Source of the DNA: a virus
Virus record (IMG/VR): IMGVR_UViG_3300050821_018577
Location: 64,001 to 128,000 of that record
Reading direction: 5' to 3' (one strand)
Length of the DNA stretch: 64,000 nt
The notes under the pieces: model-generated
Seen by the model: only the letters and a program-made list of their open reading frames with translations
The model's database searches: none
Told to the model about the DNA's origin: nothing
Program-made: the position numbers and the translations under genes
Shown: positions 1 to 64,000 of the stretch, piece after piece
Position numbering within the stretch: the stretch's first letter is position 1
Layout of the letters: every line of letters starts with the position of its first letter

Positions 1-60
1 AAAATCCACAACAATTCATCCCGTACATCACTGGTTACCGTATACAGGTTGTTACTCCAT

Positions 61-100
61 GATTTAATTGGACTCAAATCGATTTAATTGGACTCAAATT
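61..100. repeat. 20-bp tandem direct repeat GATTTAATTGGACTCAAAT(C/T) x2
   Basis: 61-80 and 81-100 are identical at 19/20 positions; AT-rich; upstream of the putative terS. Confidence 0.9.
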
Positions 101-173
101 ATCTCGTTGAAAATAAAGATGGTTAGCAAAGATTTGTTGCACTTGAAACGCGACTTCGGTATCCTCCTCGGTG

Positions 174-226
174 ATTCGGCCGGGAAAGCCGAATGAAAGC
201 CGAATAAACGCTGAACAAAGCCGAAT
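174..226. repeat. AAAGCCGAAT x3 plus an inverted partial copy
   Basis: Copies at 185-194, 196-205 and 217-226; ATTCGGC (reverse complement of GCCGAAT) at 174-180. Confidence 0.75.
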
Positions 227-233
227 CCGCCCA

Positions 234-725
234 ATGTCAAACCCAAACGGTAATCCGGCGACACTATTGCCACCATGGGGCCCTGGCAACCCGCCACCCG
301 TCAGCCCTGGCCGACCGCCGAAACGCCCTGCGTCAGAAGCGTACGAGGCGTGGATGCGCCAGTTGGTTCCACCCGAAAAGATTGCGGAACTCTACGCCGA
401 AGGAATCAAACTGAAAGCCGGCGCGACCAACGCCGACATGGTGGCGTTATCGATGGGGCGCCAAGCTCTCCGCGGGAATGTGACCGCAGCAAAAGAATTG
501 CGCGAAGCAGTCGAAGGCAAAGCAACGCAACGGATCGAGTTGTCACGCAGCGAGGATCGCGCGGTAGAGTTTGTGGTGCTGTATGCAACGCCGATACCTG
601 GCGAAAAAATTGAAATAGTCGATGAGCGCAAAGTCATCGACATGGAGCCGATGCCAGAGAAGCCGGCCGAGGTCGAGGCCCCGGCAGCCCAAGGTCCCCA
701 CACAAACGACGACAAACCAAAATGA
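234..725 (+). CDS. putative terminase small subunit (DUF5681-like N-terminus)
   Basis: N-terminal NPNGNP..PPW.PGNPPP.SPGRP and QALRGNVTAAKELREAVEGKATQRIEL resemble terS families; ATG 234 preferred over 171. Confidence 0.5.
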   Translation: MSNPNGNPATLLPPWGPGNPPPVSPGRPPKRPASEAYEAWMRQLVPPEKIAELYAEGIKLKAGATNADMVALSMGRQALRGNVTAAKELREAVEGKATQRIELSRSEDRAVEFVVLYATPIPGEKIEIVDERKVIDMEPMPEKPAEVEAPAAQGPHTNDDKPK

Positions 726-937
726 ATCGTTGCGAGAAAATATATCGTGGGCCGTCCGCTGCGAAAGGTGGCCAATGTTTGCTCGAGGCTTGCCATGATG
801 GATTGCATGAAACGTATGCAATTCTCATTGCTGACAGCGTGCACGGTATAGTGCAAGACGGATCGGAACACTTCCGCTTCGACGATTCTGAATGCATGAC
901 GGAGATAGAAATCGTTGCTTGGAATCAACAGTCCTAA
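722..937 (+). CDS. hypothetical protein
   Basis: ATGA overlap with the previous stop; 71 aa. Confidence 0.55.
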   Translation: MNRCEKIYRGPSAAKGGQCLLEACHDGLHETYAILIADSVHGIVQDGSEHFRFDDSECMTEIEIVAWNQQS

Positions 938-1015
938 ATGCCTGGCCAAATAAATTCATCATGGGCCAGCCACTATTAGTTGTGGTTTCGCCCTCCCGCA
1001 AAACAGCTTGGTCCC

Positions 1016-1028
1016 TAAGTTATTGATT
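1016..1028 (-). promoter_or_regulatory. IHF consensus site
   Basis: Reverse complement AATCAATAACTTA matches WATCAANNNNTTR exactly, in an AT-rich intergenic region. Confidence 0.5.
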
Positions 1029-1425
1029 CCATACAAAGGTTGGTTTACCTTTTGCTTTTTATAGGACACAGACCTTTCGCCCTGTACTTTATCAATCATC
1101 ATGGCCAATTAAAAAACACCTGACTGCCGGCCAGGCCGAAATGGCCCTCCTGTCGAACCGATTCGGAATCACTGAACACGGACCGAAATGAATTCGGTTT
1201 TTGGCGCCAGATGGGTTTAGAAGCGGCGTCCGTGCCTAGGGATAACCATAAGTGGCATATTGTTTCTAGTAACCATGGTATGGTTTATGGGATGGTACGA
1301 CACTTTATGCCTACGAACTAAAGCGAAACCGTAAAGGCATGTCGGCGTCGGTTTGTTACCTAATTCGACACTTTGCGGACTTTCGCTTTTTCTTTATTTA
1401 TTTTGGGTTCGGCTGCATTTTTCGC

Positions 1426-1454
1426 TTGACAATACTTAGGCCCTAAGATAGAAT
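1426..1454 (+). promoter_or_regulatory. sigma70-type promoter with a palindrome in the spacer
   Basis: TTGACA 1426-1431, 17-nt spacer, TAGAAT 1449-1454; CTTAGG-C-CCTAAG inverted repeat at 1435-1447. Confidence 0.8.
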
Positions 1455-1519
1455 GCGTATAGTTAGATTGAGTCTTGCGCAGCACGACACAAACGCGAGA
1501 CTCCGAAAAGAGAAAACAA

Positions 1520-1729
1520 ATGTTCACAAAGTCAAAGAAGTCCGCCAAGTCTACCGCGAAAGTGGCCGTCCTGTCTCACGCCAAGCGTAGCAGTATCGCG
1601 CGACGTGCCGCGAACAGCGCATGGACTTTTATGCGCAGCAAAGCGTATCAAGCGATTCGCAATTCCAGCCGCACTCCTGCCGCGAAGCGCGCCGCTATCG
1701 AAGCTTTGAAAGCGCGTCGCGCAGCCTAG
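1520..1729 (+). CDS. small highly basic protein (69 aa)
   Basis: MFTKSKKSAK...; 18 Lys/Arg vs one acidic residue; flanked by a promoter and a terminator. Confidence 0.7.
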   Translation: MFTKSKKSAKSTAKVAVLSHAKRSSIARRAANSAWTFMRSKAYQAIRNSSRTPAAKRAAIEALKARRAA

Positions 1730-1740
1730 TCTACTCCGCG

Positions 1741-1779
1741 AGACTGCGCAGACTTATCTTCTGCGCAGTCTCTTTTTTT
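1741..1779 (+). terminator. intrinsic terminator
   Basis: 12-bp stem AGACTGCGCAGA/TCTGCGCAGTCT, 7-nt loop, followed by CTTTTTTT, directly after stop 1729. Confidence 0.8.
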
Positions 1780-1781
1780 CT

Positions 1782-1815
1782 CTCGACGCGCAAGCTTGAC
1801 CTAATGCGCGTCGAG
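1782..1815. other. 11-bp perfect inverted repeat (hairpin)
   Basis: CTCGACGCGCA 1782-1792 / TGCGCGTCGAG 1805-1815. Confidence 0.75.
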
Positions 1816-1833
1816 TCAAGAAAAGAGAAACTA

Positions 1834-2082
1834 ATGCCAAGTCTATTCCTTATGCGCCAAGCGAGACTCCGAGCACAGCGAATCCGCGAGACTGCCTCTC
1901 GACTCTCGACTCGCGTCCTAGCAGTTCTCCCCGTAACGCCTGAACTACCGGACCCGGCTTTCACGTTTGACCCCGACCTAGAAACATTCTTGCGCCGCAA
2001 CAATCTGACGTCGGCGCTAGAGCAATACATCCGCACGCAACAAGTCAGAGCGGGTGCCGTCTCAGACGGTTGGCCAGCCTAA
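1834..2082 (+). CDS. hypothetical protein
   Basis: ATG 1834 is preceded by GAAAAGAGAAA, the same 11-mer that precedes ATG 1520; followed by a terminator. Confidence 0.55.
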   Translation: MPSLFLMRQARLRAQRIRETASRLSTRVLAVLPVTPELPDPAFTFDPDLETFLRRNNLTSALEQYIRTQQVRAGAVSDGWPA

Positions 2083-2107
2083 CCCTACTCCACACCGTAA
2101 CACCCAC

Positions 2108-2140
2108 GCGGCCAGCCTAACAGCTGGCCGCTTTTTCTTT
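2108..2140 (+). terminator. intrinsic terminator
   Basis: GCGGCCAGC-CTAACA-GCTGGCCGC followed by TTTTTCTTT. Confidence 0.8.
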
Positions 2141-2187
2141 GCCCGGATCGAAACCTACCTGCTACCGCCTCACCTGCTACCATCCCA

Positions 2188-2280
2188 ATGGGCTCACCCT
2201 AGCGTTTGGGGACGCGCGTACAATGGGCAACCAATGGGCCTAGGAGCCTATTAGCGGGCCGATATGGGCATGGGATGGGC
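2188..2280. repeat. ATGGGC motif x5
   Basis: Copies at 2188, 2223, 2234 (these three as CAATGGGC), 2264 and 2275. Confidence 0.55.
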
Positions 2281-2620
2281 TTGGACTCATAACTTTTAGC
2301 GTGAGGGAATGGGCTCCGGTCCTATTGCCCTCTCGAGGATTTGGGACCAAAATCCGGGTTTCTCCGTAGAGGTTTTGGCTAAAATTTTCAGTCCAAAGCG
2401 GTGTGCCATTCCCGGGATTTCCCAGCTAAAAAAATGAGTCGGTCGAGCTCTTGGATTTGGGTCCGTTTTTTGGTGTGATTTCGGAATCGATTTTAGCTTG
2501 AAATTCTAGCTGATTTTGCTCACCGTTTTGGATCCGTCTTGTTGCTGGTTTGCTCTATGGTTTTGTTGTTGTGGGTCTCTTGGTTTGAAACAGGCGCTTA
2601 CCTGGAATGACAAAAAGTGC

Positions 2621-2773
2621 TTGCCTAGGCAAAAACGCAGCTTTGTAGTCCTGTAGTTCCAATACCTACTCCAAATCCAAATCCAAACCTAAACCTATGT
2701 AGGCAATGCCTAGGCATAATTTTTACCGCGTAGGCAATGCCTAGGCATATGTTTAACATTGACAAGTCCTAGG
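2621..2773. promoter_or_regulatory. operator-like palindrome array TGCCTAGGCA
   Basis: TTGCCTAGGCAA 2621-2632; ATGCCTAGGCAT 2706-2717 and 2737-2748 (inside a 19-bp direct repeat, 31 bp apart); CCTAGG 2768-2773 next to TTGACA 2759-2764. Confidence 0.7.
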
Positions 2774-2793
2774 TTGTGGATTATGACTCTAGG

Positions 2794-2970
2794 ATGGAAA
2801 AGGGGCGAAAAAACCAGGGATTGGTGCTGTACATTGAGCTGAATTCGGAGCGGGATCAGCGGGTAAAACAGAGGCTGGTGGAGCTGGCTTCGGAGCGTCG
2901 CCAATCGGTGGCGCAATTGGCGCTCGGAATCCTCGAAAAATACTTGGAAAATTTGGACCGGAATTCATGA
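2794..2970 (+). CDS. ribbon-helix-helix (Arc/CopG-like) DNA-binding protein
   Basis: Beta strand LVLYIEL followed by two helices (VKQRLVELASERRQSVAQLALGILEKYL). Confidence 0.6.
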   Translation: MEKGRKNQGLVLYIELNSERDQRVKQRLVELASERRQSVAQLALGILEKYLENLDRNS

Positions 2971-3191
2971 CGGAATTGGCCGGTTGCGAATGCGCGTTTT
3001 GGGGTCCGAATCCATGGTCGCAGGACATCACAAAATACTGCCCGGCGCACGAGCATCGAGCCTGCTCCGATGAGGGTCCGTTTTTTAAGGTGACCGACTC
3101 CGAGGTTTCTCTCTGTGCGTTCTGTCTTGAGTACCTGGTTGGCCGGAAACGGGCCGAGCAATTCCCGAATTTTCTGGCGGCGCGGTCGTAA
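2967..3191 (+). CDS. hypothetical Cys/His-rich protein
   Basis: ATGA overlap; CEC, CPAH and CAFC motifs. Confidence 0.6.
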   Translation: MTELAGCECAFWGPNPWSQDITKYCPAHEHRACSDEGPFFKVTDSEVSLCAFCLEYLVGRKRAEQFPNFLAARS

Positions 3192-3214
3192 TTCACAAAT
3201 CCACAAAATTCACA
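3189..3214 (+). repeat. three contiguous DnaA-box-like 9-mers
   Basis: TAATTCACA, AAATCCACA and AAATTCACA (7-8/9 to TTWTNCACA). Confidence 0.35.
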
Positions 3215-3236
3215 GGTAACTCTTTGGAACGGGCTC

Positions 3237-3265
3237 TTGACAAAAATGGTGCCTGGGAATAGTGT
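3237..3265 (+). promoter_or_regulatory. possible sigma70 promoter
   Basis: TTGACA 3237-3242, 17 nt, TAGTGT; the spacer contains TGCCTGGG, a variant of the upstream operator. Confidence 0.4.
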
Positions 3266-3422
3266 GGTCGCCGCGGATGGGGAGAGCTTGAGCGAAATGG
3301 TCAACGGAAAAGATTGAACGTGGTTGCCGGCGCACCCGCCCCGGTGATTTCCTCCACTCTCTCTTCCGCACCGTTGGCTTTCAACTTCAAGGTTCTTCCC
3401 GTTCGCAGAATCCAGGCACAGC

Positions 3423-3620
3423 ATGAAACTTTGCGAGCTCGAGGAAGTCCTCTCGCTGTCCAAGGCTGTTGAGTTAAACCCTGCCGCAAAATATCTGGTC
3501 GTTCTCAAGGAAACGGTTTCGCCAGACCATGCCATGGAGTTGCAGGGCTGGCTCGCCGCGCAGGGATTGGACGTTATCGTGTTTCCCGCGGAGTGTCGGC
3601 TGTTTGAGATTACCGCGTGA
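3423..3620 (+). CDS. hypothetical protein
   Basis: 65 aa; stop overlaps the next start. Confidence 0.6.
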   Translation: MKLCELEEVLSLSKAVELNPAAKYLVVLKETVSPDHAMELQGWLAAQGLDVIVFPAECRLFEITA

Positions 3621-3847
3621 AACCAGACAACATTGGCGCCGCCCTACTACGTATTCGCCGTGACGGCGGGCTGATTTTTTTTGAGCGCACACCCACCGGG
3701 CAATTTTTCTACGACCTGGTGTTCGGACGACAAACCGCGAAACGGCTGGCCAAGAAGTGGAATCTGACGCGCAGGGAAATCACCAAACTGCGCAGGCTTG
3801 GACGAAAAGGGTTGCGCTCCAATCGGCCCATCGCGAGGTCCCGCTGA
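3617..3847 (+). CDS. hypothetical basic protein
   Basis: GTGA overlap; abuts the replication gene. Confidence 0.6.
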   Translation: MKPDNIGAALLRIRRDGGLIFFERTPTGQFFYDLVFGRQTAKRLAKKWNLTRREITKLRRLGRKGLRSNRPIARSR

Positions 3848-4690
3848 ATGCCGAAACGCGTTATCGATGCCGAAGCGGTTTGGGGCAGCACCAAGCTGGC
3901 GCACTGTCGCCAGGAATTCATTCCCGAATATACCTGGCTCTATGGGTTGGCCGACGCCAATGGAAATTTCGAGATGAATGACTTGCGAGTGATTCACGGC
4001 AAAGTCGCCGCCATCCGGCCGCACTTCACTCTCGATACCCTGCAGCGGGTGTTTGAGGATTTTAAACGCCATGGCCTGCTGTTTACCTGGGAAGAACGCG
4101 GCAAAAAATACGGCCACTGGACCGGCAGCAACAAGCCTGGGCGGTTGCCGCCCAAATCCCAGCGCGACCATTACCCGAAACTGGATGTGCGCACCCCGTC
4201 CGATGAGGAAATTCAGAAATATTGGGACAGTCTAGCGGTGGAGACGCCGGTACCAACTCTGTTCCCAACGCCTGTCGCCGTGCGCATCGAAGCCGAACAA
4301 ACGCTCAAGGCGCACACCGATGCCGCAGCCAAAAACGGCGACGAGCCGGCAAAATTTAAACAAGACAAATGGAGAGCCTTCTGGGAGCTATACCCGAATC
4401 ATCAGGATGAACTATCCAGCCGCGAACTGTTCATGCGCCTCGACATGCTAGTGATGGATGACGTCATCGCCGCGGTGGTGCTCTACAAAGCTTCCTCCAT
4501 CAGTTGGCAACAAGGCGACCGGTTCGTGCCCAAAGCCCGCAACTGGTTACAGGAAGAGAATTGGAAAAAGACCCCGCCCAAGGAGACCCCTAATGCCCGA
4601 CGAACGCTTGGACCTGCCGGTCGCACCAGAGAGGACCAGCTTGAGCGTATGCGCAAAAACGCCAAGACCCTTGGACTTGACCGTCCGTGA
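3848..4690 (+). CDS. phage replication initiator / replisome organiser-like protein
   Basis: N-terminal ..WGSTKL..YTWLYGLADANGNFE; C-terminal FWELYP...FVPKARNWLQEENW typical of phage Rep C-termini; upstream of loader and helicase. Confidence 0.7.
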   Translation: MPKRVIDAEAVWGSTKLAHCRQEFIPEYTWLYGLADANGNFEMNDLRVIHGKVAAIRPHFTLDTLQRVFEDFKRHGLLFTWEERGKKYGHWTGSNKPGRLPPKSQRDHYPKLDVRTPSDEEIQKYWDSLAVETPVPTLFPTPVAVRIEAEQTLKAHTDAAAKNGDEPAKFKQDKWRAFWELYPNHQDELSSRELFMRLDMLVMDDVIAAVVLYKASSISWQQGDRFVPKARNWLQEENWKKTPPKETPNARRTLGPAGRTREDQLERMRKNAKTLGLDRP

Positions 4691-5189
4691 AGGCTTACTG
4701 CGCCTGGCCACGCTCTACGACAGGGATGTAACCGAGCCCATGAAAGCGTTGTGGATGGAAAGCCTCGCTGGACTTGACCCGCGCCTTGCCGAAGCCGCTT
4801 TTAGGGAAGTGGAAAAAACCTTTGTGCCGACGATGGCTTGCCCGTTTCCTGTTCCGGCGCATGTCCGGAATTTATTGAAAGACGCCCAATCCATGGACCG
4901 CACTGCGGAAGCGGAACTGGCTTGGCAGAATAGCCTGGCCGTCATCCTGCATCTCTATCATCCAGACATCGGCTGGCATGGCACTCCGCTTGAAGGCCGC
5001 GAATTGCGCGCGGCCGAAGCTGCCGGAGGCCTGCGCTACCTGTTCACTGCCCCGGACGACAAACTGGTGTGGGCCAAAAAGGCTTTTGTTGAAGCCTATC
5101 TGCGGGAAGAACAATTGCTCGAAGCGGCGCCGTTGCTGCCGGAAGTTAGAAACCTACTGGCAGAAGCGGTCCAAAAACAAAACAAGTGA
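4593..5189 (+). CDS. replication accessory / helicase-loader-position protein (DUF6475-like)
   Basis: Lies between Rep and DnaB; AELAWQ..AAGGLRYL..WAKKAFVEAY; start uncertain (ATG 4593 or TTG 4677). Confidence 0.5.
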   Translation: MPDERLDLPVAPERTSLSVCAKTPRPLDLTVREGLLRLATLYDRDVTEPMKALWMESLAGLDPRLAEAAFREVEKTFVPTMACPFPVPAHVRNLLKDAQSMDRTAEAELAWQNSLAVILHLYHPDIGWHGTPLEGRELRAAEAAGGLRYLFTAPDDKLVWAKKAFVEAYLREEQLLEAAPLLPEVRNLLAEAVQKQNK

Positions 5190-6559
5190 GCCGAACGCAA
5201 GCCAAACCGGAGGTCGAACGGCCGTTGCCGTCGAACATCGAAGCCGAACGCAGCGTGCTGGGCGCGGTGGTCCTCGACAATGCGGCGCTCGTGCCCATCC
5301 GTGCCTTGCTCGAACCGGAAGATTTTTTTCTGGATCAGCATCGCCGCATCTACATTCACATGATGGCGCTCAGTGAAAGCGAACAAGCCATCGACCTCAT
5401 CACCTTGACCGAAGGCCTCCACCGCGGCGGCAACCTTGAAGCCGCCGGCGGCGCTGGGTATATCGCCGCATTGGCCGACGGCATGCCCAAGGTCAGCAAC
5501 GTCGAGCACTATGCCAGGATCGTCAAGGAAAAAGCTCTACTGCGCAATCTTATCCATGCCACGGCCGATATCCAGCAGAAGGCGTTTGATGGTGACGACC
5601 GTGCCGCGGTGATTCTCGACAATGCCCGGGAGCAGGTATCCGCGCTGATTCAACAGCAGCCGACCGGCGGGTTTGTGCCGATAAAAACCATCGTGCACGA
5701 AAATTTCGAGCGCATCGAAAAGATTTTTACCGAAGGAAGAAACGTTACCGGGCTCGCAACCGGGTATTTAGAACTCGATAGGGCGCTTGCCGGGTTGCAG
5801 CCGGCCGAACTCATCATCCTGGCCGCCCGGCCCTCGCACGGCAAAACCAGTTTGGCGCTGAACATCGCCGAAAACATCTCCGTCCGCAATGGCAAGCCGG
5901 TGGGTTTTTGTTCGCTCGAAATGTCCAAGGAGTCTCTGCTATTGCGGTTGATGTCCTCGGTTGCCCAGGTGGACGCGCACAAATTCCGCACCGGACACCT
6001 GTCGCGGGAGGATTTCCGAAGGCTGACCGAAGCGCTCGCAACAATTTCGCAGGCTCCCTTATGGATCGATGACTCTTCGGCCTCCACCATCGGCGAAATG
6101 GCCGCGCGTTCGGAACGGCTCAAACAAGAACGCGCCATGTCGCTACTGGTGGTCGATTATCTGCAACTGGTGCGGTCCAGTTCCCGGGGCCGCAGCCGCC
6201 AGGAAGAAGTGTCCGATGTATCGCGCAACCTAAAAGCGCTGGCCAAGGATTTGGGCTGCCCGGTGCTGGCCCTGTCGCAACTCACCCGCGCGCCCGACAG
6301 GGAGGAACGAGCACCCATGCTGTCGGATTTGCGCGAGAGTGGCGCGATCGAACAGGACGCCGACGTGGTGCTGTTCATTCACCGGCCCGGACTGTACAAA
6401 CAAAACGCCACTATGGAAGAACGCGAGGACACCGAAGTGATTATCGCCAAGCAGCGCAATGGCCCGACCGACATCATTCAGTTCGTATTTCGCAGCCGGC
6501 TGACTCGCTTCGAGGAAGCCGCGCCGCCAGGATTTGGATTCCCGTCGGAGGATGCATGA
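5186..6559 (+). CDS. dnaB: replicative DNA helicase
   Basis: PSNIEAERSVLG N-terminus, Walker A AARPSHGKT, SLEMS, VVDYLQL, LSQL.R, SDLRESGAIEQDAD, IIAKQRNGP. Confidence 0.97.
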   Translation: MSRTQAKPEVERPLPSNIEAERSVLGAVVLDNAALVPIRALLEPEDFFLDQHRRIYIHMMALSESEQAIDLITLTEGLHRGGNLEAAGGAGYIAALADGMPKVSNVEHYARIVKEKALLRNLIHATADIQQKAFDGDDRAAVILDNAREQVSALIQQQPTGGFVPIKTIVHENFERIEKIFTEGRNVTGLATGYLELDRALAGLQPAELIILAARPSHGKTSLALNIAENISVRNGKPVGFCSLEMSKESLLLRLMSSVAQVDAHKFRTGHLSREDFRRLTEALATISQAPLWIDDSSASTIGEMAARSERLKQERAMSLLVVDYLQLVRSSSRGRSRQEEVSDVSRNLKALAKDLGCPVLALSQLTRAPDREERAPMLSDLRESGAIEQDADVVLFIHRPGLYKQNATMEEREDTEVIIAKQRNGPTDIIQFVFRSRLTRFEEAAPPGFGFPSEDA

Positions 6560-7371
6560 ATCGCGAAGAGATAAAACTCGGAGATAGAGTTATTGTGGAA
6601 GGTACGGTGGCGGCGATCGATGGCGACGGCTGGCAGATTACCATCCGCGACGGCGGGCTGCCGCCTGTTGGAACGTTTTATTTTTCAAATCCCGCCGGCA
6701 TCCGCGCCGACCGCGAAATCACCGCGAAGAATTTGGCCGCAGCCTGGGCCAGGTATAGGGACTTGTTCGCCGACATTCCGCACGGCACAGAAAAACAGAT
6801 GGGCGCGTTGCTGGAGTTGCTGCCCGGCAGCGCGCGCACCACAGGGTTAGCGGGAATCAAGGCCGGACTTACAGAAGCGGAAGCGCAAGACCCTGGTGGC
6901 GCCCCTCCAATTAAATGGCCTTCTGACAGCGCGGCGGTGCGGGAGACGCTGGAGAAGTTCGCATACATGCGCTGGGATGAAGTCGAGCGAATAAAGCAGC
7001 AATGGGGCGGAGGCGTAACCGTCACGTTAAAAACGGACGGGCACGGTACCGAACTTGGGCACGTCACCATTGATGATTTGCTGCAAACTCGCGCCGCTCT
7101 CGCCTCCACTCCCGCCCAGCCCTCTCGCAGTTCATTGGAGCAATTCAAGGCGTGTCTGCTAACAGAGTCCAATCCGAACATTAAAGTCAGCAAAGTGATT
7201 GAAGCGATTGATAGGATGCTCGCAGTGGCTCCCGCCCAGCGTGACGCGGGTGAGAAGGTGCGGGATTTGGTGACTGGTTTGCGCAAAGAAGCAGCATCAA
7301 TGCCGAACGCACACGGAGCAATAATTTCACGCATAGCTGATAGGCTAGAAGCAGCTCTTCTCGCGGAGTAA
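6556..7371 (+). CDS. hypothetical protein
   Basis: ATGA overlap with dnaB; 271 aa. Confidence 0.7.
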   Translation: MNREEIKLGDRVIVEGTVAAIDGDGWQITIRDGGLPPVGTFYFSNPAGIRADREITAKNLAAAWARYRDLFADIPHGTEKQMGALLELLPGSARTTGLAGIKAGLTEAEAQDPGGAPPIKWPSDSAAVRETLEKFAYMRWDEVERIKQQWGGGVTVTLKTDGHGTELGHVTIDDLLQTRAALASTPAQPSRSSLEQFKACLLTESNPNIKVSKVIEAIDRMLAVAPAQRDAGEKVRDLVTGLRKEAASMPNAHGAIISRIADRLEAALLAE

Positions 7372-7374
7372 GCC

Positions 7375-7707
7375 ATGACCAATCCATCTGAGCGGGAACT
7401 GCGGGAGCGATTGGCAGCGAAGATTCGCGATGAATGGTTGCCGGAAGCGCAGCGGCTAATTGACAGGTCCGAGCAACTTGCGAACAACGGAGAAGCGCAT
7501 CGCTCTGATATTTCTCTGGCGCGTGGGAGAGAAATAGAAGGCATCGTGCATGGATTGGACATACTTTTGCAGGAGACAGCTATTCCGCCTGGACCGTTGC
7601 TACAGACGGATGCCGTGGAACAAAGGAAGGGCCTTGAGGTTGGTACAACGGGCCACGCACCGACGAGAGACCCTTCCTCCACGAAGTCTGACGCCGGGAC
7701 CTTATGA
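7375..7707 (+). CDS. hypothetical protein
   Basis: Part of a tightly packed operon. Confidence 0.6.
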   Translation: MTNPSERELRERLAAKIRDEWLPEAQRLIDRSEQLANNGEAHRSDISLARGREIEGIVHGLDILLQETAIPPGPLLQTDAVEQRKGLEVGTTGHAPTRDPSSTKSDAGTL

Positions 7708-8030
7708 TTCATTACGCCAATCCGTGCGACCGGGAGGATTGCTGCGCTTACCGCGAAGAAGCTAGACGGCTGGCCAAAATCCTGAACACTCCGGAAATCG
7801 ATGACTTCTTCAAAGGCGTTGCGCTTGAATCCAAACACCAGCGGTTGCGCCACGGCGATGAAGCGGACTTGGAAAAAGACCCGGAAGAATGGTATTGGCT
7901 GGTAGGCTACCTCGCTGGCAAAGCGTTGCACGCGCAGCGCAGCGGAAATATGGAAAAATTCAAACACCACCTCGTCTCAACTTCCGCGGTGCTAGCCAAT
8001 TGGCACGCGCGCATATTGGAGAAATCATGA
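7704..8030 (+). CDS. hypothetical protein, possibly MazG-like all-alpha fold
   Basis: E..HQR.RHG...D..K.PEEWYWLVGYLAGKA...LVSTSAVLANW pattern. Confidence 0.5.
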   Translation: MIHYANPCDREDCCAYREEARRLAKILNTPEIDDFFKGVALESKHQRLRHGDEADLEKDPEEWYWLVGYLAGKALHAQRSGNMEKFKHHLVSTSAVLANWHARILEKS

Positions 8031-8395
8031 GAAAAAGAAAACGCGAACACAAAATGGAAATTCGCAAACGGGAAATCAACGAAAGCTACTGCGTACAGCC
8101 GGGTTGTAAATTCAAAGGCAAGCCCGCGGCGCAGGGCATCTGCCACACGGTGCTCGACAAGGACCGCGACAAATACATTCGGACCGTCCTACAGGAAGGA
8201 CAAGATTTTCTTGACGACATCAAATCGCTGCGCAAGGTCAATAAGCAAACCACCGCCAAGGCCTGGATCCGGTATCTTGAAGGCCATGTTGCCTGCCAGT
8301 GGGCCAATACGCAATTCACCCTCGACGAGCTGATTTATCTGCGTGCCGAAAATGCCCGGCTGAAACTGGCGGCCGGCAAATGGAGGCGGCGATGA
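8027..8395 (+). CDS. hypothetical protein
   Basis: ATG 8027 overlaps the previous stop. Confidence 0.65.
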   Translation: MRKRKREHKMEIRKREINESYCVQPGCKFKGKPAAQGICHTVLDKDRDKYIRTVLQEGQDFLDDIKSLRKVNKQTTAKAWIRYLEGHVACQWANTQFTLDELIYLRAENARLKLAAGKWRRR

Positions 8396-8580
8396 CGGCG
8401 GTTGAACTTGAACGGAAACTTGGCGCCTGCCCCATCAATGCCGAAGTAAAATTTTTCGGCCGCATCGAAATCCACTGGTCGTACATTGAAGGTGAAGCGA
8501 TTCCCGCCGGAGGTTATATCAACGTGGCCGAGGATGGAGCACGCACAACGGTAGTGAAGATTCCGGAGCCACTTCTATGA
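8392..8580 (+). CDS. hypothetical protein
   Basis: ATG 8392 with ATGA overlap. Confidence 0.55.
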   Translation: MTAVELERKLGACPINAEVKFFGRIEIHWSYIEGEAIPAGGYINVAEDGARTTVVKIPEPLL

Positions 8581-8813
8581 CCGTGGAACAATTACGCGCG
8601 AAGTATTGGCGGCTGCGGGCTAAATTCGATAGCAAAGAGGCGTGCATAACGCCGACCATCGACCGCGAAATTGCCATGCTGCAAGCCGAACTATTGGTCG
8701 AAATCGCCGTGCAGCTCGAGGAAGCCAAACAAGTACTCAATCGCGTTGGGGTGCTCAACTTCGAGGAGATTGCCTTGCGTCTCGAGGATTTGTTCAGAAA
8801 AACACAGGAGTGA
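8577..8813 (+). CDS. hypothetical coiled-coil protein
   Basis: ATGA overlap; helical composition. Confidence 0.6.
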   Translation: MTVEQLRAKYWRLRAKFDSKEACITPTIDREIAMLQAELLVEIAVQLEEAKQVLNRVGVLNFEEIALRLEDLFRKTQE

Positions 8814-8816
8814 AAA

Positions 8817-9356
8817 ATGGACCCGCAGTTGAAATTTAAAACCGGAGTATGCAAAGGCCAGCCGCTTGATTCGGTGGGCGTCCCCTACCGGATCATCCGG
8901 CGCAACGGCGAGGATGTCGCTTATTTCAATAACGGCAACATGGCGCGCTTCTATCGCGATACAGCTGAACCGGTCCCCGTGAATCCGCCAACCTGCGCCA
9001 AGTGCGGGAAACTGTTTCTAGAGTGCGTTTGCGCCAAAGACGCCAAAGGCCACGCTCCCTGGCCGCATGGTCCTATCGCGCTCGATGAGATTGAATTCAC
9101 GCTGACACCACCGGGACATATACCAGTGTTCCGCAAAACCATTGGAGTGTATAAAACGCGTGATGGACACCGGCCCCAGCATCCCTGCGAACCGCTCTAT
9201 TGTGTACTCGAAGGCAGCAAGCAGCTCTACAACGTGGGTCGCGACACGGTTGGCCGCGGGTTGCGCGAATATCTTTGGCTCTATGATATACTACGCTCCT
9301 TCGGTCGCGGACGTTTCGCCGCGCTCCTCGAAGCGGAAGAGATTTATTTCCAATGA
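8817..9356 (+). CDS. hypothetical protein with a CxxC...CxC motif
   Basis: 179 aa; CAKCGKLFLECVC. Confidence 0.65.
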   Translation: MDPQLKFKTGVCKGQPLDSVGVPYRIIRRNGEDVAYFNNGNMARFYRDTAEPVPVNPPTCAKCGKLFLECVCAKDAKGHAPWPHGPIALDEIEFTLTPPGHIPVFRKTIGVYKTRDGHRPQHPCEPLYCVLEGSKQLYNVGRDTVGRGLREYLWLYDILRSFGRGRFAALLEAEEIYFQ

Positions 9357-9532
9357 GACTGCTTGACCCGCGCAATCCCGTTTCGCAGGTGTTTTATTTG
9401 CGTGCTGGCGTGCATCCGGTAAAAGCTCCAGAGCCGCCTAAGCCAGAACCGGTATGGAAAGAAGGCAGTCCTGATGCGGCGAATCAGTTCATGTACCCCA
9501 AGCGCTTGATAGAATCCTGGTTCCAAAAATGA
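9353..9532 (+). CDS. small hypothetical protein (59 aa, absent from the ORF track)
   Basis: MRLLDPRNPVSQVFYLRAG...WFQK; ATGA overlaps at both ends. Confidence 0.65.
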   Translation: MRLLDPRNPVSQVFYLRAGVHPVKAPEPPKPEPVWKEGSPDAANQFMYPKRLIESWFQK

Positions 9533-9927
9533 GAGAGATAGACCCAGGCCACAAATATCAGTTGGACGTCTACGACGGTGCCGGAGAACAAGTAATCACC
9601 TTCATGAAGCGCGAAGGTCCTGGCTATCCATTCAACATCGGCCACTATCCAGGAACCAACTGCCAAGAACTGCTGCGCGTGTTAATAAGCCGCGTGGAGT
9701 ATTTGAACAAACAGATTCCCTGCCAAGACAACGAGCGGGTCCTGGCGCACTTGCGCTATGCCTTCCTCGATTTTGAACGCCGAGGCGCCATGCGGCACGG
9801 CGAGGAGCTTCAACCGTTACAGCTTTGGGATATCGATGACGTCTGTCCGGAGCGCATGCCGCACTGCCCTGTCTGTGGACACATCCGTTGTTTTGGCCAT
9901 AGGAAAGAATCCGATGGGACTCTATAA
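9529..9927 (+). CDS. Tad1-like (Acb2/Tad1 hairpin) anti-defence nucleotide sponge with C-terminal Cys motif
   Basis: GHKY..ITFMK..GTNCQELLRVLISRVEYL..PCQDNERVLAHLRYAFLDFERR aligns by eye with the Tad1 pattern I.F.K..G....LL.....R......S.EN..AL.H...A....RR. Confidence 0.65.
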   Translation: MREIDPGHKYQLDVYDGAGEQVITFMKREGPGYPFNIGHYPGTNCQELLRVLISRVEYLNKQIPCQDNERVLAHLRYAFLDFERRGAMRHGEELQPLQLWDIDDVCPERMPHCPVCGHIRCFGHRKESDGTL

Positions 9928-10309
9928 TTTTCAGCGGCGGTTTGTTTCTTTCATTAAGTCCGGAGCCAAAACCCACACCATCCGCGGGGTCCGCGCGCAT
10001 CCGGACAAGCCCGGGAACACGCTGCATCTCTACACCGGTCTGCGCACCAAGAAGGCCAAGCTGCTCATGCGTGTACCGTGCGTGAAGGTGGAAGAAATTG
10101 AAATCTGGCATGAAGTAGCGACCGCTGAGGACCGTGGTCCAAGTTTCTTTGTTGTCCGCATCGATGGCACCCATCTCGATAAGACCGAATGCGAGAGCCT
10201 CGCCCATCGAGACGGGTTTTCAAGTTTTCATGAAATGATGAAATTCTGGATTGAGCCCAAGAACCGGTTGCCGTTTCGCGGACACATTATCCACTGGAGG
10301 CTGTCATGA
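9914..10309 (+). CDS. ASCH/PUA-like domain protein
   Basis: F...IKSGAKTHTIR...PGNTLHLYTGLRTK is the ASCH signature. Confidence 0.75.
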   Translation: MGLYNFQRRFVSFIKSGAKTHTIRGVRAHPDKPGNTLHLYTGLRTKKAKLLMRVPCVKVEEIEIWHEVATAEDRGPSFFVVRIDGTHLDKTECESLAHRDGFSSFHEMMKFWIEPKNRLPFRGHIIHWRLS

Positions 10310-10536
10310 TTTTGAATCTGCTGTGGCTTTGCATTGCTATCGGCTGGATGGAGGACGGAATGATTGTGCGGTTGCTCTCAATCCATTTGCGCGACCCTAG
10401 CGACCCGTGCCTTTCATTCTCGATTCATTGGAGCGACAAACAGGCAGTCTATATACAACTCTGGAAAGCGTGGCGACCAAGCGGGCCGCGAATCAGAATT
10501 GGAAACTGGGAATTGCCCGCACGGAGCAGCGCATGA
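10306..10536 (+). CDS. hypothetical protein
   Basis: ATGA overlaps; hydrophobic N-terminus. Confidence 0.5.
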   Translation: MILNLLWLCIAIGWMEDGMIVRLLSIHLRDPSDPCLSFSIHWSDKQAVYIQLWKAWRPSGPRIRIGNWELPARSSA

Positions 10537-11144
10537 GCGCGGACATTGCAGAATCGTTGACAGAAATCATCGGCCAGATTCTTGACGATTCGCGTTATCT
10601 TGAAGGGATCACCTATGGGCTGCCGCGCAAAGGCCACGAGGAAGGCACGGTCAAAAACCACATCTTTGAATTACGCCAGAGTCTTGAAAAACTTTCCGGG
10701 ATGCTCAGTGAAGAAGAATATTTGAAACTGCTCATCCTGATTCACGTCCATGACAGTTTCAAGCTCGCCGGCAAGCGGCTCTCCGACAATCATCAAGTCT
10801 CGTTGCGGGATCCGCGCAGCCACGCGTCGCTGGCCCGCGCATTTCTGGCCGAATTCACTAACGACGAATCGATGCTGGCCGTTGCGCAGTGGCACGATGA
10901 AGGCCACGCGCTCTGGAAGCAGGTGGAGGCCAAGGGAAAATTCAGCGTTGTGCGGCTCGATGAAGCCTTGCGCTACATTCCGGATGTGGAGCTCTATCTG
11001 CTGTTCACGGTCATCGACGGCTACACTAAGAGCAAACTGAAAGACCGGACGCCCAAATGGTTTCTGGACGTCGTGCGCGACCACTGTGTTCCGCCGCAGC
11101 CATATCGGGCTTACAAAGCCTTAGAGCTACTGGAGGCTGGATGA
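10533..11144 (+). CDS. HD-domain phosphohydrolase
   Basis: YG.PRKGHEEGTVKNH, IHVHDSFK, SHA, WHD metal-ligand pattern. Confidence 0.65.
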   Translation: MSADIAESLTEIIGQILDDSRYLEGITYGLPRKGHEEGTVKNHIFELRQSLEKLSGMLSEEEYLKLLILIHVHDSFKLAGKRLSDNHQVSLRDPRSHASLARAFLAEFTNDESMLAVAQWHDEGHALWKQVEAKGKFSVVRLDEALRYIPDVELYLLFTVIDGYTKSKLKDRTPKWFLDVVRDHCVPPQPYRAYKALELLEAG

Positions 11145-11794
11145 GTTTTTCACGCCGCGCCCTGCAAGCCGAAGCAGACGCCCGGGACCGGATCCACCAG
11201 CGTCAAAAAAGCAGCCGGCCATTGAGTGAGGACTATTCGCTCCTGGGTGTCGCCGGCGAAGCGCAATTTGAAAGAGATTTTAAAATCCCGCGCGACAGGC
11301 GCCTACTTCCAGGAGGCGATGGCCGCGTCGATTTTACTTTAGGAGACTACACTTTCGACCCGAAGGTGGCGGCAGCCTGCGGCCTCGACGGATGGTACAT
11401 CCTGCTCGAAGCGGACAAGCACAACGCGCGGATCATCGTCCAAGGAAAATTTTGCGAGGAAGGCGGCGAAATTTCAGTGGTCTGGCTCGGCTGGGAATAT
11501 TCCGGGGAATTACTAGCATGTCCTGTCAAGCGGCTGAATCCCAAAGGCCCGCTAAATCATTTCAAACCCATCAAAGAGTGTCGGAAGATGTCCGAGCTCG
11601 CGGAAATCATCCGTAACGAAAAAATTCGTCTTGGCCTTGTCGTCAAGCCGAAGCTGGACCTGAGACTAGCGCCCGGAGCCCTGTGCGGCAGTATGTCCTG
11701 CAACGGCTGTTATGATATCGGCGACGACAAGACGATTCATCCGCCGCGGCCTGGATACGAGCAGCAGCAACTCATTGTTCTCGACGGAGACTAA
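11141..11794 (+). CDS. PD-(D/E)XK-like nuclease domain protein
   Basis: GVAGEAQF...GDGRVDF.....FDPK pattern. Confidence 0.45.
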   Translation: MSFSRRALQAEADARDRIHQRQKSSRPLSEDYSLLGVAGEAQFERDFKIPRDRRLLPGGDGRVDFTLGDYTFDPKVAAACGLDGWYILLEADKHNARIIVQGKFCEEGGEISVVWLGWEYSGELLACPVKRLNPKGPLNHFKPIKECRKMSELAEIIRNEKIRLGLVVKPKLDLRLAPGALCGSMSCNGCYDIGDDKTIHPPRPGYEQQQLIVLDGD

Positions 11795-11795
11795 A

Positions 11796-12188
11796 ATGGC
11801 GGCAATCCTTCGCACCTGGCCGGGATTTATGGCACGTCACAAAGTGCTCGAAGTGTTCAATCACGATTGGGGCCAATTCTATTTCACTCTTGGCCGCGGC
11901 AAGCCGAAGCAGGCGACCGAGGAACTCTGGTGGGCGCACAAGGGCACCATCCTTGGCTATTTCAAAATTACCACCATTGTGCGAAACCTGGGCGACAATT
12001 TGCCGAGACTGCAATCCATCTCCGGAGAAACCAGTGAATGGCAAATCAAGTTGATGAATTGGGTGGCCATTTGCGACCCGCCGTTTATCGCAGCGCCGGA
12101 GAAACTGTTTCACGAATCCTTCCGTGGTTATCGGTACTTCGATTTCGCGCAATGGAGCAAGGACCCGTACTCGAAGGTGCGAATATGA
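11796..12188 (+). CDS. hypothetical protein (possibly PUA-like)
   Basis: Aromatic-rich; C-terminal SFRGYRY. Confidence 0.6.
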   Translation: MAAILRTWPGFMARHKVLEVFNHDWGQFYFTLGRGKPKQATEELWWAHKGTILGYFKITTIVRNLGDNLPRLQSISGETSEWQIKLMNWVAICDPPFIAAPEKLFHESFRGYRYFDFAQWSKDPYSKVRI

Positions 12189-12382
12189 GGGAGCCAAAGA
12201 ACAGAAACCTCTGCGAGTTTGTGTTTTGCAGTAATCCGTGGACGGTGACAGTCGCCCGCGCCAACATGAATGGCGGCGGGCCAAGTTGGAGTTTACATTT
12301 CTGCGGTCAGCATGCCAAGCCGTACGCTAACGGTAGAGACCCGTACGAACGTCATGTGGTCACATTGACCAAGAGGCTGTAA
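12185..12382 (+). CDS. small Cys/His protein
   Basis: CEFVFC...HFCGQH; overlapping start and stop. Confidence 0.5.
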   Translation: MREPKNRNLCEFVFCSNPWTVTVARANMNGGGPSWSLHFCGQHAKPYANGRDPYERHVVTLTKRL

Positions 12383-12660
12383 TGAGTTCGGTTAAATACC
12401 ATTCCCGCTACATCATCGTGACCATTCGCGACGGACAGATTGACTGGATCTCGCAGGCCCGCACTGAACGTGGCGCACAGGCCAGCAAACGCAACTCGAT
12501 GAAATATCGCGCGGCCATGCGACCAAACGGACAATATGAAGTGCGCATCATCGCCATGGAAGATGTTCTGGAGTGGGACAAAATTCGCGAGGAAGCGGAA
12601 AAGTATCGCGCACTTGCGCTTAATCTCGACTCGAAGCGCCGCATTGTGGTGGAGGAGTAA
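12382..12660 (+). CDS. hypothetical protein
   Basis: TAATG overlaps. Confidence 0.6.
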   Translation: MSSVKYHSRYIIVTIRDGQIDWISQARTERGAQASKRNSMKYRAAMRPNGQYEVRIIAMEDVLEWDKIREEAEKYRALALNLDSKRRIVVEE

Positions 12661-13031
12661 TGCTTTTCTACTGGATCATCCTCGCTATCAAGAAAATTGT
12701 ATGGTTCTTCCGTATTCCGAAACCAGAAGACCTGGCGCGCATCGACCCAAATGCGCGTTGCCCATCGTGTGGCGCGCGGGAAGGCAAACTTCGCTGCGTG
12801 CTGAAACGCAAGCCTGGCCCGACAGCCAAAACCGCCACCAATCCTCTTATCTCCGCGCAAATTTTGTGCCAGCATACTTGTCTGGTGGATGGTGCGCGTT
12901 GGTTTGACAAGCCAATCGCAAGCGATGTTGACCCGTCCAAAGTTCTTCCCTCTGTCGCCCGCGATGACCTGGAAGTTGCCGAGGATCGGCAAGCTAAATT
13001 GTGGGCCGAGGAAACCCCACCTTCCGCGTGA
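12660..13031 (+). CDS. hypothetical zinc-finger protein with hydrophobic N-terminus
   Basis: MLFYWIILAIKKIVWFF; CPSC...C...C..C. Confidence 0.65.
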   Translation: MLFYWIILAIKKIVWFFRIPKPEDLARIDPNARCPSCGAREGKLRCVLKRKPGPTAKTATNPLISAQILCQHTCLVDGARWFDKPIASDVDPSKVLPSVARDDLEVAEDRQAKLWAEETPPSA

Positions 13032-13059
13032 ACCGGATTTAGACTAGACTGTTCGCGAA

Positions 13060-16000
13060 ATGGCAAATGGTCGCACCGGCCTCGTTATAAAGCCAGTCAC
13101 GCAGTTGGTGGAAAGCCTGCGTTCGCTCTATCAACGGCCACCGGATAAAATTCGCGGACTAAAAGACGACTCCTGGTATTCGCCGCTGCAGCCGGTACAG
13201 CCGCTCGGACCTCCTGGAACCGAGCCACGCGGATTCCAAACCTGGGCCGGACAAAACTTAATTTTCACGCCGCGTGCCGACGCGGAATTCACCGCCGCCG
13301 ACCTCAAGACCATGGCCACCTATCCTCTGGCGCGGATCTGCATTGAGAACGTGAAGGACACCGTCACGCGGGCTCCGTGGGAAATCCAGATGCGCGCGCG
13401 GCCCACCGAATCGCGCAAGGATGTGGCCAACCGCGCGAAAGACAACAAAGAAACCCTCAACAAGCTGAATAAGTTTTTTGAATATCCCGACCGCGAGCAC
13501 AACTGGCAAGAATGGCTGCGTCCGTTGCTCGATGATTTATTGGTGATCGATGCGCCGGCGATTCTGATTCGACAGACGTTCAACGGCGAAATCGCAGAGC
13601 TCCCGGTCATTCGCGGCGAGATGATTGTGCGTTACATCGACAACAATGGGTTTACGCCGGTGCCGCCGAGTCCCGCATACGCCCAAAACTGGTGGGGCCT
13701 GCCACTTGTAGACCTCACAACTGACCAATTGATTTACAAACCACGTAACATTGTGCCGCGCAACACGTTAGCCTCGCAACTTTATGGAATGTGCGTGGAT
13801 TCCCAAACCGAGATTTTGACACGCGACAGAGGTTTTGTTCGATTCCCAGAACTAAACAAATCGGACTACGTAGCCACGCGTAATCCAGAAACAAAAGAAT
13901 TTGAATGGCAGAAGCCAATTGCCTACACAAATGAACCATACGATGGCGAAATGTATGCGTTCACATCGAAATCGATGGACCTACTTGTCACGCCGCAACA
14001 TCGAATGCTCGTATCCATCCCAACCAAAGGTCCAAATGGGCGGAACGAGACAACTATGTCCGCTGCCGAACTCGCTGACAAAATAAATCACGAACGCAAA
14101 ATTCCAGTAACTGCGCAATGGACCGGGGGTGCCGAAATCGGCGAAATGTTTTTCCCTCGTCGCGCACCGCAAGGAATGGACGTGCGAATAAGCGGTGATG
14201 ATTATTGCGCTTTGGTCGGAGCCTATCTGGCAGAAGGCAATCTATCTCGGCGTCGCGCCGGAGAAATCGGCATCGAAATAGCGCAGATGCCAATGTCAAA
14301 AGGATTTACCGAATACAGTAATTTGATTCGTCGAATCACCGGCGCTCAAGACGGCCACAATGGTAAGGCATTCATCCTGAGACGTCCTGCACTTGGAGAA
14401 CATTTTGAACAATTTGGTAAAGCGCATGAAAAATTTGTGCCATTAGCGATACGGAACGCTCCTCGTCATCAGCTTGAACTTTTCTGGAAGTTTTATCATT
14501 TAGGCGATGGTTGCTTCCAGGAAAGAAAAAATATTTCAGGACGCGGCCAAGTTGGAATCGTGCGCCACGAAGCAACCACGACGAGTAAATTACTCGCAGA
14601 CCATCTTGTAGAAATCGCACAGAAACTCGGATTCTCTGCTCAAGTGAGAGCTGGCTTCATGAAGTTTAGCCCCAACCGCAAGCCAATGAGTTTTTATCGT
14701 GAGTCTTATCATGTGCGGTGCCGCTATTCGACCGAAATGGCAGTTAAGGCCAAAAAGATAAAGTACACCGGTATGGTTCATTGCGTAACCGTTCCAAACG
14801 ACAGCATCTATATTAGGAGGAACGGACGTCCGTGCTGGACAAAAAATTCCCCCACCGAGCAACTTGCCGGTGAAATTCAGGTCGGCATCAAGCGCCTCGA
14901 ATTCGTCCTGGCCTATTACATGGAAGGCAGCGTCCCCGGTGTCGTGCAGGTTGTGCCGCGCGGAACGTCTCCGGACCGCATTGAAGAAGCGATGGAGTGG
15001 ATGAACTCGCAATTGGCCGGCAACTTGTCGAAGCGTAACCAATGGCGTCTCGTGCAAGGATTCAACGAGCCTGGCAAAGCGGACCAGATTATTTTCTCGA
15101 AAGAGCCGTTGCTTGCCGGACTCTACGACGAAAAGCACATCCGCGAAGTGGCTTACGGCTACGGAACCAGCCCACAACGGCTGATGAAGATGATTCGGAC
15201 GGAAGGAAAATCTTCCGCCGACGCCGCGGAAATCGAAGGCACGCTGCCCTGGGTGCTGTGGGTCAAGGGCATCATCGACTTCATCATCCAGCGCAAGATG
15301 GGATTTGTCGATTATGAAATCGCCATCAATCCCTATGCGGAGCCAGACCCGCTCAAAAACGCCGCCGCCCTGACGATGCTGGTCAGCAAGGCGGTACTTA
15401 CGCCCAATGAGGCGCGCAAGCGTGTTGGCGAAGAATTGCGGCCGGAACCGGAAGCCGACCAGCTGGGGATCATCACCGGCACCGGATTTGTTCCTGTCGG
15501 TGTGGCGCCGGCGACGGCCGGGTTGATGGTCGATGAGAAAGGCGCCATCCATCCGCATCCGGTTACGCCTACCGCGCCACCGCAAAAGCCAGCACCAACC
15601 AACGGGGCCCACAATGCGACGCGCGGGAGCACGCCGGTTTCCCAAGAAGCTGGTGGAGGCCGGTCGCAAGGAAAAAACGTCGGAGTGCCTAGCGGTAAAG
15701 AAAGCCTCGACGGTAAAAAAAAAATTCAGCAGGCGTTTCAGTTCGAAAAACGGCTCGGATCGCGTATTGAGCCGGACGTACTGACACCTGAATCACAGCA
15801 AGCCGTCCATCACATCCAGCAGACGCTCCAGAAAGTTTTTGCGGCACAGTCCAAAACCATCGCCACCAGCCGGTTCCACAAACTCCTGGGCAACGCGCTA
15901 GAAAAGCGCAAATTCGGCAACGTGCAATTCAATCTTTCTGTCGATGACGCGCAACGGGTTCTTGAAATTCCCGTCGACGGCACTCACTTCGCTCCGAAGG

Positions 16001-16449
16001 GTCGCGACATGGCGCCGCACGTCACCGTGTTATGGGGCTTCCATCCGGAAGTGACGGCCGAGCAAGTAAATAAAATCACCAAAGGAATCGGCGACGTCGA
16101 CGTAACGCTAGAAAGTCTCGAAGCCTTTCCGGCCGGCGAAGATGGTGTGCCGCTGGTGATTCGCGTCGAAAGCGAAAAGCTGCGCAAACTCCGCGCGGAC
16201 CTCGAAGCTCTGCCGCACACCAAGAGCTGGCCAGAATACAAGCCACACATCTGCGTGGCATATTTGAAGCCGGATGCTCCCGCGCAAGATTACGTGGACG
16301 CCGGCAATCCGCTCGAGGGTGAAACTTTCACGCTATCGCAGTTGGCTTATTCGGGGATCGATTACACCGTGGCGGACCTTGAGAAGTTGTTACTGCCAAG
16401 TGCGCGGCTCGCGCGGGTGACCCATGACGACACCAAGAATCATAGTTAA
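13060..16449 (+). CDS. portal protein with intein and C-terminal 2H phosphoesterase domain
   Basis: HK97-like portal motifs (LLVIDAPA, LIYKPRN, YGM/SPTEQ, GSVPG); intein at aa 245-596; HVT (H987) and HIC (H1063) 2H motifs. Confidence 0.85.
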   Translation: MANGRTGLVIKPVTQLVESLRSLYQRPPDKIRGLKDDSWYSPLQPVQPLGPPGTEPRGFQTWAGQNLIFTPRADAEFTAADLKTMATYPLARICIENVKDTVTRAPWEIQMRARPTESRKDVANRAKDNKETLNKLNKFFEYPDREHNWQEWLRPLLDDLLVIDAPAILIRQTFNGEIAELPVIRGEMIVRYIDNNGFTPVPPSPAYAQNWWGLPLVDLTTDQLIYKPRNIVPRNTLASQLYGMCVDSQTEILTRDRGFVRFPELNKSDYVATRNPETKEFEWQKPIAYTNEPYDGEMYAFTSKSMDLLVTPQHRMLVSIPTKGPNGRNETTMSAAELADKINHERKIPVTAQWTGGAEIGEMFFPRRAPQGMDVRISGDDYCALVGAYLAEGNLSRRRAGEIGIEIAQMPMSKGFTEYSNLIRRITGAQDGHNGKAFILRRPALGEHFEQFGKAHEKFVPLAIRNAPRHQLELFWKFYHLGDGCFQERKNISGRGQVGIVRHEATTTSKLLADHLVEIAQKLGFSAQVRAGFMKFSPNRKPMSFYRESYHVRCRYSTEMAVKAKKIKYTGMVHCVTVPNDSIYIRRNGRPCWTKNSPTEQLAGEIQVGIKRLEFVLAYYMEGSVPGVVQVVPRGTSPDRIEEAMEWMNSQLAGNLSKRNQWRLVQGFNEPGKADQIIFSKEPLLAGLYDEKHIREVAYGYGTSPQRLMKMIRTEGKSSADAAEIEGTLPWVLWVKGIIDFIIQRKMGFVDYEIAINPYAEPDPLKNAAALTMLVSKAVLTPNEARKRVGEELRPEPEADQLGIITGTGFVPVGVAPATAGLMVDEKGAIHPHPVTPTAPPQKPAPTNGAHNATRGSTPVSQEAGGGRSQGKNVGVPSGKESLDGKKKIQQAFQFEKRLGSRIEPDVLTPESQQAVHHIQQTLQKVFAAQSKTIATSRFHKLLGNALEKRKFGNVQFNLSVDDAQRVLEIPVDGTHFAPKGRDMAPHVTVLWGFHPEVTAEQVNKITKGIGDVDVTLESLEAFPAGEDGVPLVIRVESEKLRKLRADLEALPHTKSWPEYKPHICVAYLKPDAPAQDYVDAGNPLEGETFTLSQLAYSGIDYTVADLEKLLLPSARLARVTHDDTKNHS
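13792..14847 (+). mobile_element. intein with LAGLIDADG homing endonuclease (352 aa)
   Basis: Starts CVDSQTEILTRDRG; block B LLVTPQHRM; LVGAYLAEG and FYHLGDG endonuclease motifs; ends YTGMVHCVTVPN..IYIRRNGRPCWTKN with Ser at +1. Confidence 0.93.
15910..16360 (+). other. 2H phosphoesterase (2'-5' RNA ligase / Acb1-like) domain within the portal
   Basis: APHVTVLWGF...PLVIRVESEKLRKLRADLEALPHT.SWPEYKPHICVAY. Confidence 0.8.
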
Positions 16450-16960
16450 TCCGCAGCGGCGTCTCGATGGACTGCTCATCCAGCCACAACCAGCTTTGAG
16501 CGATGTCGAAAAGGCGCGCCGGGAGATGCAGGAAGCTCTCAACCGCAAGATGTTCGCGGAAGTGTTCGATTACGGTGAGCCGGGCGACATGGCTTTGCGG
16601 CCGGCAACGTTCGACGAGAAAGGAAATTACGTTTGCCCGGATTGCAATAAAGATTATGACAATGGGCGATGCACGCTCATCAATATCAACGTCGATGTCG
16701 TCGGCAGTTGCCGTAAATGGGAGAAGAGGCGCGCTTGTGACCAGGAATTGAACGTGGCGCCAAATCCGAACGCGATGACTCCGGAACTCGCCGCTTACGG
16801 CATTGCTGCAAATGGTGAAGGCTTTGGCTGCCACCGTTGCCCATTTCAAGAGAAAGCCTATGAACCCGACAGCCTAGGCCGGGACCGTTATTGCATGCAG
16901 GGAGATTTTCGAATCCCCTGGAATTCCTGCTGTGCCATCAATGGGGCTACGACAAAGTGA
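16424..16960 (+). CDS. Cys-rich protein with two HiPIP-like modules
   Basis: CPDC-x8-C-x12-CRKW and CHRC...C...CC. Confidence 0.55.
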   Translation: MTTPRIIVNPQRRLDGLLIQPQPALSDVEKARREMQEALNRKMFAEVFDYGEPGDMALRPATFDEKGNYVCPDCNKDYDNGRCTLININVDVVGSCRKWEKRRACDQELNVAPNPNAMTPELAAYGIAANGEGFGCHRCPFQEKAYEPDSLGRDRYCMQGDFRIPWNSCCAINGATTK

Positions 16961-17017
16961 ACATCAGACTTCCATACGGTCGATTCTCCAGATAATATTT
17001 TTGACGCGTAGAGGAGT

Positions 17018-17584
17018 TTGCCCATGCCCAAAAACGAAAGTCAGAATGGCAGCAGGACGCATGAGCCATCGCTGCGTGAATTGACTGCGGAGCTCGAAGG
17101 GCTAAAAGAGCTCACATTGGAAAAATTTACCGCTTCCACCGCAATGTCGGACGAACGTGACCGGAGATATGAAGAGCGCTTCAAGGCAATGGACGAGAAA
17201 ACAGGCCTCGCCCTCACATCTAGCGAAAAGGCGGTGGCCAAGGCCGAAACGGCCACGGAGAAGCGATTCGATGCTGTGAATGAATTTCGCGGCCAATTAA
17301 AAGACCAAGCTTCAACTTTACTGCCTAAAGCAGAAGCCGATGCAAAGTTTCGCGCCTACGACGAGAAACTGGACGACATAAAGAAAGAAATCGCCAGCCT
17401 GCGGGAATATCGCAGTAGTGGCGAAAGTAAGGAAAAGACAATGGAGAAATCACACGACGCTGGAACAGCGAGTGTGCGATGGGGGCTCGGGATGATGGTC
17501 ACAATTATTTTTTCTAGTTTGATGTTCCTGCTTGGAATCGTTGGTGCGGTTTTTACGGTCCTAAAATTTGGTATCGGAAAATAA
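17018..17584 (+). CDS. coiled-coil protein with C-terminal transmembrane helix (holin-like candidate)
   Basis: KRFDAVNEFRGQL coiled coil; WGLGMMVTIIFSSLMFLLGIVGAVFTVL. Confidence 0.7.
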   Translation: MPMPKNESQNGSRTHEPSLRELTAELEGLKELTLEKFTASTAMSDERDRRYEERFKAMDEKTGLALTSSEKAVAKAETATEKRFDAVNEFRGQLKDQASTLLPKAEADAKFRAYDEKLDDIKKEIASLREYRSSGESKEKTMEKSHDAGTASVRWGLGMMVTIIFSSLMFLLGIVGAVFTVLKFGIGK

Positions 17585-17753
17585 GTGCGTGAAATGTTCA
17601 CAGTGCGCCGCCGACATCCCACGAAACCAGCAGCGAACCGTGCTACTTGGAGGGAAGTCGGTCGTTATAGACCTTTGCGAGAAATGTATAAAAGAGAATC
17701 AACGTAAGGCCGATGCGTATAAGCCATCGTGGAAGAAGAAGGACCTTGGTTGA
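17568..17753 (+). CDS. small zinc-finger protein
   Basis: CSQC...DLCEKC; start may be GTG 17589. Confidence 0.5.
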   Translation: MVSENKCVKCSQCAADIPRNQQRTVLLGGKSVVIDLCEKCIKENQRKADAYKPSWKKKDLG

Positions 17754-18103
17754 CTTCCGCATACGCGCATCATCAAGCGACTCCATTTTGTCGATGCGCA
17801 AAGGTTCCAGGTTATCCTTCTTTCGTAATCGTCGTCCACCACCACGTTAGGGCCCAGATTACCAGAAGCACGCCGCCAGCGAACGGAAGAATCTTCCATA
17901 TGCGTTATTGGAAGGACGAACACAGCCAGTGGTGGATCTACATTCCCGGATGCGGCGCGGGTGTGCTGTCGAAGCACATCGTCGAAGAGCACGAGGACGG
18001 CACGATAACCGTGACGCCTTCCATCCTTATGACTGGACACAACGAGGGAACGCAAACGCAGCGCCACGGATATTTGACGCGGGGCCAATGGATGGAGTGC
18101 TGA
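17729..18103 (+). CDS. DUF6527-like small protein
   Basis: HEDGTITVTPSIL...HGYLTRGQW; true start may be ATG 17900. Confidence 0.5.
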   Translation: MEEEGPWLTSAYAHHQATPFCRCAKVPGYPSFVIVVHHHVRAQITRSTPPANGRIFHMRYWKDEHSQWWIYIPGCGAGVLSKHIVEEHEDGTITVTPSILMTGHNEGTQTQRHGYLTRGQWMEC

Positions 18104-18129
18104 ATGCTGCGCGAGCGAACTAAAAATCC

Positions 18130-18492
18130 TTGAATGTGGTGCATTTTTCCTATACGGTTTTTTCGGAACATCGAAGGAAACGCATGTGCGATTTGCTTGA
18201 GAAAAGAGATGGTTTTGATGGCGCTCCCTGTGTTAAACACCTGATAGAATATCTTGAAAAGATTATTCCTGGCTTCGCCATGCATGCTATGAAAGAAATT
18301 CAATTCGACAATCGTCTCTCGAAAGCTGAGAACATCAAAGTTATAGTGAACGTACTTGATATTCAACGTAAATACCTAGACGCCTGTAAAGCTGCTGCAT
18401 TAGGCCTACGCCGAATACAGCACCTAACTCCGCTTAAAGAAGGCGACCGGCTCAATCCGGACGGTAGGCGAAAGAAAGAAATAGTACATTGA
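18130..18492 (+). CDS. hypothetical protein
   Basis: ORF in a visibly AT-richer segment; start uncertain. Confidence 0.5.
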   Translation: MNVVHFSYTVFSEHRRKRMCDLLEKRDGFDGAPCVKHLIEYLEKIIPGFAMHAMKEIQFDNRLSKAENIKVIVNVLDIQRKYLDACKAAALGLRRIQHLTPLKEGDRLNPDGRRKKEIVH

Positions 18493-18626
18493 CGCAGTTT
18501 CCGACACAGTTATAAAAATTTCCTTGACTTCGACAAATTCCAAACAAAAATAGCGATTTTAACTCTTATACGGTTATCTGACACAGCTCTTGGCAATGCC
18601 ACATCTCTGGCTGTCCAAATTCCATA

Positions 18627-18965
18627 ATGTACTATTCATGTGGCGACATTATCGCTTGGAGAATAAAAATGAGCATATCGATTTGGCCGAATGGGGCGGC
18701 GCCATCAGTCCCGAAGAGAATCAGCGCAGCGCGTAGCATGAAGTACACGGAACTAGAAGTGGATATGGAAGAGCATCCAGACGGCTCTATCTGGTTAATT
18801 ATCCGTGTATCTTACGACCCTGGCGAAAGATTTAAATTTTGGGGTAAGGTTTGCCTGCCAACCAATACGCTTGGTGCCTGGAAACAAAAAATCGACAGGC
18901 GCTTCGATGCCATCAATGCTTGCCCGGAATTATTTCCAGATGAGGAACTCCCAAAGGCGGCATAG
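18627..18965 (+). CDS. hypothetical protein
   Basis: ORF in the AT-richer segment; start probably ATG 18669. Confidence 0.5.
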   Translation: MYYSCGDIIAWRIKMSISIWPNGAAPSVPKRISAARSMKYTELEVDMEEHPDGSIWLIIRVSYDPGERFKFWGKVCLPTNTLGAWKQKIDRRFDAINACPELFPDEELPKAA

Positions 18966-18983
18966 TTGATATAGAATCCATTT

Positions 18984-19862
18984 ATGCCGTATTCCAGTGC
19001 CGGCGACGCGCCGTCTTATGTCCCCGCGAAACACCGCGCCCAATGGGTGCACGTTTTTAACAGCGAGTGGGACAAACACAAAGACAAGCCGAAAGCGGAA
19101 CGAGAACGCATAGCTTTTTCTGCGGCCAACAGTGTAGCCGGTTCGAACAGTTCCAAAAAATATGCAAAACTTTTGGCCAAAGCGACAGTGGAAGACGTGC
19201 GCGCATTTTCCGATGCGGTCATTGCCGCACTCGAACAGGAATTTCAAACCGTGCCGCTGGAAGTGCAGCCGGCTCTTGAATCCGCGATGCTCAGCGGGAT
19301 CGGTCAAGGAGCATTGCAACTGGAATTTTCATCGGCTGGCTTGATTGCCTCCGCCAACACCGTCGCACAAAACTATGCGCTCGAACGGTCCGCGGAACTG
19401 GTGGGCATGAAGCGCGACGTAGAAGGAAATCTCGTTCCGAACCCGGACGCGCGCTGGGCTATTAGCGACACCACCCGGGAACGGATCCGTGAAATCGTAG
19501 CCGACGCGTTTAGCGAAGAGACTTCTATGAAGGAAATCAAGACCGCCATCCAGGAAGCGCTGGCTGACGAAGCCGAAGGCAACGGCATTTTCAGCGAAGC
19601 CAGGGCGGAACTGATTGCCAGAACAGAAGTTAGTAACGCGCAAGCCGGAGGAAACTTCACTGTTTGGCGCGATAGCGGCGTCGTGCGCAAAGTCCGCTGG
19701 ACAACGTCTGAGGATGAAGCAGTCTGTGAAAGTTGCGATGGAAACGACAACGTGGAAGTAGAATTGGGCCATCCATTTCCATCGGGGGACCTCTATCCCG
19801 GAGCCCATCCGCGGTGCCGTTGCGTATTGGTAGTCAGTGAAATTTCTTCCCAAAAAGCCTAA
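18984..19862 (+). CDS. ChaB-like domain fused to a MuF (gp7/SPP1-like) head morphogenesis protein
   Basis: MPYSS..D.P......QWVHVFNS.W (ChaB); RAELIARTE...W....D..VC..C...HPRCRC (MuF). Confidence 0.85.
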   Translation: MPYSSAGDAPSYVPAKHRAQWVHVFNSEWDKHKDKPKAERERIAFSAANSVAGSNSSKKYAKLLAKATVEDVRAFSDAVIAALEQEFQTVPLEVQPALESAMLSGIGQGALQLEFSSAGLIASANTVAQNYALERSAELVGMKRDVEGNLVPNPDARWAISDTTRERIREIVADAFSEETSMKEIKTAIQEALADEAEGNGIFSEARAELIARTEVSNAQAGGNFTVWRDSGVVRKVRWTTSEDEAVCESCDGNDNVEVELGHPFPSGDLYPGAHPRCRCVLVVSEISSQKA

Positions 19863-19942
19863 GTTTCCACCGCTAAGTTTTTTAATTCCTTTTACATAAG
19901 TTTCCATACCTGCAAATCCCGGCTTAAAAATAGTTCTTCCAT

Positions 19943-21196
19943 GTGGCGCAAATCGTGGATATGGTTTTCTACGAAATGGGCGAGCTCCAAAAAATAGACT
20001 TCACCAAGTTTGTTCCGTTCAGCAAGGTCAACCTTGCGTTGCGCGAAGTGTCCGGAATCGTCACCGCCGAGCAGCCCGACAAAGATTTGGAAGTTTGCGA
20101 TTACGAAAAATCAAAACCCTACTATCAGGCGCTGATTTCCGAGATGTCCAAAGCCACAGACGGCGAAAACATTATGCCATTGCGCGAGATGCATCAACTC
20201 TCCGCGGTTGGCAAAGGTATCGGGTTCAATTTCGACGACCAGGACAAAGAAATAGAAATGACATTTAAGGTCGTCGATGACAACGCGTGGAAAAAAGTCG
20301 AAGAGCGCGTTTACACCGGATTCAGCCAGGGCGGCCGGAAGGTCGGCGGCCAGGTTGCGGATCCTGTGTTCAAGGGTTGCCAGAGATACGTCGCAAATCC
20401 AAGCGAAGTTTCACTCGTCGATAATCCGTGCCTGCCGTCTGCGCGTTTCGCTGTCATCAAGACCGACGGCACGGTCGAGATGCGCAAATTCCTCAAGACC
20501 GTTTCTCCCGAACCTGACCCGCGCATTACGGCGCTTGAGCAGGAAGTCAGTTTACTGAAAGCGGCTAACACCTCGCCGATAACAACCAAGATTACGCCGG
20601 CTGCGGAACCCGCGAAAAAAATAAAGAAAGTCGGGGGTAAGGACCTGGAAGCAGCTTCTTTTGCTTATGTCGAGAACCTGGACAAGACGGAAACTTGGCA
20701 ATATCCGGTGCACGAGGCCAAATACGTTCGCTGGAGTATTGCGAAAATGGCGCTCGCATCGGATGCTGAAAAGACCAAGGTTCGCCCCAAGGTCCTCGCT
20801 GCGGCAAAGAAATTAAACATCGACCTGACAACAGAAGAAACAAAAATCGCCGCCATTTTCGCGACCATGCGCAAGGTTGCCCGCGTCTACGTGAACAAGA
20901 ATTCCGACAAGATTGTCAGCGAGCGATTGCAATCGCTCGATAGCGATACAGGCAAGCTGGTTCATGCCAGCCTGCACAAAGGCATGTGGGAAGTATCGCG
21001 TCTGGCCTGCACGCTCGAGGATTTGGCCTGTTTGGTTTTTTCGGTCTGCTGCGAACAAGAGTACGAGTTAGATGAAGATTCCGCATTGCCGGAAATGCTG
21101 GCCGAGAACGTGGCCGCCGTGACCGAAACGCTCATTGCCATGGTGGACGAAGAAACTCGCGAGATGCTCGCGCAAGTGAAAGCGCACGTGAAGTAA
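19943..21196 (+). CDS. prohead protease with C-terminal extension
   Basis: LREMHQLSAVGK, YTGFSQGG, EVSLVDNPCLPSARF; extension contains SFAY...WQYPVH, an accessory head domain. Confidence 0.85.
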   Translation: MAQIVDMVFYEMGELQKIDFTKFVPFSKVNLALREVSGIVTAEQPDKDLEVCDYEKSKPYYQALISEMSKATDGENIMPLREMHQLSAVGKGIGFNFDDQDKEIEMTFKVVDDNAWKKVEERVYTGFSQGGRKVGGQVADPVFKGCQRYVANPSEVSLVDNPCLPSARFAVIKTDGTVEMRKFLKTVSPEPDPRITALEQEVSLLKAANTSPITTKITPAAEPAKKIKKVGGKDLEAASFAYVENLDKTETWQYPVHEAKYVRWSIAKMALASDAEKTKVRPKVLAAAKKLNIDLTTEETKIAAIFATMRKVARVYVNKNSDKIVSERLQSLDSDTGKLVHASLHKGMWEVSRLACTLEDLACLVFSVCCEQEYELDEDSALPEMLAENVAAVTETLIAMVDEETREMLAQVKAHVK

Positions 21197-21226
21197 AAAA
21201 GTTCTGAGAACTTTCGAGGAGGAGCA

Positions 21227-21982
21227 ATGTACAAACTTGACCAGAAAGAAGATTTGGAGAAGGCCGGCCAGTCGCTGGGCAGTTTTTTCGCCAAGCAGGC
21301 GGATGAGCTCCAGAAAACGCACGCTCTCCATGCCGCGCTCGCGGCGCATCACCAAGGGAAGGCCGACGCGCATTCCGCGTACGCCGTGCACTTCAAGGCG
21401 CAGCATGACGCGCTGCCCGACGACCACGACATGAAGGCGCACATGGCGAAAGGCCATTCGCATCATGTCGCGATGGCTGCTCACGAGGACGGTATCGCCA
21501 AGGCTCACGGCGCCCATGCGGAAACGGTCAAGACGCAAATCGATGCCATCAAGGCTTTGTCCGTGGAGTGGGGTGGCGTGAAGAAGGCCGACGAGGGGCC
21601 GCTTGCGCGATTGCTCTCTTCTCGCACCGGCACCGTGACAGCTCCAGTGACGGCCCCAACCGGCAATGTCATGGTCGACATGATTAACGAAACTTCGACG
21701 CAATTGATGGCCAAGACGCTGTCGATGATGGACAACGACCCCGATGTACAAAAGGCCATGCGCGAGCACGTCATGAAGCTGGTAGCCGAAGCCGTTGGCA
21801 GCACGGTGCGGCCGCCCGAAGTTTCCGCGGTTGCGCCGACCGCGCCAGCCTTCGGAATCAAGGCGGTTACTCGTCCAGGACAACGGCCGCTTCCGGCCGC
21901 GGACGCGCCGGCCTCTGTGCCGCTCGAGTTTTCGAAGCTGTTCTCATCCGAGGACGGGGATCAGGGCCTGTTGCGCCAGTAA
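21227..21982 (+). CDS. His-rich scaffold-position protein
   Basis: Between protease and capsid; strong RBS GAGGAGGAG; 15 His within about 70 aa. Confidence 0.7.
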   Translation: MYKLDQKEDLEKAGQSLGSFFAKQADELQKTHALHAALAAHHQGKADAHSAYAVHFKAQHDALPDDHDMKAHMAKGHSHHVAMAAHEDGIAKAHGAHAETVKTQIDAIKALSVEWGGVKKADEGPLARLLSSRTGTVTAPVTAPTGNVMVDMINETSTQLMAKTLSMMDNDPDVQKAMREHVMKLVAEAVGSTVRPPEVSAVAPTAPAFGIKAVTRPGQRPLPAADAPASVPLEFSKLFSSEDGDQGLLRQ

Positions 21983-22028
21983 GTCAAAATTTGGAGTTGG
22001 CAAAGTTCAAATCTGACAGGAGCGAATC

Positions 22029-23726
22029 ATGAGTCTTATCAATCAGAATTTTTACAAAGCCGGCATGGCGGAGGCTCGCGCGAATGCAGCGAAAGCGGCG
22101 GCTCCTGGTACTGAGCTCGCGGCGCTCATGAAGCGGGCGTTGCCCAAAGGGCTTGGCGGAGAGATTGACCCCAAGCAATGGCGGTACGAAAACGACGAAA
22201 TCAATCCGCTGGTCAAGATGGTCGGCCGCGAATTAGTGAAGGCCGGCGTCACCACCTCGCTGGGCTTCAACTTTTTCGATTTGCGCGGCCCCGCGTATTT
22301 CATCTTCCCGTTGCTCACGCCATTCATCCAGATGATTCCGCGCATGGGGCGCGTCAATGACGGCGTCGGCACGGCGGCCCACTGGAAGGCCACCCGCAAC
22401 CCGAATAACACGTTTGTCTATGCCGGCGTGCTCGAAGGACAGCGCAACGCGACGGCAACGCCGAACGAAGTCGATTACCTTGCGACTTACAAGGAAATCG
22501 GCATGGAAGGCGGAGAGACCTTCACCGCCCAGTTCGCCGGCGAAGGCTTCACCGACAACCTGGCGGATGAGCATTTCCGCAACTTGGCGCGCCTGCGTCT
22601 CCAAGAAGAGATGATGGTTCTCTGGGGCAACAGCGGTACCGCTGCCGGCAACCTCGGATTTGCTTTAGGGCAGGCGCCGAACGTGACCGCCGCCGCCGTG
22701 GCCGGTACGACCGGTCTTGGCAACGGCGCCAACGTAGTAGCCGCCGTAGTGGCCATCACCGCTTTCGGCATGAACCCGGGTGGGCAGGCCGGTTATGCCG
22801 CTCCTCCAAGCGTTGCAAACGGCATCACCACCAACTACACCCGCACCAACGCGGACGGCAGCACCACCAACGTGGCTTGCGGAGTGAGTGCGATTTCAAA
22901 CGTTTCGGCGACCGTTACGGTCCCCAACACGTCCTTCCAGCAAGTCAAGCTTTCCGTTCCCGCCGTGAAAGGTGCCGTTGGATATGCCTGGTTCTGGGGC
23001 ATTAACGTGGCTGCTACCACGGGCAACGTCAAGCTTGGCTCGATTACCGCATGGCCGAACTATACCGTCACCGCTCCTGCCAACGGCGTGCAGTTGGGCA
23101 ACGCGGCCGGTCTTTCGACCGACAACAGTTTCCAGCCGACAGATTTCGACGGCTTGGGCACCTACTCCTTCCAGAACGGTCTCTGGACCGATATGGGCGG
23201 CGGCTCGTTCACCCCGGCCGGCAACGGCCAGGTCGCCGAAATTGAAAGCGACCTCCAGTATCTCTGGACGAACTATCAGGCACAGCCGGACGCCATCTGG
23301 GTTTCCGCTGACGTAAAGGCTTCGCTCGAATCGGCGATCATTTTCTCCTCGACCGGAAACAACAGCTACATCTTCCAGGTCAGCCAGATGGAGCAGCAGA
23401 CGGGTATGACCGGTGGCTTCATCATCACCGGCTATAAGTCGAAGTACAGCATCAATCCTGCGGGTGGCGACACGATTCCGATTCGCATTCACCCCATGTT
23501 CCCGCAGGGTACGATTCTGTATGACATCAATCGCAACCCATATCCGCACAGCCGCGTTCCTGCGGTTCGGACCATGCTGATGCAGCGCGATTATTACGCA
23601 ATTGAATGGCCAATCGTGACGCGCCAGTGGACTTTCGGTACGTATGTCCAGGAAGTTCTGGCGCATTACATGCCATGGATCTCGGCAATCCGCACTGGCG
23701 TTGGACCGTTCGTAGCGCCCGCCTAA
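22029..23726 (+). CDS. major capsid protein with inserted beta-sandwich domain
   Basis: Position, strong RBS and codon bias; FFDLRGPA...LTP, EHFRNLARLRLQEE, IRIHPMFPQGTI; insertion with VPAVKGAVGYAWFWG. Confidence 0.85.
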   Translation: MSLINQNFYKAGMAEARANAAKAAAPGTELAALMKRALPKGLGGEIDPKQWRYENDEINPLVKMVGRELVKAGVTTSLGFNFFDLRGPAYFIFPLLTPFIQMIPRMGRVNDGVGTAAHWKATRNPNNTFVYAGVLEGQRNATATPNEVDYLATYKEIGMEGGETFTAQFAGEGFTDNLADEHFRNLARLRLQEEMMVLWGNSGTAAGNLGFALGQAPNVTAAAVAGTTGLGNGANVVAAVVAITAFGMNPGGQAGYAAPPSVANGITTNYTRTNADGSTTNVACGVSAISNVSATVTVPNTSFQQVKLSVPAVKGAVGYAWFWGINVAATTGNVKLGSITAWPNYTVTAPANGVQLGNAAGLSTDNSFQPTDFDGLGTYSFQNGLWTDMGGGSFTPAGNGQVAEIESDLQYLWTNYQAQPDAIWVSADVKASLESAIIFSSTGNNSYIFQVSQMEQQTGMTGGFIITGYKSKYSINPAGGDTIPIRIHPMFPQGTILYDINRNPYPHSRVPAVRTMLMQRDYYAIEWPIVTRQWTFGTYVQEVLAHYMPWISAIRTGVGPFVAPA

Positions 23727-23763
23727 TAGCGGAGGACGCGCGTAGTTTTAAAGGAGAAATCTT

Positions 23764-24033
23764 ATGCCTGTATCAGGACCAGGACCTGGCGGCACGGCTC
23801 CAGGTAGTCCGACTGCCGCGCAACTCACGAACCTTGCCACTCTGCAGGCGGCGCAGGCAGCTGCTCTTGTGACGCTCGATGCGGCGCGCATCACGCACAA
23901 GACCGCGCACGCAGCTTGGGTGTCGGCAGCGCGGCAGGCAACGGCATATCAGGCCTATATCTACGGCGGCCAGAAGCCTGGAATCATCGATGAGGGTGTG
24001 CCAGCTGGCCTTGTACAGGGCGACGCACCGTAA
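23764..24033 (+). CDS. small Ala-rich protein (head-associated candidate)
   Basis: RBS AAGGAG directly after the capsid gene. Confidence 0.7.
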   Translation: MPVSGPGPGGTAPGSPTAAQLTNLATLQAAQAAALVTLDAARITHKTAHAAWVSAARQATAYQAYIYGGQKPGIIDEGVPAGLVQGDAP

Positions 24034-24055
24034 CGCGCGGGCAGTCGCATAACCT

Positions 24056-24307
24056 ATGCCTGGCCCGGTACAACTCAACATCACTTTGACCATCAGCGGC
24101 AATCCGGTTGTGGTCGTTCCCATTCCGCCCGGGTTGCAGGCATTGGATTCCAGCGCTATTGCTGGCCAAGGCCAAGCTGCAGGACAAACAGGATTCTCCA
24201 GCGTGGATATTGCCATTCGCAACATTTTCAAAGCCGGTATTTTTTTTGTTCCCGCTTCGAATATTTGGTATTCGGCATTCGTCATCCAGTCCATCACCTG
24301 GACATAA
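24056..24307 (+). CDS. hypothetical structural protein
   Basis: Position after the capsid; beta-rich. Confidence 0.6.
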   Translation: MPGPVQLNITLTISGNPVVVVPIPPGLQALDSSAIAGQGQAAGQTGFSSVDIAIRNIFKAGIFFVPASNIWYSAFVIQSITWT

Positions 24308-24345
24308 ACTTGCCCTGTTAGTTTGCTCGGGTGTAGAATCCGGCG

Positions 24346-24648
24346 ATGTCGCTGAACCGCAGGATCGTGCTCGACGATTCAGAAATCTGCTCGCCTGAGC
24401 CGGTTAAGGTTCAGAAACCTCCCGCCATCGTTCCACCACTCGGGGTTGGCAGTGCGCTCCATTGGATGCCCGGCAATTCCGATGCGACCACATTTGCTGA
24501 CGCTCTCGGGCTCTACGATGAAGTCATAAAATGCAAGTCATGCGGTTATGATGGCCCGTTTGATGGCAACCATCGGGCTCAAACCATTCAGTGTTTAGGT
24601 TGCGGCCGGGTCTCTTCCTTTGAAGCTTTCAAAAAAGAGCACACATGA
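24346..24648 (+). CDS. zinc-ribbon protein
   Basis: CKSCG...CLGCG. Confidence 0.6.
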   Translation: MSLNRRIVLDDSEICSPEPVKVQKPPAIVPPLGVGSALHWMPGNSDATTFADALGLYDEVIKCKSCGYDGPFDGNHRAQTIQCLGCGRVSSFEAFKKEHT

Positions 24649-24947
24649 AGGGTCGCTATAACAGAGAAAAATGGACGGCGCATGCGGCTGTTCGAAGGAT
24701 GGTTGCCGATGGCCGTCTCCCAAATCCAGCAACACTTACATGCAGTGATTGTCCTAATTCCGCAGCAGAATATGACCACTATTTAGGATATGCGCCAGAG
24801 CATCGAAGACACGTTCAGCCAGTATGTTTCTCTTGCCATACAAAAAGAAAATGGGCGCGAGGCGAGATAACACTAACACATAGAATAAAAGAGGTCTTAA
24901 CGAAAGGTCGCCTATCGAATTATAGGGCGTGCGAGCATGGAATTTAG
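24645..24947 (+). CDS. HNH-like endonuclease
   Basis: CSDC...EYDHYLGY...QPVCFSCH. Confidence 0.7.
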   Translation: MKGRYNREKWTAHAAVRRMVADGRLPNPATLTCSDCPNSAAEYDHYLGYAPEHRRHVQPVCFSCHTKRKWARGEITLTHRIKEVLTKGRLSNYRACEHGI

Positions 24948-25067
24948 CCCGCTGAAAAACTGCCATTCATGTTTCGCGAAATCGAAAGCCGAAAATCTCA
25001 AGAAATGGAGAGAGCTTCATCCTGGTCGCGAGAAGGAACTTTATCATTTACGGCGAAAGGCTCAAGA

Positions 25068-26078
25068 ATGCGTATAGGTTTAGTGCTGGTCAGGAATTTT
25101 TTGGCATGTGCTTATTCCCTTTTCGGTTATCGCGAAACGCTAGAGCGCATGGGCCACGACGTCATCGAATGCGCCTTCCCGGGCAACCAAGTGCAGGTGA
25201 CTCCGGAAATTATAGCTAAGGTCCCGACCATCGAGCAGCTCCTGGAATGCGATTGCGTTCTGCTTACCTATGCGGAATACACACAACCATGGATCGAACA
25301 AATTTATGATTTCGAACAATGGCAGAAGCTTATGGGTAAGGTGCCGGTCCTCGCCCGCTTCGATGAGTCCATGGACCGCGGCGACCTGTTACTACCGCAT
25401 CGTTTGCCAAAAATTAAAAAATGGGCGACACATTATTCCTTTCCCGCAGCGCAAGACGCCGACAAGTATGGCGGTGAGTGGCTACCGTACGGCGCGGACA
25501 CGACGATTTTCCATCCTCCCGACCATGCAGATTTGGATAAATTTGAGAAGAAATACGACTTGGCCTTCATCGGTACGCTCTATCAGAAACGCCACGACTA
25601 TCTAATGAAGATGGCTCCGCACATCGGGAAGAATGTCACCTTCCACAGTGGCAACGTTGTCGTCCAGGATATCGGCGGGATCCGCGAGCGCGAGACGACG
25701 GAACTTTTGGCCGAAAATTACCGACAGATTCGAATATTTTTCTGTTTGCCGCCAATGTCACGATTGCTGGTGGAAAAAATTTTCGACATAATGGCCTGTG
25801 ACACATTCGTGATGTACCCATGTTTTCCTGACATCGATTTTCAGAAAAACTTGTCCATTTTCAAGGGCGACAAACACATCGTTTATTACGACTACGGTTT
25901 CTACGCGGACAACGGGAAGCAAGTGACACATTATCTCGAACATCCGGAAGAAGTCGACAGGATCGCGCGGGCCGGCGGCGAACTCGTGCGGTCGAAATAC
26001 ACGCTGGAGCAAATGCTCGAAGCGATGCTGACCCAGGTCAGGAGCGTGCGTGAAAGTAGCCACCAAGTTCGGGTTTGA
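25068..26078 (+). CDS. glycosyltransferase (GT-B, CgeB/Glyco_trans_1_2-like)
   Basis: YDLAFIGTLYQKRHDYL...EKIFDIMAC...YLEHPEE..RIARAG. Confidence 0.8.
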   Translation: MRIGLVLVRNFLACAYSLFGYRETLERMGHDVIECAFPGNQVQVTPEIIAKVPTIEQLLECDCVLLTYAEYTQPWIEQIYDFEQWQKLMGKVPVLARFDESMDRGDLLLPHRLPKIKKWATHYSFPAAQDADKYGGEWLPYGADTTIFHPPDHADLDKFEKKYDLAFIGTLYQKRHDYLMKMAPHIGKNVTFHSGNVVVQDIGGIRERETTELLAENYRQIRIFFCLPPMSRLLVEKIFDIMACDTFVMYPCFPDIDFQKNLSIFKGDKHIVYYDYGFYADNGKQVTHYLEHPEEVDRIARAGGELVRSKYTLEQMLEAMLTQVRSVRESSHQVRV

Positions 26079-26760
26079 CCTGACATTGCGCGATGGCAGC
26101 TACATGGCCACGGAATTCGCCGCGAACCAATGCTATGAAGAACCGGAATCGAGACTGGTGCTTTCGCTCATTCGCCCTGGCGATTTCTGCATCGATGCCG
26201 GAGCCCACATCGGCTATTATTCCTGCCTGATGGCCAAGGCAGGCGCGAGAGTTTTGGCGGTCGAATGTAATCCAATGCACTTCGTCATGCTTTCGCAAAA
26301 CATTCGCGACTTCTCTGTAATTGAATCCCACATGGCTCTTGGTGAACTAAATACCGATGGGCCTGTTGACTTTAACCTTCCAACCGAATGGGATGATGGC
26401 TGCGGGACGCTCTATCCTGTTCGCAATAATGCAAAACAAGTGGGCGTCTGGATGATGCGGCTCGATTCGCTCTTGGATGTAGGCGCTTCGACAGGCGAAC
26501 GTGTCAGTAGAATCCGCCTGCTAAAACTGGACATTGAGGGATCGGAACTAGCGGCGCTTCGCGGCTTGGGCGCGCGCCTTGCAGACGTCGATTACATCTT
26601 AATGGAATGCGGCGAATATTACGCCGCCAAGACAATTAGCCAAATCAACGAGCACATGCAGGGTTGGACGATTCGAGCGTTTTCTAACGGCGAATGGAGA
26701 GACGTCCAGAAGGCCACCACCGGCAATTTCCTGTTTATGAATCCAAAGGCGAATGAATGA
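26050..26760 (+). CDS. FkbM-family methyltransferase
   Basis: IDAGAHIGYYS, LAVECNP, RLLKLDIEGSEL. Confidence 0.9.
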   Translation: MKVATKFGFDLTLRDGSYMATEFAANQCYEEPESRLVLSLIRPGDFCIDAGAHIGYYSCLMAKAGARVLAVECNPMHFVMLSQNIRDFSVIESHMALGELNTDGPVDFNLPTEWDDGCGTLYPVRNNAKQVGVWMMRLDSLLDVGASTGERVSRIRLLKLDIEGSELAALRGLGARLADVDYILMECGEYYAAKTISQINEHMQGWTIRAFSNGEWRDVQKATTGNFLFMNPKANE

Positions 26761-28274
26761 ACTGGACAGACAGCGAACTGTGTAGGATCGCCCTGAAACA
26801 CCACACAGACAAAGCGCATTTCCATAACTATACGCCGACCTACCACAAGCTACTAGCCGGCAAATCCGTAAAAAAAGTTTTGGAGATTGGACTTGGTTGG
26901 GGCGGTCTGATGCACAACGACTATCAGTCCGCTGGCAGTCTATTGATGTGGCGGGATTATTTTCCGGACGCGGAAATCTACGGACTCGATATCCGCCCGG
27001 ATGCTCTGCGCAACGAGAATAGGATCCATTCTTTTTTGTGCGACCAGAACGACATTGATTCCCTTATGCGCGCAGCAGCACAGGTCGGCGATGACTTCGA
27101 CCTGATTGTCGACGATGGTTCGCACGTCCCAATGCACCAAGTGACGACGGCTTCGATATTCGTCCCCCTATTGGCTCCTGGAGGCCTGTACGTCATTGAG
27201 GATGTACATGACGCATATTTTCAGCCAGGCCCGGAGCATGTGCACGTCCCTACAGGAGACCTTACGGAATTGGAGTACGTACGCCAGAATCTTCCTTACC
27301 CGCACGAGGTCATCGAAATCGAAAACGATATAGTGCCAGGCGATAAATTGGTTGTGATTCGAGAGGAACAAGTGGCGCGCGGAACGAAGCGGTCCTCTCG
27401 ATGCGTGGTCAATGTGGCCATAGGCGACGCTTACTACAAGCGCGGGCAGATGCGGCTCGCCCAAGAATTACGCCGGTTCGACCCATGGTCCAAGCAGATG
27501 ATGTGGCAATGCATACCTCCGGGATGGCCAGACCAGAAACAGAAGCCCTACGCCTTCAAATCTTTTGCCATGAAAGAGGCCGCGAAAATAGCAGACCTGG
27601 TGCTCTGGTGCGACTCGTCGATTGTTCCTATTCGTCCGATGGATGCTTTCTGGGAAATACTCCAATCCGACGGCTATTTCCTTGTCGAAAACGGGGAAGG
27701 CATGAATTACGAATGGACCGCCGATAGCGCGTACCAATATTTATTCCCGGAGCTTTCGGTCGAAAGCGCGCGCAGCGCGAGTCGGGCGATTCCTCAGATT
27801 GTCGGTGGAATCCTCGGAGTAAACATAAAGTCCGAGAAGGGGAATGCCTTTCTTGAAGAGTACTACCGTCTGGCCAAAGACACGGACGCGTTCTGCGGTC
27901 CTTGGGCCAATCAGAATTGTCCAACGCGTGCGCAATACGGGAAAGGAAGCGTGTACACGACAGCACCGTGCGGGCCTCCGGACGTGCGCGGGCATCGTCA
28001 CGACCAGACCGCGGCAAGCGTCATCGCCTGGAACATGGGACTGAAACTCTCGAAATATCCGTCACCATACGCTTACATCGGCCCATCGTCCAAGACGGCG
28101 CCGACCCGAGAAACTATTTTGCTGCATGACGGCCCAGGAGCCACGGAATTTGAAGCGCAATTATCCAAACCGGAGGAACCCACGATGAAATGCGCCCAAT
28201 GCGGAAGCGCCGCTTTGGGCATGGCTGGCGGCATGTTGCATTGCAATCAATGTGGTTATAGGAGTGGCCATTGA
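26757..28274 (+). CDS. class I SAM methyltransferase fused to a GT-A-like domain and C-terminal zinc ribbon
   Basis: KAHFHNYT..VLEIG..SLLMWRDYFP..YGLDI..FDLIVDDGSH; then AFK....LWCDSS..HRHDQT; CAQCGS..GMAGGM..CNQCG. Confidence 0.8.
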   Translation: MNWTDSELCRIALKHHTDKAHFHNYTPTYHKLLAGKSVKKVLEIGLGWGGLMHNDYQSAGSLLMWRDYFPDAEIYGLDIRPDALRNENRIHSFLCDQNDIDSLMRAAAQVGDDFDLIVDDGSHVPMHQVTTASIFVPLLAPGGLYVIEDVHDAYFQPGPEHVHVPTGDLTELEYVRQNLPYPHEVIEIENDIVPGDKLVVIREEQVARGTKRSSRCVVNVAIGDAYYKRGQMRLAQELRRFDPWSKQMMWQCIPPGWPDQKQKPYAFKSFAMKEAAKIADLVLWCDSSIVPIRPMDAFWEILQSDGYFLVENGEGMNYEWTADSAYQYLFPELSVESARSASRAIPQIVGGILGVNIKSEKGNAFLEEYYRLAKDTDAFCGPWANQNCPTRAQYGKGSVYTTAPCGPPDVRGHRHDQTAASVIAWNMGLKLSKYPSPYAYIGPSSKTAPTRETILLHDGPGATEFEAQLSKPEEPTMKCAQCGSAALGMAGGMLHCNQCGYRSGH

Positions 28275-28897
28275 ATATCGAAGATGAAGCACAAGCGATT
28301 GGCAGTATTTTGCGAGAGTGTGAACATCCGGTCATTGTTGACCTCGGAGCGTACGGTGGAGAAGACACAGCCTGGCTGATTGGCGCCTGCCGCGTTCCTC
28401 CAGTTGCGATTGCCGTCGAAGCCGACCCGGACAATTTTGCAAGGCTGTATGCGGCAAACCTCAAAGCCACCGTCATTCAAGCGGCCATTTCCGACCACGA
28501 TGGAGAGTGCACGTTTTATAAGTGCTATACCGGCCGTGGCGTCGGTTCTGGCTCGATCCGGCAACCGACTGGCCATCTCGACAGGGACGGCACGAAATAC
28601 GATTTTCGTCCGATATCGGTTCGGTGCCTAACTTTGGACAAAATCGCACGCGATTTCGCGCTCGACCATATTGACCTTTTGTGGGTGGACATCCAGGCCG
28701 CCGAACGTGACATGATTGCCGGAGGCCAGAATGCGCTTCAACGGACGCGCTATCTGTTCATGGAAGCGGAGCAAGGCGAAGAGATGTATGCCGGGCAGGC
28801 GATGCGCGATGAACTGCTGGCCATGCTTCCCGGGTGGTTCGAAGTGCAACGGTTTGATTTCAATATTTTGCTGCGCAACGACAGGTTCGTTCCATGA
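28271..28897 (+). CDS. FkbM-family methyltransferase
   Basis: VDLGAYGGED, VEADP, IDLLWVDIQAAE. Confidence 0.85.
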   Translation: MNIEDEAQAIGSILRECEHPVIVDLGAYGGEDTAWLIGACRVPPVAIAVEADPDNFARLYAANLKATVIQAAISDHDGECTFYKCYTGRGVGSGSIRQPTGHLDRDGTKYDFRPISVRCLTLDKIARDFALDHIDLLWVDIQAAERDMIAGGQNALQRTRYLFMEAEQGEEMYAGQAMRDELLAMLPGWFEVQRFDFNILLRNDRFVP

Positions 28898-29535
28898 GCT
28901 TCCCGGAAGAACGCGCAGCGGTCACGCAAATTCTCAAGGCGCTTCCAGACCCTGTGTGCATCGTGGAATTAGGAGCGCAAGACGGCGGCGATGCCGCGTG
29001 GATGCTGCAAGTGTTGGCCGGACGGGGTCCACGATGCGTGCTGGTCGAAGCCGATAGAATCAATTTCGAACTCTTGCCGCCACAGGGATTCACCGACACG
29101 CCAGAAGGCCCCATGGTCGCCATCTACGGTGCTATCGCCGACCATACAGGTACGTGTGATTTTTGGGAGAACCGTGATTGTGGAGGCGGCTTTAGTTCCA
29201 TCTACGAACCAAACCGGGAACACCTAAGCGTCGATGCGTCGCAATGGCGGAAAGTCGGACCCATTCCATGTTTCACGTTTGACGACCTCTATGCAAAGTT
29301 AAAACTTAGCCACATCGACCTGCTGTACGTGGACATTCACGGCGCGGAAAAGGATATGGTCACTCACGGACAGAAAGCTTTGAAACACACAAAATACCTA
29401 TTCATCGAAGCTGTGGACTACCGCATGTACGAAGGGGCAGCAACCGGCGAGGAGTTACAGGCAATGCTGCCCGGCTGGAAACTTCTAGAAACTTTTCCGT
29501 GGAACATATTGCTGATAAACATGGAATACGAATGA
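28894..29535 (+). CDS. FkbM-family methyltransferase
   Basis: VELGAQDGGD, VEAD, IDLLYVDIHGAE; paralogous to 28271-28897. Confidence 0.85.
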   Translation: MSFPEERAAVTQILKALPDPVCIVELGAQDGGDAAWMLQVLAGRGPRCVLVEADRINFELLPPQGFTDTPEGPMVAIYGAIADHTGTCDFWENRDCGGGFSSIYEPNREHLSVDASQWRKVGPIPCFTFDDLYAKLKLSHIDLLYVDIHGAEKDMVTHGQKALKHTKYLFIEAVDYRMYEGAATGEELQAMLPGWKLLETFPWNILLINMEYE

Positions 29536-30212
29536 TTTCCATTCTCATCCCGACGCGCGGCCGTCGTGCGGGTTTAGAGCGGGCCATCCGGTCCGCGCGC
29601 GAGACGGCGCATTCTGCCGATTGTCTCGAATTTGTTGCCTATGTCGACAATGATGATGCACTGACCTACGTGGATTTCGGTTGCGATGTTAAATTTGTAT
29701 ATGGCCCGCGGATCGTTCTTTCTAATACCTGGAACAAATGTGCCGAGGTAGCCAAAGGTGACATCTTGTGTCAAGGTAACGATGATATTATTTTCCGCAC
29801 GCCAGGATGGGTCCGTATCATTGAAGAAGAATTCGCGAAGATTCCGGACCGCCTTGTAATGGTGCATGGTTCGGACGGCAGCAAAAACTATGGCAGTAGC
29901 AGCGGACAGTTTGGCCCCCATCCATTCATAAGCCGGCAGTGGATGGAGACCCTCGGCTATTTCACGGCTCCATACTTTTCAAGCGACTTCGGCGATACCT
30001 GGTTGAATGACCTTGCGAACGCTATTGGACGTAGGCGCTACGTGCCAGTGATTATCGAGCATATGCATTTCATTTTCGGCAAGTCGGAAACTGACCGTAC
30101 AACCAGCGAACGATTGGAGCGGCACTCGCGCGATAATTGCGGGCAACTCTACGCAGACCTTGCTCCGCTGCGGGAGGTTGACATCGAGAAGCTTAAGGCG
30201 GCAATGCGATGA
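29532..30212 (+). CDS. GT2-like glycosyltransferase
   Basis: ISILIPTRGR, YVDNDD, GNDDIIF, SDFGDTWL. Confidence 0.85.
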   Translation: MISILIPTRGRRAGLERAIRSARETAHSADCLEFVAYVDNDDALTYVDFGCDVKFVYGPRIVLSNTWNKCAEVAKGDILCQGNDDIIFRTPGWVRIIEEEFAKIPDRLVMVHGSDGSKNYGSSSGQFGPHPFISRQWMETLGYFTAPYFSSDFGDTWLNDLANAIGRRRYVPVIIEHMHFIFGKSETDRTTSERLERHSRDNCGQLYADLAPLREVDIEKLKAAMR

Positions 30213-30922
30213 AATGGGAATTACTGGTACTCACCCAGCATGGTCGCGAGCAATACCTAGCGCGCCTGCAGGCTGTCCTCCGGCCGCAACTCGAGGCTTA
30301 TTCCGATGTTGGTCTGATTGTCCGGCGGTTCGACCCGACCATGGACCTCGGTACGAACCGTCAAATCATGCGTGAAGGATCAAGCGCGGACTACTCGAAC
30401 TTTATTGACGACGATGATTTGGTCTCTGCGAACTATGTCTCCACCATCTACTCGCTACTCGATGGTGTCGACTACATCGGATTTACGCTCCAAATGTATA
30501 GCGACGGAGAAAAACAAAAGCCAACCTTCCATTCATTGCGGTACAAGGAATGGAACGCAGACCAAAACGGATTCTACCGCGACATTTCCCATCTAAATCC
30601 AATCCGCCGCGAGCTTGCCCTACGCGCCACAATGGCAGGAGGCTTTGGTGAGGATCAGCGATGGTCGGACCGCCTTCGAGAGCTAGGCATCGTCAAGACC
30701 GAACACTATGTCAACGATGTGATGTATTTTTATTACTGGCGCAGCAACAAAACCGATTATCCAGCCCCAGCATTGCAGGTGCCCACGCACGGATCCTACA
30801 ATCCGGTCGAACAACTTGCTATAGGCCAGCGGCGTCCCATCTGTCCGAAATGCGGCAGCACCGCCACCGGTATGGCCGGAGGCATGCGACAATGTAATCA
30901 GTGCGGTGAACGGTATGTGTGA
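30209..30922 (+). CDS. GT2-like glycosyltransferase with C-terminal zinc ribbon
   Basis: FIDDDDLVS..YV, HLNPIRR, GEDQRW; CPKCGS..GMAGGM..CNQCG. Confidence 0.8.
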   Translation: MKWELLVLTQHGREQYLARLQAVLRPQLEAYSDVGLIVRRFDPTMDLGTNRQIMREGSSADYSNFIDDDDLVSANYVSTIYSLLDGVDYIGFTLQMYSDGEKQKPTFHSLRYKEWNADQNGFYRDISHLNPIRRELALRATMAGGFGEDQRWSDRLRELGIVKTEHYVNDVMYFYYWRSNKTDYPAPALQVPTHGSYNPVEQLAIGQRRPICPKCGSTATGMAGGMRQCNQCGERYV

Positions 30923-30977
30923 CCAACTATAGAGCAAAATGGTTTTGTGTGGATGAAGCAAGTGATACTATCCACGA

Positions 30978-31223
30978 ATGGTTTCACCGCTAACGCTTCC
31001 CGCTGTTGAAGGCTGGCCCTATCAGGAAGTATCGGCTGCCTTTATTCAGAAAGCGCACACCGGAGAGGCAGTCCCGAAAGTTCTGATGGTGGGATATAGC
31101 CTTTGGGCTCTTCTGCTGAAAGCCTCTGACACCGAAGTGTTCTACGTGTGCGGGACAATTCCGATTCGCTTTGAAAGAAGCGGGATCCTTGAACCACACG
31201 AATTTATGTTCACGCGCGATTGA
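30978..31223 (+). CDS. hypothetical protein
   Basis: 81 aa, inside the glycan cluster. Confidence 0.5.
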   Translation: MVSPLTLPAVEGWPYQEVSAAFIQKAHTGEAVPKVLMVGYSLWALLLKASDTEVFYVCGTIPIRFERSGILEPHEFMFTRD

Positions 31224-31237
31224 AAGGCGCCTTGCCC

Positions 31238-32452
31238 ATGATTACGCATCTCTGTGTGTGTGGCCTTGGCAAGTTAGGTTCGCCAATTTCCGCATCCTTT
31301 GCGAGGTCCATGTTCGTGGTCGGTTATGACCTGGACGCCGCGAAGGTAAATGCCATCAATCACGGCCATGCGCCAGTTGAAGAACCCGGCCTCGATGAAG
31401 CCGTTAGTTCCGCGGGATTGTTGTTGCGAGCGACCACTGACCCGGAAGAAGCTGTACGCAGCACTGACGCCTGCATTTTTGTCGCGCCGACGCCATCCTT
31501 GCCGGACGGAAGTTTCGATAATCAATACTTGCTCAACGGGATCGAGAAGATTGCTCCAGCAGTTGGTGGAAGGCCCTACATTTTCATCGTCGCATCGACC
31601 GTGACGCCAGGAAGTTGCCAGCATATTTTATTGCCGGCCATCCGCCGCCATTCCGACAAGATTGCCCTGGTCTACAAGCCGGAGTTGATTGCCCTCGGAA
31701 CGGTCATGCATGACCTGGCTAATCCGGACGTAGCATTGATAGGAGCCACAGACAAATGCGCCGCCGCCGAAGTATTCCGTCTCTATGCACGACTACGCGA
31801 TGTTGGCGCAACGGAATTCAAAATCATGTCCTTTGTCGAAGCGGAGCTCGCCAAGATTTCTCTGAACTGTGCCATTACCATGAAAATCAGCTTTGCTAAC
31901 CAGGTGAGCATGGTGGCGGAAAAGCTTGGTGCCGACCCTCACGCCATTTTGGAATTTATTGGCCGCGACAGCCGGATCGGTCCGAAAGTTCTGCGTCCGG
32001 GGACCCCATTCGGCGGGCCGTGTTTCCCGCGGGACAACCGGATGTTTCAGTACGTCGCGGAAAAAGTGAGTGTTAAAGCCCATCTGGCGTTGGCCACGGA
32101 CAAAATCAACGAAGATATCCTCTGGCATATCATCTCTTCCCTTCCGAAGAACGAGGAGGTCGGAATTCTGGGAGCCAGTTATAAAGCAGGCACAAATGTC
32201 ATTGAAGAATCGGCAGGGATGGCGCTATGTAAAAAACTAACAGCGCTCGGCCGCATCGTAAAACAGCATGACCCTCTCGTTGCCACGCCCGACAAGCTCG
32301 AGAACGTAATTCAGTGTCCGGTTGTCATTGTCACTCTCGATTGCCCGGAATACCGCGGGCTACAATTCCAACCAAGCCAATTTGTAGTTGACCCATGGCG
32401 CATCACCGGAAAACAAGTAGCGAAGGAGATTCCATGCCCAGTCTCATGTTGA
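31238..32452 (+). CDS. UDP-glucose/GDP-mannose dehydrogenase family protein
   Basis: GLGKLG Rossmann motif, EEPGL, STVTPG, ELAK...KISFAN, catalytic GGPCFPRD, LGASYKAGT. Confidence 0.92.
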   Translation: MITHLCVCGLGKLGSPISASFARSMFVVGYDLDAAKVNAINHGHAPVEEPGLDEAVSSAGLLLRATTDPEEAVRSTDACIFVAPTPSLPDGSFDNQYLLNGIEKIAPAVGGRPYIFIVASTVTPGSCQHILLPAIRRHSDKIALVYKPELIALGTVMHDLANPDVALIGATDKCAAAEVFRLYARLRDVGATEFKIMSFVEAELAKISLNCAITMKISFANQVSMVAEKLGADPHAILEFIGRDSRIGPKVLRPGTPFGGPCFPRDNRMFQYVAEKVSVKAHLALATDKINEDILWHIISSLPKNEEVGILGASYKAGTNVIEESAGMALCKKLTALGRIVKQHDPLVATPDKLENVIQCPVVIVTLDCPEYRGLQFQPSQFVVDPWRITGKQVAKEIPCPVSC

Positions 32453-32895
32453 TGATGATGTCCATGACTCCCGAACACAAACAGGACCTAATGCTCCTGC
32501 TCCCTTTTCTGCTTGGCCAGCTTGTTTATATTATGAAACGTGCAAGTTTTTCGATGCGCGCCGGAAGGGCCCCCACGCGATGGCAGTACGTGTATCGCAA
32601 TTGGGACATCCTTGTCTTTAGGTCGGTGCTCGAATTCCTTTTAATCTACATGCCGATTCGACATTTTTCTCCGGACCAACTTCTCAATGTGTTCCACATC
32701 GATGTAAGCCACATTGAGAGTCTTGATTTTTTGTATAATCCAGTGAGTTCACCGGTGAGCATTTTTGGGGCGGGAATCGCGTCCGACGGATTATTTGATT
32801 GGCTGGTCGATTGGGCATCCCGGTCGACAAAGATTCCGGCACCTATAAAGGCGTGGCTCACCGAGAATGTTCCGCCGATGCCGATGGCGCAATAG
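32434..32895 (+). CDS. membrane protein (holin-like candidate)
   Basis: RBS GAAGGAG; two to three hydrophobic segments. Confidence 0.6.
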   Translation: MPSLMLMMMSMTPEHKQDLMLLLPFLLGQLVYIMKRASFSMRAGRAPTRWQYVYRNWDILVFRSVLEFLLIYMPIRHFSPDQLLNVFHIDVSHIESLDFLYNPVSSPVSIFGAGIASDGLFDWLVDWASRSTKIPAPIKAWLTENVPPMPMAQ

Positions 32896-32896
32896 A

Positions 32897-33772
32897 ATGA
32901 GCCTGAACGGCAAAAAGCTGTATGTGCTGACGCCAATGTATGGCGGAAATCTTTCCGTCAACTATCACAGTTCCTTTTTCCAGCTGGTCCATGCCTTTGA
33001 AGAATTGAAACGCAAAGGCCTCGAAGTAGATTTGGAATCCCGTAGCGTGTGGAATGAGTCTTTGATTTCCCGGGCCCGCAACCGGCTGGCAGATTGTTTT
33101 CTAAAAGAAAGCTCCTTCACTCATGCCTGCTTTATCGATGCCGATATTGGTTTCGAGCCGGTGGACATCATTAGCATGCTCGAAATGGACAAAGACATCC
33201 TTGGTGTTCCTTGTTCCAAAAAATCCATCCGCTGGGACCGGATCCAAATGGCAGTCGCGCGTCGCGTTCTCGAATGGTCCAAAAATAGCCCAGCCTGCCA
33301 AAATGGATTCGACCCGGCCGCACTCGCGCAGCAGTTCGTAAGCTCCCAGGCGGCTTTCCCTCCTGACGTTATTTCCAGAATCGCCGGCGACTTTGTCCTA
33401 AACTTCCCTTTAGATGAGCAAGAAAAAATCATCAAATTCGATACACCAGAGCCAATGCGCCATGTTGGCACAGGCCTGTTGATGGTCAAGCGGGAAGTGT
33501 TTCTGAAATTCATGAAATGCTATCCCGACCGCTGGTATGAAGCGCGTTCTGATAATGCATCAAATCCCGGTCGCATCCATGATTTCTTCAAAGTTGGCGT
33601 CAATCCGGAAACTCGTGAGTACGATTCCGAGGATTACTGGTTTTGCCACGACTGCATCGCCATGGGCTACAAGATTCTAATTGCGCCATGGGTAAAAACC
33701 ACCCACATGGGCACCAATACGTTCATTGGCGACATGCCGGCCGCCCTGGCCTGTGCCGGCAGCATCTTCTAA
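32897..33772 (+). CDS. phage-type GT-A glycosyltransferase
   Basis: TPMYGG, ESLISRARN, FIDADIGF, GTGLLMVKREVF, SEDYWFC, THMG. Confidence 0.85.
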   Translation: MSLNGKKLYVLTPMYGGNLSVNYHSSFFQLVHAFEELKRKGLEVDLESRSVWNESLISRARNRLADCFLKESSFTHACFIDADIGFEPVDIISMLEMDKDILGVPCSKKSIRWDRIQMAVARRVLEWSKNSPACQNGFDPAALAQQFVSSQAAFPPDVISRIAGDFVLNFPLDEQEKIIKFDTPEPMRHVGTGLLMVKREVFLKFMKCYPDRWYEARSDNASNPGRIHDFFKVGVNPETREYDSEDYWFCHDCIAMGYKILIAPWVKTTHMGTNTFIGDMPAALACAGSIF

Positions 33773-33877
33773 CAAACCTCTTCCATGTGGTCTGTTTATC
33801 GGCTAAGGTTTTTTACGAAATGGTTGAGCACATTGGAACCGTTTTTGGCCGGTCGTGTGCGACCACCGACCTCTGGA

Positions 33878-34720
33878 ATGAAGACATTACTCAAGGCGCT
33901 TCTGCTGACCGTTTTGTTCCCGTTCTTCTGTTTTGCCCAGAATAAGACGATTGTCTCGGACTTTCTCTCCACTGCTGGCGGATCCGCCGTCACCGGAACC
34001 CTTACGGTCACGAATAACTCCACGATGATTACGGCGGATGGGTTCACTGTCCCACAGGGACAGGTGGTGACCGCACAGATTACCAGCGGCCAATTCTCTA
34101 TTTCCCTTGTTCCTAACGTTGGCGCGGCGCCCTATGGGTCTGTGTATTACGCGGATTATGTGACGAAGACCTCGCGCTACCGCGAAATCTGGAATGTGCC
34201 GAACAGCGCGACGGCCGTAAATCTTCTGGCTGTGCGGGTGGTTTGGCCGCAAGCGCCCAACGTCCTGATTCCCGCCTCGCAAGTCGTTCCACCACCCACC
34301 TGCACTCCCATCGCCGCCGGCAACAACAATCTGGTATTGCGCTACACAACCAATCCTGCCGGATGGATCTGTGCGCCCGATAACATCGGTGCCGTCACCA
34401 TGGACTTGGAGAATCCGACTCCAGTCGATGCCGGGAAATTCAATTGGGAACCGAAGAACGGCCTCAACCTAACGCGGATTTCCTGTTCAGTCGACAGTGG
34501 TTCAGTTTCCGTCAATCTGGACATACGCACAGAAGCTGCTCCGAATTCGCCAGGTACGCAGGTTCTTTCTGTGCCTTTAGTTTGCACGCCTACGACCGGA
34601 GCAACGACGGCTATTACGTTTCCCGCCGTTCCGCCTCAGTCGCCTGTGGCGCTGTTGATTACATCGACTGTCGGTAGCCCGGGAATTGTTCGAGTTCACG
34701 CAGAGTACATCCTCAACTAA
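33878..34720 (+). CDS. signal-peptide-bearing fibre/baseplate-like protein
   Basis: MKTLLKALLLTVLFPFFCFA|Q; LVPN..A.P..Y...EIW.VP beta domain; C-terminal jelly-roll-like head. Confidence 0.75.
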   Translation: MKTLLKALLLTVLFPFFCFAQNKTIVSDFLSTAGGSAVTGTLTVTNNSTMITADGFTVPQGQVVTAQITSGQFSISLVPNVGAAPYGSVYYADYVTKTSRYREIWNVPNSATAVNLLAVRVVWPQAPNVLIPASQVVPPPTCTPIAAGNNNLVLRYTTNPAGWICAPDNIGAVTMDLENPTPVDAGKFNWEPKNGLNLTRISCSVDSGSVSVNLDIRTEAAPNSPGTQVLSVPLVCTPTTGATTAITFPAVPPQSPVALLITSTVGSPGIVRVHAEYILN

Positions 34721-34733
34721 GGAGAATTACGTT

Positions 34734-35369
34734 ATGAAATCAGTGAAGGGAATTTTCAAGCATGGAATGCTGTTGCTGAGTTTGCTGGCGATCGGTGCGC
34801 TCGGCTACGGTGGCAGCGTCGAGAACCTGGTGTCGAAGAACCGCGTCAACATCCAGGCCAGGCACTGTCAGAAGTATATTGTCAACGACAAACACAAGCT
34901 GCCGGTCGGCACTCCGGACATCGGAGCGGCCGCCACGCACATCGATTACAAGGCCTGCGCCGCGGACCCGTCGACGCTGTTCTTTAATGAAACCAACCAC
35001 AACCTGCGCACGACTGCGGGCGGTGATTGGCAAGCCTCGGTGATGGCCAACACGTCGGCCCCGCCAGCGACGATGAACTATATCGCCCTGTCGAACGACG
35101 CGACTGCGCCGGCCGCCGGTGATACCTCGGTAGCTTCGGAGATCGTATCGAACGGCCTGAGCCGCGCCCAGGGTGTCTATGCCCACACGGCATCGACGGC
35201 CTCGCTCACGGTCCAGAAAGTGTTCAACGCCACCGGCACGCAGGCTAGCCAAAAGACCGGTTTACTTAATGCATCATCGTCCGGAACCCTCGGATTTGAA
35301 AACACTTACACCCAGGTGACCGTGAACAATGGCGACACTCTCACAGTCACATGGACAATAAACTATTAG
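34734..35369 (+). CDS. signal-peptide-bearing tail-collar-like protein
   Basis: RBS AAGGAG; MKSVKGIFKHGMLLLSLLAIGALGYG; YIALS...A.DTS..SEI...GL.R, GLLNASSSGTL..VNNGDTLTVTWTI. Confidence 0.8.
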   Translation: MKSVKGIFKHGMLLLSLLAIGALGYGGSVENLVSKNRVNIQARHCQKYIVNDKHKLPVGTPDIGAAATHIDYKACAADPSTLFFNETNHNLRTTAGGDWQASVMANTSAPPATMNYIALSNDATAPAAGDTSVASEIVSNGLSRAQGVYAHTASTASLTVQKVFNATGTQASQKTGLLNASSSGTLGFENTYTQVTVNNGDTLTVTWTINY

Positions 35370-35382
35370 CCTATGTCCGTTG

Positions 35383-35411
35383 TTGACAACCCATACTTCC
35401 TTCTGTATTAT
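35383..35411 (+). promoter_or_regulatory. sigma70 promoter of the HNH gene
   Basis: TTGACA, 17 nt, TATTAT; AGGAGG RBS downstream. Confidence 0.75.
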
Positions 35412-35428
35412 TCGGGCAGGAGGAAGTT

Positions 35429-36031
35429 ATGGAACAAGGCAACTGTTCTGATTGCGGGGTATTCAGGAGATGGCTTCATGGACATCACTTGAAACCGCGA
35501 ATCGAAGGCGGACAAGATGCTGATGGGAAAATTCGAATCTGTGCAAATTGCCACGAGGATCGCCATGGTGGCCCGTTTGGTGGAATTCTTCGCGGCAGAA
35601 CGTCAGCCACGCCCGCAGCTCGACGCAAAAAATCCAAGACGCTTCGGAAACTTTGGCAAGACCCCGAATACCGCCGTAAAACTCTGGCAGGACAGGAAAA
35701 AGCTCGACCGAATCGCGACAATCAAGCCATCGGCGCAAAGATTGCTGCGACTTGGACTCCAGAACGTCGCGCTGCCCAGTCCAAGCTCATCACTGAAATC
35801 AAAGCTAATGTGCTCGGTGACCGGTGGTCCTTGCATCATGATTGCTGTAAAGAATGCAAGCGAACTGACCGCCCGCATCAGGCAAACGGTTTATGCTCTA
35901 CTTGCTACACGAGCCGTTATTATAAAAATAAAAGGAAAAGGTCGCGTCGTCGGAAGTATCTCCGGGAATATATGCGCAAGCGTAGAGCCGACGAAAAGGC
36001 GGTATCAATTTCACCGACAGAAGTTTCATAG
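35429..36031 (+). CDS. HNH endonuclease with basic repeat and C-terminal zinc finger
   Basis: CSDC...HGHHLKPRIEGG...ICANCHEDRH; CKEC...H...GLCSTCY. Confidence 0.85.
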   Translation: MEQGNCSDCGVFRRWLHGHHLKPRIEGGQDADGKIRICANCHEDRHGGPFGGILRGRTSATPAARRKKSKTLRKLWQDPEYRRKTLAGQEKARPNRDNQAIGAKIAATWTPERRAAQSKLITEIKANVLGDRWSLHHDCCKECKRTDRPHQANGLCSTCYTSRYYKNKRKRSRRRKYLREYMRKRRADEKAVSISPTEVS

Positions 36032-36043
36032 AGACTAATTTGC

Positions 36044-37831
36044 GTGCGACGACTAACAAATACGGTGCGCTGGACGCTAGGATTCCTGGCGATGCTGGCG
36101 TTTTGTTCAGTGGCGCGCGCCGTGAATCAAAATGGTTCGGTCACCGAGAATCTAACCACCACGGCCAGCGCCACAGCGGTCAAGAATTGCCGGCCAGTCG
36201 GGATCGTCGAGTCGTACACGGTCGTCGATTCTGCCGCGGCGAACGCTGGCAGGGCTCCAACACCCACGGTAAACTTAACAGAATCCGATTCGGTGCAGGC
36301 CGCGCAGTCCGGGCACGCCTCTCCGTCGGTGACACTGACGGAATCGGATTCCGTAGCGGCGCCGGCGTTGCATCCGCGCGGAGTAGCGGAATCGTTGACC
36401 GAATCCGATTCCGTCGCTATCGCGAGCACGCACGCACGCGGCGCCGCGGTAACCGAATCCTTGACGGAGTCCGACGCAGCAGGAACCTCGCACTGCGCGG
36501 CCTGCGGGCTGACCGAAACCCATACCACCGCCGACTCCGTGGCGACGCAAATCTTTCACAACTTTTCTGCTTTGCCCACGCAAACACTTACGACCACCGA
36601 TTCACCGACGACCAATCTTGGTCGCAATGGACCGACCACCGAAACCTTGACGGAATCCGATTCGACCGCAGCTGTGCAACAGACTGGAGCGCATTCGGTG
36701 GCGGTTACCGAATCATTGAGCACAGTAGGCCTAGTTACGGGGATCGCGGCCCATTCAGCAACAGTGACCGAATCACTTACCACCAGCGATGCTGTGTCCG
36801 CGGTTCGCTGCGGAGCGGTCACGGAGAACCTGACGACGACGGATGTCGTCTCGGTGCATCACGTCCTCGTCGTTTCCATATCCGAGAGCGTTGTAGAGTC
36901 GGACAGCGCAGCGACGCAGCGCAGCGTTCACGCGGCCGCATCCCAAGTCTTGACGGAATCGGATTCGGCGGCGACTACGCATGCGGCGGTCGGGAACGTG
37001 ACCGAAACCTTGACCACGACGGCTTCCGTATCGACCTTGCGGAACGGCATCGCCAATCCGACGGTAACGCTAACGGAATCGGATTCTGTGGCTACGACGC
37101 ACGCGGCGGTTGGAAGAGTCTCAGAGATATTAAACGAATCGGATTCGACCGCTGGCGTGAGCTCCAGCATCCACACGGCGAGCGTCACAGAGAATCTTTC
37201 GCCGACGCAGACGGTGACGGCCACGGCCGTTCACCAGGTTGCCGTATCAACGTCGCTGACGGAATCGGATTCGGCGGCGGCCGTCCATGGAGCCATCGGC
37301 AACGTATCCGAGACGCTCACCGAGAGCGATTCCGTCGCCACGCTGCGCACGTCCATAGGTTCGGTATCGGAATCTCATTTAACCGTAGACAGCGTGACCG
37401 GGCATATTGTGACATCCGGATCTGCGACAGTTTCATTACTAGAATCAGATTCAGTCACAGCAAAGCTTTTCCATGCAGCATCGGTTACCGAAAGCCTGAC
37501 AACTGGCGACGTGGTCTCCACCGTATCTTCGCCGCATCTGCTCTTCGTCAACGTTACGGAAGCCTTATTCGAAACGGATTCGGTGACCAAGGTATCGCCG
37601 GCCCATCTATCCAGGTTCGTGACGGAAACCTTGACCACTGCAAGCGGCGTCAATACATCCTCACCGGGGCATGTGAGCGTAACCGAAACCCTGGCGGTCA
37701 GAGACAGTGTAACTGGCATATCGCCCAACCATTTCAGTATTACGGAGGTATTGACCGAATCCGACGCGGTTGGTGTTTTCGCGGTCCGGTTTGGGCAGCG
37801 CAGACGTTTTATGGTGGTCGACAGTCAGTGA
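36044..37831 (+). CDS. secreted Thr/Ser-rich repeat fibre protein
   Basis: Signal peptide ...LAFCSVARA|V; more than 25 units of about 20 aa with consensus V(T/S)E(S/T)LTESDSV. Confidence 0.85.
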   Translation: MRRLTNTVRWTLGFLAMLAFCSVARAVNQNGSVTENLTTTASATAVKNCRPVGIVESYTVVDSAAANAGRAPTPTVNLTESDSVQAAQSGHASPSVTLTESDSVAAPALHPRGVAESLTESDSVAIASTHARGAAVTESLTESDAAGTSHCAACGLTETHTTADSVATQIFHNFSALPTQTLTTTDSPTTNLGRNGPTTETLTESDSTAAVQQTGAHSVAVTESLSTVGLVTGIAAHSATVTESLTTSDAVSAVRCGAVTENLTTTDVVSVHHVLVVSISESVVESDSAATQRSVHAAASQVLTESDSAATTHAAVGNVTETLTTTASVSTLRNGIANPTVTLTESDSVATTHAAVGRVSEILNESDSTAGVSSSIHTASVTENLSPTQTVTATAVHQVAVSTSLTESDSAAAVHGAIGNVSETLTESDSVATLRTSIGSVSESHLTVDSVTGHIVTSGSATVSLLESDSVTAKLFHAASVTESLTTGDVVSTVSSPHLLFVNVTEALFETDSVTKVSPAHLSRFVTETLTTASGVNTSSPGHVSVTETLAVRDSVTGISPNHFSITEVLTESDAVGVFAVRFGQRRRFMVVDSQ

Positions 37832-37838
37832 GGCAACT

Positions 37839-38585
37839 ATGAATTTCCGACAATTCACAAGAGCGGCCATCGCATTTTTCTGTTCTCTGCTTCTCATCGC
37901 ACAGGTTGTACCGCAATCGTGCATAGTGCCGGCCAATGGCGCGGTGGTGAAGACAACCAGCTATTCGGCGCTGGCCGCCGACGCCGGCAAGCTCATCGTG
38001 ATGAACTGCGCGAGCGCCTGCACGTTGACACTACCTGCAACGCCGCAAACTCCCGTATGGTTGATTTTTGTCGAGACTATCGGTGCGGGTCAGGTCACAA
38101 TCGCACCGAACGGCTTGAATCTTAACGGTTCGGCTAGCAGTCTTGCCATGCCGTTGACCGCCGGAAGCACATTTCAGGTTTGGACAGATAATTCCAATTA
38201 TTTTGCCGCAGGCGTCACATTAAAGACTCGTGTGCTAGGTTGGGCATTCGGCGATGTAGCCACTGGCGCGGCGCTGACGACCAATGAGGTTGGCTACATT
38301 ACTGTCCCATTCGCATGCACAATCACAGGCTGGCACATCATGGCCGACGCCGGGACGGTTACGATTAAGACGGCACGCGTGAATAGCGGGACCGCTTTGC
38401 CAACCATCGGCTCAAACTCAATCTCAACCAGCGGCGTATCTTTGGCGAGCGGTACAAAAATAGATTCTACGACAGTCACTGACTTTACATCTACGGCGAT
38501 TGCGGCAAATGACACACTCGGATTCTTTATTACGACTGTTGCTACGGCGAAACAAATCACGTTCCAACTGGACTGCTCGCAATGA
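37839..38585 (+). CDS. secreted fibre-like protein (paralog A)
   Basis: Signal-like N-terminus; KTTSYSA.AAD.GKLIVMNCASACTLTLP domain; C-terminal spike-head-like domain. Confidence 0.8.
   Translation: MNFRQFTRAAIAFFCSLLLIAQVVPQSCIVPANGAVVKTTSYSALAADAGKLIVMNCASACTLTLPATPQTPVWLIFVETIGAGQVTIAPNGLNLNGSASSLAMPLTAGSTFQVWTDNSNYFAAGVTLKTRVLGWAFGDVATGAALTTNEVGYITVPFACTITGWHIMADAGTVTIKTARVNSGTALPTIGSNSISTSGVSLASGTKIDSTTVTDFTSTAIAANDTLGFFITTVATAKQITFQLDCSQ
37880..38150 (+). repeat. duplicated 5' segment, copy 1 (copy 2 at about 46615-46890)
   Basis: Near-identical DNA, e.g. GTACCGCAATCGTGCATAGTGCCGGC; differences mostly synonymous. Confidence 0.85.
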
Positions 38586-40804
38586 AATATCTAGTTTTTC
38601 TCATCGCGATACTATGCTTGTCGGTCCCGGCGTTCGCAGCCAACCCTGCATGGGTGCAGTCTGATGGCAGCTTTTCCGTAACCACTACCGCAACTTCCCA
38701 CACATATACTCTGACGCACACTCCTACAGCCGGTAACACGCTCGTTGCCTTTGTTTCCACGCACATTTCAGCGAATCAACAAATCAATTACGTGTGCGGC
38801 GGAACGAGTTGCACAAGCATCACTTCTACCGGAAAGTTCTTCCCGTACACATGGATTTATTGTCCGAACGGGAACAACTGTCCGGAAATCTGGATCGCCC
38901 GAAATGTCCCGGCTTCGATGTCCACCGTTACCATCAACTGGGCCGTAACTACTGTTTCTGACGTTCAGTTTGAAGAATACTCCAACGTCTCAGCAATCGG
39001 TCAGATAGTGCAGGCGACCGGGACTTCTACCGCTCCGGCCATCACCATCACGACGCAAGATGCGAACAACATCATCGTGATGGCGACATCTTCCCAAGGG
39101 AATGACGGGATACCAACTTCCAGCACTGGCAACCTGAGAGATGCTAGCCGGTCAGGGACGACCTCATCGTTCGACGCAGGCGCGGCCTGCGACAACAGTT
39201 CGGCAACGGCTGCCTCGGTTACGTGCCAAGTCACGATTACATCGAGTGCGTGGGCGGCGCTCGGCGTGGAACTTCGCAGCACGACCAGTACCGATACATC
39301 TAATTTCGTGTCGGCTTATCAGAGCAACTCCCCAGCCAGCGAGAACGTGGCGATGCCTTCTATCGCCGGAGTGTTTGTTCCCGACGCTTTCCTCCCTGGC
39401 AACACGGGTATCTGTTGGGGGGTGTGGCCATACAGCGCATCAGGGCAGACGCCGACAGTGACGACGCGGAACACGTTAACTGGCGCGACCGTCGATACGT
39501 TCACCAAAGACGTGCAAGTAAACGACACCAGTAATATGTCTACTGGAATATTCCGTGTCGCCGCGACCGCTGGAACTCAGTACATAAATTGGGCATGGGG
39601 AACGAGCATCAATAGCCAGCCTGGATTTGTTTACGGCTGCACGGAGATGAAGGGGATCACGACCAGTTCGCCCTTGGACGGTACGCCAGCCTCAGCGTCG
39701 GGGCTCTCAGGGGGAACCCTCAGCACCAGTGCCATGACGGTTACTGTCGGGGACATCATCGTTGTGGCCACTTCCATCGATACCATCGTACAGAATACAA
39801 ACAACCAGAATCAGGGAGTAGGCTATTGCGCGGCGGGGCCGGGATTCATTCTGCTGACGCCTTCTCCGGTGAGCGGCACATGCACCGAGTATCAGGTAGC
39901 GACCTCGACATCCGTGACCCCATCTATGTACGAAACCCCGGCCACTCCAAATAGCGCCTATGGTAGCGGTTACGTTTTCAATATCGTTGCCGTCGCGTAT
40001 AAGGCCAACTCCAGTCAAGGGACAGCCGCGACAGGCATCCACATTGGACGGCAATTTACCCCGGTAATCAGCGGTGGCAGCGGGGCAGTTGACAGTGGAA
40101 ATATTACTTGGACTCAGTGCCCAGCGGCAGGGAACTTCAACAGTTTTTATATCAGCAATTCATTGAGTGGAAGTCCTGAGACTGGCGTTTTCAAAATTTG
40201 GGACAGCAACCAAGTCGCTTATTCGATTAACGACCCCAGCAAGAACGCCAGCACCAACTCAGGGCCGTTTCTGCTGTATTCAGCAAACCAATCTCTCGAT
40301 AACTCCGCAATGTGCGAGTTGTATCAGGCTAGTTCCAACGGTAGCAACTCCGAGATGTTGCAGCGGGACATTTACAACGTAGCGACCTCGAACTTCTTCG
40401 ACACGATGAGCACCACTTGTCCCTCAACTTCGAGCTACAACGCAACTGGATGCATTGGTGACAATCAACCGTTCGGCTCTACCTACGCGCAATCTCCAAA
40501 CATTCAGCCAAGCGCCGCTGGCGAACTCGTACTCGCCAGTCTTTCAAATGGGGTAGGACCGGAAGCAGGTCTATCTTCCCCCAGCGGAGCCATCTACGAT
40601 TGCCCTTACTTCTCGGCTATGACGGATGGTGGCTCTACCTGTTACGGCGAGGGTCACGCTCATTTCTATACTACCGGGTCATCCTCGCTGAACTTCACTT
40701 GGACAGCGGGAACAAATGCCACTGGAACTTCGGTTTCGAGCGCCATCGCCATCAAAGCGGCTCCGGCCGCCGCAGCTAAGAGCGGGAAGACGGTAATCTT
40801 TTGA
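38582..40804 (+). CDS. secreted multi-domain beta-sandwich fibre protein
   Basis: MKYLVFLIAILCLSVPAFA|A; repeated domains (GNTLVAFV, GNTGICW, GDIIVVA, GELVLA); many paired Cys. Confidence 0.8.
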   Translation: MKYLVFLIAILCLSVPAFAANPAWVQSDGSFSVTTTATSHTYTLTHTPTAGNTLVAFVSTHISANQQINYVCGGTSCTSITSTGKFFPYTWIYCPNGNNCPEIWIARNVPASMSTVTINWAVTTVSDVQFEEYSNVSAIGQIVQATGTSTAPAITITTQDANNIIVMATSSQGNDGIPTSSTGNLRDASRSGTTSSFDAGAACDNSSATAASVTCQVTITSSAWAALGVELRSTTSTDTSNFVSAYQSNSPASENVAMPSIAGVFVPDAFLPGNTGICWGVWPYSASGQTPTVTTRNTLTGATVDTFTKDVQVNDTSNMSTGIFRVAATAGTQYINWAWGTSINSQPGFVYGCTEMKGITTSSPLDGTPASASGLSGGTLSTSAMTVTVGDIIVVATSIDTIVQNTNNQNQGVGYCAAGPGFILLTPSPVSGTCTEYQVATSTSVTPSMYETPATPNSAYGSGYVFNIVAVAYKANSSQGTAATGIHIGRQFTPVISGGSGAVDSGNITWTQCPAAGNFNSFYISNSLSGSPETGVFKIWDSNQVAYSINDPSKNASTNSGPFLLYSANQSLDNSAMCELYQASSNGSNSEMLQRDIYNVATSNFFDTMSTTCPSTSSYNATGCIGDNQPFGSTYAQSPNIQPSAAGELVLASLSNGVGPEAGLSSPSGAIYDCPYFSAMTDGGSTCYGEGHAHFYTTGSSSLNFTWTAGTNATGTSVSSAIAIKAAPAAAAKSGKTVIF

Positions 40805-43218
40805 GACGCTTATTTCTATGTGTCTTATTCCTTCTTGCCATGCCTACGCTTGCGCACGCACAATTATGGTCAGGAATTCTCGACCCCAGCCGAGGCATTG
40901 ACTGGACGCAGGCTGGTGTCGTCGGAGGTATTCCTTCAGCTACGTGGACGCAATGCGGTTCGACTCTTCCCTCTACGTCAACAGTTGCACAAGTACAAGC
41001 TGCAATAAATGCTTGTGGGACTAATCAATTCGTACAACTTGGATCTGGGAATTTCAGTTTCTCAACCTTTCTGAACATGAAGTCCAACATGGTCCTCCGA
41101 GGCTTGGGTGCCAATCAGACAACCCTTACCTTTGGCAGCAACGCCATTGGTGGAGGTTGTTTTTTAGGAGGGTCAACAATCTGCTTCACCAACGATGGCG
41201 GCACCTACAACAACTCTTTTGACAGTGCTCCGGGTCAATCGAATGCGGCGAATTGGACGGCAGGATTCTCGCAGGGAACGACTTCGATTACCGTGGGCAG
41301 TGTCGGTTCTGTCGGCATCAGAAACGGTCAGTATATTTATCTCGACCAGGCTAACGACACGGCACCGAATAGCAACCTGTTTATCTGCGACATCATAACG
41401 ACTTGCGCCATCGAGGGTGCTTCTCCTGGTCGCACTATTGGCGGCGTCAGTCACAGTCAGTTGCAGGCCGTAAAGGTCACTGCGGGATGCGCGACGCTCT
41501 GTACAGGTGCAGGACCATTTACGCTTACGATTACCCCGGGACTTTATGGAATAAATTGGAGTAGTTCTAAGGCCCCTGGTGCGTGGTTCCCGACGATTCC
41601 AATTTCAAACGCTGGGGTAGAAAACCTAACTATAAATAATCAGACCGCGACCGGAGACAACGGTTCCACTATTAACTTCATGAACGCATTTAACTGTTGG
41701 GTGACTGGAGTAGCCTCTCTTCATGGCGGACGAGCGCACGTTTGGATTACGAACGGGGCGCACATCACGGTCCAAAACAATTATTTCTATCAGACCCAGG
41801 ACGCGGCTTCCCAGAGCTACGGAATAGAAGTGGAACTAGCCAGCGATACCATGGTCGTAAATAATATTTTTCAGCAAGTGACCGCTCCAAATATCGGTGG
41901 CTCCGAGTTTGGAAACGTTTATGCATACAACTACTCGATTAACCATTTTCAAACTGGGTCCGTAAACTGCATGTACCCAAACGGAATCGCTCACGACGCA
42001 GCCGCAGAATACAACCTTTGGGAAGGCAACTTTTCCGAGAACGTTGAAGGAGATGATGTCCACGGAACTAGCGGACTTAACACGCTCTTTCGCAATATTT
42101 TCACGGGATACGAACTTGGCAAGATTTGCTCGACGATTGCCATCGTGTGGGATCCCTACAACCGCGATGAGAACGTTGTAGGAAACATCCTGGGGACGCC
42201 GGGGATTACGACGCTATACTACATTACGGACCCATTTAACGCTGGCGGTGTGTACGACTCCGGCTTGGTTCACGGCGGGATAGGTCCTGATTCAGTTGTT
42301 GGCACTACTATGCTTCGCTGGGGTAACTACGACAACGTGACAGGGTTCGTTAGATGGTGCGGCAATAGCAGCGACACGGGATGGTCCAATGTCAACGGCT
42401 GCAACAGCACATCTGAAGTTCCGACTAGCGGGGTCGGCTCACCCAGCTATGCTAATGCTGTCCCAAGTAAGGGCGATACAGGGATTGGGCAGAGCGCGAT
42501 GCCTGCGTCTTTCATATACGCCTCGCAGCCTAGCTGGTGGCCTAGCGGGAAGCCCTGGCCCCCGGCAGGCCCCGACATAAGCAGTGGGAGTATCGGTCAA
42601 TGTACTAGCGGAACTTATTCAGGGCTCATGGCTACGGCTTCGGGCCAGTGCGCGGGAGGGACATTCTCAGCGCATATTAACGCGGGCCATGCCAACAGCA
42701 ATCCAGCGATGGATTGTTTTTTGACCACGATGGCTGGGCCTCCGGACGGGTCAGGAAACGCGCTGAGTTTCAACGCTGCGACATGTTATTCCGCCCCGGC
42801 CAACGCGCCGACGGTCTCCTTGAATCCAACGAGTTTGAGCTTCGGTGCGGTGAACGTTGGAAAGGTTTCTGCGGCGCAGACCGTGACGTTGACCAACACA
42901 GGCACGGCCACGCTGAACATCACCAGCATCGCGCCGAGCGACGCGACCAACTACGCGATTTCGGCGAACACCTGTGGCGCAACCTTGACCATCGGAAATA
43001 ATTGCATTGTGAGCGTCACCTTCAATCCGACAACGCCTGGGGTGCACAACGCGAACTTGATTTTCATGACGAACGCTTCGACCAGCCCGAACAACGCGCC
43101 TCTATCCGGAACCGGGGTCAGTGTCACTCCAGTCTGTTTGGAAACACTGACAGAGCTCGATGCCTCGACCGGTCTGCGCGCTACTATACCGCAGCAAAAA
43201 TATGCGTGCCATCCATGA
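40801..43218 (+). CDS. secreted parallel beta-helix (depolymerase-like) protein with C-terminal ASH/choice-of-anchor D domain
   Basis: ...AMPTLAHA|Q; AQVQAAINAC..VQLGSGNF beta-helix cap; LSFGAVNVG..SAAQTVTLTNTGTATLNI...VTFNPT. Confidence 0.85.
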   Translation: MRRLFLCVLFLLAMPTLAHAQLWSGILDPSRGIDWTQAGVVGGIPSATWTQCGSTLPSTSTVAQVQAAINACGTNQFVQLGSGNFSFSTFLNMKSNMVLRGLGANQTTLTFGSNAIGGGCFLGGSTICFTNDGGTYNNSFDSAPGQSNAANWTAGFSQGTTSITVGSVGSVGIRNGQYIYLDQANDTAPNSNLFICDIITTCAIEGASPGRTIGGVSHSQLQAVKVTAGCATLCTGAGPFTLTITPGLYGINWSSSKAPGAWFPTIPISNAGVENLTINNQTATGDNGSTINFMNAFNCWVTGVASLHGGRAHVWITNGAHITVQNNYFYQTQDAASQSYGIEVELASDTMVVNNIFQQVTAPNIGGSEFGNVYAYNYSINHFQTGSVNCMYPNGIAHDAAAEYNLWEGNFSENVEGDDVHGTSGLNTLFRNIFTGYELGKICSTIAIVWDPYNRDENVVGNILGTPGITTLYYITDPFNAGGVYDSGLVHGGIGPDSVVGTTMLRWGNYDNVTGFVRWCGNSSDTGWSNVNGCNSTSEVPTSGVGSPSYANAVPSKGDTGIGQSAMPASFIYASQPSWWPSGKPWPPAGPDISSGSIGQCTSGTYSGLMATASGQCAGGTFSAHINAGHANSNPAMDCFLTTMAGPPDGSGNALSFNAATCYSAPANAPTVSLNPTSLSFGAVNVGKVSAAQTVTLTNTGTATLNITSIAPSDATNYAISANTCGATLTIGNNCIVSVTFNPTTPGVHNANLIFMTNASTSPNNAPLSGTGVSVTPVCLETLTELDASTGLRATIPQQKYACHP

Positions 43219-43793
43219 AAAATGTGCTCTGCTTCACGGTGCTTGCCTCGTTCGCCATGGGCGGTTGTCCGCGCAATCAGCCGAAGGCGCACAGTGTCGC
43301 GGTGACGCAGACTTTGCCGTCGGCCAGTTTGAATTGTGTGACGGTCCGGCGGAATCCTAAAACCAACGAAGCGGAAACCCTCGACTGCATTGATTCGGTC
43401 ACGGTCAGCGCTCCACAGCACGCGATGGCCACCGTAGCAGAGGTCCTCGCCGAGAGCGATGTCAATATGTCCGTACACGGAGCCGTAACTTCCGTGTCCG
43501 AGACCACCATGGTCAACGACATTATCCTGGCGGGACGGCTGCCGGTCTTCGCTGCGGAGAACGTCTCCGAGGTTCTAGCTGAGCAGGACCTCGCTGTAAA
43601 TCGGTCCGACCACGGCTCGGCCATCCAAGAAGGAGTTGCGGAGGCCGATTCGACCGACAGGAAGCGCAAGGTACGCGTTTCAATTTCGGAAACCGTTTTG
43701 ACCGTTGACAGCTTATACTGTCCCTTGCATGCTATCGCGCAGGTCATCGAAACGCTTACGACGACTGACCAGTTGACGTGCAGCGGAATTTAA
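43215..43793 (+). CDS. predicted lipoprotein with E.L.E.D.V repeats
   Basis: MKNVLCFTVLASFAMGG|C lipobox-like; AEVLAESDV, SEVLAEQD, SETVLTVDS repeats. Confidence 0.65.
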   Translation: MKNVLCFTVLASFAMGGCPRNQPKAHSVAVTQTLPSASLNCVTVRRNPKTNEAETLDCIDSVTVSAPQHAMATVAEVLAESDVNMSVHGAVTSVSETTMVNDIILAGRLPVFAAENVSEVLAEQDLAVNRSDHGSAIQEGVAEADSTDRKRKVRVSISETVLTVDSLYCPLHAIAQVIETLTTTDQLTCSGI

Positions 43794-43803
43794 TGGTGAG
43801 CGA

Positions 43804-44511
43804 ATGAGCACCCCGCCAACACCACCTGTTGATGGATCGTCGTCCCTTGACCTAACAGACTTGGGGACGATAAAGCAGTGGATCCCGGGTCTTGCGGGCA
43901 ATACGACCGACGACCAATTACTGCAAGCCTGCATTACCGCATGGGGATTTGAGTTTTTAAGCCGCACCGGTTTCGGCGACCAGAATGGAGACAATCTCCA
44001 GTCTCCCTTCAATGCCATCTGTAATTTCAATGAGACTTACAACGGATCAGGAACCTCACGACTTTATCTACGCAATCGGCCAATCCGTACTGTGACCTCG
44101 CTCACCATCAACGACATCGCGATAAATCCGTCCACCTCCAATTCTGCGGCAGGCTGGGTGGTCGACGGAAACGCAAGAAGCATTCATTTGCGCGGCGGTT
44201 CCAGCGGTTGGAGTGGAAGCCTCCCGCAGATGGCTTGGCAAGCCGGCGCGTACCGTGCATTCGGCGGTGGCATGAAATTCTTTGTAGGCGTGCAAAACGT
44301 CAATGTGCTATACACAGCCGGCTACTCCAGCACACCAGCGGACATTGTGCAATGCGCGAACAAGGTCGTACATCTAAACTACAAGCGACGGTCATACACT
44401 GACGAGGAATCTCGCGCTATGGCCGGCGGAGCCGGAACAATTCGCTATGCGCAATGGGACATCCCGCGAGAATGCCAGATAGTGGTCGACCGATATACAC
44501 GGACTTTGTAA
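43804..44511 (+). CDS. head-tail connector/adaptor
   Basis: DLTDLGTIKQW, ETYNGSG..RLYLRNRPI, NVLYTAGYSSTPADI. Confidence 0.85.
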   Translation: MSTPPTPPVDGSSSLDLTDLGTIKQWIPGLAGNTTDDQLLQACITAWGFEFLSRTGFGDQNGDNLQSPFNAICNFNETYNGSGTSRLYLRNRPIRTVTSLTINDIAINPSTSNSAAGWVVDGNARSIHLRGGSSGWSGSLPQMAWQAGAYRAFGGGMKFFVGVQNVNVLYTAGYSSTPADIVQCANKVVHLNYKRRSYTDEESRAMAGGAGTIRYAQWDIPRECQIVVDRYTRTL

Positions 44512-45023
44512 TGCTCAAAATTTCTTTCATCAATAATTCCGACCAACGCCTGGTAGAAACCTTGCGAACAAAGGGCCCGGCGATTGTGCGGGCCATCGTG
44601 AGCAAACTAAATGAGCTCATGATTAGCCTGCAAAGCTACATCGTATCGAGCAAGCTGTCCGGACAAGCCCTACAGAGGCGCACGGGAACGCTTGCCGGAA
44701 GCGTTCGTTACATTCCCGCAGTCCTTGAGGGAACAACAATCACTGGAGCCGTCGAAGGGGCAGGAGGACCCGCCTGGTACGGGTCGCTCTATGAGGACAC
44801 AGATGCTGGCGGTACCGGTGGCGTGCCCCATTCCTGGCTGATTACGGCCAGCAAGGCCAGGGCCCTCTCGTTCCTCGTGGACGGCAAGCGCGTGTTCGCG
44901 CGCAGTGTCATGCATCCTCCTTTGGTTGCGCGGCCATTTATGACTCCTGCGCTCGACGAAAACGCTGCGGATATCGAAGCGCAGTTACGCGCGGCCGTTG
45001 ATGCCGAGGTACTCAAACCGTGA
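44511..45023 (+). CDS. neck/tail completion protein (HK97 gp10-like)
   Basis: RRTGTLAGS, V.HPP..ARPFMTPAL. Confidence 0.75.
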   Translation: MLKISFINNSDQRLVETLRTKGPAIVRAIVSKLNELMISLQSYIVSSKLSGQALQRRTGTLAGSVRYIPAVLEGTTITGAVEGAGGPAWYGSLYEDTDAGGTGGVPHSWLITASKARALSFLVDGKRVFARSVMHPPLVARPFMTPALDENAADIEAQLRAAVDAEVLKP

Positions 45024-45496
45024 GAGGTACCCGTGAGGCCATTAGTGTCGCACTTTTCAATCTGCTCTCTGGCAACCAACAGCTCACCAGTCTCTGCAAG
45101 ACCATCACGCGCACGCCGCGGATCTGGACGTCCGTTAATGACGCCGAAAAGCCTTTCCTGCTTTTATTTAAAGGAGGCCCGGCAACAGAGCATTTTGACC
45201 AGCCGCAGGCCGGCAGGATTGCGCTAACAAAATACATCATCCATTACAATTTATGGCTGTACCTTACGGCAGACCCATCCGGGCAGAACAACGCAGAAAC
45301 GGTCGTGAATAACATCTCCGATGCCCTTGACGCCGCAATGCAAGTGAACGCGTCGCCACCTGCATTTGGCGAGCGGCAGACCCTAGGAGGCCTTGTCAAT
45401 AACGCCTGGATCGATGGCGGGTCGGAGTGGGGCCGGGAATTTGAAGACCAAAACTTGGTTGTTTTTTGGAGGATCAGCGTGGAGACTGGAATTTAG
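45020..45496 (+). CDS. tail terminator-like protein
   Basis: Position; REAISVALF..., QTLGGLV. Confidence 0.7.
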   Translation: MRGTREAISVALFNLLSGNQQLTSLCKTITRTPRIWTSVNDAEKPFLLLFKGGPATEHFDQPQAGRIALTKYIIHYNLWLYLTADPSGQNNAETVVNNISDALDAAMQVNASPPAFGERQTLGGLVNNAWIDGGSEWGREFEDQNLVVFWRISVETGI

Positions 45497-45721
45497 ATGG
45501 ACGGACCAAAAACAGCGAAGCAGTTCAATGCGCCATTAACCGGCGAATTAACGATTATGGCCCAGCCCGGGAATTTTACGATGGCCAGCGGCTATGCACA
45601 CCAGTTGGCCATGGACGCGGAACTAGCCCGATACCGCAAACTATTCGATGCACTAGCCAATCTGGTTCAGGACCCTGAGCTCCCGCTCGCGATTGTCATG
45701 CGCATCATTGAGGTTGATTAG
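45497..45721 (+). CDS. hypothetical protein
   Basis: Abuts the previous stop. Confidence 0.5.
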   Translation: MDGPKTAKQFNAPLTGELTIMAQPGNFTMASGYAHQLAMDAELARYRKLFDALANLVQDPELPLAIVMRIIEVD

Positions 45722-45787
45722 ACCAAAAAAACTTCTTCCATGTGGTGCATTTCTTCTATACGGTTTTGGTGAGATGCAGGAGTCCAC

Positions 45788-46558
45788 ATGCGCATAGCTT
45801 TTGGAGCCGGCCAGCTCTTTGCGTTGCCCGGGCCATTCTTCGGCGGCACTTTCAATGCCTCTCCTGTCTGGTTCGCCACCCTCCAGGACGTCGACGTAAC
45901 AATCGACGCGACCATCAAAGAACTGCGCGGCAACCTTCAGTTTCCAGACGACACGGCCATCAGCGACAAGAAAATCACCTGGAAGGCAGGTACCGGCCGG
46001 TTCTCGATCGATACCTGGAACAATCTTTATTTTGGCGACGTCATTAGCACTGGCAGCAACTCTGGAGGCAGCGGCGCCGGCGGTGGCGTTCCACAAGTCC
46101 AGGAAGCTGTCACGCTCAATGCCACGACTTATACGGTTGCGCATTCTGCAAACTTCACCCAGGATATGGGCGTCATTTACGGCTCAACGCTCCAGCTTTT
46201 ACAGAAAGTCACCGGCGTACCCACCCTAGGCCAGTACAATGTGTCCGCCGGTGTGTACGGTTTCAGCACTTCCGATAACAACAAAGCGATTTTGGTTTCC
46301 TACCGCTACGGGATCACCACCGGCCGCGTGCTCGTTGTCCAAAACCACGTTCAGGGATGGGGGCCACAATTTGAAATGTTGCTTTCGCAGCCCTATCAGG
46401 AATTGACCGCGGGCATCCCAAACTATTTGGACCTGTATGCTTGCAAGTGCGGAAAACTCACTGCCCCGCTAAAGCGCGCCGACTATTTGATTTCCGACCT
46501 CGAGGGCCAAGCGTTCGCTAACAGCGCCGGATTCATCGGCGAGTTTTACGAAGATTAA
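45788..46558 (+). CDS. major tail tube protein with inserted domain
   Basis: FGAGQLF..LQDVDV...KELRG..QFP; RBS AGGAG. Confidence 0.85.
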   Translation: MRIAFGAGQLFALPGPFFGGTFNASPVWFATLQDVDVTIDATIKELRGNLQFPDDTAISDKKITWKAGTGRFSIDTWNNLYFGDVISTGSNSGGSGAGGGVPQVQEAVTLNATTYTVAHSANFTQDMGVIYGSTLQLLQKVTGVPTLGQYNVSAGVYGFSTSDNNKAILVSYRYGITTGRVLVVQNHVQGWGPQFEMLLSQPYQELTAGIPNYLDLYACKCGKLTAPLKRADYLISDLEGQAFANSAGFIGEFYED

Positions 46559-46562
46559 AAGT

Positions 46563-47828
46563 GTGTTGGCCCAAAGGCGCGCCGCCATCCCGAGAATAGC
46601 CGCAGCGTTCGCTTGCTCTCTGCTGCTCATCGCACAGGCTGTACCGCAATCGTGCATAGTGCCGGCGAATGGCGCGGTGGTAAAGACGACCAGTTATTCG
46701 GCGCTGGCCGCCGACTACGGCAAGCTCATCGTGATGAACTGCGCAAGCGCCTGCACGCTGACCCTACCTGCAACGCCGCAATCTCCGGTGTGGTTCATCT
46801 GGGTCGAGACCGTCGGCGCAGGTCAGGTCACGGTCAGCCCGAACGGCCTCAACTTCAACGGATCTTCCGCGAGCATCGTCCTACCGGTCAGTGCCGGGGC
46901 CGGGGTCTCGGTTTGGACCGACAATCTAAACTATTTTGGCAGCCAGGTCTCTTACTTCACGACTACCGGCTCTCCTTCATCTGGAAACCTCGCTAAATTT
47001 TCCGGTGCAACCTCCGTCACGAATGCCGACCTGTCCGGAGACTGCACGACCTCTGGCACTGCGGCGATGACCTGCACGAAGACCAACGGCACGGCGTTCG
47101 CCACGAGCGCGACCACAGACACAACGAACGCCTCGAACGTCTCCAGTGGGACTTTGGGCGCGGCGCGCGTGGCGCAAATAAACCTCGCTGCGTCCGGCAA
47201 CGGCGGAGTCGGAGGAAATCTTCCGGTCGGAAACTTGAACAGCGGCATCGGCGCCAATTCCTCGACTGCTTGGCGTGGAGATGGAACATGGGGCCCTACG
47301 CCAGCAATGGTTGGTATCCCGAATACGACCACGGTTGTCGTCAGTGGAAATGTGTCGACACCTCAAAATATGCAATCGGCGTCCTCGGCCATAGTGGCGG
47401 GCGCTTTAAATACTCTAGGTAAAACCGTCAGAATTACTTCTTATGGCTCGTTTTTCCCGGTCAACAATTCAGAGACTGTATCTCTAAGGTTTACACCAGG
47501 TCCCGCAAGCCTTACCGCAGCCGTCCTGTTTGGCACTTTCGTTCCAACATTGGCCAACGCCAACTACGTTTGGAAGATGTCTTTTATATGCACAACGACC
47601 ACGACTGGCGCAAGCGGGACCCTGACGTGTATCGGGGATCTAAGTATCCAACTTCCGGGCGCAGCGACGCTGGAAGCCACCTACTTCATGGGCGTTCCTC
47701 CTAGTACGTTGTTTACTGGCCTTGACCTAACCTCGGCCCTTACACCTCTCAATGCCATTGCTTTTGGCACTGCATCGACGACGAATCAGGCATCGAGTAC
47801 TTACTTTCTTGTGGAACAACTAAACTAA
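46563..47828 (+). CDS. secreted fibre-like protein (paralog B)
   Basis: Same signal and N-domain as 37839; GNLAKF, LSGDCTTSG, GNLPV.NLNSG..A.SST.WRGDGTW fibre motifs. Confidence 0.8.
   Translation: MLAQRRAAIPRIAAAFACSLLLIAQAVPQSCIVPANGAVVKTTSYSALAADYGKLIVMNCASACTLTLPATPQSPVWFIWVETVGAGQVTVSPNGLNFNGSSASIVLPVSAGAGVSVWTDNLNYFGSQVSYFTTTGSPSSGNLAKFSGATSVTNADLSGDCTTSGTAAMTCTKTNGTAFATSATTDTTNASNVSSGTLGAARVAQINLAASGNGGVGGNLPVGNLNSGIGANSSTAWRGDGTWGPTPAMVGIPNTTTVVVSGNVSTPQNMQSASSAIVAGALNTLGKTVRITSYGSFFPVNNSETVSLRFTPGPASLTAAVLFGTFVPTLANANYVWKMSFICTTTTTGASGTLTCIGDLSIQLPGAATLEATYFMGVPPSTLFTGLDLTSALTPLNAIAFGTASTTNQASSTYFLVEQLN
46615..46890 (+). repeat. duplicated 5' segment, copy 2
   Basis: Matches 37880-38150. 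Confidence 0.85.
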
Positions 47829-47850
47829 AGCTCTCGGCGTGCATTTAACC

Positions 47851-47879
47851 TTGACACTGGTACGGACCAGAATTATTCT
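47851..47879 (+). promoter_or_regulatory. sigma70-type promoter
   Basis: TTGACA, 17 nt, TATTCT; the spacer holds the inverted repeat CTGGT-ACGG-ACCAG. Confidence 0.6.
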
Positions 47880-48080
47880 TTCATCGGAAATAGTGCTCCG
47901 TTCTAACCTCACGGTTCCGGCTCATTGTTTCTCCCTTCGGGGCTGCGTCTCGCGGTTTTGGCGTGGCCCCTACAAAATCTTCGAAGAGCAGTTCAAAGTA
48001 GCGTCGGTTGCCCCGTGGGAAAGCCCACAAGCCGACAGCACAGAAAAAAAATCAAAAATTTGCAAATCAGAAAGGCATTT

Positions 48081-48434
48081 ATGCCACGAGTCCGTGAAAT
48101 CACCCTGGACAACATCAAGGTGAAAATTTCCCCGTTCAGTTACGACGAGTTTGAGAAGTATGTCATTGAAAGCAAGGAACTATTGGCGCGCGACCCCAAG
48201 CCAACGCTTGAGGAATGGGGCGTTCGTACACTCAACACGGTGGTGTTGGCTTTGAACAAAGGCGCTGCGGCCAGCGGAGCGACCAACGGGAATGCTATGC
48301 AATGGGACGTCAAAAGACTCACCGCGGAATTCGACATGGTGACGATCAACGACATCTATGAAGAGTTCATGAAGATGAGTGGCTTGCGAGCTCCCGTATC
48401 GGGGGAAGCTCCGGCGACATCGATTTTGCCCTGA
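48081..48434 (+). CDS. tail assembly chaperone (G)
   Basis: Upstream of the tape measure; slippery GGGGGAA near the 3' end. Confidence 0.85.
   Translation: MPRVREITLDNIKVKISPFSYDEFEKYVIESKELLARDPKPTLEEWGVRTLNTVVLALNKGAAASGATNGNAMQWDVKRLTAEFDMVTINDIYEEFMKMSGLRAPVSGEAPATSILP
48401..48407 (+). other. -1 programmed frameshift site G GGG GAA
   Basis: The -1 frame is open from 48404 through stop 48808 (GSSGDIDFALIRCRVVTELGKTPEE...). Confidence 0.85.
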
Positions 48435-48808
48435 TTCGGTGTCGCGTCGTAACGGAGTTGGGCAAGACCCCGGAAGAAGTTGGTGCGATCGACCTTCCGG
48501 ACATTGTGGCCTTGCTCGAATATTGGCTCGATTATCCGCCAGTGCATCTGCTGTTGCGGTCCTGGACGGGATTTGAAAGGAAAGGGAGTCGTCAGCCAGA
48601 CACTTGGCGCGCGAAAAGAGCGCACGAAATGGGCGACGAAACCTACAGGCCGGAAATGGAAGCAATGACAGACAAGGATCTGCGCATCAAGGATGATTTC
48701 CTGCGGTCAACTGGCGCAAGGCATCTGGACTGTGCGCCGCCGCATATTCAGTTGGCGGTTGAACGCTCGAAAAAGGGCGAGCATTTCGCGATTGCTAAAC
48801 CGGAGTAA
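48404..48808 (+). CDS. tail assembly chaperone frameshift extension (T)
   Basis: Continuous with track ORF 48458-48808; YWLDYPPVH motif. Confidence 0.8.
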   Translation, partial: GSSGDIDFALIRCRVVTELGKTPEEVGAIDLPDIVALLEYWLDYPPVHLLLRSWTGFERKGSRQPDTWRAKRAHEMGDETYRPEMEAMTDKDLRIKDDFLRSTGARHLDCAPPHIQLAVERSKKGEHFAIAKPE

Positions 48809-48810
48809 GC

Positions 48811-51324
48811 ATGGCTGATTTAAGGATCGGCGCAGAAGTTGATGTATCCCAACTCGGCAAATTAGCCGAAGGATCGGAGCGGGTCGCCGCCAGCACCAGG
48901 ACCGCAGGTTCGTCCTTTGCCTATGCTAGCGAGGAAGCTGCAAATCTTGCTACGAAGCTGATGGCCCAAGGCGTATCGGCAAAAGAAGCCGAGGGCGCGC
49001 TTATCAACATGGGCATGTCGGCCAGGAACGCGGCCGCTATCATGGCCCAACTCACTGGTGCGACCGCAGCCTTGGGAACGGAAGTTGTCGCGACAACCAC
49101 AAAGGTGGACGCCTTCACCCGGCAGATGGCGAATTCCGCAGTCCGTATCGCTGCCAGTGAAGCAGGGTTGGGACAACTTGGATTCGCGTTTGGTCGCTTG
49201 GGTGCCATGAGCAGCGCTTTGGCGCCAATTCTTGCATCCACATTTGCTGTCTTTGCCGCCGTAGCCTTCGTTGAAATCGTCAATCGCGCCATCGATGCCT
49301 ACGAAAAATGGACGCGCCTTGGTGAAGAAACAGTTCACAAAATCGATGACCAAACGCTTTCTCTCGCGCATGAAAGCGACCAGCTTGATGTAGTGAATAT
49401 TCGACTGCAAAACCAAATCGACAAGTTGGAACACAAGCCTGAAAATCATCTCGCCTTAGCCCTAGCGGAAGTCAAAGTTCAAGCAGATGCTCTTTCCAAG
49501 TCCTTGGAAGATGCTCTTATCAAATCCATCGAGCTCCTCAAGGCTGGCCCTGGACTCGCTTCTGAGATTTTCCTCGGCAAAGCAAACATGAAAGCGGTCG
49601 GAGATTTACTGGAACCGCTGAAACGTGAGATGGAATTTGCCCAAATGCGTAATGACGCCGAAGGGCAAAGAAACATACTGCTCAAAGAGCAGGCAATCCT
49701 ACAAAACGCACTGGTAGAAGAACAGGCGAAGCATCTGACGAAAATTCCGGCCGGCCCTCGTGGAATGGGAGAGAGAACCATCGGCAGCTTGCCCGACCAG
49801 GATGCGCTTAATGCGTACAGGTCATTGCTCGCAGGCATCCAGGACCAATTGTCCAAGATTACTAAGACCGGCACAGAGGGTGAACTGGAAATCAAGAAGG
49901 CCCAGGTACAAACAGCCGAAGACAGGCTAAAAGCAGCTGAAAAGTTTTTCAAGACCATGGCGGATTGGGAGGATGAAGAGGCGAAGCGTTCAAAGTCAAA
50001 TCTTGATGCAGAGCTTGAGATGGTTGAAAAGCTGCAATCCGTTGGCCTCCCACTTTCTTTATTGGCCACCACCACTGACAGAAAGACGCTTGAATTGTTA
50101 GTCAGCGATGAACGAAAGGCGCAAGAAGAACTGGCCCGTGTCCAAAAAAAGAACGAAGAAGATGAAAAGAGAGCCGCTAAAGAAGTCGAAGAAGCTTGGC
50201 AACGCGCGGCCGAAGAACGGATCCGCAACGAAGAAGAAGCCTATCGGGTATCGCAACACGCCGCGGAAAATCGGATGCGCGATATCAAAGCCCAGGAATC
50301 GTTTACGACCGCCGGAATCGGCAAGGGGCCTATTACCACCGTCCTGGAAGGAACCTCCCTTGCCGAACAGGGCGCGGTCGCCTCGGCGGCGATGAAGCAA
50401 GCCCGGGACGCAGCCGCCGATTATCAGAGTCAGCTGGATATCGTGAACTCTGTAATGGCTGAAACAAATCGAGAGTCGGAGGAGGGCCGCAAGACCTTTA
50501 ACGACCTGAGCAAGCAAGCGGACCAATTGCGGCATGCGCTCGATGGAGCTGTAGCTGCCGGCGAACATTGGAACAGCACGGTCAAGCAAATCGATGCCCA
50601 ACAGAAAGCTCTACAGTTGGGATTCACTTGGGAGAATCTAAAAACCAGCATGGAGTCGGCTGCGAATGCGGGTTTCAATTCCTTTAACTCCGCGTTCGTC
50701 AAGATGCTCAATACCGGAACAAGTTTCATTAAGGTGATGCAACAGTTGTGGTTGGGCATGGTTGATACGTTCGTGACATCGATTCTGAAAATGGCCGAAC
50801 AGTGGGTTGTGCAGCATGTCATCATGATGGCCATCAGCAAGATATTCGGTGCGACTTCGTCAGAAGCCAGTGCCACCGATATCACGGCCAAAGAATTAGG
50901 CAGACAGGCAGCGATCGGGGATGCAGCGGCTACCGCTGCAATTGAAGCGGCATGGCTCGGTCCTGCAGCGGCCATTGCCGCAGCTGGTGCGGTAGAGGGA
51001 GCTCTGCAGGGGATCACGACATTTGAGGGCGGCGGTATCGTTAAAGCTGGCCTCCATGAAGGTGAAATGGTGTTGCCTGCGCATCTTTCTACCTTCGTTC
51101 AGACAGCGGCCGCAGAAGCAGGCCGGGCCGGGCCGCCAGGTCCACAAGGGGCCAGCGGCGGCCGCGGCGGTGATATGCACTTCCATCTCCCAACACATAT
51201 CGGCGAGTTGAAGGCCTGGGATGGAGCTTCTGTGCGCTCCGCGCTCATGGAACATGGGGATCTGGTTGGAAGCATCGCGATTGCTGCGGTTAAACGCCAT
51301 TTCAGAAGCAATGGAGTGGATTAG
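48811..51324 (+). CDS. tape measure protein
   Basis: Ala-rich helical 837 aa; FEGGGIV..LHEGEMVLP C-terminal motif; canonical position. Confidence 0.92.
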   Translation: MADLRIGAEVDVSQLGKLAEGSERVAASTRTAGSSFAYASEEAANLATKLMAQGVSAKEAEGALINMGMSARNAAAIMAQLTGATAALGTEVVATTTKVDAFTRQMANSAVRIAASEAGLGQLGFAFGRLGAMSSALAPILASTFAVFAAVAFVEIVNRAIDAYEKWTRLGEETVHKIDDQTLSLAHESDQLDVVNIRLQNQIDKLEHKPENHLALALAEVKVQADALSKSLEDALIKSIELLKAGPGLASEIFLGKANMKAVGDLLEPLKREMEFAQMRNDAEGQRNILLKEQAILQNALVEEQAKHLTKIPAGPRGMGERTIGSLPDQDALNAYRSLLAGIQDQLSKITKTGTEGELEIKKAQVQTAEDRLKAAEKFFKTMADWEDEEAKRSKSNLDAELEMVEKLQSVGLPLSLLATTTDRKTLELLVSDERKAQEELARVQKKNEEDEKRAAKEVEEAWQRAAEERIRNEEEAYRVSQHAAENRMRDIKAQESFTTAGIGKGPITTVLEGTSLAEQGAVASAAMKQARDAAADYQSQLDIVNSVMAETNRESEEGRKTFNDLSKQADQLRHALDGAVAAGEHWNSTVKQIDAQQKALQLGFTWENLKTSMESAANAGFNSFNSAFVKMLNTGTSFIKVMQQLWLGMVDTFVTSILKMAEQWVVQHVIMMAISKIFGATSSEASATDITAKELGRQAAIGDAAATAAIEAAWLGPAAAIAAAGAVEGALQGITTFEGGGIVKAGLHEGEMVLPAHLSTFVQTAAAEAGRAGPPGPQGASGGRGGDMHFHLPTHIGELKAWDGASVRSALMEHGDLVGSIAIAAVKRHFRSNGVD

Positions 51325-52020
51325 ATGTCAAACGTCGTATTTCCAACGCTAAAAGGTTTGACATGGGGCCTGAAATTTAGAGATGAGTTCTTCACTCTTA
51401 TGCAAGCGTCGACTGCTCCGGGCTTTGAAACTCGCGTCTTGCTCGGACCGGACCCGATTATTCATTTTGAGTTGGTCTACAATTATTTGCGGCAAAAAAG
51501 TTATACCACTAGCTTTGGTATCTATCAAAATTCAAGCGATGAGATTGCGATTTTGCGCGGATTCTTCCGTGCCCGAAACGGCGATTTCGATTCGTTTCTT
51601 CTGTCACTCCCGACCATCACTCAAAATAATGCCGACGGAACCATAACGGGACAGACGCTCACGCCCGATGCCAACAACATCGCGCCACTAGTGGTGATCC
51701 GGGAAACCTACAGCGAAAGCATTTATGAAGCGTTCGGGGTGAACAGTAATCCAGGAACAGCGCCTGTAGTCAAAAAAGACGGAACACCGCTGCTATCAGG
51801 CACGGATTATAACTTCGTCGGACCAGGTTTTTCGCTTGCCGGCGTCACCTATCCTGGATTGGCAGTACAATTCATCACGGCTACAGGTGGCCACGTCATG
51901 ACTGCCGATTTCAGTTGGTACTATCGCGTGCGCTTCGAACAGGGCAACCAGGAATTCGAGTTATTCCTCGCGCTGTTATATTCGGCGCAAAAAGTTCAGC
52001 TTGTGACCACGAGGGTTTGA
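51325..52020 (+). CDS. distal tail protein (DUF2460-like)
   Basis: FPTLKGLTW, FFRARNGDFDSFL, ADFSWYYRVRF. Confidence 0.8.
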   Translation: MSNVVFPTLKGLTWGLKFRDEFFTLMQASTAPGFETRVLLGPDPIIHFELVYNYLRQKSYTTSFGIYQNSSDEIAILRGFFRARNGDFDSFLLSLPTITQNNADGTITGQTLTPDANNIAPLVVIRETYSESIYEAFGVNSNPGTAPVVKKDGTPLLSGTDYNFVGPGFSLAGVTYPGLAVQFITATGGHVMTADFSWYYRVRFEQGNQEFELFLALLYSAQKVQLVTTRV

Positions 52021-52956
52021 ATGCGGGCATTCACTGCGGGAGACGGAAGCAATTCTACGGCGGCGGTCCTGACGTACTTGGCCGCGCATCGCCAATTGCA
52101 TATCACCGACCTTTTCGTGATTTCGACGGCTCCCAACTATGCTAGTTTTTATCTTGGGCAGACTTTCTATGTGACTTCCTATCCGTCATCGCTGACGTGG
52201 AATTTCCGCGGCACATTCAAAACGGGTGTGATTGAACGCAATGAAGTTGAATCAAAAATCGGTTTGGAAGCCGACAAACTCGAAGTGACTTGGGCCCCAC
52301 AGAATACCGACATTCTCGATGCATCGCTGACAGTATTGGCAGGATTTCATTCCGGAGTCTTCGACAACGGAACGCTCGAACTGTGGCGCTGTGTGATGCC
52401 GACGATTGGCGATTGCAATACCCTCGGTGCTTGCCTGCTTTTCAGTGGCCGCATTGGAAACATCGAGCCGGACCGGCTAAAGGTCAAGATGACGGTAATG
52501 AGCAGGCTGGAAGTTCTGAACCAAATGGTTCCCACCAATCTAATCGAACCCACCAACATCATTGCCCAATACACGACTGGACAGGTTCTGAAAAACGGGC
52601 CATCGGCATTCAGTTTGGTCGCCGGTACCACGGCGCAAGTGCTCGTTGCGGATCCGGTAGCGGCGCCTGGAGGCTACACGCCGCAAAATGATACGTGGGA
52701 TTTTGGCTATGTGATGATGACGGGAGCCGGCAAGACCGGAGGGTCGTTCCGTGGAATTCAGCAGCAGACCTATAACGGAACGCATCATCTCTTTTATCTT
52801 TACGAAGCGTTGCCCATAACTCCGTTGGTCGGCGATACGTTCAACGCTTTCATTCTAGTGCCGCGCGACCAAGGCGGGGCCGTGACGCAAGGAAGTATCT
52901 ATCAAGGATTTCCATTTGTTCCGCAACCCATCAATTCTCCTATAGGGCTTGGATGA
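52021..52956 (+). CDS. tail-tip/baseplate hub protein (DUF2163/BR0599-like)
   Basis: G.FDNG.LELWR, LFSGRIG, C-terminal YQGFPFVP. Confidence 0.8.
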   Translation: MRAFTAGDGSNSTAAVLTYLAAHRQLHITDLFVISTAPNYASFYLGQTFYVTSYPSSLTWNFRGTFKTGVIERNEVESKIGLEADKLEVTWAPQNTDILDASLTVLAGFHSGVFDNGTLELWRCVMPTIGDCNTLGACLLFSGRIGNIEPDRLKVKMTVMSRLEVLNQMVPTNLIEPTNIIAQYTTGQVLKNGPSAFSLVAGTTAQVLVADPVAAPGGYTPQNDTWDFGYVMMTGAGKTGGSFRGIQQQTYNGTHHLFYLYEALPITPLVGDTFNAFILVPRDQGGAVTQGSIYQGFPFVPQPINSPIGLG

Positions 52957-53444
52957 CCATCGATATTCGAGAACAACGGCAGGCTGTGGTACGCGAGGCT
53001 CTTACCTGGCTCCGCACGCCATTCATGTACGACCAATGCGTTAAGGGTGTGGGAGTGGACTGCGGCCGATTCCTCGCTGCTGTATTCAACAATGCCGGAG
53101 TCAAGAGAATCGATATCGCGAAATTGCCGCATATCCCGCCGGGCTGGTTTCTGCACAAACAAAAGGATGCACCGAGTCCTTACCTCTCGGCAATTTTGAC
53201 CTACTCCGTTGAATACAATCTCGCACCTGGGCAAATTCCGGAAGTCGGAGACATCGTGCTTGCAAAAGAAGCTCGCGATTGGGCACACGGGGCGATCGTG
53301 GTGGCATGGCCTAAAGTTATCGGGTCGGCCTACGAGCACTGCGTCACGTTGTGGGAAAACATTCATACCAGCCCACAATATTCCCATCGTGAATTGAAAT
53401 TCTTGAATCCTTGGGACCTGGCTGCCGGAGGAAATAATGATTAA
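52953..53444 (+). CDS. NlpC/P60 tail-associated peptidase
   Basis: AVVREALTWLRTPF...KGVGVDC, HGAI. Confidence 0.9.
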   Translation: MTIDIREQRQAVVREALTWLRTPFMYDQCVKGVGVDCGRFLAAVFNNAGVKRIDIAKLPHIPPGWFLHKQKDAPSPYLSAILTYSVEYNLAPGQIPEVGDIVLAKEARDWAHGAIVVAWPKVIGSAYEHCVTLWENIHTSPQYSHRELKFLNPWDLAAGGNND

Positions 53445-56400
53445 AGCAGGCACGCCAGGGGCCTCCTTGGCGTCGCAGTATCATGGAATTCAAGTAAGCA
53501 ATTCCGTCTACGGCAAGACCGTCAAATTGCTGTACGGGCTTACGCAAGCAGCTCCCGACTTGATTTGGTACAACGATTGGAAAACTGGAAGCTCGCCAAG
53601 CAATCAACTGCTGGCATCGCTCTTGCAGGGCGGAGGCAAGAAAAGTTCAAAAGGAAGCAAAAAAGGTAGCGTCAAATATTATTCCGCAGCGGTCGACCTA
53701 TTGATTGGACACGCTCCGATTCTTGGAGTGTTTTCCGCGTGGTACAACAACCAGAAATTGGCAGTGGTCATCAACAGCGCCTCCGGCTTGATTAGCGGTG
53801 GCTCGTTTACCTTTGTTCCAGCGAATCAGCCAAGCCAAATCGTTGTCGGTTTCACAGTCGGAGGCTCCCCGTATCAGGTGACCGAGCCGAATTTCGTTGC
53901 CGACCGCCGCGTACGTGACGCCACGCTTGGAGATAATTTCTACCTTGGACGCGCCAATCCATCCGGTTTACCAGGTCCAAATCAATACACGGTCACAAGC
54001 GGTGGCCTGTACACTTTCAATGCCGTACAGTCCGGTCATTCGCTCAGGATCACCTATTTCACTTCCGCTTCCGGAAGTCCTTCGACTTTAGTGGGCATTC
54101 TAGCCGTCAGCATTCACGAGGATTTTACTGCGGCGTTTAACGATTATGGCGCGCCAGGTTCCATAACACAGTATGGAACTTGGGAACGCCCGCTATGGAA
54201 TGCGGCCTTTGCTGTGCCAGGCCGCATCGATTTGGGCGCGCCGCATGCCCGCGACCCCTACACATGGGCTTGGGACGGCGTGACCCCGGCTGTGACTCTC
54301 CCGACCGCGCTAAACGGAAAAGCTATCACCGTCTATTACGGAACGCCGGTTATCTTGCGGTCAGACGGCACATTGTTCTCGGCGACGCATACGCCGCTCA
54401 ATGTTCTGAACTTGCAATTTGAACAGATACTGGGCTCCGGATCCGAATACACGAATTTTATCGCCCAACAAATACTTCAAAATTGGGCGGCCGGCGCCGG
54501 GTCGGTCCGTTTCGACCTTGGCGTGTCGAACAGCATGCCGAATTTGAATTTGGAATGTATCGGAGCATTCACGCAATGGCCGAACGGAGACTGCGATGTC
54601 GTGGATATGATTGCCGACATTGTAGCGAGCGGTCCGTTATTCCTCACCCCATCTGGCGGAAACAGCGATTTAGACCATGCAACCACGAAGACTGGTGCCG
54701 GGTTATCGCAAGCCGGAGGCGTGCTTCCAACCGTAGTGGATGCGCCTTCTGGCACGCCTGAACTCGAAGTGATGGTCACTACGACAAGCCAAGGCCAGCC
54801 ACAATCCCCTGGCACGTTTTTTGCTTTAACGCAAGTCGTGGGCGCTACCCGCGTCTACAGTTTTTCTTCGTTCGTCGGTCCTGCTCCAGTAGCCGGGCAA
54901 ACGGTCAGCATTGCGAATTTTGCCAACGCCGCCAACAACGGCCTCTTTACCATAACGGTGGTAACTGGTAACTCGAGCGGAGGAACCTTTACCGTTGGTA
55001 GCGGATCGCAAGTAAATGAAACGACGGCTGCGCAAGGATACTCTCCGGACGCTACTGCATTCGTGTTGACTCAAGTAGTCGGCTCCACGAAGACGTATTC
55101 TTTCTCTTCCTACACTGGGTCAGTTCCCGTCGGCGTTGGACAGTATGTAACGATTACCGGATTTACTAACACTGCCAACAATGGCTTTTTCCCCATAACC
55201 GCATTTACCGGAACATCCACCGGAGGAACGTTCACCGTCGGAAGCGGGTCGCAGGTAAATGAAACACACGCCGCGACGGCTTCGACTGGCTGGCAAGAAG
55301 TCACCAGTCTTCCGATTTGGTATCAATTATTGAATTCCACTGCTCCTGTCAGCGTGGTTCAGCCCTATTCGTCCAGCCTCGGGTTCCCGACAGCAAACGT
55401 AAACTTTGCGCAAGTTCTTGCATGGTTTGGCGCAACTGGCGGCAATCCCATTTGGACACAACATTCCAGTCGTACCGGGTCCAATTCAGCTTCTTACACA
55501 TTAGGACCTTTCACGCCGACTGCAGGCGAAACTCTATTGTTGATGTTCAGATTGCGCGACCTGGGCTTCGGCTTGTTCACGAGCCCATGCGTATATTCGG
55601 TAACGGATGACCAGGGGAATCTTTGGAATCTGATTGCCAACGTTTCCACTGTGGCCGGCGGTGGCAGCAATCCTGGCGCGCAGACAATGCTTTTCATGTG
55701 TCAAGGACCAGCCCTAGTATCTACAACCGTCACCTGCCAACAAACCTCCGGACCAACTGCTGGCAACGTGAGCGACATAAATTATTTATTTGGCATTACG
55801 AATTTCGCGTCCGCCACGGTCACACCCATCGGTCATGGAGTGAACTGCAACACGTATGGAGCGGTCCAAAGTTCAGCGGGCTCCACGACTTCTCCGGGGA
55901 ATGGCCTTCTACTCACAGGGCTTGAGCAAGTGCGGGCTTGGTGTCGGGCGAACGGAATTTCTGGCGCGCTCACACAGGATGCACAGCGGTCGGCAAAGGA
56001 TATGGTCGACGAATTACTGACCGTTGCAAACGCAGCACCAGTCTATTCCGGCGCTACGCTTAACACCATCCCTTACGATGAGGTCAGCAATGCCGGTGGA
56101 GGGTTGGTCTACACCGCATCCACAGCAGCAGGTCCGGTTGCAAATCTTGCCGACCAGGATTTCGAGAACGATGATGGCAAGACGCCTCCAGTATCGTTTT
56201 TGCGGAAGCGCCGTGCGGACTGCGATAATGTGGTCTCTATCGAATTTCTTGACCGTTCGCTCGATTATTCCAAGAACACGATTTCCGAGGTTGACCAAAA
56301 GGCAGTCACGCTCTATGGCCCGCGAAAAGGTGGAACGCTTTCGGCGGCCGAACTTGGCGTCAATGTCCCAAGCGGTTCGAAATCATTGTCCAGCATCCGC

Positions 56401-57360
56401 AGCACAACGGTGGCCCAAGCCATTGCTTCCATCCTGGTGAAACGTGGCGCTGCCGGCGTCAACCAATTTCAATTCACCGTCAAGCAAGAATGGCTTGGCC
56501 TCGAGGCCATGGACCTGGTAACGATTACCGATAGTCGTCTTGGAATATCACAATTGCCCGTCAGATTACTTAGCGTCAAAGAAACGCCGAAGCGCACCCT
56601 GAAATGCGTTGCTGACCAATTCGTCTATGGCTTGAATCATCCGAGCGTGCTGCAAACTACCGCTCAAACAGGAACCATTATCGTCTCCAATGTGGATCCA
56701 GGTTTGGTCAATACGCCCATCATTTTCCAGCCCACGGCAGCGATGCTTGGTCCAGGCGCTGCTCCAGAATTGTGGTTTCTGGTTTCCGGCGCTGACACAA
56801 ACTATGGCGGCTGTATAGCGAATCTGTCATTGGACGGTGGTGTGAGTTATCCAACCGTTCTCGGAACGATTGGCCCCGCCACGACTGGTGTGCTGACAGC
56901 GAATTTTGCGGACCACGTTGACCCTGACACAACCAATACATTGGCTATTGACCTGACAGAATCCGGAGGGGCGCTCTCCACGCAATCACAGCCAGTCGCG
57001 GATAGTTTTGGCGACCCTTGCTATCTTGCGGGATCTGACGTCTACCATTGGGAAGTGATTTGCTATACCGCTGTGACCCTCACGAGTGCGGAACATTATT
57101 CTCTGGCAACCTACATACGCCGCGGTGTCTTGGGAACTGCGCACACCGCACATACCACGGCGCAACGATTTGCGGCAATCGATGGAGCGCTGTTCCGAGT
57201 TTCCATGCCGTCGACGTGGGTTGGTCTCACGCTATATTTCAAATTTCAGGCATACAACAAACTGGGCGGCCAAATAAATTCGCTGGCCAATTGCACTGCG
57301 TATACATTCACTCCGTTGGCAGCCTATCTGCCCGGCGGGTTTTATGTGAACGGGAGCTAA
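53437..57360 (+). CDS. tail tip / host-specificity (J-like, Phage-tail_3) protein
   Basis: GIQVSNSVYG..V.LLYG, LG....MPNLN.E, LEAMDLVTITD..LG, RRGVLGT, YFKFQAYN. Confidence 0.9.
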   Translation: MIKAGTPGASLASQYHGIQVSNSVYGKTVKLLYGLTQAAPDLIWYNDWKTGSSPSNQLLASLLQGGGKKSSKGSKKGSVKYYSAAVDLLIGHAPILGVFSAWYNNQKLAVVINSASGLISGGSFTFVPANQPSQIVVGFTVGGSPYQVTEPNFVADRRVRDATLGDNFYLGRANPSGLPGPNQYTVTSGGLYTFNAVQSGHSLRITYFTSASGSPSTLVGILAVSIHEDFTAAFNDYGAPGSITQYGTWERPLWNAAFAVPGRIDLGAPHARDPYTWAWDGVTPAVTLPTALNGKAITVYYGTPVILRSDGTLFSATHTPLNVLNLQFEQILGSGSEYTNFIAQQILQNWAAGAGSVRFDLGVSNSMPNLNLECIGAFTQWPNGDCDVVDMIADIVASGPLFLTPSGGNSDLDHATTKTGAGLSQAGGVLPTVVDAPSGTPELEVMVTTTSQGQPQSPGTFFALTQVVGATRVYSFSSFVGPAPVAGQTVSIANFANAANNGLFTITVVTGNSSGGTFTVGSGSQVNETTAAQGYSPDATAFVLTQVVGSTKTYSFSSYTGSVPVGVGQYVTITGFTNTANNGFFPITAFTGTSTGGTFTVGSGSQVNETHAATASTGWQEVTSLPIWYQLLNSTAPVSVVQPYSSSLGFPTANVNFAQVLAWFGATGGNPIWTQHSSRTGSNSASYTLGPFTPTAGETLLLMFRLRDLGFGLFTSPCVYSVTDDQGNLWNLIANVSTVAGGGSNPGAQTMLFMCQGPALVSTTVTCQQTSGPTAGNVSDINYLFGITNFASATVTPIGHGVNCNTYGAVQSSAGSTTSPGNGLLLTGLEQVRAWCRANGISGALTQDAQRSAKDMVDELLTVANAAPVYSGATLNTIPYDEVSNAGGGLVYTASTAAGPVANLADQDFENDDGKTPPVSFLRKRRADCDNVVSIEFLDRSLDYSKNTISEVDQKAVTLYGPRKGGTLSAAELGVNVPSGSKSLSSIRSTTVAQAIASILVKRGAAGVNQFQFTVKQEWLGLEAMDLVTITDSRLGISQLPVRLLSVKETPKRTLKCVADQFVYGLNHPSVLQTTAQTGTIIVSNVDPGLVNTPIIFQPTAAMLGPGAAPELWFLVSGADTNYGGCIANLSLDGGVSYPTVLGTIGPATTGVLTANFADHVDPDTTNTLAIDLTESGGALSTQSQPVADSFGDPCYLAGSDVYHWEVICYTAVTLTSAEHYSLATYIRRGVLGTAHTAHTTAQRFAAIDGALFRVSMPSTWVGLTLYFKFQAYNKLGGQINSLANCTAYTFTPLAAYLPGGFYVNGS

Positions 57361-57363
57361 AGC

Positions 57364-58605
57364 GTGCCGATTACCGGAACAACATCAACAGAAGCGAATT
57401 TGAATGATACGACGCCGGCCGCACCAGCACTAGCGACAAACGTGAAATGGCAGGCAAGCGCGCCATACCCCGACCCCAACAATGCCGCTTTTCAAGTAAG
57501 GGACATCAGCGCCTACATTATCGGTTTTTTCGCATGGGGCGGAGATGCTTCGGACGGTTCCGTCACTTTTGACGGCACGACCACTATCCTTGGATTGGTT
57601 CCATCCAGCAGCGTGTACACGATGACCCGGGATATTTTCTGTGTGAATATCACCGTCAATTCCGGCGTCACTATCAAGACGGGGAATTATGCGATTTTTG
57701 CCACTGGCATTGTGACCGTGAATGGCACGGTGATGAATGATGGCCAAGCCGGAGGCGTTGGTGGTGCCGGTGGACCAGGAGGAAGCGGATCGGGTGCCGG
57801 AGGCAGCGCCGGAAGCGCAGGCGCCACAAGCTCCACCGGGTCCGATGGCCATTTTACGCGTCCTACCTCAGCAGTAGCTGGTGGAGTAGGCGGCGCTGGC
57901 CAAACAACCATAGGCTCGCAAGCGCCAGGCGCTACAGCCGGCAATGGCCCTAGTTCCGGGAATGCTTTAGACAATTTGGGATCCTCCGGTACGACCGGCG
58001 CGTCTGGTGGCGCTGGCGGAGCTGGCGCGTCAGGAGCCGGTGGAGCTCTCCAAACAGGTGGAGCCGGAGGAGCTACGTCGACGAGCGCGCAAGCTGGCAG
58101 AAATCCATCCTCGGCTGTGCGGGGCGCCAGTTCAACCAATGGTACCCTCAAACCATATCAACCATCGAATGGCTGCGATGGAGGGTCTGCTGGCGGTTCT
58201 GGCGGCGGCGGCGATGGAACAAACTTGGGCGGCGGCGGAGGTGGCGGCGGGGGAGAAGGTGGCACTGGAGGGTTGCTGTTGATTGCCGCGCAATTTATCG
58301 TTGTCGGCGCGACCGGAGTAATTTCGTCGAAAGGCGGCGCCGGCGGGAATGGGGGTGCCGGTGGGTCTCCGCTGCAAGGCAATACCGGTGGTGGTGGCGG
58401 CGGAGCAGGCGGAAGCGGCGGTACCGGAGGCATCGTGTGGTTGATTTATCACACGTTGACCAACGGTGGGTCCATCACAGTTGCTGGCGGTGCGGCCGGA
58501 ACGCATGGCGCAGGAGGCACGAAAAATGGAACCGGAGTGAACGGGAATAATGGATCCGATGGTCCGGCTGGAACGACCGGAAATTTAGTTCAACTTGTAT
58601 GTTAG
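57364..58605 (+). CDS. glycine-rich tail fibre protein
   Basis: FAWGGDASDGSVT...; extended GGxGG runs. Confidence 0.85.
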   Translation: MPITGTTSTEANLNDTTPAAPALATNVKWQASAPYPDPNNAAFQVRDISAYIIGFFAWGGDASDGSVTFDGTTTILGLVPSSSVYTMTRDIFCVNITVNSGVTIKTGNYAIFATGIVTVNGTVMNDGQAGGVGGAGGPGGSGSGAGGSAGSAGATSSTGSDGHFTRPTSAVAGGVGGAGQTTIGSQAPGATAGNGPSSGNALDNLGSSGTTGASGGAGGAGASGAGGALQTGGAGGATSTSAQAGRNPSSAVRGASSTNGTLKPYQPSNGCDGGSAGGSGGGGDGTNLGGGGGGGGGEGGTGGLLLIAAQFIVVGATGVISSKGGAGGNGGAGGSPLQGNTGGGGGGAGGSGGTGGIVWLIYHTLTNGGSITVAGGAAGTHGAGGTKNGTGVNGNNGSDGPAGTTGNLVQLVC

Positions 58606-58650
58606 CTTCTATATGGAAACTTTTTATGGAAGAATCGACTAGAGTGAAAC

Positions 58651-59211
58651 ATGAGCGTGGATGCGATTTCTCAATCAAGAGCGGACCAGCTGCATCCGGT
58701 AGCCCGTGCGCGTATTCTGGCAACGATCGAGGATTGCGCGGCGGCGGGCATTTACCTGCGGCTAACCCAAGGCCTACGTACTCAGAACGAACAGCACACT
58801 CTCTACATTCAGGGACGACAGCCGCTCGATGTCGTGAATGAGGCCAGGGCAGCAGTCGGATGGGCCTCCATCACCGAGGACCAGAATCGCGAAGTGACCA
58901 ACGCCGACTTTTTTCAGTCCATGCACTGCTACGGTCTCGCCGGTGACGTCGACCCATCCGAAGGCACGACCATGGCGCCATTCAATCCCGATTGGGACGT
59001 GCAAGACGCAGAGTGGCAGAAAGTGCTCGCAATCGCGGCATCCCACCAACTCGCCGAAGGCGCCAAATGGACTTCCGTGAAGCGCGACTATCCACACCTC
59101 TATCCACATGAGTTGGATGCGAATCCAACACAGGAAATGCAGCAGACTCTCAAGGATGCCGGGCTCGACGCCGTATGGGCTGAATTGGATACGGTGCTGC
59201 CGCGCCCGTAA
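58651..59211 (+). CDS. endolysin, M15 (L-Ala-D-Glu peptidase-like) family
   Basis: TQGLRT..EQ..LY.QGR, SMHCYGLAGD, DYPH. Confidence 0.88.
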   Translation: MSVDAISQSRADQLHPVARARILATIEDCAAAGIYLRLTQGLRTQNEQHTLYIQGRQPLDVVNEARAAVGWASITEDQNREVTNADFFQSMHCYGLAGDVDPSEGTTMAPFNPDWDVQDAEWQKVLAIAASHQLAEGAKWTSVKRDYPHLYPHELDANPTQEMQQTLKDAGLDAVWAELDTVLPRP

Positions 59212-59229
59212 AATAGCAAATTATTGTAG

Positions 59230-59258
59230 TTGACATGGATAAGGCACTGTCTTACAGT
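59230..59258 (+). promoter_or_regulatory. sigma70 promoter with inverted repeat over the -10
   Basis: TTGACA, 17 nt, TACAGT; ACTGT-CTT-ACAGT at 59246-59258. Confidence 0.65.
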
Positions 59259-59268
59259 TCTTCGCGCC

Positions 59269-59421
59269 ATGCCAAAACAGGATGAGACGATTACCTTCCG
59301 GTGTGGAGCACAATTGAAAAAAGATTTGGAAAAAGAGGCCGAGCGCCAAGATTTGACGCTTACCCAACTTCTTCGCAGAATTATCCGCAAACATCTTGGA
59401 GCAAAAGACGGGAGAAACTAA
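59269..59421 (+). CDS. ribbon-helix-helix (CopG/Arc-like) regulator
   Basis: TITFRC..QLKKDLEKEAERQDLTLTQLLRRIIRKHL. Confidence 0.8.
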   Translation: MPKQDETITFRCGAQLKKDLEKEAERQDLTLTQLLRRIIRKHLGAKDGRN

Positions 59422-60522
59422 ATGGCGAATGAAACGACGGCGACCAAGAAGCAGGACGACCCCGTTGTCAGTATCATCCGGGTTGGCAAGCCCAATCTTG
59501 CGGCTCGGTTGCCGAAAGGGATTGACCCTGACCGTTTCATTCTCGGCATCCTCACGGCGATTCAAAAGAGTAAGGCCAATGCCCAGCCCGGCAAGAGCTT
59601 GGCGGATTGCGACCCGAACAGTGTGTTGCTAGCCGCTTACGATGCCGCCGAAATCGGTTGCAGCCTAAGTCCTGCCCTCCAACTTGGATGGATCATTCCT
59701 TACGGCAAGGAAGCACAATTCCAGCCGTCCTACCGGTTCTTTATCCAGAAGGCTTACGAAACGAAAGAAGTGAAAACGTTCTACGCCGAAGTGGTTTATG
59801 CTGGCGACAAGATTGAGCGCCAATTCGCGCCCAAGAGGAATCTGTTTCATGCGATAGGTGACGGCGAACGTTCCAAGAACACAGCGATTGGCGCTTATGC
59901 CTTCATTCAATTCAATGACGATACTGTCGATTGGGAATATATGACCGCCGAGCAGATTGGTCGGCATCAAAAACATTCCAAACAGCCAAATAGTTTGATG
60001 TGGACCACCTTCTGGGAAGAGGCTTGGCGGAAGACTACTGTGCGCGTATTGGCAAAACGTTTACCGCTCAAGAATCGCGACCTTGAAGGATTGGTCGAAA
60101 TGGTCAATCGAGACGCCGAGCGCGACCTGACTATCGATATCGACAAAATCGTTGAACCATCCATCCCGCGCCGGATGTCGGAAACAGAGAAGCCGGCAGA
60201 AAAAACGGCTGCGGCCGAGTCCAACCAGCCAGTCGACGAAAAACCCAAAGAGGATCAAGGCAAGACCGCAGAGGCTGCCGCCGCACCTGCGTCTGCAGCC
60301 GGCGCACCCGCAGCTGGCTCTATGTTCGATGACGACAAAGACCCTTACGCGACGCCAGCGGCAATTTCCGAATTTTGGGATAAGGTGTTTGCCGCCAACT
60401 GGAAGAAAAACGATGTGATGGAATTTCTCAAGAAAACCTTCGACGTGACGGCGGTGAAAGACCTGCGAGTATCTCAACTTAACAGCGCCGCAGAGGCTAT
60501 GGTCAAAGAGAAGAAGAAGTAG
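59422..60522 (+). CDS. recT: RecT-family single-strand annealing protein
   Basis: PDRF..., SLADCDPNSVL, IIPYGKEAQFQPSY, W...WEEAWRKT.VR.LAK.LP. Confidence 0.92.
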   Translation: MANETTATKKQDDPVVSIIRVGKPNLAARLPKGIDPDRFILGILTAIQKSKANAQPGKSLADCDPNSVLLAAYDAAEIGCSLSPALQLGWIIPYGKEAQFQPSYRFFIQKAYETKEVKTFYAEVVYAGDKIERQFAPKRNLFHAIGDGERSKNTAIGAYAFIQFNDDTVDWEYMTAEQIGRHQKHSKQPNSLMWTTFWEEAWRKTTVRVLAKRLPLKNRDLEGLVEMVNRDAERDLTIDIDKIVEPSIPRRMSETEKPAEKTAAAESNQPVDEKPKEDQGKTAEAAAAPASAAGAPAAGSMFDDDKDPYATPAAISEFWDKVFAANWKKNDVMEFLKKTFDVTAVKDLRVSQLNSAAEAMVKEKKK

Positions 60523-61190
60523 TGCTCCCGCGCGGTTGCAGCTTCGTTGAGTCGACGCACGCGTACACGATGGAAGGCCGCTCCGTCCCGTCGTGCACAA
60601 GAATTTTAGACCATGCCGGACTCGTTTCCTACGACATGGTTAGAAAAGATATTTTGGAGAGGAAGTCCACCATCGGAACCCTAGTTCATCAGGCGACGCA
60701 TTATTACGACGATGGGGATTTGGATTGGTCTTCTTTCAAGGAAGATAATCCGGCCGACCAGGAGACCAAAGGCCGCGTCGAGGCCTGGGCCAACTTCCGC
60801 TCCGATACCGGTTTCGTTCCACGGCTTAAAGAAGAACGCTACATGGCCATGCTCAACGGCATGACATACGGATTGACGGTCGACCGCGAAGGTTTGATGC
60901 ATGGACAGGAAGCCATCATCGAAATCAAGAACGCGGCAACAAAAGAGGACTGGTGGGCAATCCAGCTCGCCGGCTATGCGCTCGGCGTGCCGGATGTTGG
61001 TAAGACCGGCCGTTCGCCACGCGCGCTTTTCGCCCGTCGGCGCCGTATGGCCGTACAGCTTTTCCCGGACGGTCGTTATAAGAAATACGATTTCGTCGAC
61101 CCGCAGGATGCCGAAGTGTTCATCTCGACTCTTCACATCACCACCTGGAAATTAAACAAGGGCAGTGAATTGCGGAAGATAGAGGAATAA
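60522..61190 (+). CDS. PD-(D/E)XK exonuclease (RecT partner)
   Basis: VPSCTRIL, GTLVH, YGLTVDR..IIEIKN, QLAGYA. Confidence 0.8.
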   Translation: MLPRGCSFVESTHAYTMEGRSVPSCTRILDHAGLVSYDMVRKDILERKSTIGTLVHQATHYYDDGDLDWSSFKEDNPADQETKGRVEAWANFRSDTGFVPRLKEERYMAMLNGMTYGLTVDREGLMHGQEAIIEIKNAATKEDWWAIQLAGYALGVPDVGKTGRSPRALFARRRRMAVQLFPDGRYKKYDFVDPQDAEVFISTLHITTWKLNKGSELRKIEE

Positions 61191-61191
61191 C

Positions 61192-61890
61192 ATGGCCACC
61201 CAAATGCCAGTGGTAGTGCTCGACCGCAAGAAAATCGAAGAGATACAGACGAGCGTACCGCAATTATTGATACAGGCCCAAGAGCTCACGGTGGAGAACG
61301 TGGAGGATTTCGTGGCCGCTGGTAGCCTGTTGAATGTCATCGATGCGCGCAAAAAAAGCATATTCGAGTTTTTTGAGGAGCCGGCGAAACAGGCAAACAA
61401 CGTCCACAAATTCATTACCTCGCTGCGCACCACACTGGTCTCACCGCTGCTTAAAGCAGAAACACTTATGAAGGACCGGCGCCGCTACTTTCGCGCCGAA
61501 GAGGAGCGCAAGCGGCTGGAAAAAGAAGAAGCGGAACGCCAAGCCGCCAAAGCAGAACAGGAACAGAGAGCCTTGCAGCATGCTGCGGAGATGGAATCGA
61601 TCGGGGAACACGAAGCCGCCGATTTCATCATTGACCAAGCGGCGGCCGCGCCGCCGCCGCCCGTGGTTGTCCCGAGCACGATTCCGAAAGAGCAAGGCCA
61701 TTCCTTTCGCAAGGTCTGGAAATTCCGAGTCACCAATCCAGCCCTTCACAAAAAGGAGTTTTTGATTCTGGATGAATCCAAGGCGCAAGCTATCGTTTCT
61801 AAGCTCGGGCCGGATGCTGCGGCGATTGTCGGCGGGATCGAAGTTTACTCCGAAGAGCAGGAAATTGTGCGAGGGAGAAAGAATGGCTGA
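61192..61890 (+). CDS. coiled-coil protein typical of RecT/exonuclease modules
   Basis: Long charged helix; C-terminal WKFRVTNP..EFLILDE...GGIEVY. Confidence 0.7.
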   Translation: MATQMPVVVLDRKKIEEIQTSVPQLLIQAQELTVENVEDFVAAGSLLNVIDARKKSIFEFFEEPAKQANNVHKFITSLRTTLVSPLLKAETLMKDRRRYFRAEEERKRLEKEEAERQAAKAEQEQRALQHAAEMESIGEHEAADFIIDQAAAAPPPPVVVPSTIPKEQGHSFRKVWKFRVTNPALHKKEFLILDESKAQAIVSKLGPDAAAIVGGIEVYSEEQEIVRGRKNG

Positions 61891-62251
61891 GGAACGCTGT
61901 CCAGAATGCTTAGGCCATCGCGGGCTTCCTAGAATGCTCCACGACAGGGATGAGCCGCGGGAATGCGCCAATGAATTTCATAAGACGTTGGCGCCTGTCA
62001 TAGAAATGCCTTTGTCCGTGACAGAACCTACAACGGAGCCAGTGCCATCCGCGCAGCCGCCTGGCACCAAACCAATCTGCCCTTATTGTAGCTGCGAGGG
62101 TAAAGTTGTTGGTTCGATGACGACGCTTGGGTCGGCGGCAGCATCTTTCAAGGTCATGGCTGTTTATTGCGCCAGTTGCCACAAGTATCTAGGGTTCTTC
62201 CAGCCACTGAGTTTGGAAATGATGCCACCGCCAACACCGGGAGTACATTGA
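61883..62251 (+). CDS. zinc-binding hypothetical protein
   Basis: CPEC, CPYC and CASC motifs. Confidence 0.6.
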   Translation: MAEERCPECLGHRGLPRMLHDRDEPRECANEFHKTLAPVIEMPLSVTEPTTEPVPSAQPPGTKPICPYCSCEGKVVGSMTTLGSAAASFKVMAVYCASCHKYLGFFQPLSLEMMPPPTPGVH

Positions 62252-62913
62252 TGGCCGTAAAAGGTAAGACGTTTGATGGGCCGTTGGACCCTGTAGAAGA
62301 TTTCAACCAGCCGACAACTGTGCCGGGATCTCCTGCCTCGGAGCAGATAGGCAAATCGATTGAAGAACAAGCGCAGGACTTTGCGGACAAAGTCGCCGGC
62401 CCGCGTGAGCCGGAACAGCAAATGCTTCCAGGTGTCGAGTCGGTTCCCGACACTCCGCAATTCATTCGCAACAAGCAAATGTTCGCGGATTTTGTCGAGG
62501 CAGTCCTGGCGCGCGATAAGGATGATGGACCGCTCCTGAAACTCAAGTTTTCCTTTATGCTCACGCCGGAACATGAAGCCTATCTCCCGGGAGAAGTTGT
62601 CGGCGCATGGAGGATCGTGAAGATGGGAGGCTGTAAGCGATACGACATCATCGACATGCCGCCGCAGACTATCACTATCAACGAGGTTCCAGACGACGAG
62701 GAAGTAACGGACGTCAAAATCGTGAGCGCGGTAATTGAAAAGCCGTCGCTACAGTTCATCGAGGAATCTGGCAGCGGCAAGAATAAATCCGGTATTCGCT
62801 TCTCGTTTACGGCGGTCACCGGCCGCGATGATGACCCCATGGAATTTGCTATTCAGCACGATGGCGATGGCGTGTGGATCACGCTCGCAGCAACGGAGCC
62901 TAAACTTTTATGA
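62251..62913 (+). CDS. hypothetical acidic protein
   Basis: ATG 62251 overlaps the previous stop. Confidence 0.7.
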   Translation: MAVKGKTFDGPLDPVEDFNQPTTVPGSPASEQIGKSIEEQAQDFADKVAGPREPEQQMLPGVESVPDTPQFIRNKQMFADFVEAVLARDKDDGPLLKLKFSFMLTPEHEAYLPGEVVGAWRIVKMGGCKRYDIIDMPPQTITINEVPDDEEVTDVKIVSAVIEKPSLQFIEESGSGKNKSGIRFSFTAVTGRDDDPMEFAIQHDGDGVWITLAATEPKLL

Positions 62914-63074
62914 AGAGCGAGCCCAGTTTCGTAACAACTCACACCTGGACGTCGGCCTACAGGCTGGCGAAATGCGAATGCGGAAAGCAAACAACGGGCA
63001 TCCTGAAAAATTTGGCAACCGGAAAGAAGAGGCCGTTCTGCTCGGAGTGTGCTTTTAAAAAAGGGTTTCGATGA
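62910..63074 (+). CDS. small zinc-finger protein (54 aa, absent from the ORF track)
   Basis: MKSEPSF...KCECG...PFCSEC...; ATGA overlaps at both ends. Confidence 0.6.
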   Translation: MKSEPSFVTTHTWTSAYRLAKCECGKQTTGILKNLATGKKRPFCSECAFKKGFR

Positions 63075-63289
63075 AAAAGAAGCGTCGCAGATTTTCAGCC
63101 ATGCGGTTTCGCAAAAACGACCCGGGCCACAACGTCTTGGTTGCAGTGAATCGTTGGGTACGCGCCAACGGTGGAAATCTTGTCGTCATCGGCGGTATCG
63201 AAGTTCAGGATTGGGCCGAAGGATTAGGAAAATTCAAAGTTGCAATTCCGTGCTTGGGCAAGAAACCAGTCAAGAAGGAGGGAGAATGA
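63071..63289 (+). CDS. hypothetical basic protein
   Basis: ATGA overlaps. Confidence 0.65.
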   Translation: MKKKRRRFSAMRFRKNDPGHNVLVAVNRWVRANGGNLVVIGGIEVQDWAEGLGKFKVAIPCLGKKPVKKEGE

Positions 63290-63951
63290 AAATTGAACCA
63301 TATCCGTTGACCTGGCCCGAAGGTTGGCCACGAACACTGCTTCGGGACCGCCAGAAAAACGGCCAATGGAAAGACACGCTACTGCAAAGCCTCGATAAAC
63401 TCAGGAAGGAAATGGCAAAAATGAAGTCGTTGTCATTTGTAATTTCCTGCAACATCCCGCCGAGCGGTCCAGTAGTGGATGACGCTACCGGAAAACCATT
63501 GAACTACAAATTCCAGGACGTGCCCGCACCCGCGGATACCGGAGTCGCGGTGTGGTTTTCGCGCCAGCAAAAGGATGACTACTCCTGGCAAGAAACCCTG
63601 CACATCCCATCCCCGGCTCCGTCCGAGAAGGAAATATGGGATGCCTTCAAAAAATATGCCGCGCAGTACCACCCCGACAATCTACGCACTGGCGATGTCA
63701 ACATCTACATGCGCTACGACGAAGCAAAAAAAAGAGCGTTACGCTTCATCGCCCGCAAGACCGGAGCCGAGTTTCAGCAGTGCGTGGCAATCGATGTCTT
63801 TGAAGAAGTAAAGTGGAACCTGCGCGCCGTGCAGATGTCGCTCGGTTATATGCGCGGGTTAGAGAACTGCGGAGGAGCGGCGATCCTCGAGCGCGCCATG
63901 GAATCTTTTATCGCCATCCCGGAGAAAGCCAGTGCCACATCCACAACTTGA
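63286..63951 (+). CDS. phage J-domain protein
   Basis: YPLTWPEGWPRT N-terminus; WQETL..EKEIWDAFKKYAAQYHPD J-domain. Confidence 0.8.
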   Translation: MKIEPYPLTWPEGWPRTLLRDRQKNGQWKDTLLQSLDKLRKEMAKMKSLSFVISCNIPPSGPVVDDATGKPLNYKFQDVPAPADTGVAVWFSRQQKDDYSWQETLHIPSPAPSEKEIWDAFKKYAAQYHPDNLRTGDVNIYMRYDEAKKRALRFIARKTGAEFQQCVAIDVFEEVKWNLRAVQMSLGYMRGLENCGGAAILERAMESFIAIPEKASATSTT

Positions 63952-64000
63952 AGCTCCCAAAACTCAGCCATCGGTCGAGGAGGTGATTGAGGAGCGCGAT

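Follow-up and report, generated by a model that had tools for sequence, protein, structure and literature searches.

Why should a phage portal protein end in a phosphoesterase domain, and what would such an enzyme act upon? The question is raised by an open reading frame of an uncultured phage, found in a 64,000-nucleotide stretch that we call the window (positions 64,001 to 128,000 of IMG/VR record IMGVR_UViG_3300050821_018577). The complete genome of this phage measures 178,858 bp. A preliminary description, made from the nucleotide sequence, had the portal ORF continuing in frame beyond a Pro/Gly-rich linker into a 2H domain at 15910-16360, and had seen in it a possible Acb1-like anti-CBASS enzyme carried on the virion. 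The layout it gave was borne out: the ORF list and translation show a single frame from 13060 to 16449 (+), 1129 aa long and without interruption, Pfam and PHROG matches as well as an AlphaFold2 (AF2) model agree with it, and the coordinates fit the 2H domain as we delimit it (aa ~951-1106). The linker is also as described, Pro and Gly making up 26% of aa 816-896 and P/G/A/T/S together 52%. The parts of the gene and its downstream neighbours are listed in Table 1.

Table 1. Features of the portal-2H gene and of the region downstream (positions in the window).
Feature	Position	Strand	Basis
Whole ORF: portal, intein, linker and 2H phosphoesterase, 1129 aa	13060..16449	+	ORF translation, Pfam, PHROG
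Portal N-extein, aa 1-244	13060..13791	+	Within portal family alignment; 71-89% identity with most relatives
Intein with LAGLIDADG homing-endonuclease domain, C245-N596, +1 residue S597	13792..14847	+	Weak Hint_2, LAGLIDADG_3; absent from intein-free relatives
Portal C-extein, aa 597-815	14848..15504	+	Pfam Phage_portal 578-789, PHROG 2662 577-936; 79-94% identity with most relatives
Low-complexity Pro/Gly/Ala-rich linker, aa 816-896	15505..15747	+	Composition; variable among relatives; disordered in P0002 model
Conserved helical segment, aa 897-950	15748..15909	+	Per-column conservation; predicted helix in relative P0002
2H phosphoesterase domain, aa 951-1106	15910..16377	+	Pfam, PHROG, AF2, Foldseek, VIA, Acb1 profile match
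Catalytic motif 1, H987-V-T989	16018..16026	+	H987 and T989 invariant in 23 sequences
Catalytic motif 2, H1063-I-C1065 (Cys for Thr/Ser)	16246..16254	+	H1063 invariant
Small ORFs between portal-2H and MuF genes, ~2.5 kb	16424..18965	+	No family match in Pfam or PHROG searches
MuF / SPP1-gp7-like minor head protein, 292 aa	18984..19862	+	Pfam Phage_Mu_F E 1.3e-12; PHROG head morphogenesis families; TIGR01641 35.6 bits
Candidate prohead protease or scaffold (weak)	19943..21196	+	PHROG 34096 'head maturation protease' E 7.7e-6, over only 80 residues; no match in Pfam or NCBIfam

The product of this ORF is a portal protein. Its portal part matches PHROG 2662 with an E-value of 5.5e-33, and the low score of the query against Pfam Phage_portal (PF04860; 19.2 bits) arises because an intein splits the match, the intein-free relative P0017 reaching 42.3 bits against a cut-off of 39.1. 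When searched with Foldseek, the N-terminal ~450 aa of another intein-free relative, P0002, resembled the portals of phages 812, T5, HK97 and GBSV1, in a low-confidence model and with low TM-scores; the full-length P0002 model is poor (mean pLDDT 52.8), and the location of the C-terminus is not readable from it.

The portal-2H fusion is real and conserved. That it might be a sequencing artefact, as the preliminary description had allowed, is refuted because JGI, Logan and ENA assemblies of independent metagenomes yield 21 portal-bearing relatives with the same in-frame fusion, at 50-86% identity over the 2H domain. Conservation of the 2H part is close to that of the portal core and exceeds it in the distant relatives P0019 and P0022. 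Among cultured phages, a megablast search with positions 11000-19000 gave no match, and tblastn with the domain or with P0002 gave no single place covering at least 80% of the fusion; the latter search brought up nothing but free-standing phosphoesterases, in Microbacterium and Maribacter phages, and portals lacking a 2H domain, in Brevundimonas phages (33% identity).

Residues ~951-1106 form a complete 2H phosphoesterase domain, well past a chance pair of HxT motifs. When the C-terminal piece was searched alone, it matched Pfam 2_5_RNA_ligase2 (E 6.5e-11, 42.9 bits for a cut-off of 27) and PHROG 755 (E 1.8e-11). The AF2 model of aa 941-1129 has a mean pLDDT of 87.6, is ordered over ~aa 953-1106 and resembles solved 2H enzymes (Foldseek E ~1e-5; VIA Z 13-15), while the tail that follows the domain is variable and modelled with low confidence. 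The motif PHVT begins at aa 986, which places H987 at nt 16018-16020, and PHIC at aa 1062, which places H1063 at nt 16246-16248.

By sequence, the nearest solved relatives of this domain are two Acb1 anti-CBASS nucleases. With a family profile, the best matches in the PDB were the Burkholderia phage BCSR5 'Anti-CBASS protein Acb1' (E 4.5e-9, both His motifs spanned) and Erwinia phage FBB1 Acb1 (E 1.7e-6), and Acb1 was the only match to a profile of the whole portal-2H protein; the family profile was needed, since a search with the single sequence returned noise and a weak Acb1 match (E 0.5). Our references for Acb1 were T4 gene 57B, the FBB1 (PDB 7T26/7T27) and BCSR5 (PDB 9Q2G/9Q2Y) structures and Pfam PF23474; our literature search found no paper describing the BCSR5 phosphodiesterase structure. 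The PF23474 profile scores 27.3-27.5 bits with the domain alone, against a cut-off of 27, and 23.0 bits with the whole protein, the match being limited to about model positions 55-113 of 144 (the central third); 12 of 14 domain-only relatives match Pfam Acb1 at E <= 1e-3. In the structural comparison FBB1 Acb1 aligned over 133 of 137 residues (VIA Z 13.6, rmsd 2.5 Å), but the top matches were Deinococcus radiodurans CPDase, a Thermus thermophilus LigT-like protein, Arabidopsis CPDase, Escherichia coli LigT and Usb1 (Z 13.9-14.8), so that the predicted fold alone does not distinguish Acb1 from LigT, CPDase or Usb1. The description of the domain as Acb1-like thus stands as regards its nearest solved sequences, whereas an Acb1-like substrate specificity is not established by a fold tie and a Pfam score at threshold. 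A LigT orthologue was ruled out by the LigT/ThpR equivalog TIGR02258, which the domain misses widely (23.5 bits for a cut-off of 65.7).

The Acb1 nuclease cuts 3'3'-cGAMP and further CBASS signals on the 3' side of adenosine (Hobbs et al. 2022, PMC9117128), by means of a tetrad of H44, T46, H113 and T115, with stacking aromatics Y12, W74, F107 and W147, an adenine contact at E141 and a closing C-terminal lid (PMC9117128). Three of the four residues of this HxT/HxT tetrad are present in the portal-borne domain, the fourth being Cys1065 instead of Thr, a replacement already pointed out in the preliminary description. Of the 22 relatives, 19 have Cys at the third position of this second motif, two have Thr and one has Ala; motif matches across the wider family show mostly Thr (121), with Cys in 15 (~11%) and Ala in 2. 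The change from Thr to Cys is probably a tolerated variant of the clade. Both His, the first Thr and the pocket residues R982, F1023, Y1060, Y1068 and S1098 are invariant or nearly so, and conserved aromatics (F957, F1023, W1057, which can be His/Phe/Tyr in relatives, and Y1060) lie near strands matching the base-stacking positions of Acb1, a correspondence by strand and not by residue-level superposition. The two proteins have in common a compact 2H fold and a Y-x-P-H-I-T/C-x-x-Y block around the second His; however, Acb1 is a free protein of ~150 aa with HxT/HxT, whereas here we have a portal domain with HxT/HxC.

The company that this domain keeps bears on why it should be part of a portal. 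The domain had 2747 library matches, and 111 of the 146 listed representatives, excluding the query and its portal-2H relatives, exceed 500 aa; the long representatives that we sampled carry MuF, ART-PolyVal, ADP-ribosyltransferase, NUDIX, His_Phos_1 or a lambda-family portal. Among the matches listed, most relatives sit in large multidomain 'polyvalent' phage proteins. Fusion partners of the domain family include portals of two distinct families, MuF and further injected-effector domains. In four relatives (P0018, P0020, P0021 and P0022) portal, 2H and MuF form a single chain, and in others the MuF gene comes next after portal-2H, with at most one small ORF in between, while in our phage it lies 2.5 kb downstream; P0017 and P0029 have a histidine phosphatase (His_Phos_1) beside the 2H domain. 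Given the portal fusion here and in 21 relatives, the MuF fusions and the multidomain relatives, the domain belongs to a clade found in phage polyvalent and head-associated proteins; the characterised enzymes nearest to it are the Acb1 nucleases. Since a MuF/SPP1-gp7-type domain follows the 2H domain in relatives, the latter is probably an internal and possibly an ejected cargo; the portal-2H-MuF chains and the polyvalent relatives together favour a cargo borne in the capsid, which might be released and ejected.

Neither the type of fusion nor the anti-immune-signal role proposed for it is new. 2H fusions to MuF or portal were described by Iyer, Burroughs, Anand, de Souza and Aravind in 2017 (PMC5512222, section 'The 2H phosphoesterase domain') and by Iyer et al. 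in 2022 (PMC9503650, section 3.4.5). There the domain was proposed, by computational prediction, to be packaged and injected and to degrade SMODS/CBASS and CRISPR nucleotide signals. Our locus resembles the fusions of Iyer et al. in having a portal followed by a C-terminal 2H domain of the same clade, with MuF fused or adjacent and no ATP-grasp RNA ligase partner, but it departs from them in the Cys that replaces Thr in motif 2, in the portal intein and in a MuF that is a separate gene 2.5 kb away. A similar arrangement is seen in MuF/SPP1 gp7 proteins with C-terminal effectors or toxins, where an enzyme sits on a portal-associated internal part of the head for packaging; here, however, the enzyme is carried by the portal, a protein that remains in the virion, and release would need proteolysis.

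The reading that we favour, with about even confidence, is that of a portal whose linker-borne and catalytically intact predicted 2H phosphodiesterase would be loaded into the head and would hydrolyse a host nucleotide alarm signal; loading the enzyme into the capsid is probably the purpose of the fusion. Portals are dodecamers whose C-terminus is located in the crown, towards the inside of the capsid (P22, SPP1, HK97, T4), so that each head could incorporate up to 12 copies of the 2H domain beside the MuF protein. Because the domain is covalently held on the portal, it cannot be ejected unless cleaved. Either the maturation protease would free it, in which case it would leave with the DNA, or it could act from the pool of unassembled portal late in infection; in both routes metal-independent 2H chemistry would be directed at the alarm signal, the most likely substrates being 3'-5' cyclic di- or trinucleotides of the CBASS type. 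A candidate processing or docking site may be seen in the helical segment before the 2H domain, which starts with a nearly invariant S/A-R-I-E/D-P motif (aa 901-905, nt 15760-15774) whose R902 and I903 are at least 90% conserved in the alignment of relatives. However, R-I-E-P is no clean fit to protease sites of the T4 type (I/L-x-E) or the phiKZ type (S/A/G-x-E), and we therefore claim no cleavage site. Against the favoured reading, 2_5_RNA_ligase2 outscores Acb1 (42.9 vs 27.3 bits), the Acb1 match is confined to the central third of its model, Acb1 ranks level with LigT, CPDase and Usb1 by fold, and an HxC stands where the Acb1 tetrad has its second HxT.

The alternative that survives best, which we consider unlikely, is an RNA-directed enzyme, which might be a delivered RNase effector of the Usb1 type that attacks host RNA, or a LigT/CPDase-like enzyme processing 2',3'-cyclic-phosphate ends against host anticodon nucleases or other metal-independent nucleases. 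The best Pfam family is indeed the generic 2'-5' RNA ligase superfamily, and CPDase, LigT and Usb1 lead the VIA matches, but the profile search ranks Acb1 proteins above all RNA-end enzymes, and LigT/ThpR, although of the same superfamily and fold (Z ~14), differs in the missed TIGR02258 cut-off and in the RNA-ligase partner of the kind needing LigT, which is lacking here. The portal-borne domain is the sole 2H domain of the genome, where the ATP-grasp RNA ligase PF09414 had no match over the complete 178,858 bp; PF09511 had none either, a weak result since its control also matched nowhere. The phage does invest in RNA repair, an RtcB ligase being encoded 50 kb away, and the histidine phosphatase beside the 2H domain in P0017 and P0029 would suit a two-step end healing. 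However, RtcB ligates 2',3'-cyclic or 3'-phosphate ends as they are, so that a CPDase would be of no benefit to it. RNase action came first among the suggestions of Iyer et al. in 2017, who never saw this 2H clade linked to RNA ligases (PMC5512222).

Next in order, and rather doubtful, comes action within the same infection, in which the 2H domain would stay tethered to the portal, on proheads or on free portal, and clear CBASS signals raised by late structural proteins, with nothing delivered onward. The portal is a late protein that appears together with capsid-type CBASS triggers, so the timing of the enzyme would coincide with theirs; the long flexible linker would give it reach, and the chain ends after the 2H domain here and in most relatives, with no known cleavage site. 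Against this, domains on assembled proheads would be enclosed, because the portal C-terminus points into the capsid, and the family context of MuF fusions and polyvalent proteins is that of packaged, ejected cargo; a free late Acb1 would also serve equally well and spare the portal a load of 12 x ~34 kDa. The preliminary description had the enzyme removing immune signals on the prohead, where assembly is sensed, and such a site of action is not favoured by the interior C-terminus of solved portals or by the 2H-to-MuF chains of relatives. A virion-associated counter-defence remains the best reading of the context, and the other route offered in that description, release by the prohead protease, may fit better.

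A bolder form of the capsid-cargo reading, which we regard as less likely again, would make the interval from portal core to MuF an exchangeable 'cargo slot' (2H, or 2H plus histidine phosphatase), present in 12 copies per head, cut at S/A-R-I-E/D-P and ejected as a first-minute counter-defence, with the change from Thr to Cys tuning the substrate or serving as a redox switch between capsid and cytoplasm.

It is more improbable still that the substrate derives from NAD or ADP-ribose (ADP-ribose 1'',2''-cyclic phosphate or a Thoeris-type cyclic ADPR) rather than being a CBASS cyclic oligonucleotide. ADP-ribosyltransferase and NUDIX domains do share polypeptides with 2H relatives, and the 2022 survey puts these 2H domains in an NAD-ADPr network (PMC9503650), but domains co-occurring in polyvalent proteins are usually independent effectors (PMC5512222). 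Likewise, Appr>p cyclic phosphodiesterase from Arabidopsis ranks fourth among the PDB sequence matches (E 5.8e-6) and is also a top structural match, yet its sequence match spans only ~50 residues around motif 2, and the Acb1 matches are longer and stronger. The least credible reading is a catalytically dead or purely structural domain, such as a plug or spacer in the head: motif 2 has lost its Thr to HxC in the clade and to HxA in one relative, but the two His, the first Thr and a set of pocket residues show little or no variation, Cys recurs in ~11% of related domains and conservation equals that of the portal core.

If the portal-borne 2H domain is active on CBASS-type signals and enters with the DNA, the phage would possess a counter-defence pre-loaded before any of its genes is expressed, an idea in print since 2017. 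What the locus contributes is a well-conserved clade of portal-2H proteins in large phages that are uncultured, a natural HxC variant and intein-free relatives that would be convenient to express, and no new concept. Viral 2H enzymes are also found in the rotavirus VP3 C-terminal 2',5'-phosphodiesterase and coronavirus ns2, which destroy the host nucleotide immune signal 2-5A and are structural matches to our domain (Z 11-12), VP3 being a virion-core protein with its 2H domain at the C-terminus. They differ in belonging to eukaryotic RNA viruses, in their 2'-5' oligoadenylate substrate and in having no specific sequence kinship with the query.

Two parts of the gene were absent from the preliminary description, namely the helical segment between linker and 2H domain and the 352-aa intein that interrupts the portal. 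The intein begins with a Cys (C245) and ends with an Asn followed by a Ser (N596, S597), and it is missing precisely at this point from the intein-free relatives, which read ...LYGM/SPTEQ... across the insertion point. Its penultimate residue is a Lys instead of the usual His.

The portal open reading frame continues in phase into a 2H phosphoesterase domain, within an IMG/VR virus record of 178,858 bp that is complete according to CheckV; the window spans bases 64001-128000 of this record. When we checked the coordinates and residue numbers of the preliminary description against the ORF translation and the motif positions, they were all correct. The C-terminal piece, searched alone, matched Pfam 2_5_RNA_ligase2 (E = 6.5e-11) and PHROG 755 (E = 1.8e-11), and an AlphaFold2 model of aa 941-1129 (mean pLDDT 87.6) resembled solved 2H enzymes with a Foldseek E-value of about 1e-5 and VIA Z scores of 13-15. 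The fusion itself, proposed earlier, was borne out by a region-restricted homology search, which recovered the same in-frame architecture in 21 portal-bearing proteins from JGI, Logan and ENA assemblies; since these relatives carry it, a sequencing or assembly artefact is ruled out as its source. One further protein from this search, P0023, has the 2H domain and lacks the portal core. The intein-free portal-2H relatives are 760-773 aa long, the longer ones bearing inteins or additional C-terminal domains. Their 2H domains are 50-86% identical to that of our protein, with H987, T989 and H1063 invariant, and the conservation of the 2H part is about that of the portal core. P0019 and P0022, the two portal relatives farthest from our protein, retain higher identity in the 2H domain than in the portal (64% versus 51-59% and 50% versus 31-34%, respectively).

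Features of the portal-2H ORF, from the ORF list and translation, and of the downstream MuF gene
Feature	Residues (aa)	Window position (nt)	Strand	Remarks
Whole ORF	1-1129	13060-16449	+	1129 aa
Portal N-part	1-244
Intein with LAGLIDADG endonuclease	C245-N596, then S597	13792-14847		352 aa
Portal C-part	597-815
Low-complexity linker	816-896			Pro+Gly 26%
Conserved helical segment	897-950			starts with nearly invariant S/A-R-I-E/D-P motif
2H phosphoesterase domain	~951-1106			motifs H987-V-T and H1063-I-C
MuF / SPP1-gp7-like gene		18984-19862

The S/A-R-I-E/D-P motif (aa 901-905, nt 15760-15774) is found directly past the low-complexity linker and is retained in the most distant relatives too. 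It may represent a docking or processing signal.

Structural comparison left the choice among 2H enzymes undecided, and sequence profiles were more telling. In VIA, the CPDases of D. radiodurans and Arabidopsis, the LigT proteins of T. thermophilus and E. coli, Usb1, FBB1 Acb1 and the BCSR5 phosphodiesterase all fell within about 1.5 Z units, FBB1 Acb1 aligning with the domain model at Z 13.6 and an rmsd of 2.5 Å over 133/137 residues. When a profile built from 14 domain-only relatives (A3) was run against the PDB, its top match was the 'Anti-CBASS protein Acb1' of Burkholderia phage BCSR5 (E = 4.5e-9, both His motifs covered), followed by FBB1 Acb1 (E = 1.7e-6), Arabidopsis CPDase (E = 5.8e-6) and archaeal LigT-like proteins (E = 1e-3), and for the profile of the whole portal-2H family Acb1 was the sole PDB match. 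Pfam Acb1 was matched by 12 of the 14 domain-only relatives, and the LigT/ThpR equivalog model scored 23.5 bits, far below its cut-off of 65.7. Because of these profile results, 'Acb1-like', as the domain had been called, is a fair label as regards its nearest characterised relatives. However, this does not make the domain an established member of Acb1 proper, since the Pfam Acb1 match of the C-terminal piece alone (27.3 bits, cut-off 27) is at threshold and extends over no more than the middle third of the model, and since a Cys stands in place of the second Thr of the HxT/HxT catalytic tetrad of Acb1 (PMC9117128). Judging by the relatives, this Cys is a trait of the clade: it occurs in 19 of 22 at the third position of motif 2, the others having Thr (two) or Ala (one); of the 146 nearest representatives in the library, 121 have Thr there, 15 Cys and two Ala.

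Sequence analysis shows that an intact 2H domain is under selection at the portal C-terminus and that its clade recurs on head-internal carriers. Portals are dodecamers with the C-terminal crown turned to the capsid interior, and MuF/gp7 proteins reside at the portal, within the head, and exit with the DNA. We propose that up to 12 2H enzyme domains would be incorporated per head, that they would either remain tethered or be cleaved in the linker region and ejected, and that they would hydrolyse a nucleotide alarm signal by the metal-independent chemistry of 2H enzymes. We give an even chance to this predicted package as a whole, namely a head-loaded enzyme, tethered or ejected, with a CBASS-type cyclic oligonucleotide as substrate. 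Action on the prohead at the site of assembly sensing, as initially suggested, is less likely because the portal C-terminus points inward. Alternatively, unassembled portal with its 2H domain may act late in infection. As to the substrate, the domain could act on RNA ends rather than on CBASS signals, which would agree with its generic Pfam match, its structural ties with RNA-end 2H enzymes and the phosphatase found beside the 2H domain in two relatives, but the LigT equivalog score, far under its cut-off, weakens this reading, as do the RNA ligases of the phage: no ATP-grasp RNA ligase was found in its genome with PF09414 or, less firmly, with PF09511, and its only RNA ligase is RtcB (E = 2.7e-65; G000:C1:29069-30151 of its own genome record, L004, outside the window), which joins cyclic-phosphate ends directly. 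A NAD/ADPr-derived substrate is a minor possibility.

An exhaustive profile-free search gave 2747 proteins matching the 2H domain at E <= 1e-3. Most of the 146 nearest representatives are long proteins, with 111 exceeding 500 aa and 36 exceeding 2000 aa, and in those sampled the domain is joined with MuF, ART-PolyVal, ADP-ribosyltransferase, NUDIX or histidine phosphatase domains. Within the portal family, portal, 2H and MuF form a single chain in four relatives, and a further relative, P0017, adds a histidine phosphatase. In P0041, the same 2H clade is joined to a lambda-family portal (PF05136), evidently an independent fusion involving a different portal family. P0017 (contig L006, 4148-7135) is a portal-2H-histidine phosphatase protein (His_Phos_1, E = 3e-26), and P0029 combines His_Phos_1 and 2H without a portal; together with P0041, they appear to be variants of the putative cargo.

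In all three contigs inspected (L001, L005 and L006), MuF comes next after the portal-2H gene or is set apart from it by a single small ORF. Compared with this arrangement, the block of about 2.5 kb that separates the two genes in the window (16424-18965) looks like inserted DNA within the head module. It consists of small ORFs of 178, 188, ~120 and 112 aa, none of which matched Pfam or PHROG. The genes past MuF, at 19943-21196 and 22029-23726, lie where the protease/scaffold and the major capsid protein would be expected. They have almost no family matches, the sole one being PHROG 34096 (E = 7.7e-6 over 80 residues), which marks this head module as very divergent.

Fusions of 2H domains to MuF or portal were described by Iyer et al. 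2017 (PMC5512222), who predicted that they act as RNases or break down immune nucleotides, and the portal-2H architecture reported there is that of our protein. The latter is a new, well-conserved representative of this published class, so far from uncultured phages only. In the cultured-phage collection, no record covered 80% or more of the fusion at a single place, and we found no experimental test of the portal/MuF-2H fusion class in the literature. A 2025 preprint reports that a different virion ejection protein inhibits a CBASS effector (10.1101/2025.07.23.666291), which gives anti-CBASS action from the virion a precedent, though one of a different type. The worth of the locus lies in experiments, less in the observation itself.

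Inteins of the portal family occur at three sites, after residues 40, 244 and 268 of the intein-free portal-2H relative P0002, and another relative, P0006, harbors two of them. The intein of our protein begins with Cys245 and ends with Asn596, ahead of Ser597, its penultimate residue being Lys, not His.

Follow-up and report, generated by a model that had tools for sequence, protein, structure and literature searches.

The cassette of predicted exported proteins encoded at 33878-43793 and 46563-47828 of the window (the whole stretch of 64,000 nucleotides that was analysed) is best read, at a probability of about one half, as a late-operon set of Sec-exported accessory proteins that would attach to, or cleave, polysaccharide at the surface of the infected cell. 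The basis of this reading is sequence, gene context and predicted structure, with export read from a heuristic signal rule. The phage is probably a large and virulent siphophage, uncultured and from soil, and its host is probably a member of the Acidobacteria (Acidobacteriaceae-like); such hosts would be diderm.

Organisation of the region

Genes are designated by the position at which they start, and all features lie on the + strand.

24969..33772, +: GT/MT/UGDH cluster, comprising glycosyltransferase, FkbM-methyltransferase and UDP-glucose-dehydrogenase genes (Pfam)
33878..34720, +: 280-aa protein with signal, predicted cut between CFA and Q
34734..35369, +: 211-aa protein with signal, predicted cut between GYG and G; AGGAG ribosome-binding site 6 nt upstream
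35383..35411, +: promoter-like TTGACA-17-TATTAT, 11/12 by consensus match only, located in the gap of 60 nt ahead of the HNH-like gene
35429..36031, +: 200-aa basic Cys/His-rich protein without signal; HNH-like by sequence motif only
36044..37831, +: 595-aa Ser/Thr-rich protein with ~20-residue repeats V-T/S-E-x-L-T-E-S-D-S; signal present provided that translation starts at the GTG at 36044
37839..38585, +: 248-aa protein, signal followed by two beta-sandwich modules (A, 30-124; B, 125-248)
38582..40804, +: 740-aa all-beta protein with 16 Cys in the mature part; textbook signal, predicted cut between AFA and A
40801..43218, +: 805-aa predicted exported protein of a pectate-lyase-type beta-helix family; C-terminal Ig-like domain at residues 670-770
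43215..43793, +: 192-aa protein with lipobox-like signal (AMGG before C) and the 20-residue repeat seen in 36044
43804..45496, +: head-tail adaptor, neck or tail-completion protein and a third small virion gene, all without signal
45788..46558, +: probable tail-tube protein without signal (phrog_8234, which carries no function name; 'tube' is read from gene position)
46563..47828, +: 421-aa paralogue of 37839, signal and module A followed by a different, mosaic fibre body
57364..58605, +: Gly-rich 413-aa gene without signal, directly after the gpJ-like tip gene

Signal peptides on eight genes

One fixed heuristic rule, seeking its features within the first 15-38 residues of 39 curated genes on the + strand of the window, flagged all eight genes that the earlier note had named as signal-like (33878, 34734, 36044, 37839, 38582, 40801, 43215 and 46563) and none of the other 31. 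Each of the eight N-termini combines a basic n-region with 8-15 uncharged hydrophobic residues and with small residues at -3/-1. Portal, MuF, capsid, GT/MT, adaptor, neck and tube genes were all negative, as were the chaperones, TMP, Dit, hub, NlpC/P60, the gpJ-like gene and 57364, and the distinction drawn in that note between these eight and the connector, tube, TMP and tail-tip genes was accordingly confirmed. The run of signal genes, seven of eight consecutive, has a probability of ~1.6e-6 at a 5% background with 260 positions allowed for.

Comparison with homologues pointed in the same direction. In the 40801 family the signal sequence varies while the mature start WSGI..DW..AGVVGGIP is constant, and 38582 and its homologue P0122 likewise have diverged signals and a constant mature start. 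Gln straight after the cleavage ([AGSC]Q past the hydrophobic core) was recorded in 69 of 87 and 86 of 98 signal-bearing homologues against a background of 10%, its retention being the pattern expected of host signal peptidase substrates. At the putative lipoprotein site of 43215, F-A-M-G-G-C, the -1 and +1 residues fit the lipobox L-[AS]-[GA]-C, whereas Met at -3 and Gly at -2 are atypical. It is strongly supported from these features that the eight proteins carry predicted cleavable type I signal peptides, one of them lipoprotein-like, and their probable export is well supported. Further signal-bearing proteins, including a GH123-like glycosidase, are encoded on both strands of the same genome.

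Cys makes up 1.93% of the mature parts of the eight and 0.73% of 15 virion proteins, an enrichment with a Fisher p of 2.7e-7. Many paired Cys had previously been proposed for several of the genes; even counts were found in only four of the eight.

Protein 40801 and other members of the block

The 40801 family has more than 800 homologues and was located in 80 species genomes, most of them Acidobacteriota, with Wzx, Wzy_C, UGDH, GT1 or AsnB-like genes no more than 6 kb away at 54 of the 80 loci. The protein's own Pfam scan returned the C-terminal Ig-like domain only, its beta-helix likeness being taken from the Pfam families of its homologues, with precomputed PF12708 or PF13229 in 15 of the 119 listed (35-80% identity); a profile search against the PDB yielded only a weak match, to a GH28 exopolygalacturonase (E 0.029). 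The genome encodes another signal-bearing protein whose C-terminus is 97% identical to residues 666-805 of 40801. Taken as sequence comparisons, these data strongly support 40801 as a putative phage copy of an exported beta-helix protein encoded in host Wzx/Wzy polysaccharide loci, and it is gene neighbourhood and fold that suggest it may act on polysaccharide. As signal-bearing beta-helix proteins in Wzx/Wzy loci, its bacterial relatives resemble the glycan enzymes of EPS operons (AlgG, AlgL, PslG, PelA and BcsZ), although no sequence-level membership of any of those families was found for 40801. AlgG is itself a right-handed beta-helix.

Residues 15-165 of 33878 correspond to a module (44% identity over 151 residues) in P0154, a 692-aa signal-bearing protein that ends in a fibre-tip domain. 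Neither Pfam nor PHROG gave a match for 33878, for 43215 or for the HNH-like gene 35429, which was negative by the signal rule and, to judge from its motif, is probably a free-standing homing endonuclease within the block; 34734 gave a weak PHROG match only (phrog_5417, E 0.0045). Among the atlas clusters nearest to 36044, 29 of 30 were without a Pfam family and those listed were viral. The few homologues of 38582, for which the structure model had a pLDDT of 38, were confined to contigs of phages or prophages (P0122 from a related phage, and P0126, encoded between Portal_Mu and Mu F), and its nearest atlas clusters were also viral.

Placement across phages

Signal genes lie here between the GT and adaptor genes and again between the tube and chaperone genes, 46563 being inserted at the latter site where relatives are without such a gene. 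Twelve related phage loci were fetched with the probable tail-tube gene 45788 as query. Elsewhere, signal genes were located between Dit and hub (L011), past TMP (L003), between portal and Mu F in the Mu-like prophage L016, and ahead of the lysis genes (L015 and L018). The block is a movable cassette whose site in the late operon differs among several phage types.

Fibre-module proteins and the virion

For 37839, 2808 representative homologues were found, and most of the best hits have module B at the C-terminus. The predicted structure (pLDDT 90.5) matches tailspikes and tail fibres, module A being similar to the docking domains found N-terminally in branched tailspikes, CBA120 TSP4 among them. 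Prediction as a trimer gave a score of 0.81 compared with 0.00 for the best control, on a mark that 20 of 30 solved pairs attained, as did 1 of 23 single chains, and the runs agreed in at least 84% of contacts with pLDDT values of at least 90; these models support a trimeric fibre tip as the predicted form. The paralogue 46563 shares 69% identity with 37839 over ~140 residues, and it has short modules in common with many fibre proteins. No recognisable enzyme domain was found in the fibre-like members.

An N-terminal signal was present in 86 of the best 150 family hits of 37839. The signal-free members begin instead with the motif LNDTTPAAP...KWQ, in one case directly after a gpJ-like gene; this anchor motif is also present at the N-terminus of 57364, which is probably the true anchored tail fibre of the phage, and is found in none of the eight signal genes, in which the signal holds that position. 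It is strongly supported that 37839 and 46563 are trimeric tail-fibre-tip proteins bearing a signal in place of the virion anchor of true fibres. The earlier proposal that the mature parts of all eight resemble fibres or spikes stands on structure for 37839 and 46563, by way of homologues' Pfam families for 40801 and through one module for 33878; it is weaker for 34734, 36044, 38582 and 43215, where it draws on viral nearest clusters or the 20-residue repeat.

The same folds and trimer prediction would suit real receptor-binding parts of the virion that are exported, oxidised in the periplasm and then docked on finished particles at lysis, as would the docking-domain likeness of module A, the embedding of the genes in the structural operon and their coupling to it (38582, 40801 and 43215 each overlap the preceding stop by 4 nt), the signal genes of L018, L017 and L024 at the usual fibre-gene site ahead of the lysis genes, and a Cys enrichment fitting proteins that last outside the cell. 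This explanation is nevertheless considered unlikely, given that no virion-docking domain was identified on the eight, that the tail already has in 57364 a signal-free fibre with the family anchor motif, that operon positions vary among phages, unlike those of assembly-ordered structural genes, and that the family of 40801 is a chromosomal one from polysaccharide loci. With 57364 and all core tail genes signal-free, the tail is complete without the signal genes, and the literature searched yielded no tailed phage with an export-then-dock fibre route. Were such docking true, it would amount to a two-compartment assembly route, undescribed for tailed phages, that would extend to the wider soil-phage families sharing these modules.

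The structural-gene coupling, the tail-fibre modules and the receptor-binding-gene positions in L018 and L017 fit true virion parts too, and as such count against the preferred reading of the block as accessory proteins.

Lytic growth or a carrier state

The earlier note had offered either exported virion fibres or a cell-surface appendage or coat, and the second alternative, as fibre-like proteins on or in the envelope, agrees with the reading preferred here. A related reading, in which lysogeny or a carrier state maintains trimeric surface fibres as a coat or adhesin for the carrier cell, invites comparison with the MAT fibres of Bdellovibrio bacteriovorus (Caulton et al. 2024, PMC10769870), which by design only, and like the phage proteins, combine a signal, an adjoining conserved beta-rich domain (in MAT an N-terminal domain, ~130 residues long, that follows the signal) and tail-fibre-like trimers with swapped, mosaic tips, in many paralogues displayed outside the cytoplasm of a diderm cell. 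Similar cassettes in the Mu-like prophage L016 are in keeping with it. MAT genes, unlike the phage block, are however chromosomal and belong to a predator, and the S74 chaperone-protease present on 13 of 21 MAT fibres (PMC10769870) was not seen in the block.

Maintenance in a carrier cell appears improbable on further grounds. Integrase, resolvase and recombinase genes were all absent from the record, which CheckV rates complete, and this absence combined with the tight packing with structural genes indicates action in lytic growth. No surface-anchor or outer-membrane domain was seen. The block's own promoter-like site is at the HNH-like gene only, so that the block seems to be expressed with the late lytic operon; such sites were no more numerous in the region than in shuffles.

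Start codons and the glycosyltransferase cluster

That the N-termini might be start-choice artefacts, oligomerisation helices or uncleaved membrane tethers, with no export, was weighed against the start codons, which are ATG in five genes, GTG in 36044 and 46563 and TTG in 40801. An ATG at codon 17 of 36044, the start in its Atlas record, would remove the signal; for 40801, translation from the TTG gives 13 residues more than the 792 of the database record, and codon 14 is an in-frame ATG. GTG or TTG serves as the start in three of the eight, but every one of the eight starts is the first plausible one past the upstream stop, and, as regards the possibility raised at the outset that true starts lie downstream of the hydrophobic segments, 36044 alone depends on a weak call. 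With the signal and following Gln kept in hundreds of homologues, no second hydrophobic segment, and 0 of 31 other genes flagged by the rule, an absence of export is very unlikely.

The GT/MT/UGDH cluster directly upstream, together with the Ser/Thr-rich, repetitive 36044, had suggested a parallel with serine-rich-repeat adhesin loci, the cluster glycosylating 36044 and its neighbours for export. Several cluster genes are kept at 45-68% identity in the relatives L007, L008, L009 and L011, where they separate the capsid gene from the neck genes. The expected co-occurrence of cluster and block did not emerge: the cluster is kept whichever signal genes are present, or none, and similar signal-gene cassettes occur in other phages without it. 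As the two are uncoupled, as Pfam scans of 24969-33772 and the block revealed no SecA2/SecY2 or Asp gene (only GT, MT and UGDH in the former), as no LPXTG-type end was seen and the signals are short and canonical rather than long and atypical, and as the presumed hosts are diderm, this parallel is not supported and appears highly improbable.

Known systems compared

Phage genes with signals or lipoprotein signals among or beside tail and fibre genes have precedents in T5 Llp, phi80/N15 Cor and lambda Lom and Bor. Llp of T5 acts by masking the FhuA receptor and has been linked to superinfection exclusion. These are, however, single small proteins without fibre likeness, whereas the present block has eight genes for proteins of up to 805 residues, two of them fibre-module proteins and one a homologue of a polysaccharide-locus enzyme. 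Virion-bound tailspikes (CBA120 TSP1-4; PDB 7rej, 7rfv) are similar in their beta-sandwich N-terminal domains, beta-helix bodies, trimeric tips and sets of paralogues in one block, but lack a signal, their N-terminus being a cytoplasmic anchor, the phage block proteins having a signal where that anchor would be.

Porphyromonas phages also carry signal-peptide genes with predicted cleavage exposing Gln, read by their authors as an adaptation to host secretion and possible envelope modifiers (Matrishin et al. 2023, PMC10367356). The Q rule itself was described in Bacteroidetes and in phages that infect them, and here the presumed host phylum differs; the Q-rule genes named in the paper include no fibre-like or tail-module proteins (PMC10367356).

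A proposed role late in infection

According to the preferred reading, the eight proteins would bypass the cytoplasmic tail-assembly line and be exported by host Sec late in infection, whereupon signal peptidase I would cut them, often exposing Gln, and they would acquire disulfides as they fold in the envelope. Their targets at that site may be the surface polysaccharide or receptor of the same cell, which they would bind or cut, so that the slime layer would be loosened before the burst and receptors masked or destroyed, with the result that progeny and competing phages would not be lost on the dying cell.

Genome Context and Gene Order

The virus record (G000:C1) is a single sequence of 178,858 bases rated complete by CheckV, of which the window spans bases 64001-128000. 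No close cultured relative of the phage was found, and its capsid protein (22029-23726) shares approximately 37% identity with Brevundimonas phage proteins. Neither an integrase, nor a resolvase, nor a large serine recombinase was present in the complete record, a result which suggests that the phage is probably virulent.

Gene order in the window (coordinates or gene start, strand, assignment)
5186, +, DnaB
13060-16449, +, portal fused to 2H phosphoesterase
18984, +, MuF
22029, +, capsid
24969-33772, +, glycosyltransferases, four FkbM methyltransferases, UDP-glucose dehydrogenase
33878-43793, +, block of signal genes
43804-45496, +, adaptor and neck genes
45788, +, probable tail tube
46563, +, eighth signal gene
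47925 and 48458, +, chaperones
48811, +, TMP
51325, +, Dit (DUF2460)
52021, +, hub
52953, +, NlpC/P60
53437-57360, +, gpJ-like tip protein
57364, +, Gly-rich gene
59422, +, RecT

The portal gene runs in frame into its 2H phosphoesterase domain (2',5' RNA ligase family), which gave a sub-threshold Acb1-like match. A promoter-like site (TTGACA-17-TATTCT) at 47851-47879, 3' of 46563 and 5' of the tail chaperone genes, overlaps a small hairpin.

Signal Peptides

One fixed rule was applied to the 39 curated genes of the window at their curated starts. To be flagged, a protein needed an n-region of net positive charge and an uncharged core, 8-15 residues long, whose hydropathy averaged 1.9 or more; the cut had to fall between residues 15 and 38, with small residues occupying positions -3 and -1. 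The eight genes flagged were exactly those to which the earlier note had ascribed signal-like N-termini (starts at 33878, 34734, 36044, 37839, 38582, 40801, 43215 and 46563), and its statement that connector, tube, TMP and tail-tip genes are free of signals was borne out by the 0/31 recorded for the other curated genes. The chance of such clustering of signal genes was approximately 1.6e-6. All eight proteins lack a second hydrophobic segment, and their mature parts contain 1.93% Cys versus 0.73% for 15 virion proteins (p 2.7e-7).

Each of the eight starts is the first plausible one after the upstream stop, five being ATG and three genes having a 4-nt overlap with the previous stop; 36044 alone depends on a GTG, the signal being lost from the ATG at codon 17 that serves as the start in the Atlas record. 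Within the 40801 family the signals diverge among proteins and the mature part opens with a constant conserved stretch; similarly, the mature start of 38582 is kept in its 86% homologue, whose hydrophobic core is different. Directly after the core comes a small residue and then Gln, both in the 40801 family (86 of 98 signal-bearing members) and in the 37839 family (69 of 87), versus a 10% background. This pattern suggests that a host enzyme cleaves the predicted signals, rather than their serving as uncleaved anchors. On homologue comparison and every test run, the predicted signals are thus judged to be real, and their origin as a start-codon artefact was rejected.

Predicted cleavage would expose Gln in approximately 80-88% of the signal-bearing homologues (P0002-P0276), from families centred on Acidobacteriota; a comparable 'Q rule' is on record for Bacteroidetes, among the substrates of signal peptidase I, and for certain genes of Porphyromonas phages (PMC10367356). 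No phage-encoded export helper, whether signal peptidase or DsbA-like thioredoxin, was found in the genome. Elsewhere in the record, outside the window, lie signal-bearing genes for a GH123-like glycoside hydrolase (G000:C1:61949-63787, - strand) and a TPM-domain protein (G000:C1:137173-138414), and a lipoprotein-like gene is located at G000:C1:59147-59830.

Fibre Modules of 37839 and Related Proteins

The protein coded for by 37839, with 2808 representative homologues, consists of two beta-sandwich modules: A (residues 30-124), present in up to six copies in long proteins, and B (residues 125-248). The best hits range in length from 105 to 2239 residues and mostly carry B at the C-terminus. 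Its confident predicted model (pLDDT 90.5) matched the N-terminal domains of CBA120 tailspike 4, T4 gp9, a Klebsiella phage baseplate and Agrobacterium phage fibres in the PDB, together with 440 viral models, many of them named as tail fibre or tailspike. Modelling of the mature protein supported a homotrimer with a score of 0.81 versus 0.00 for the best control, a value that resemblance to solved fibre trimers may have raised; of the solved pairs, 20 of 30 attained the score mark, as did one of 23 single chains, in a calibration that used two copies, not three, and other alignments. Trimer runs gave at least 84% contact agreement and a pLDDT of at least 90.

Under a stricter rule, 86 of the 150 best hits among the 2808 representatives open with a signal, so that the signal-bearing fibre design seems widespread in soil phages. 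Many of the remaining best hits open with LNDTTPAAP..G...KWQ, a motif also located at the N-terminus of 57364, the gene following that for the gpJ-like tip protein, and one signal-free member (P0138) directly follows a gpJ-like gene in a prophage tail module. By these comparisons the family has two forms: members with a virion anchor, at the position classical for fibres, and members with a signal peptide in its stead. The 57364-58605 product is a Gly-rich protein of 413 residues, and since many phages have signal-free fibre proteins with this N-terminal motif, the phage's genuine, anchored tail fibre is probably this protein. P0142, an isolated chromosomal remnant of module B with 160 residues, located on a 487-kb contig, was set aside as uninformative.

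The likeness of the mature parts to fibre and spike proteins proposed in the earlier note was upheld for 37839 by fold and trimer, and for 46563 by a module A in common with 37839 (69% identity) that precedes other mosaic fibre pieces, while 34734 received no assignment. The first 150 mature residues of 33878 match a signal-bearing protein of 692 residues with module B at its end. A 20-residue repeat (V-T/S-E-x-L-T-E-S-D-S) is common to the 36044-37831 and 43215-43793 proteins at the protein level only, the block containing no tandem DNA repeats. The eight proteins had almost no matches in Pfam or PHROG; tblastn of 38582, 36044 and 46563 against 50,697 cultured-phage records yielded none, and no relative of 38582 turned up in a scan of viral contigs. 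In the atlas, 36044 and 38582 each have viral clusters nearest to them. The AlphaFold model of 38582, from a six-sequence alignment, was left unused (pLDDT 37.6). The sole block gene devoid of a signal, 35429, has a basic product that is rich in Cys and His and contains an HNH-like motif. The gene is preceded by a promoter-like site (11/12 of consensus; site plus gene, 35383-36031); it may be a homing endonuclease marking the region as a recombination hot spot.

Relationship of 40801 to Host Polysaccharide Loci

More than 800 homologues of 40801 were recorded, with the beta-helix families PF12708 or PF13229 precomputed on 15 of the 119 listed. A scan of one genome per species returned 196 relatives, of which the best 80 were mostly from Acidobacteriota, on contigs of up to megabases; the top relative (66%) belongs to an Acidobacteriaceae genome. 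At least one polysaccharide-locus marker occurred within 6 kb in 54 of these 80 loci, and two or more in 39 of the 62 with full flanks. At two loci viewed in detail, the gene adjoins those for UDP-glucose dehydrogenase and a Wzx flippase, with Wzy_C and glycosyltransferase genes near. This neighbourhood identifies 40801 as a phage copy of an exported protein from host polysaccharide loci. The phage dehydrogenase was not captured with it, since identity to the host-locus enzyme is only approximately 30%.

Where the family has invariant His, Glu and Asp columns, the phage protein retains them; the family profile had a single, weak match among solved structures, to a GH28 enzyme (E 0.029). At 97% identity, the C-terminal Ig-like domain of 40801 (42796-43218, 140 residues) also ends a signal-bearing protein of 863 residues (G000:C1:51004-53595, - strand) that is unrelated in its remaining parts; the match points to either recent exchange or a shared partner.

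Placement of Signal Genes

Signal genes in the window and in loci of related or other phages
Window: interval between the last glycosyltransferase gene and the adaptor; interval between tube and chaperones
L011 (relative): small signal genes between the UDP-glucose dehydrogenase and glycosyltransferase genes, the last glycosyltransferase gene abutting the adaptor; one fibre-repeat signal gene between Dit and hub
L003 (relative): two after TMP
L015 (nearest relative of 38582 and 40801): block, then holin-like genes and a peptidase gene
L016 (Mu-like prophage, wood metagenome): four consecutive, between Portal_Mu and Mu F (7359-12226)
L018: three consecutive, 5' of lysis genes
L024: three consecutive

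The last of the four L016 genes is a 28% homologue of 38582. The placement across the window and these loci is that of a mobile cassette.

Role of the Exported Proteins

The core virion requires none of the eight signal genes. Together with the reality of the signals, the derivation of 40801 from polysaccharide loci, the further exported proteins of the genome (a GH123-like glycosidase among them) and the placement of a mobile cassette, this argues for a block of exported accessory proteins that would act late in infection on the infected cell's receptors or its surface polysaccharide, a reading given a probability of about 0.5. The step from export to an action on surface glycans, and not in the virion, is one that we infer.

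The alternative raised in the earlier note, attachment of exported fibres to virions, would agree with the folds of the fibre-like proteins, with genes coupled to structural ones and, in some phages, with a location typical of fibre genes; it was considered improbable. Literature searches returned no account of tailed-phage fibres with Sec signals. The parallel with serine-rich-repeat adhesin loci drawn in the earlier note gained no support. The glycosyltransferase, methyltransferase and dehydrogenase cluster between the capsid gene and the block, several genes of which are kept in relatives at 45-68% identity, has no flippase or polymerase; its target may be virion proteins or host glycans.

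A few small proteins that phages export to mask receptors are known, T5 Llp among them. The known systems nearest to the accessory block are the MAT fibres of predatory Bdellovibrio, exported trimers resembling phage fibres (PMC10769870), the small receptor-masking proteins, virion tailspikes, exopolysaccharide-operon enzymes and the Porphyromonas phage signal genes obeying the Q rule (PMC10367356). An eight-gene export cassette within a structural operon, in which tail-fibre tips without an anchor stand beside the copy of a putative enzyme from host slime loci, would combine phage receptor masking with predator-style fibre export. Should the proteins join the virion, they would be an exception to the textbook rule of cytoplasmic tailed-phage assembly; should they act on the surface of the infected cell, they would constitute a new class of phage tool, serving to mask receptors and to aid release across the slime layer, and could supply enzymes and binders with specificity for acidobacterial polysaccharides.
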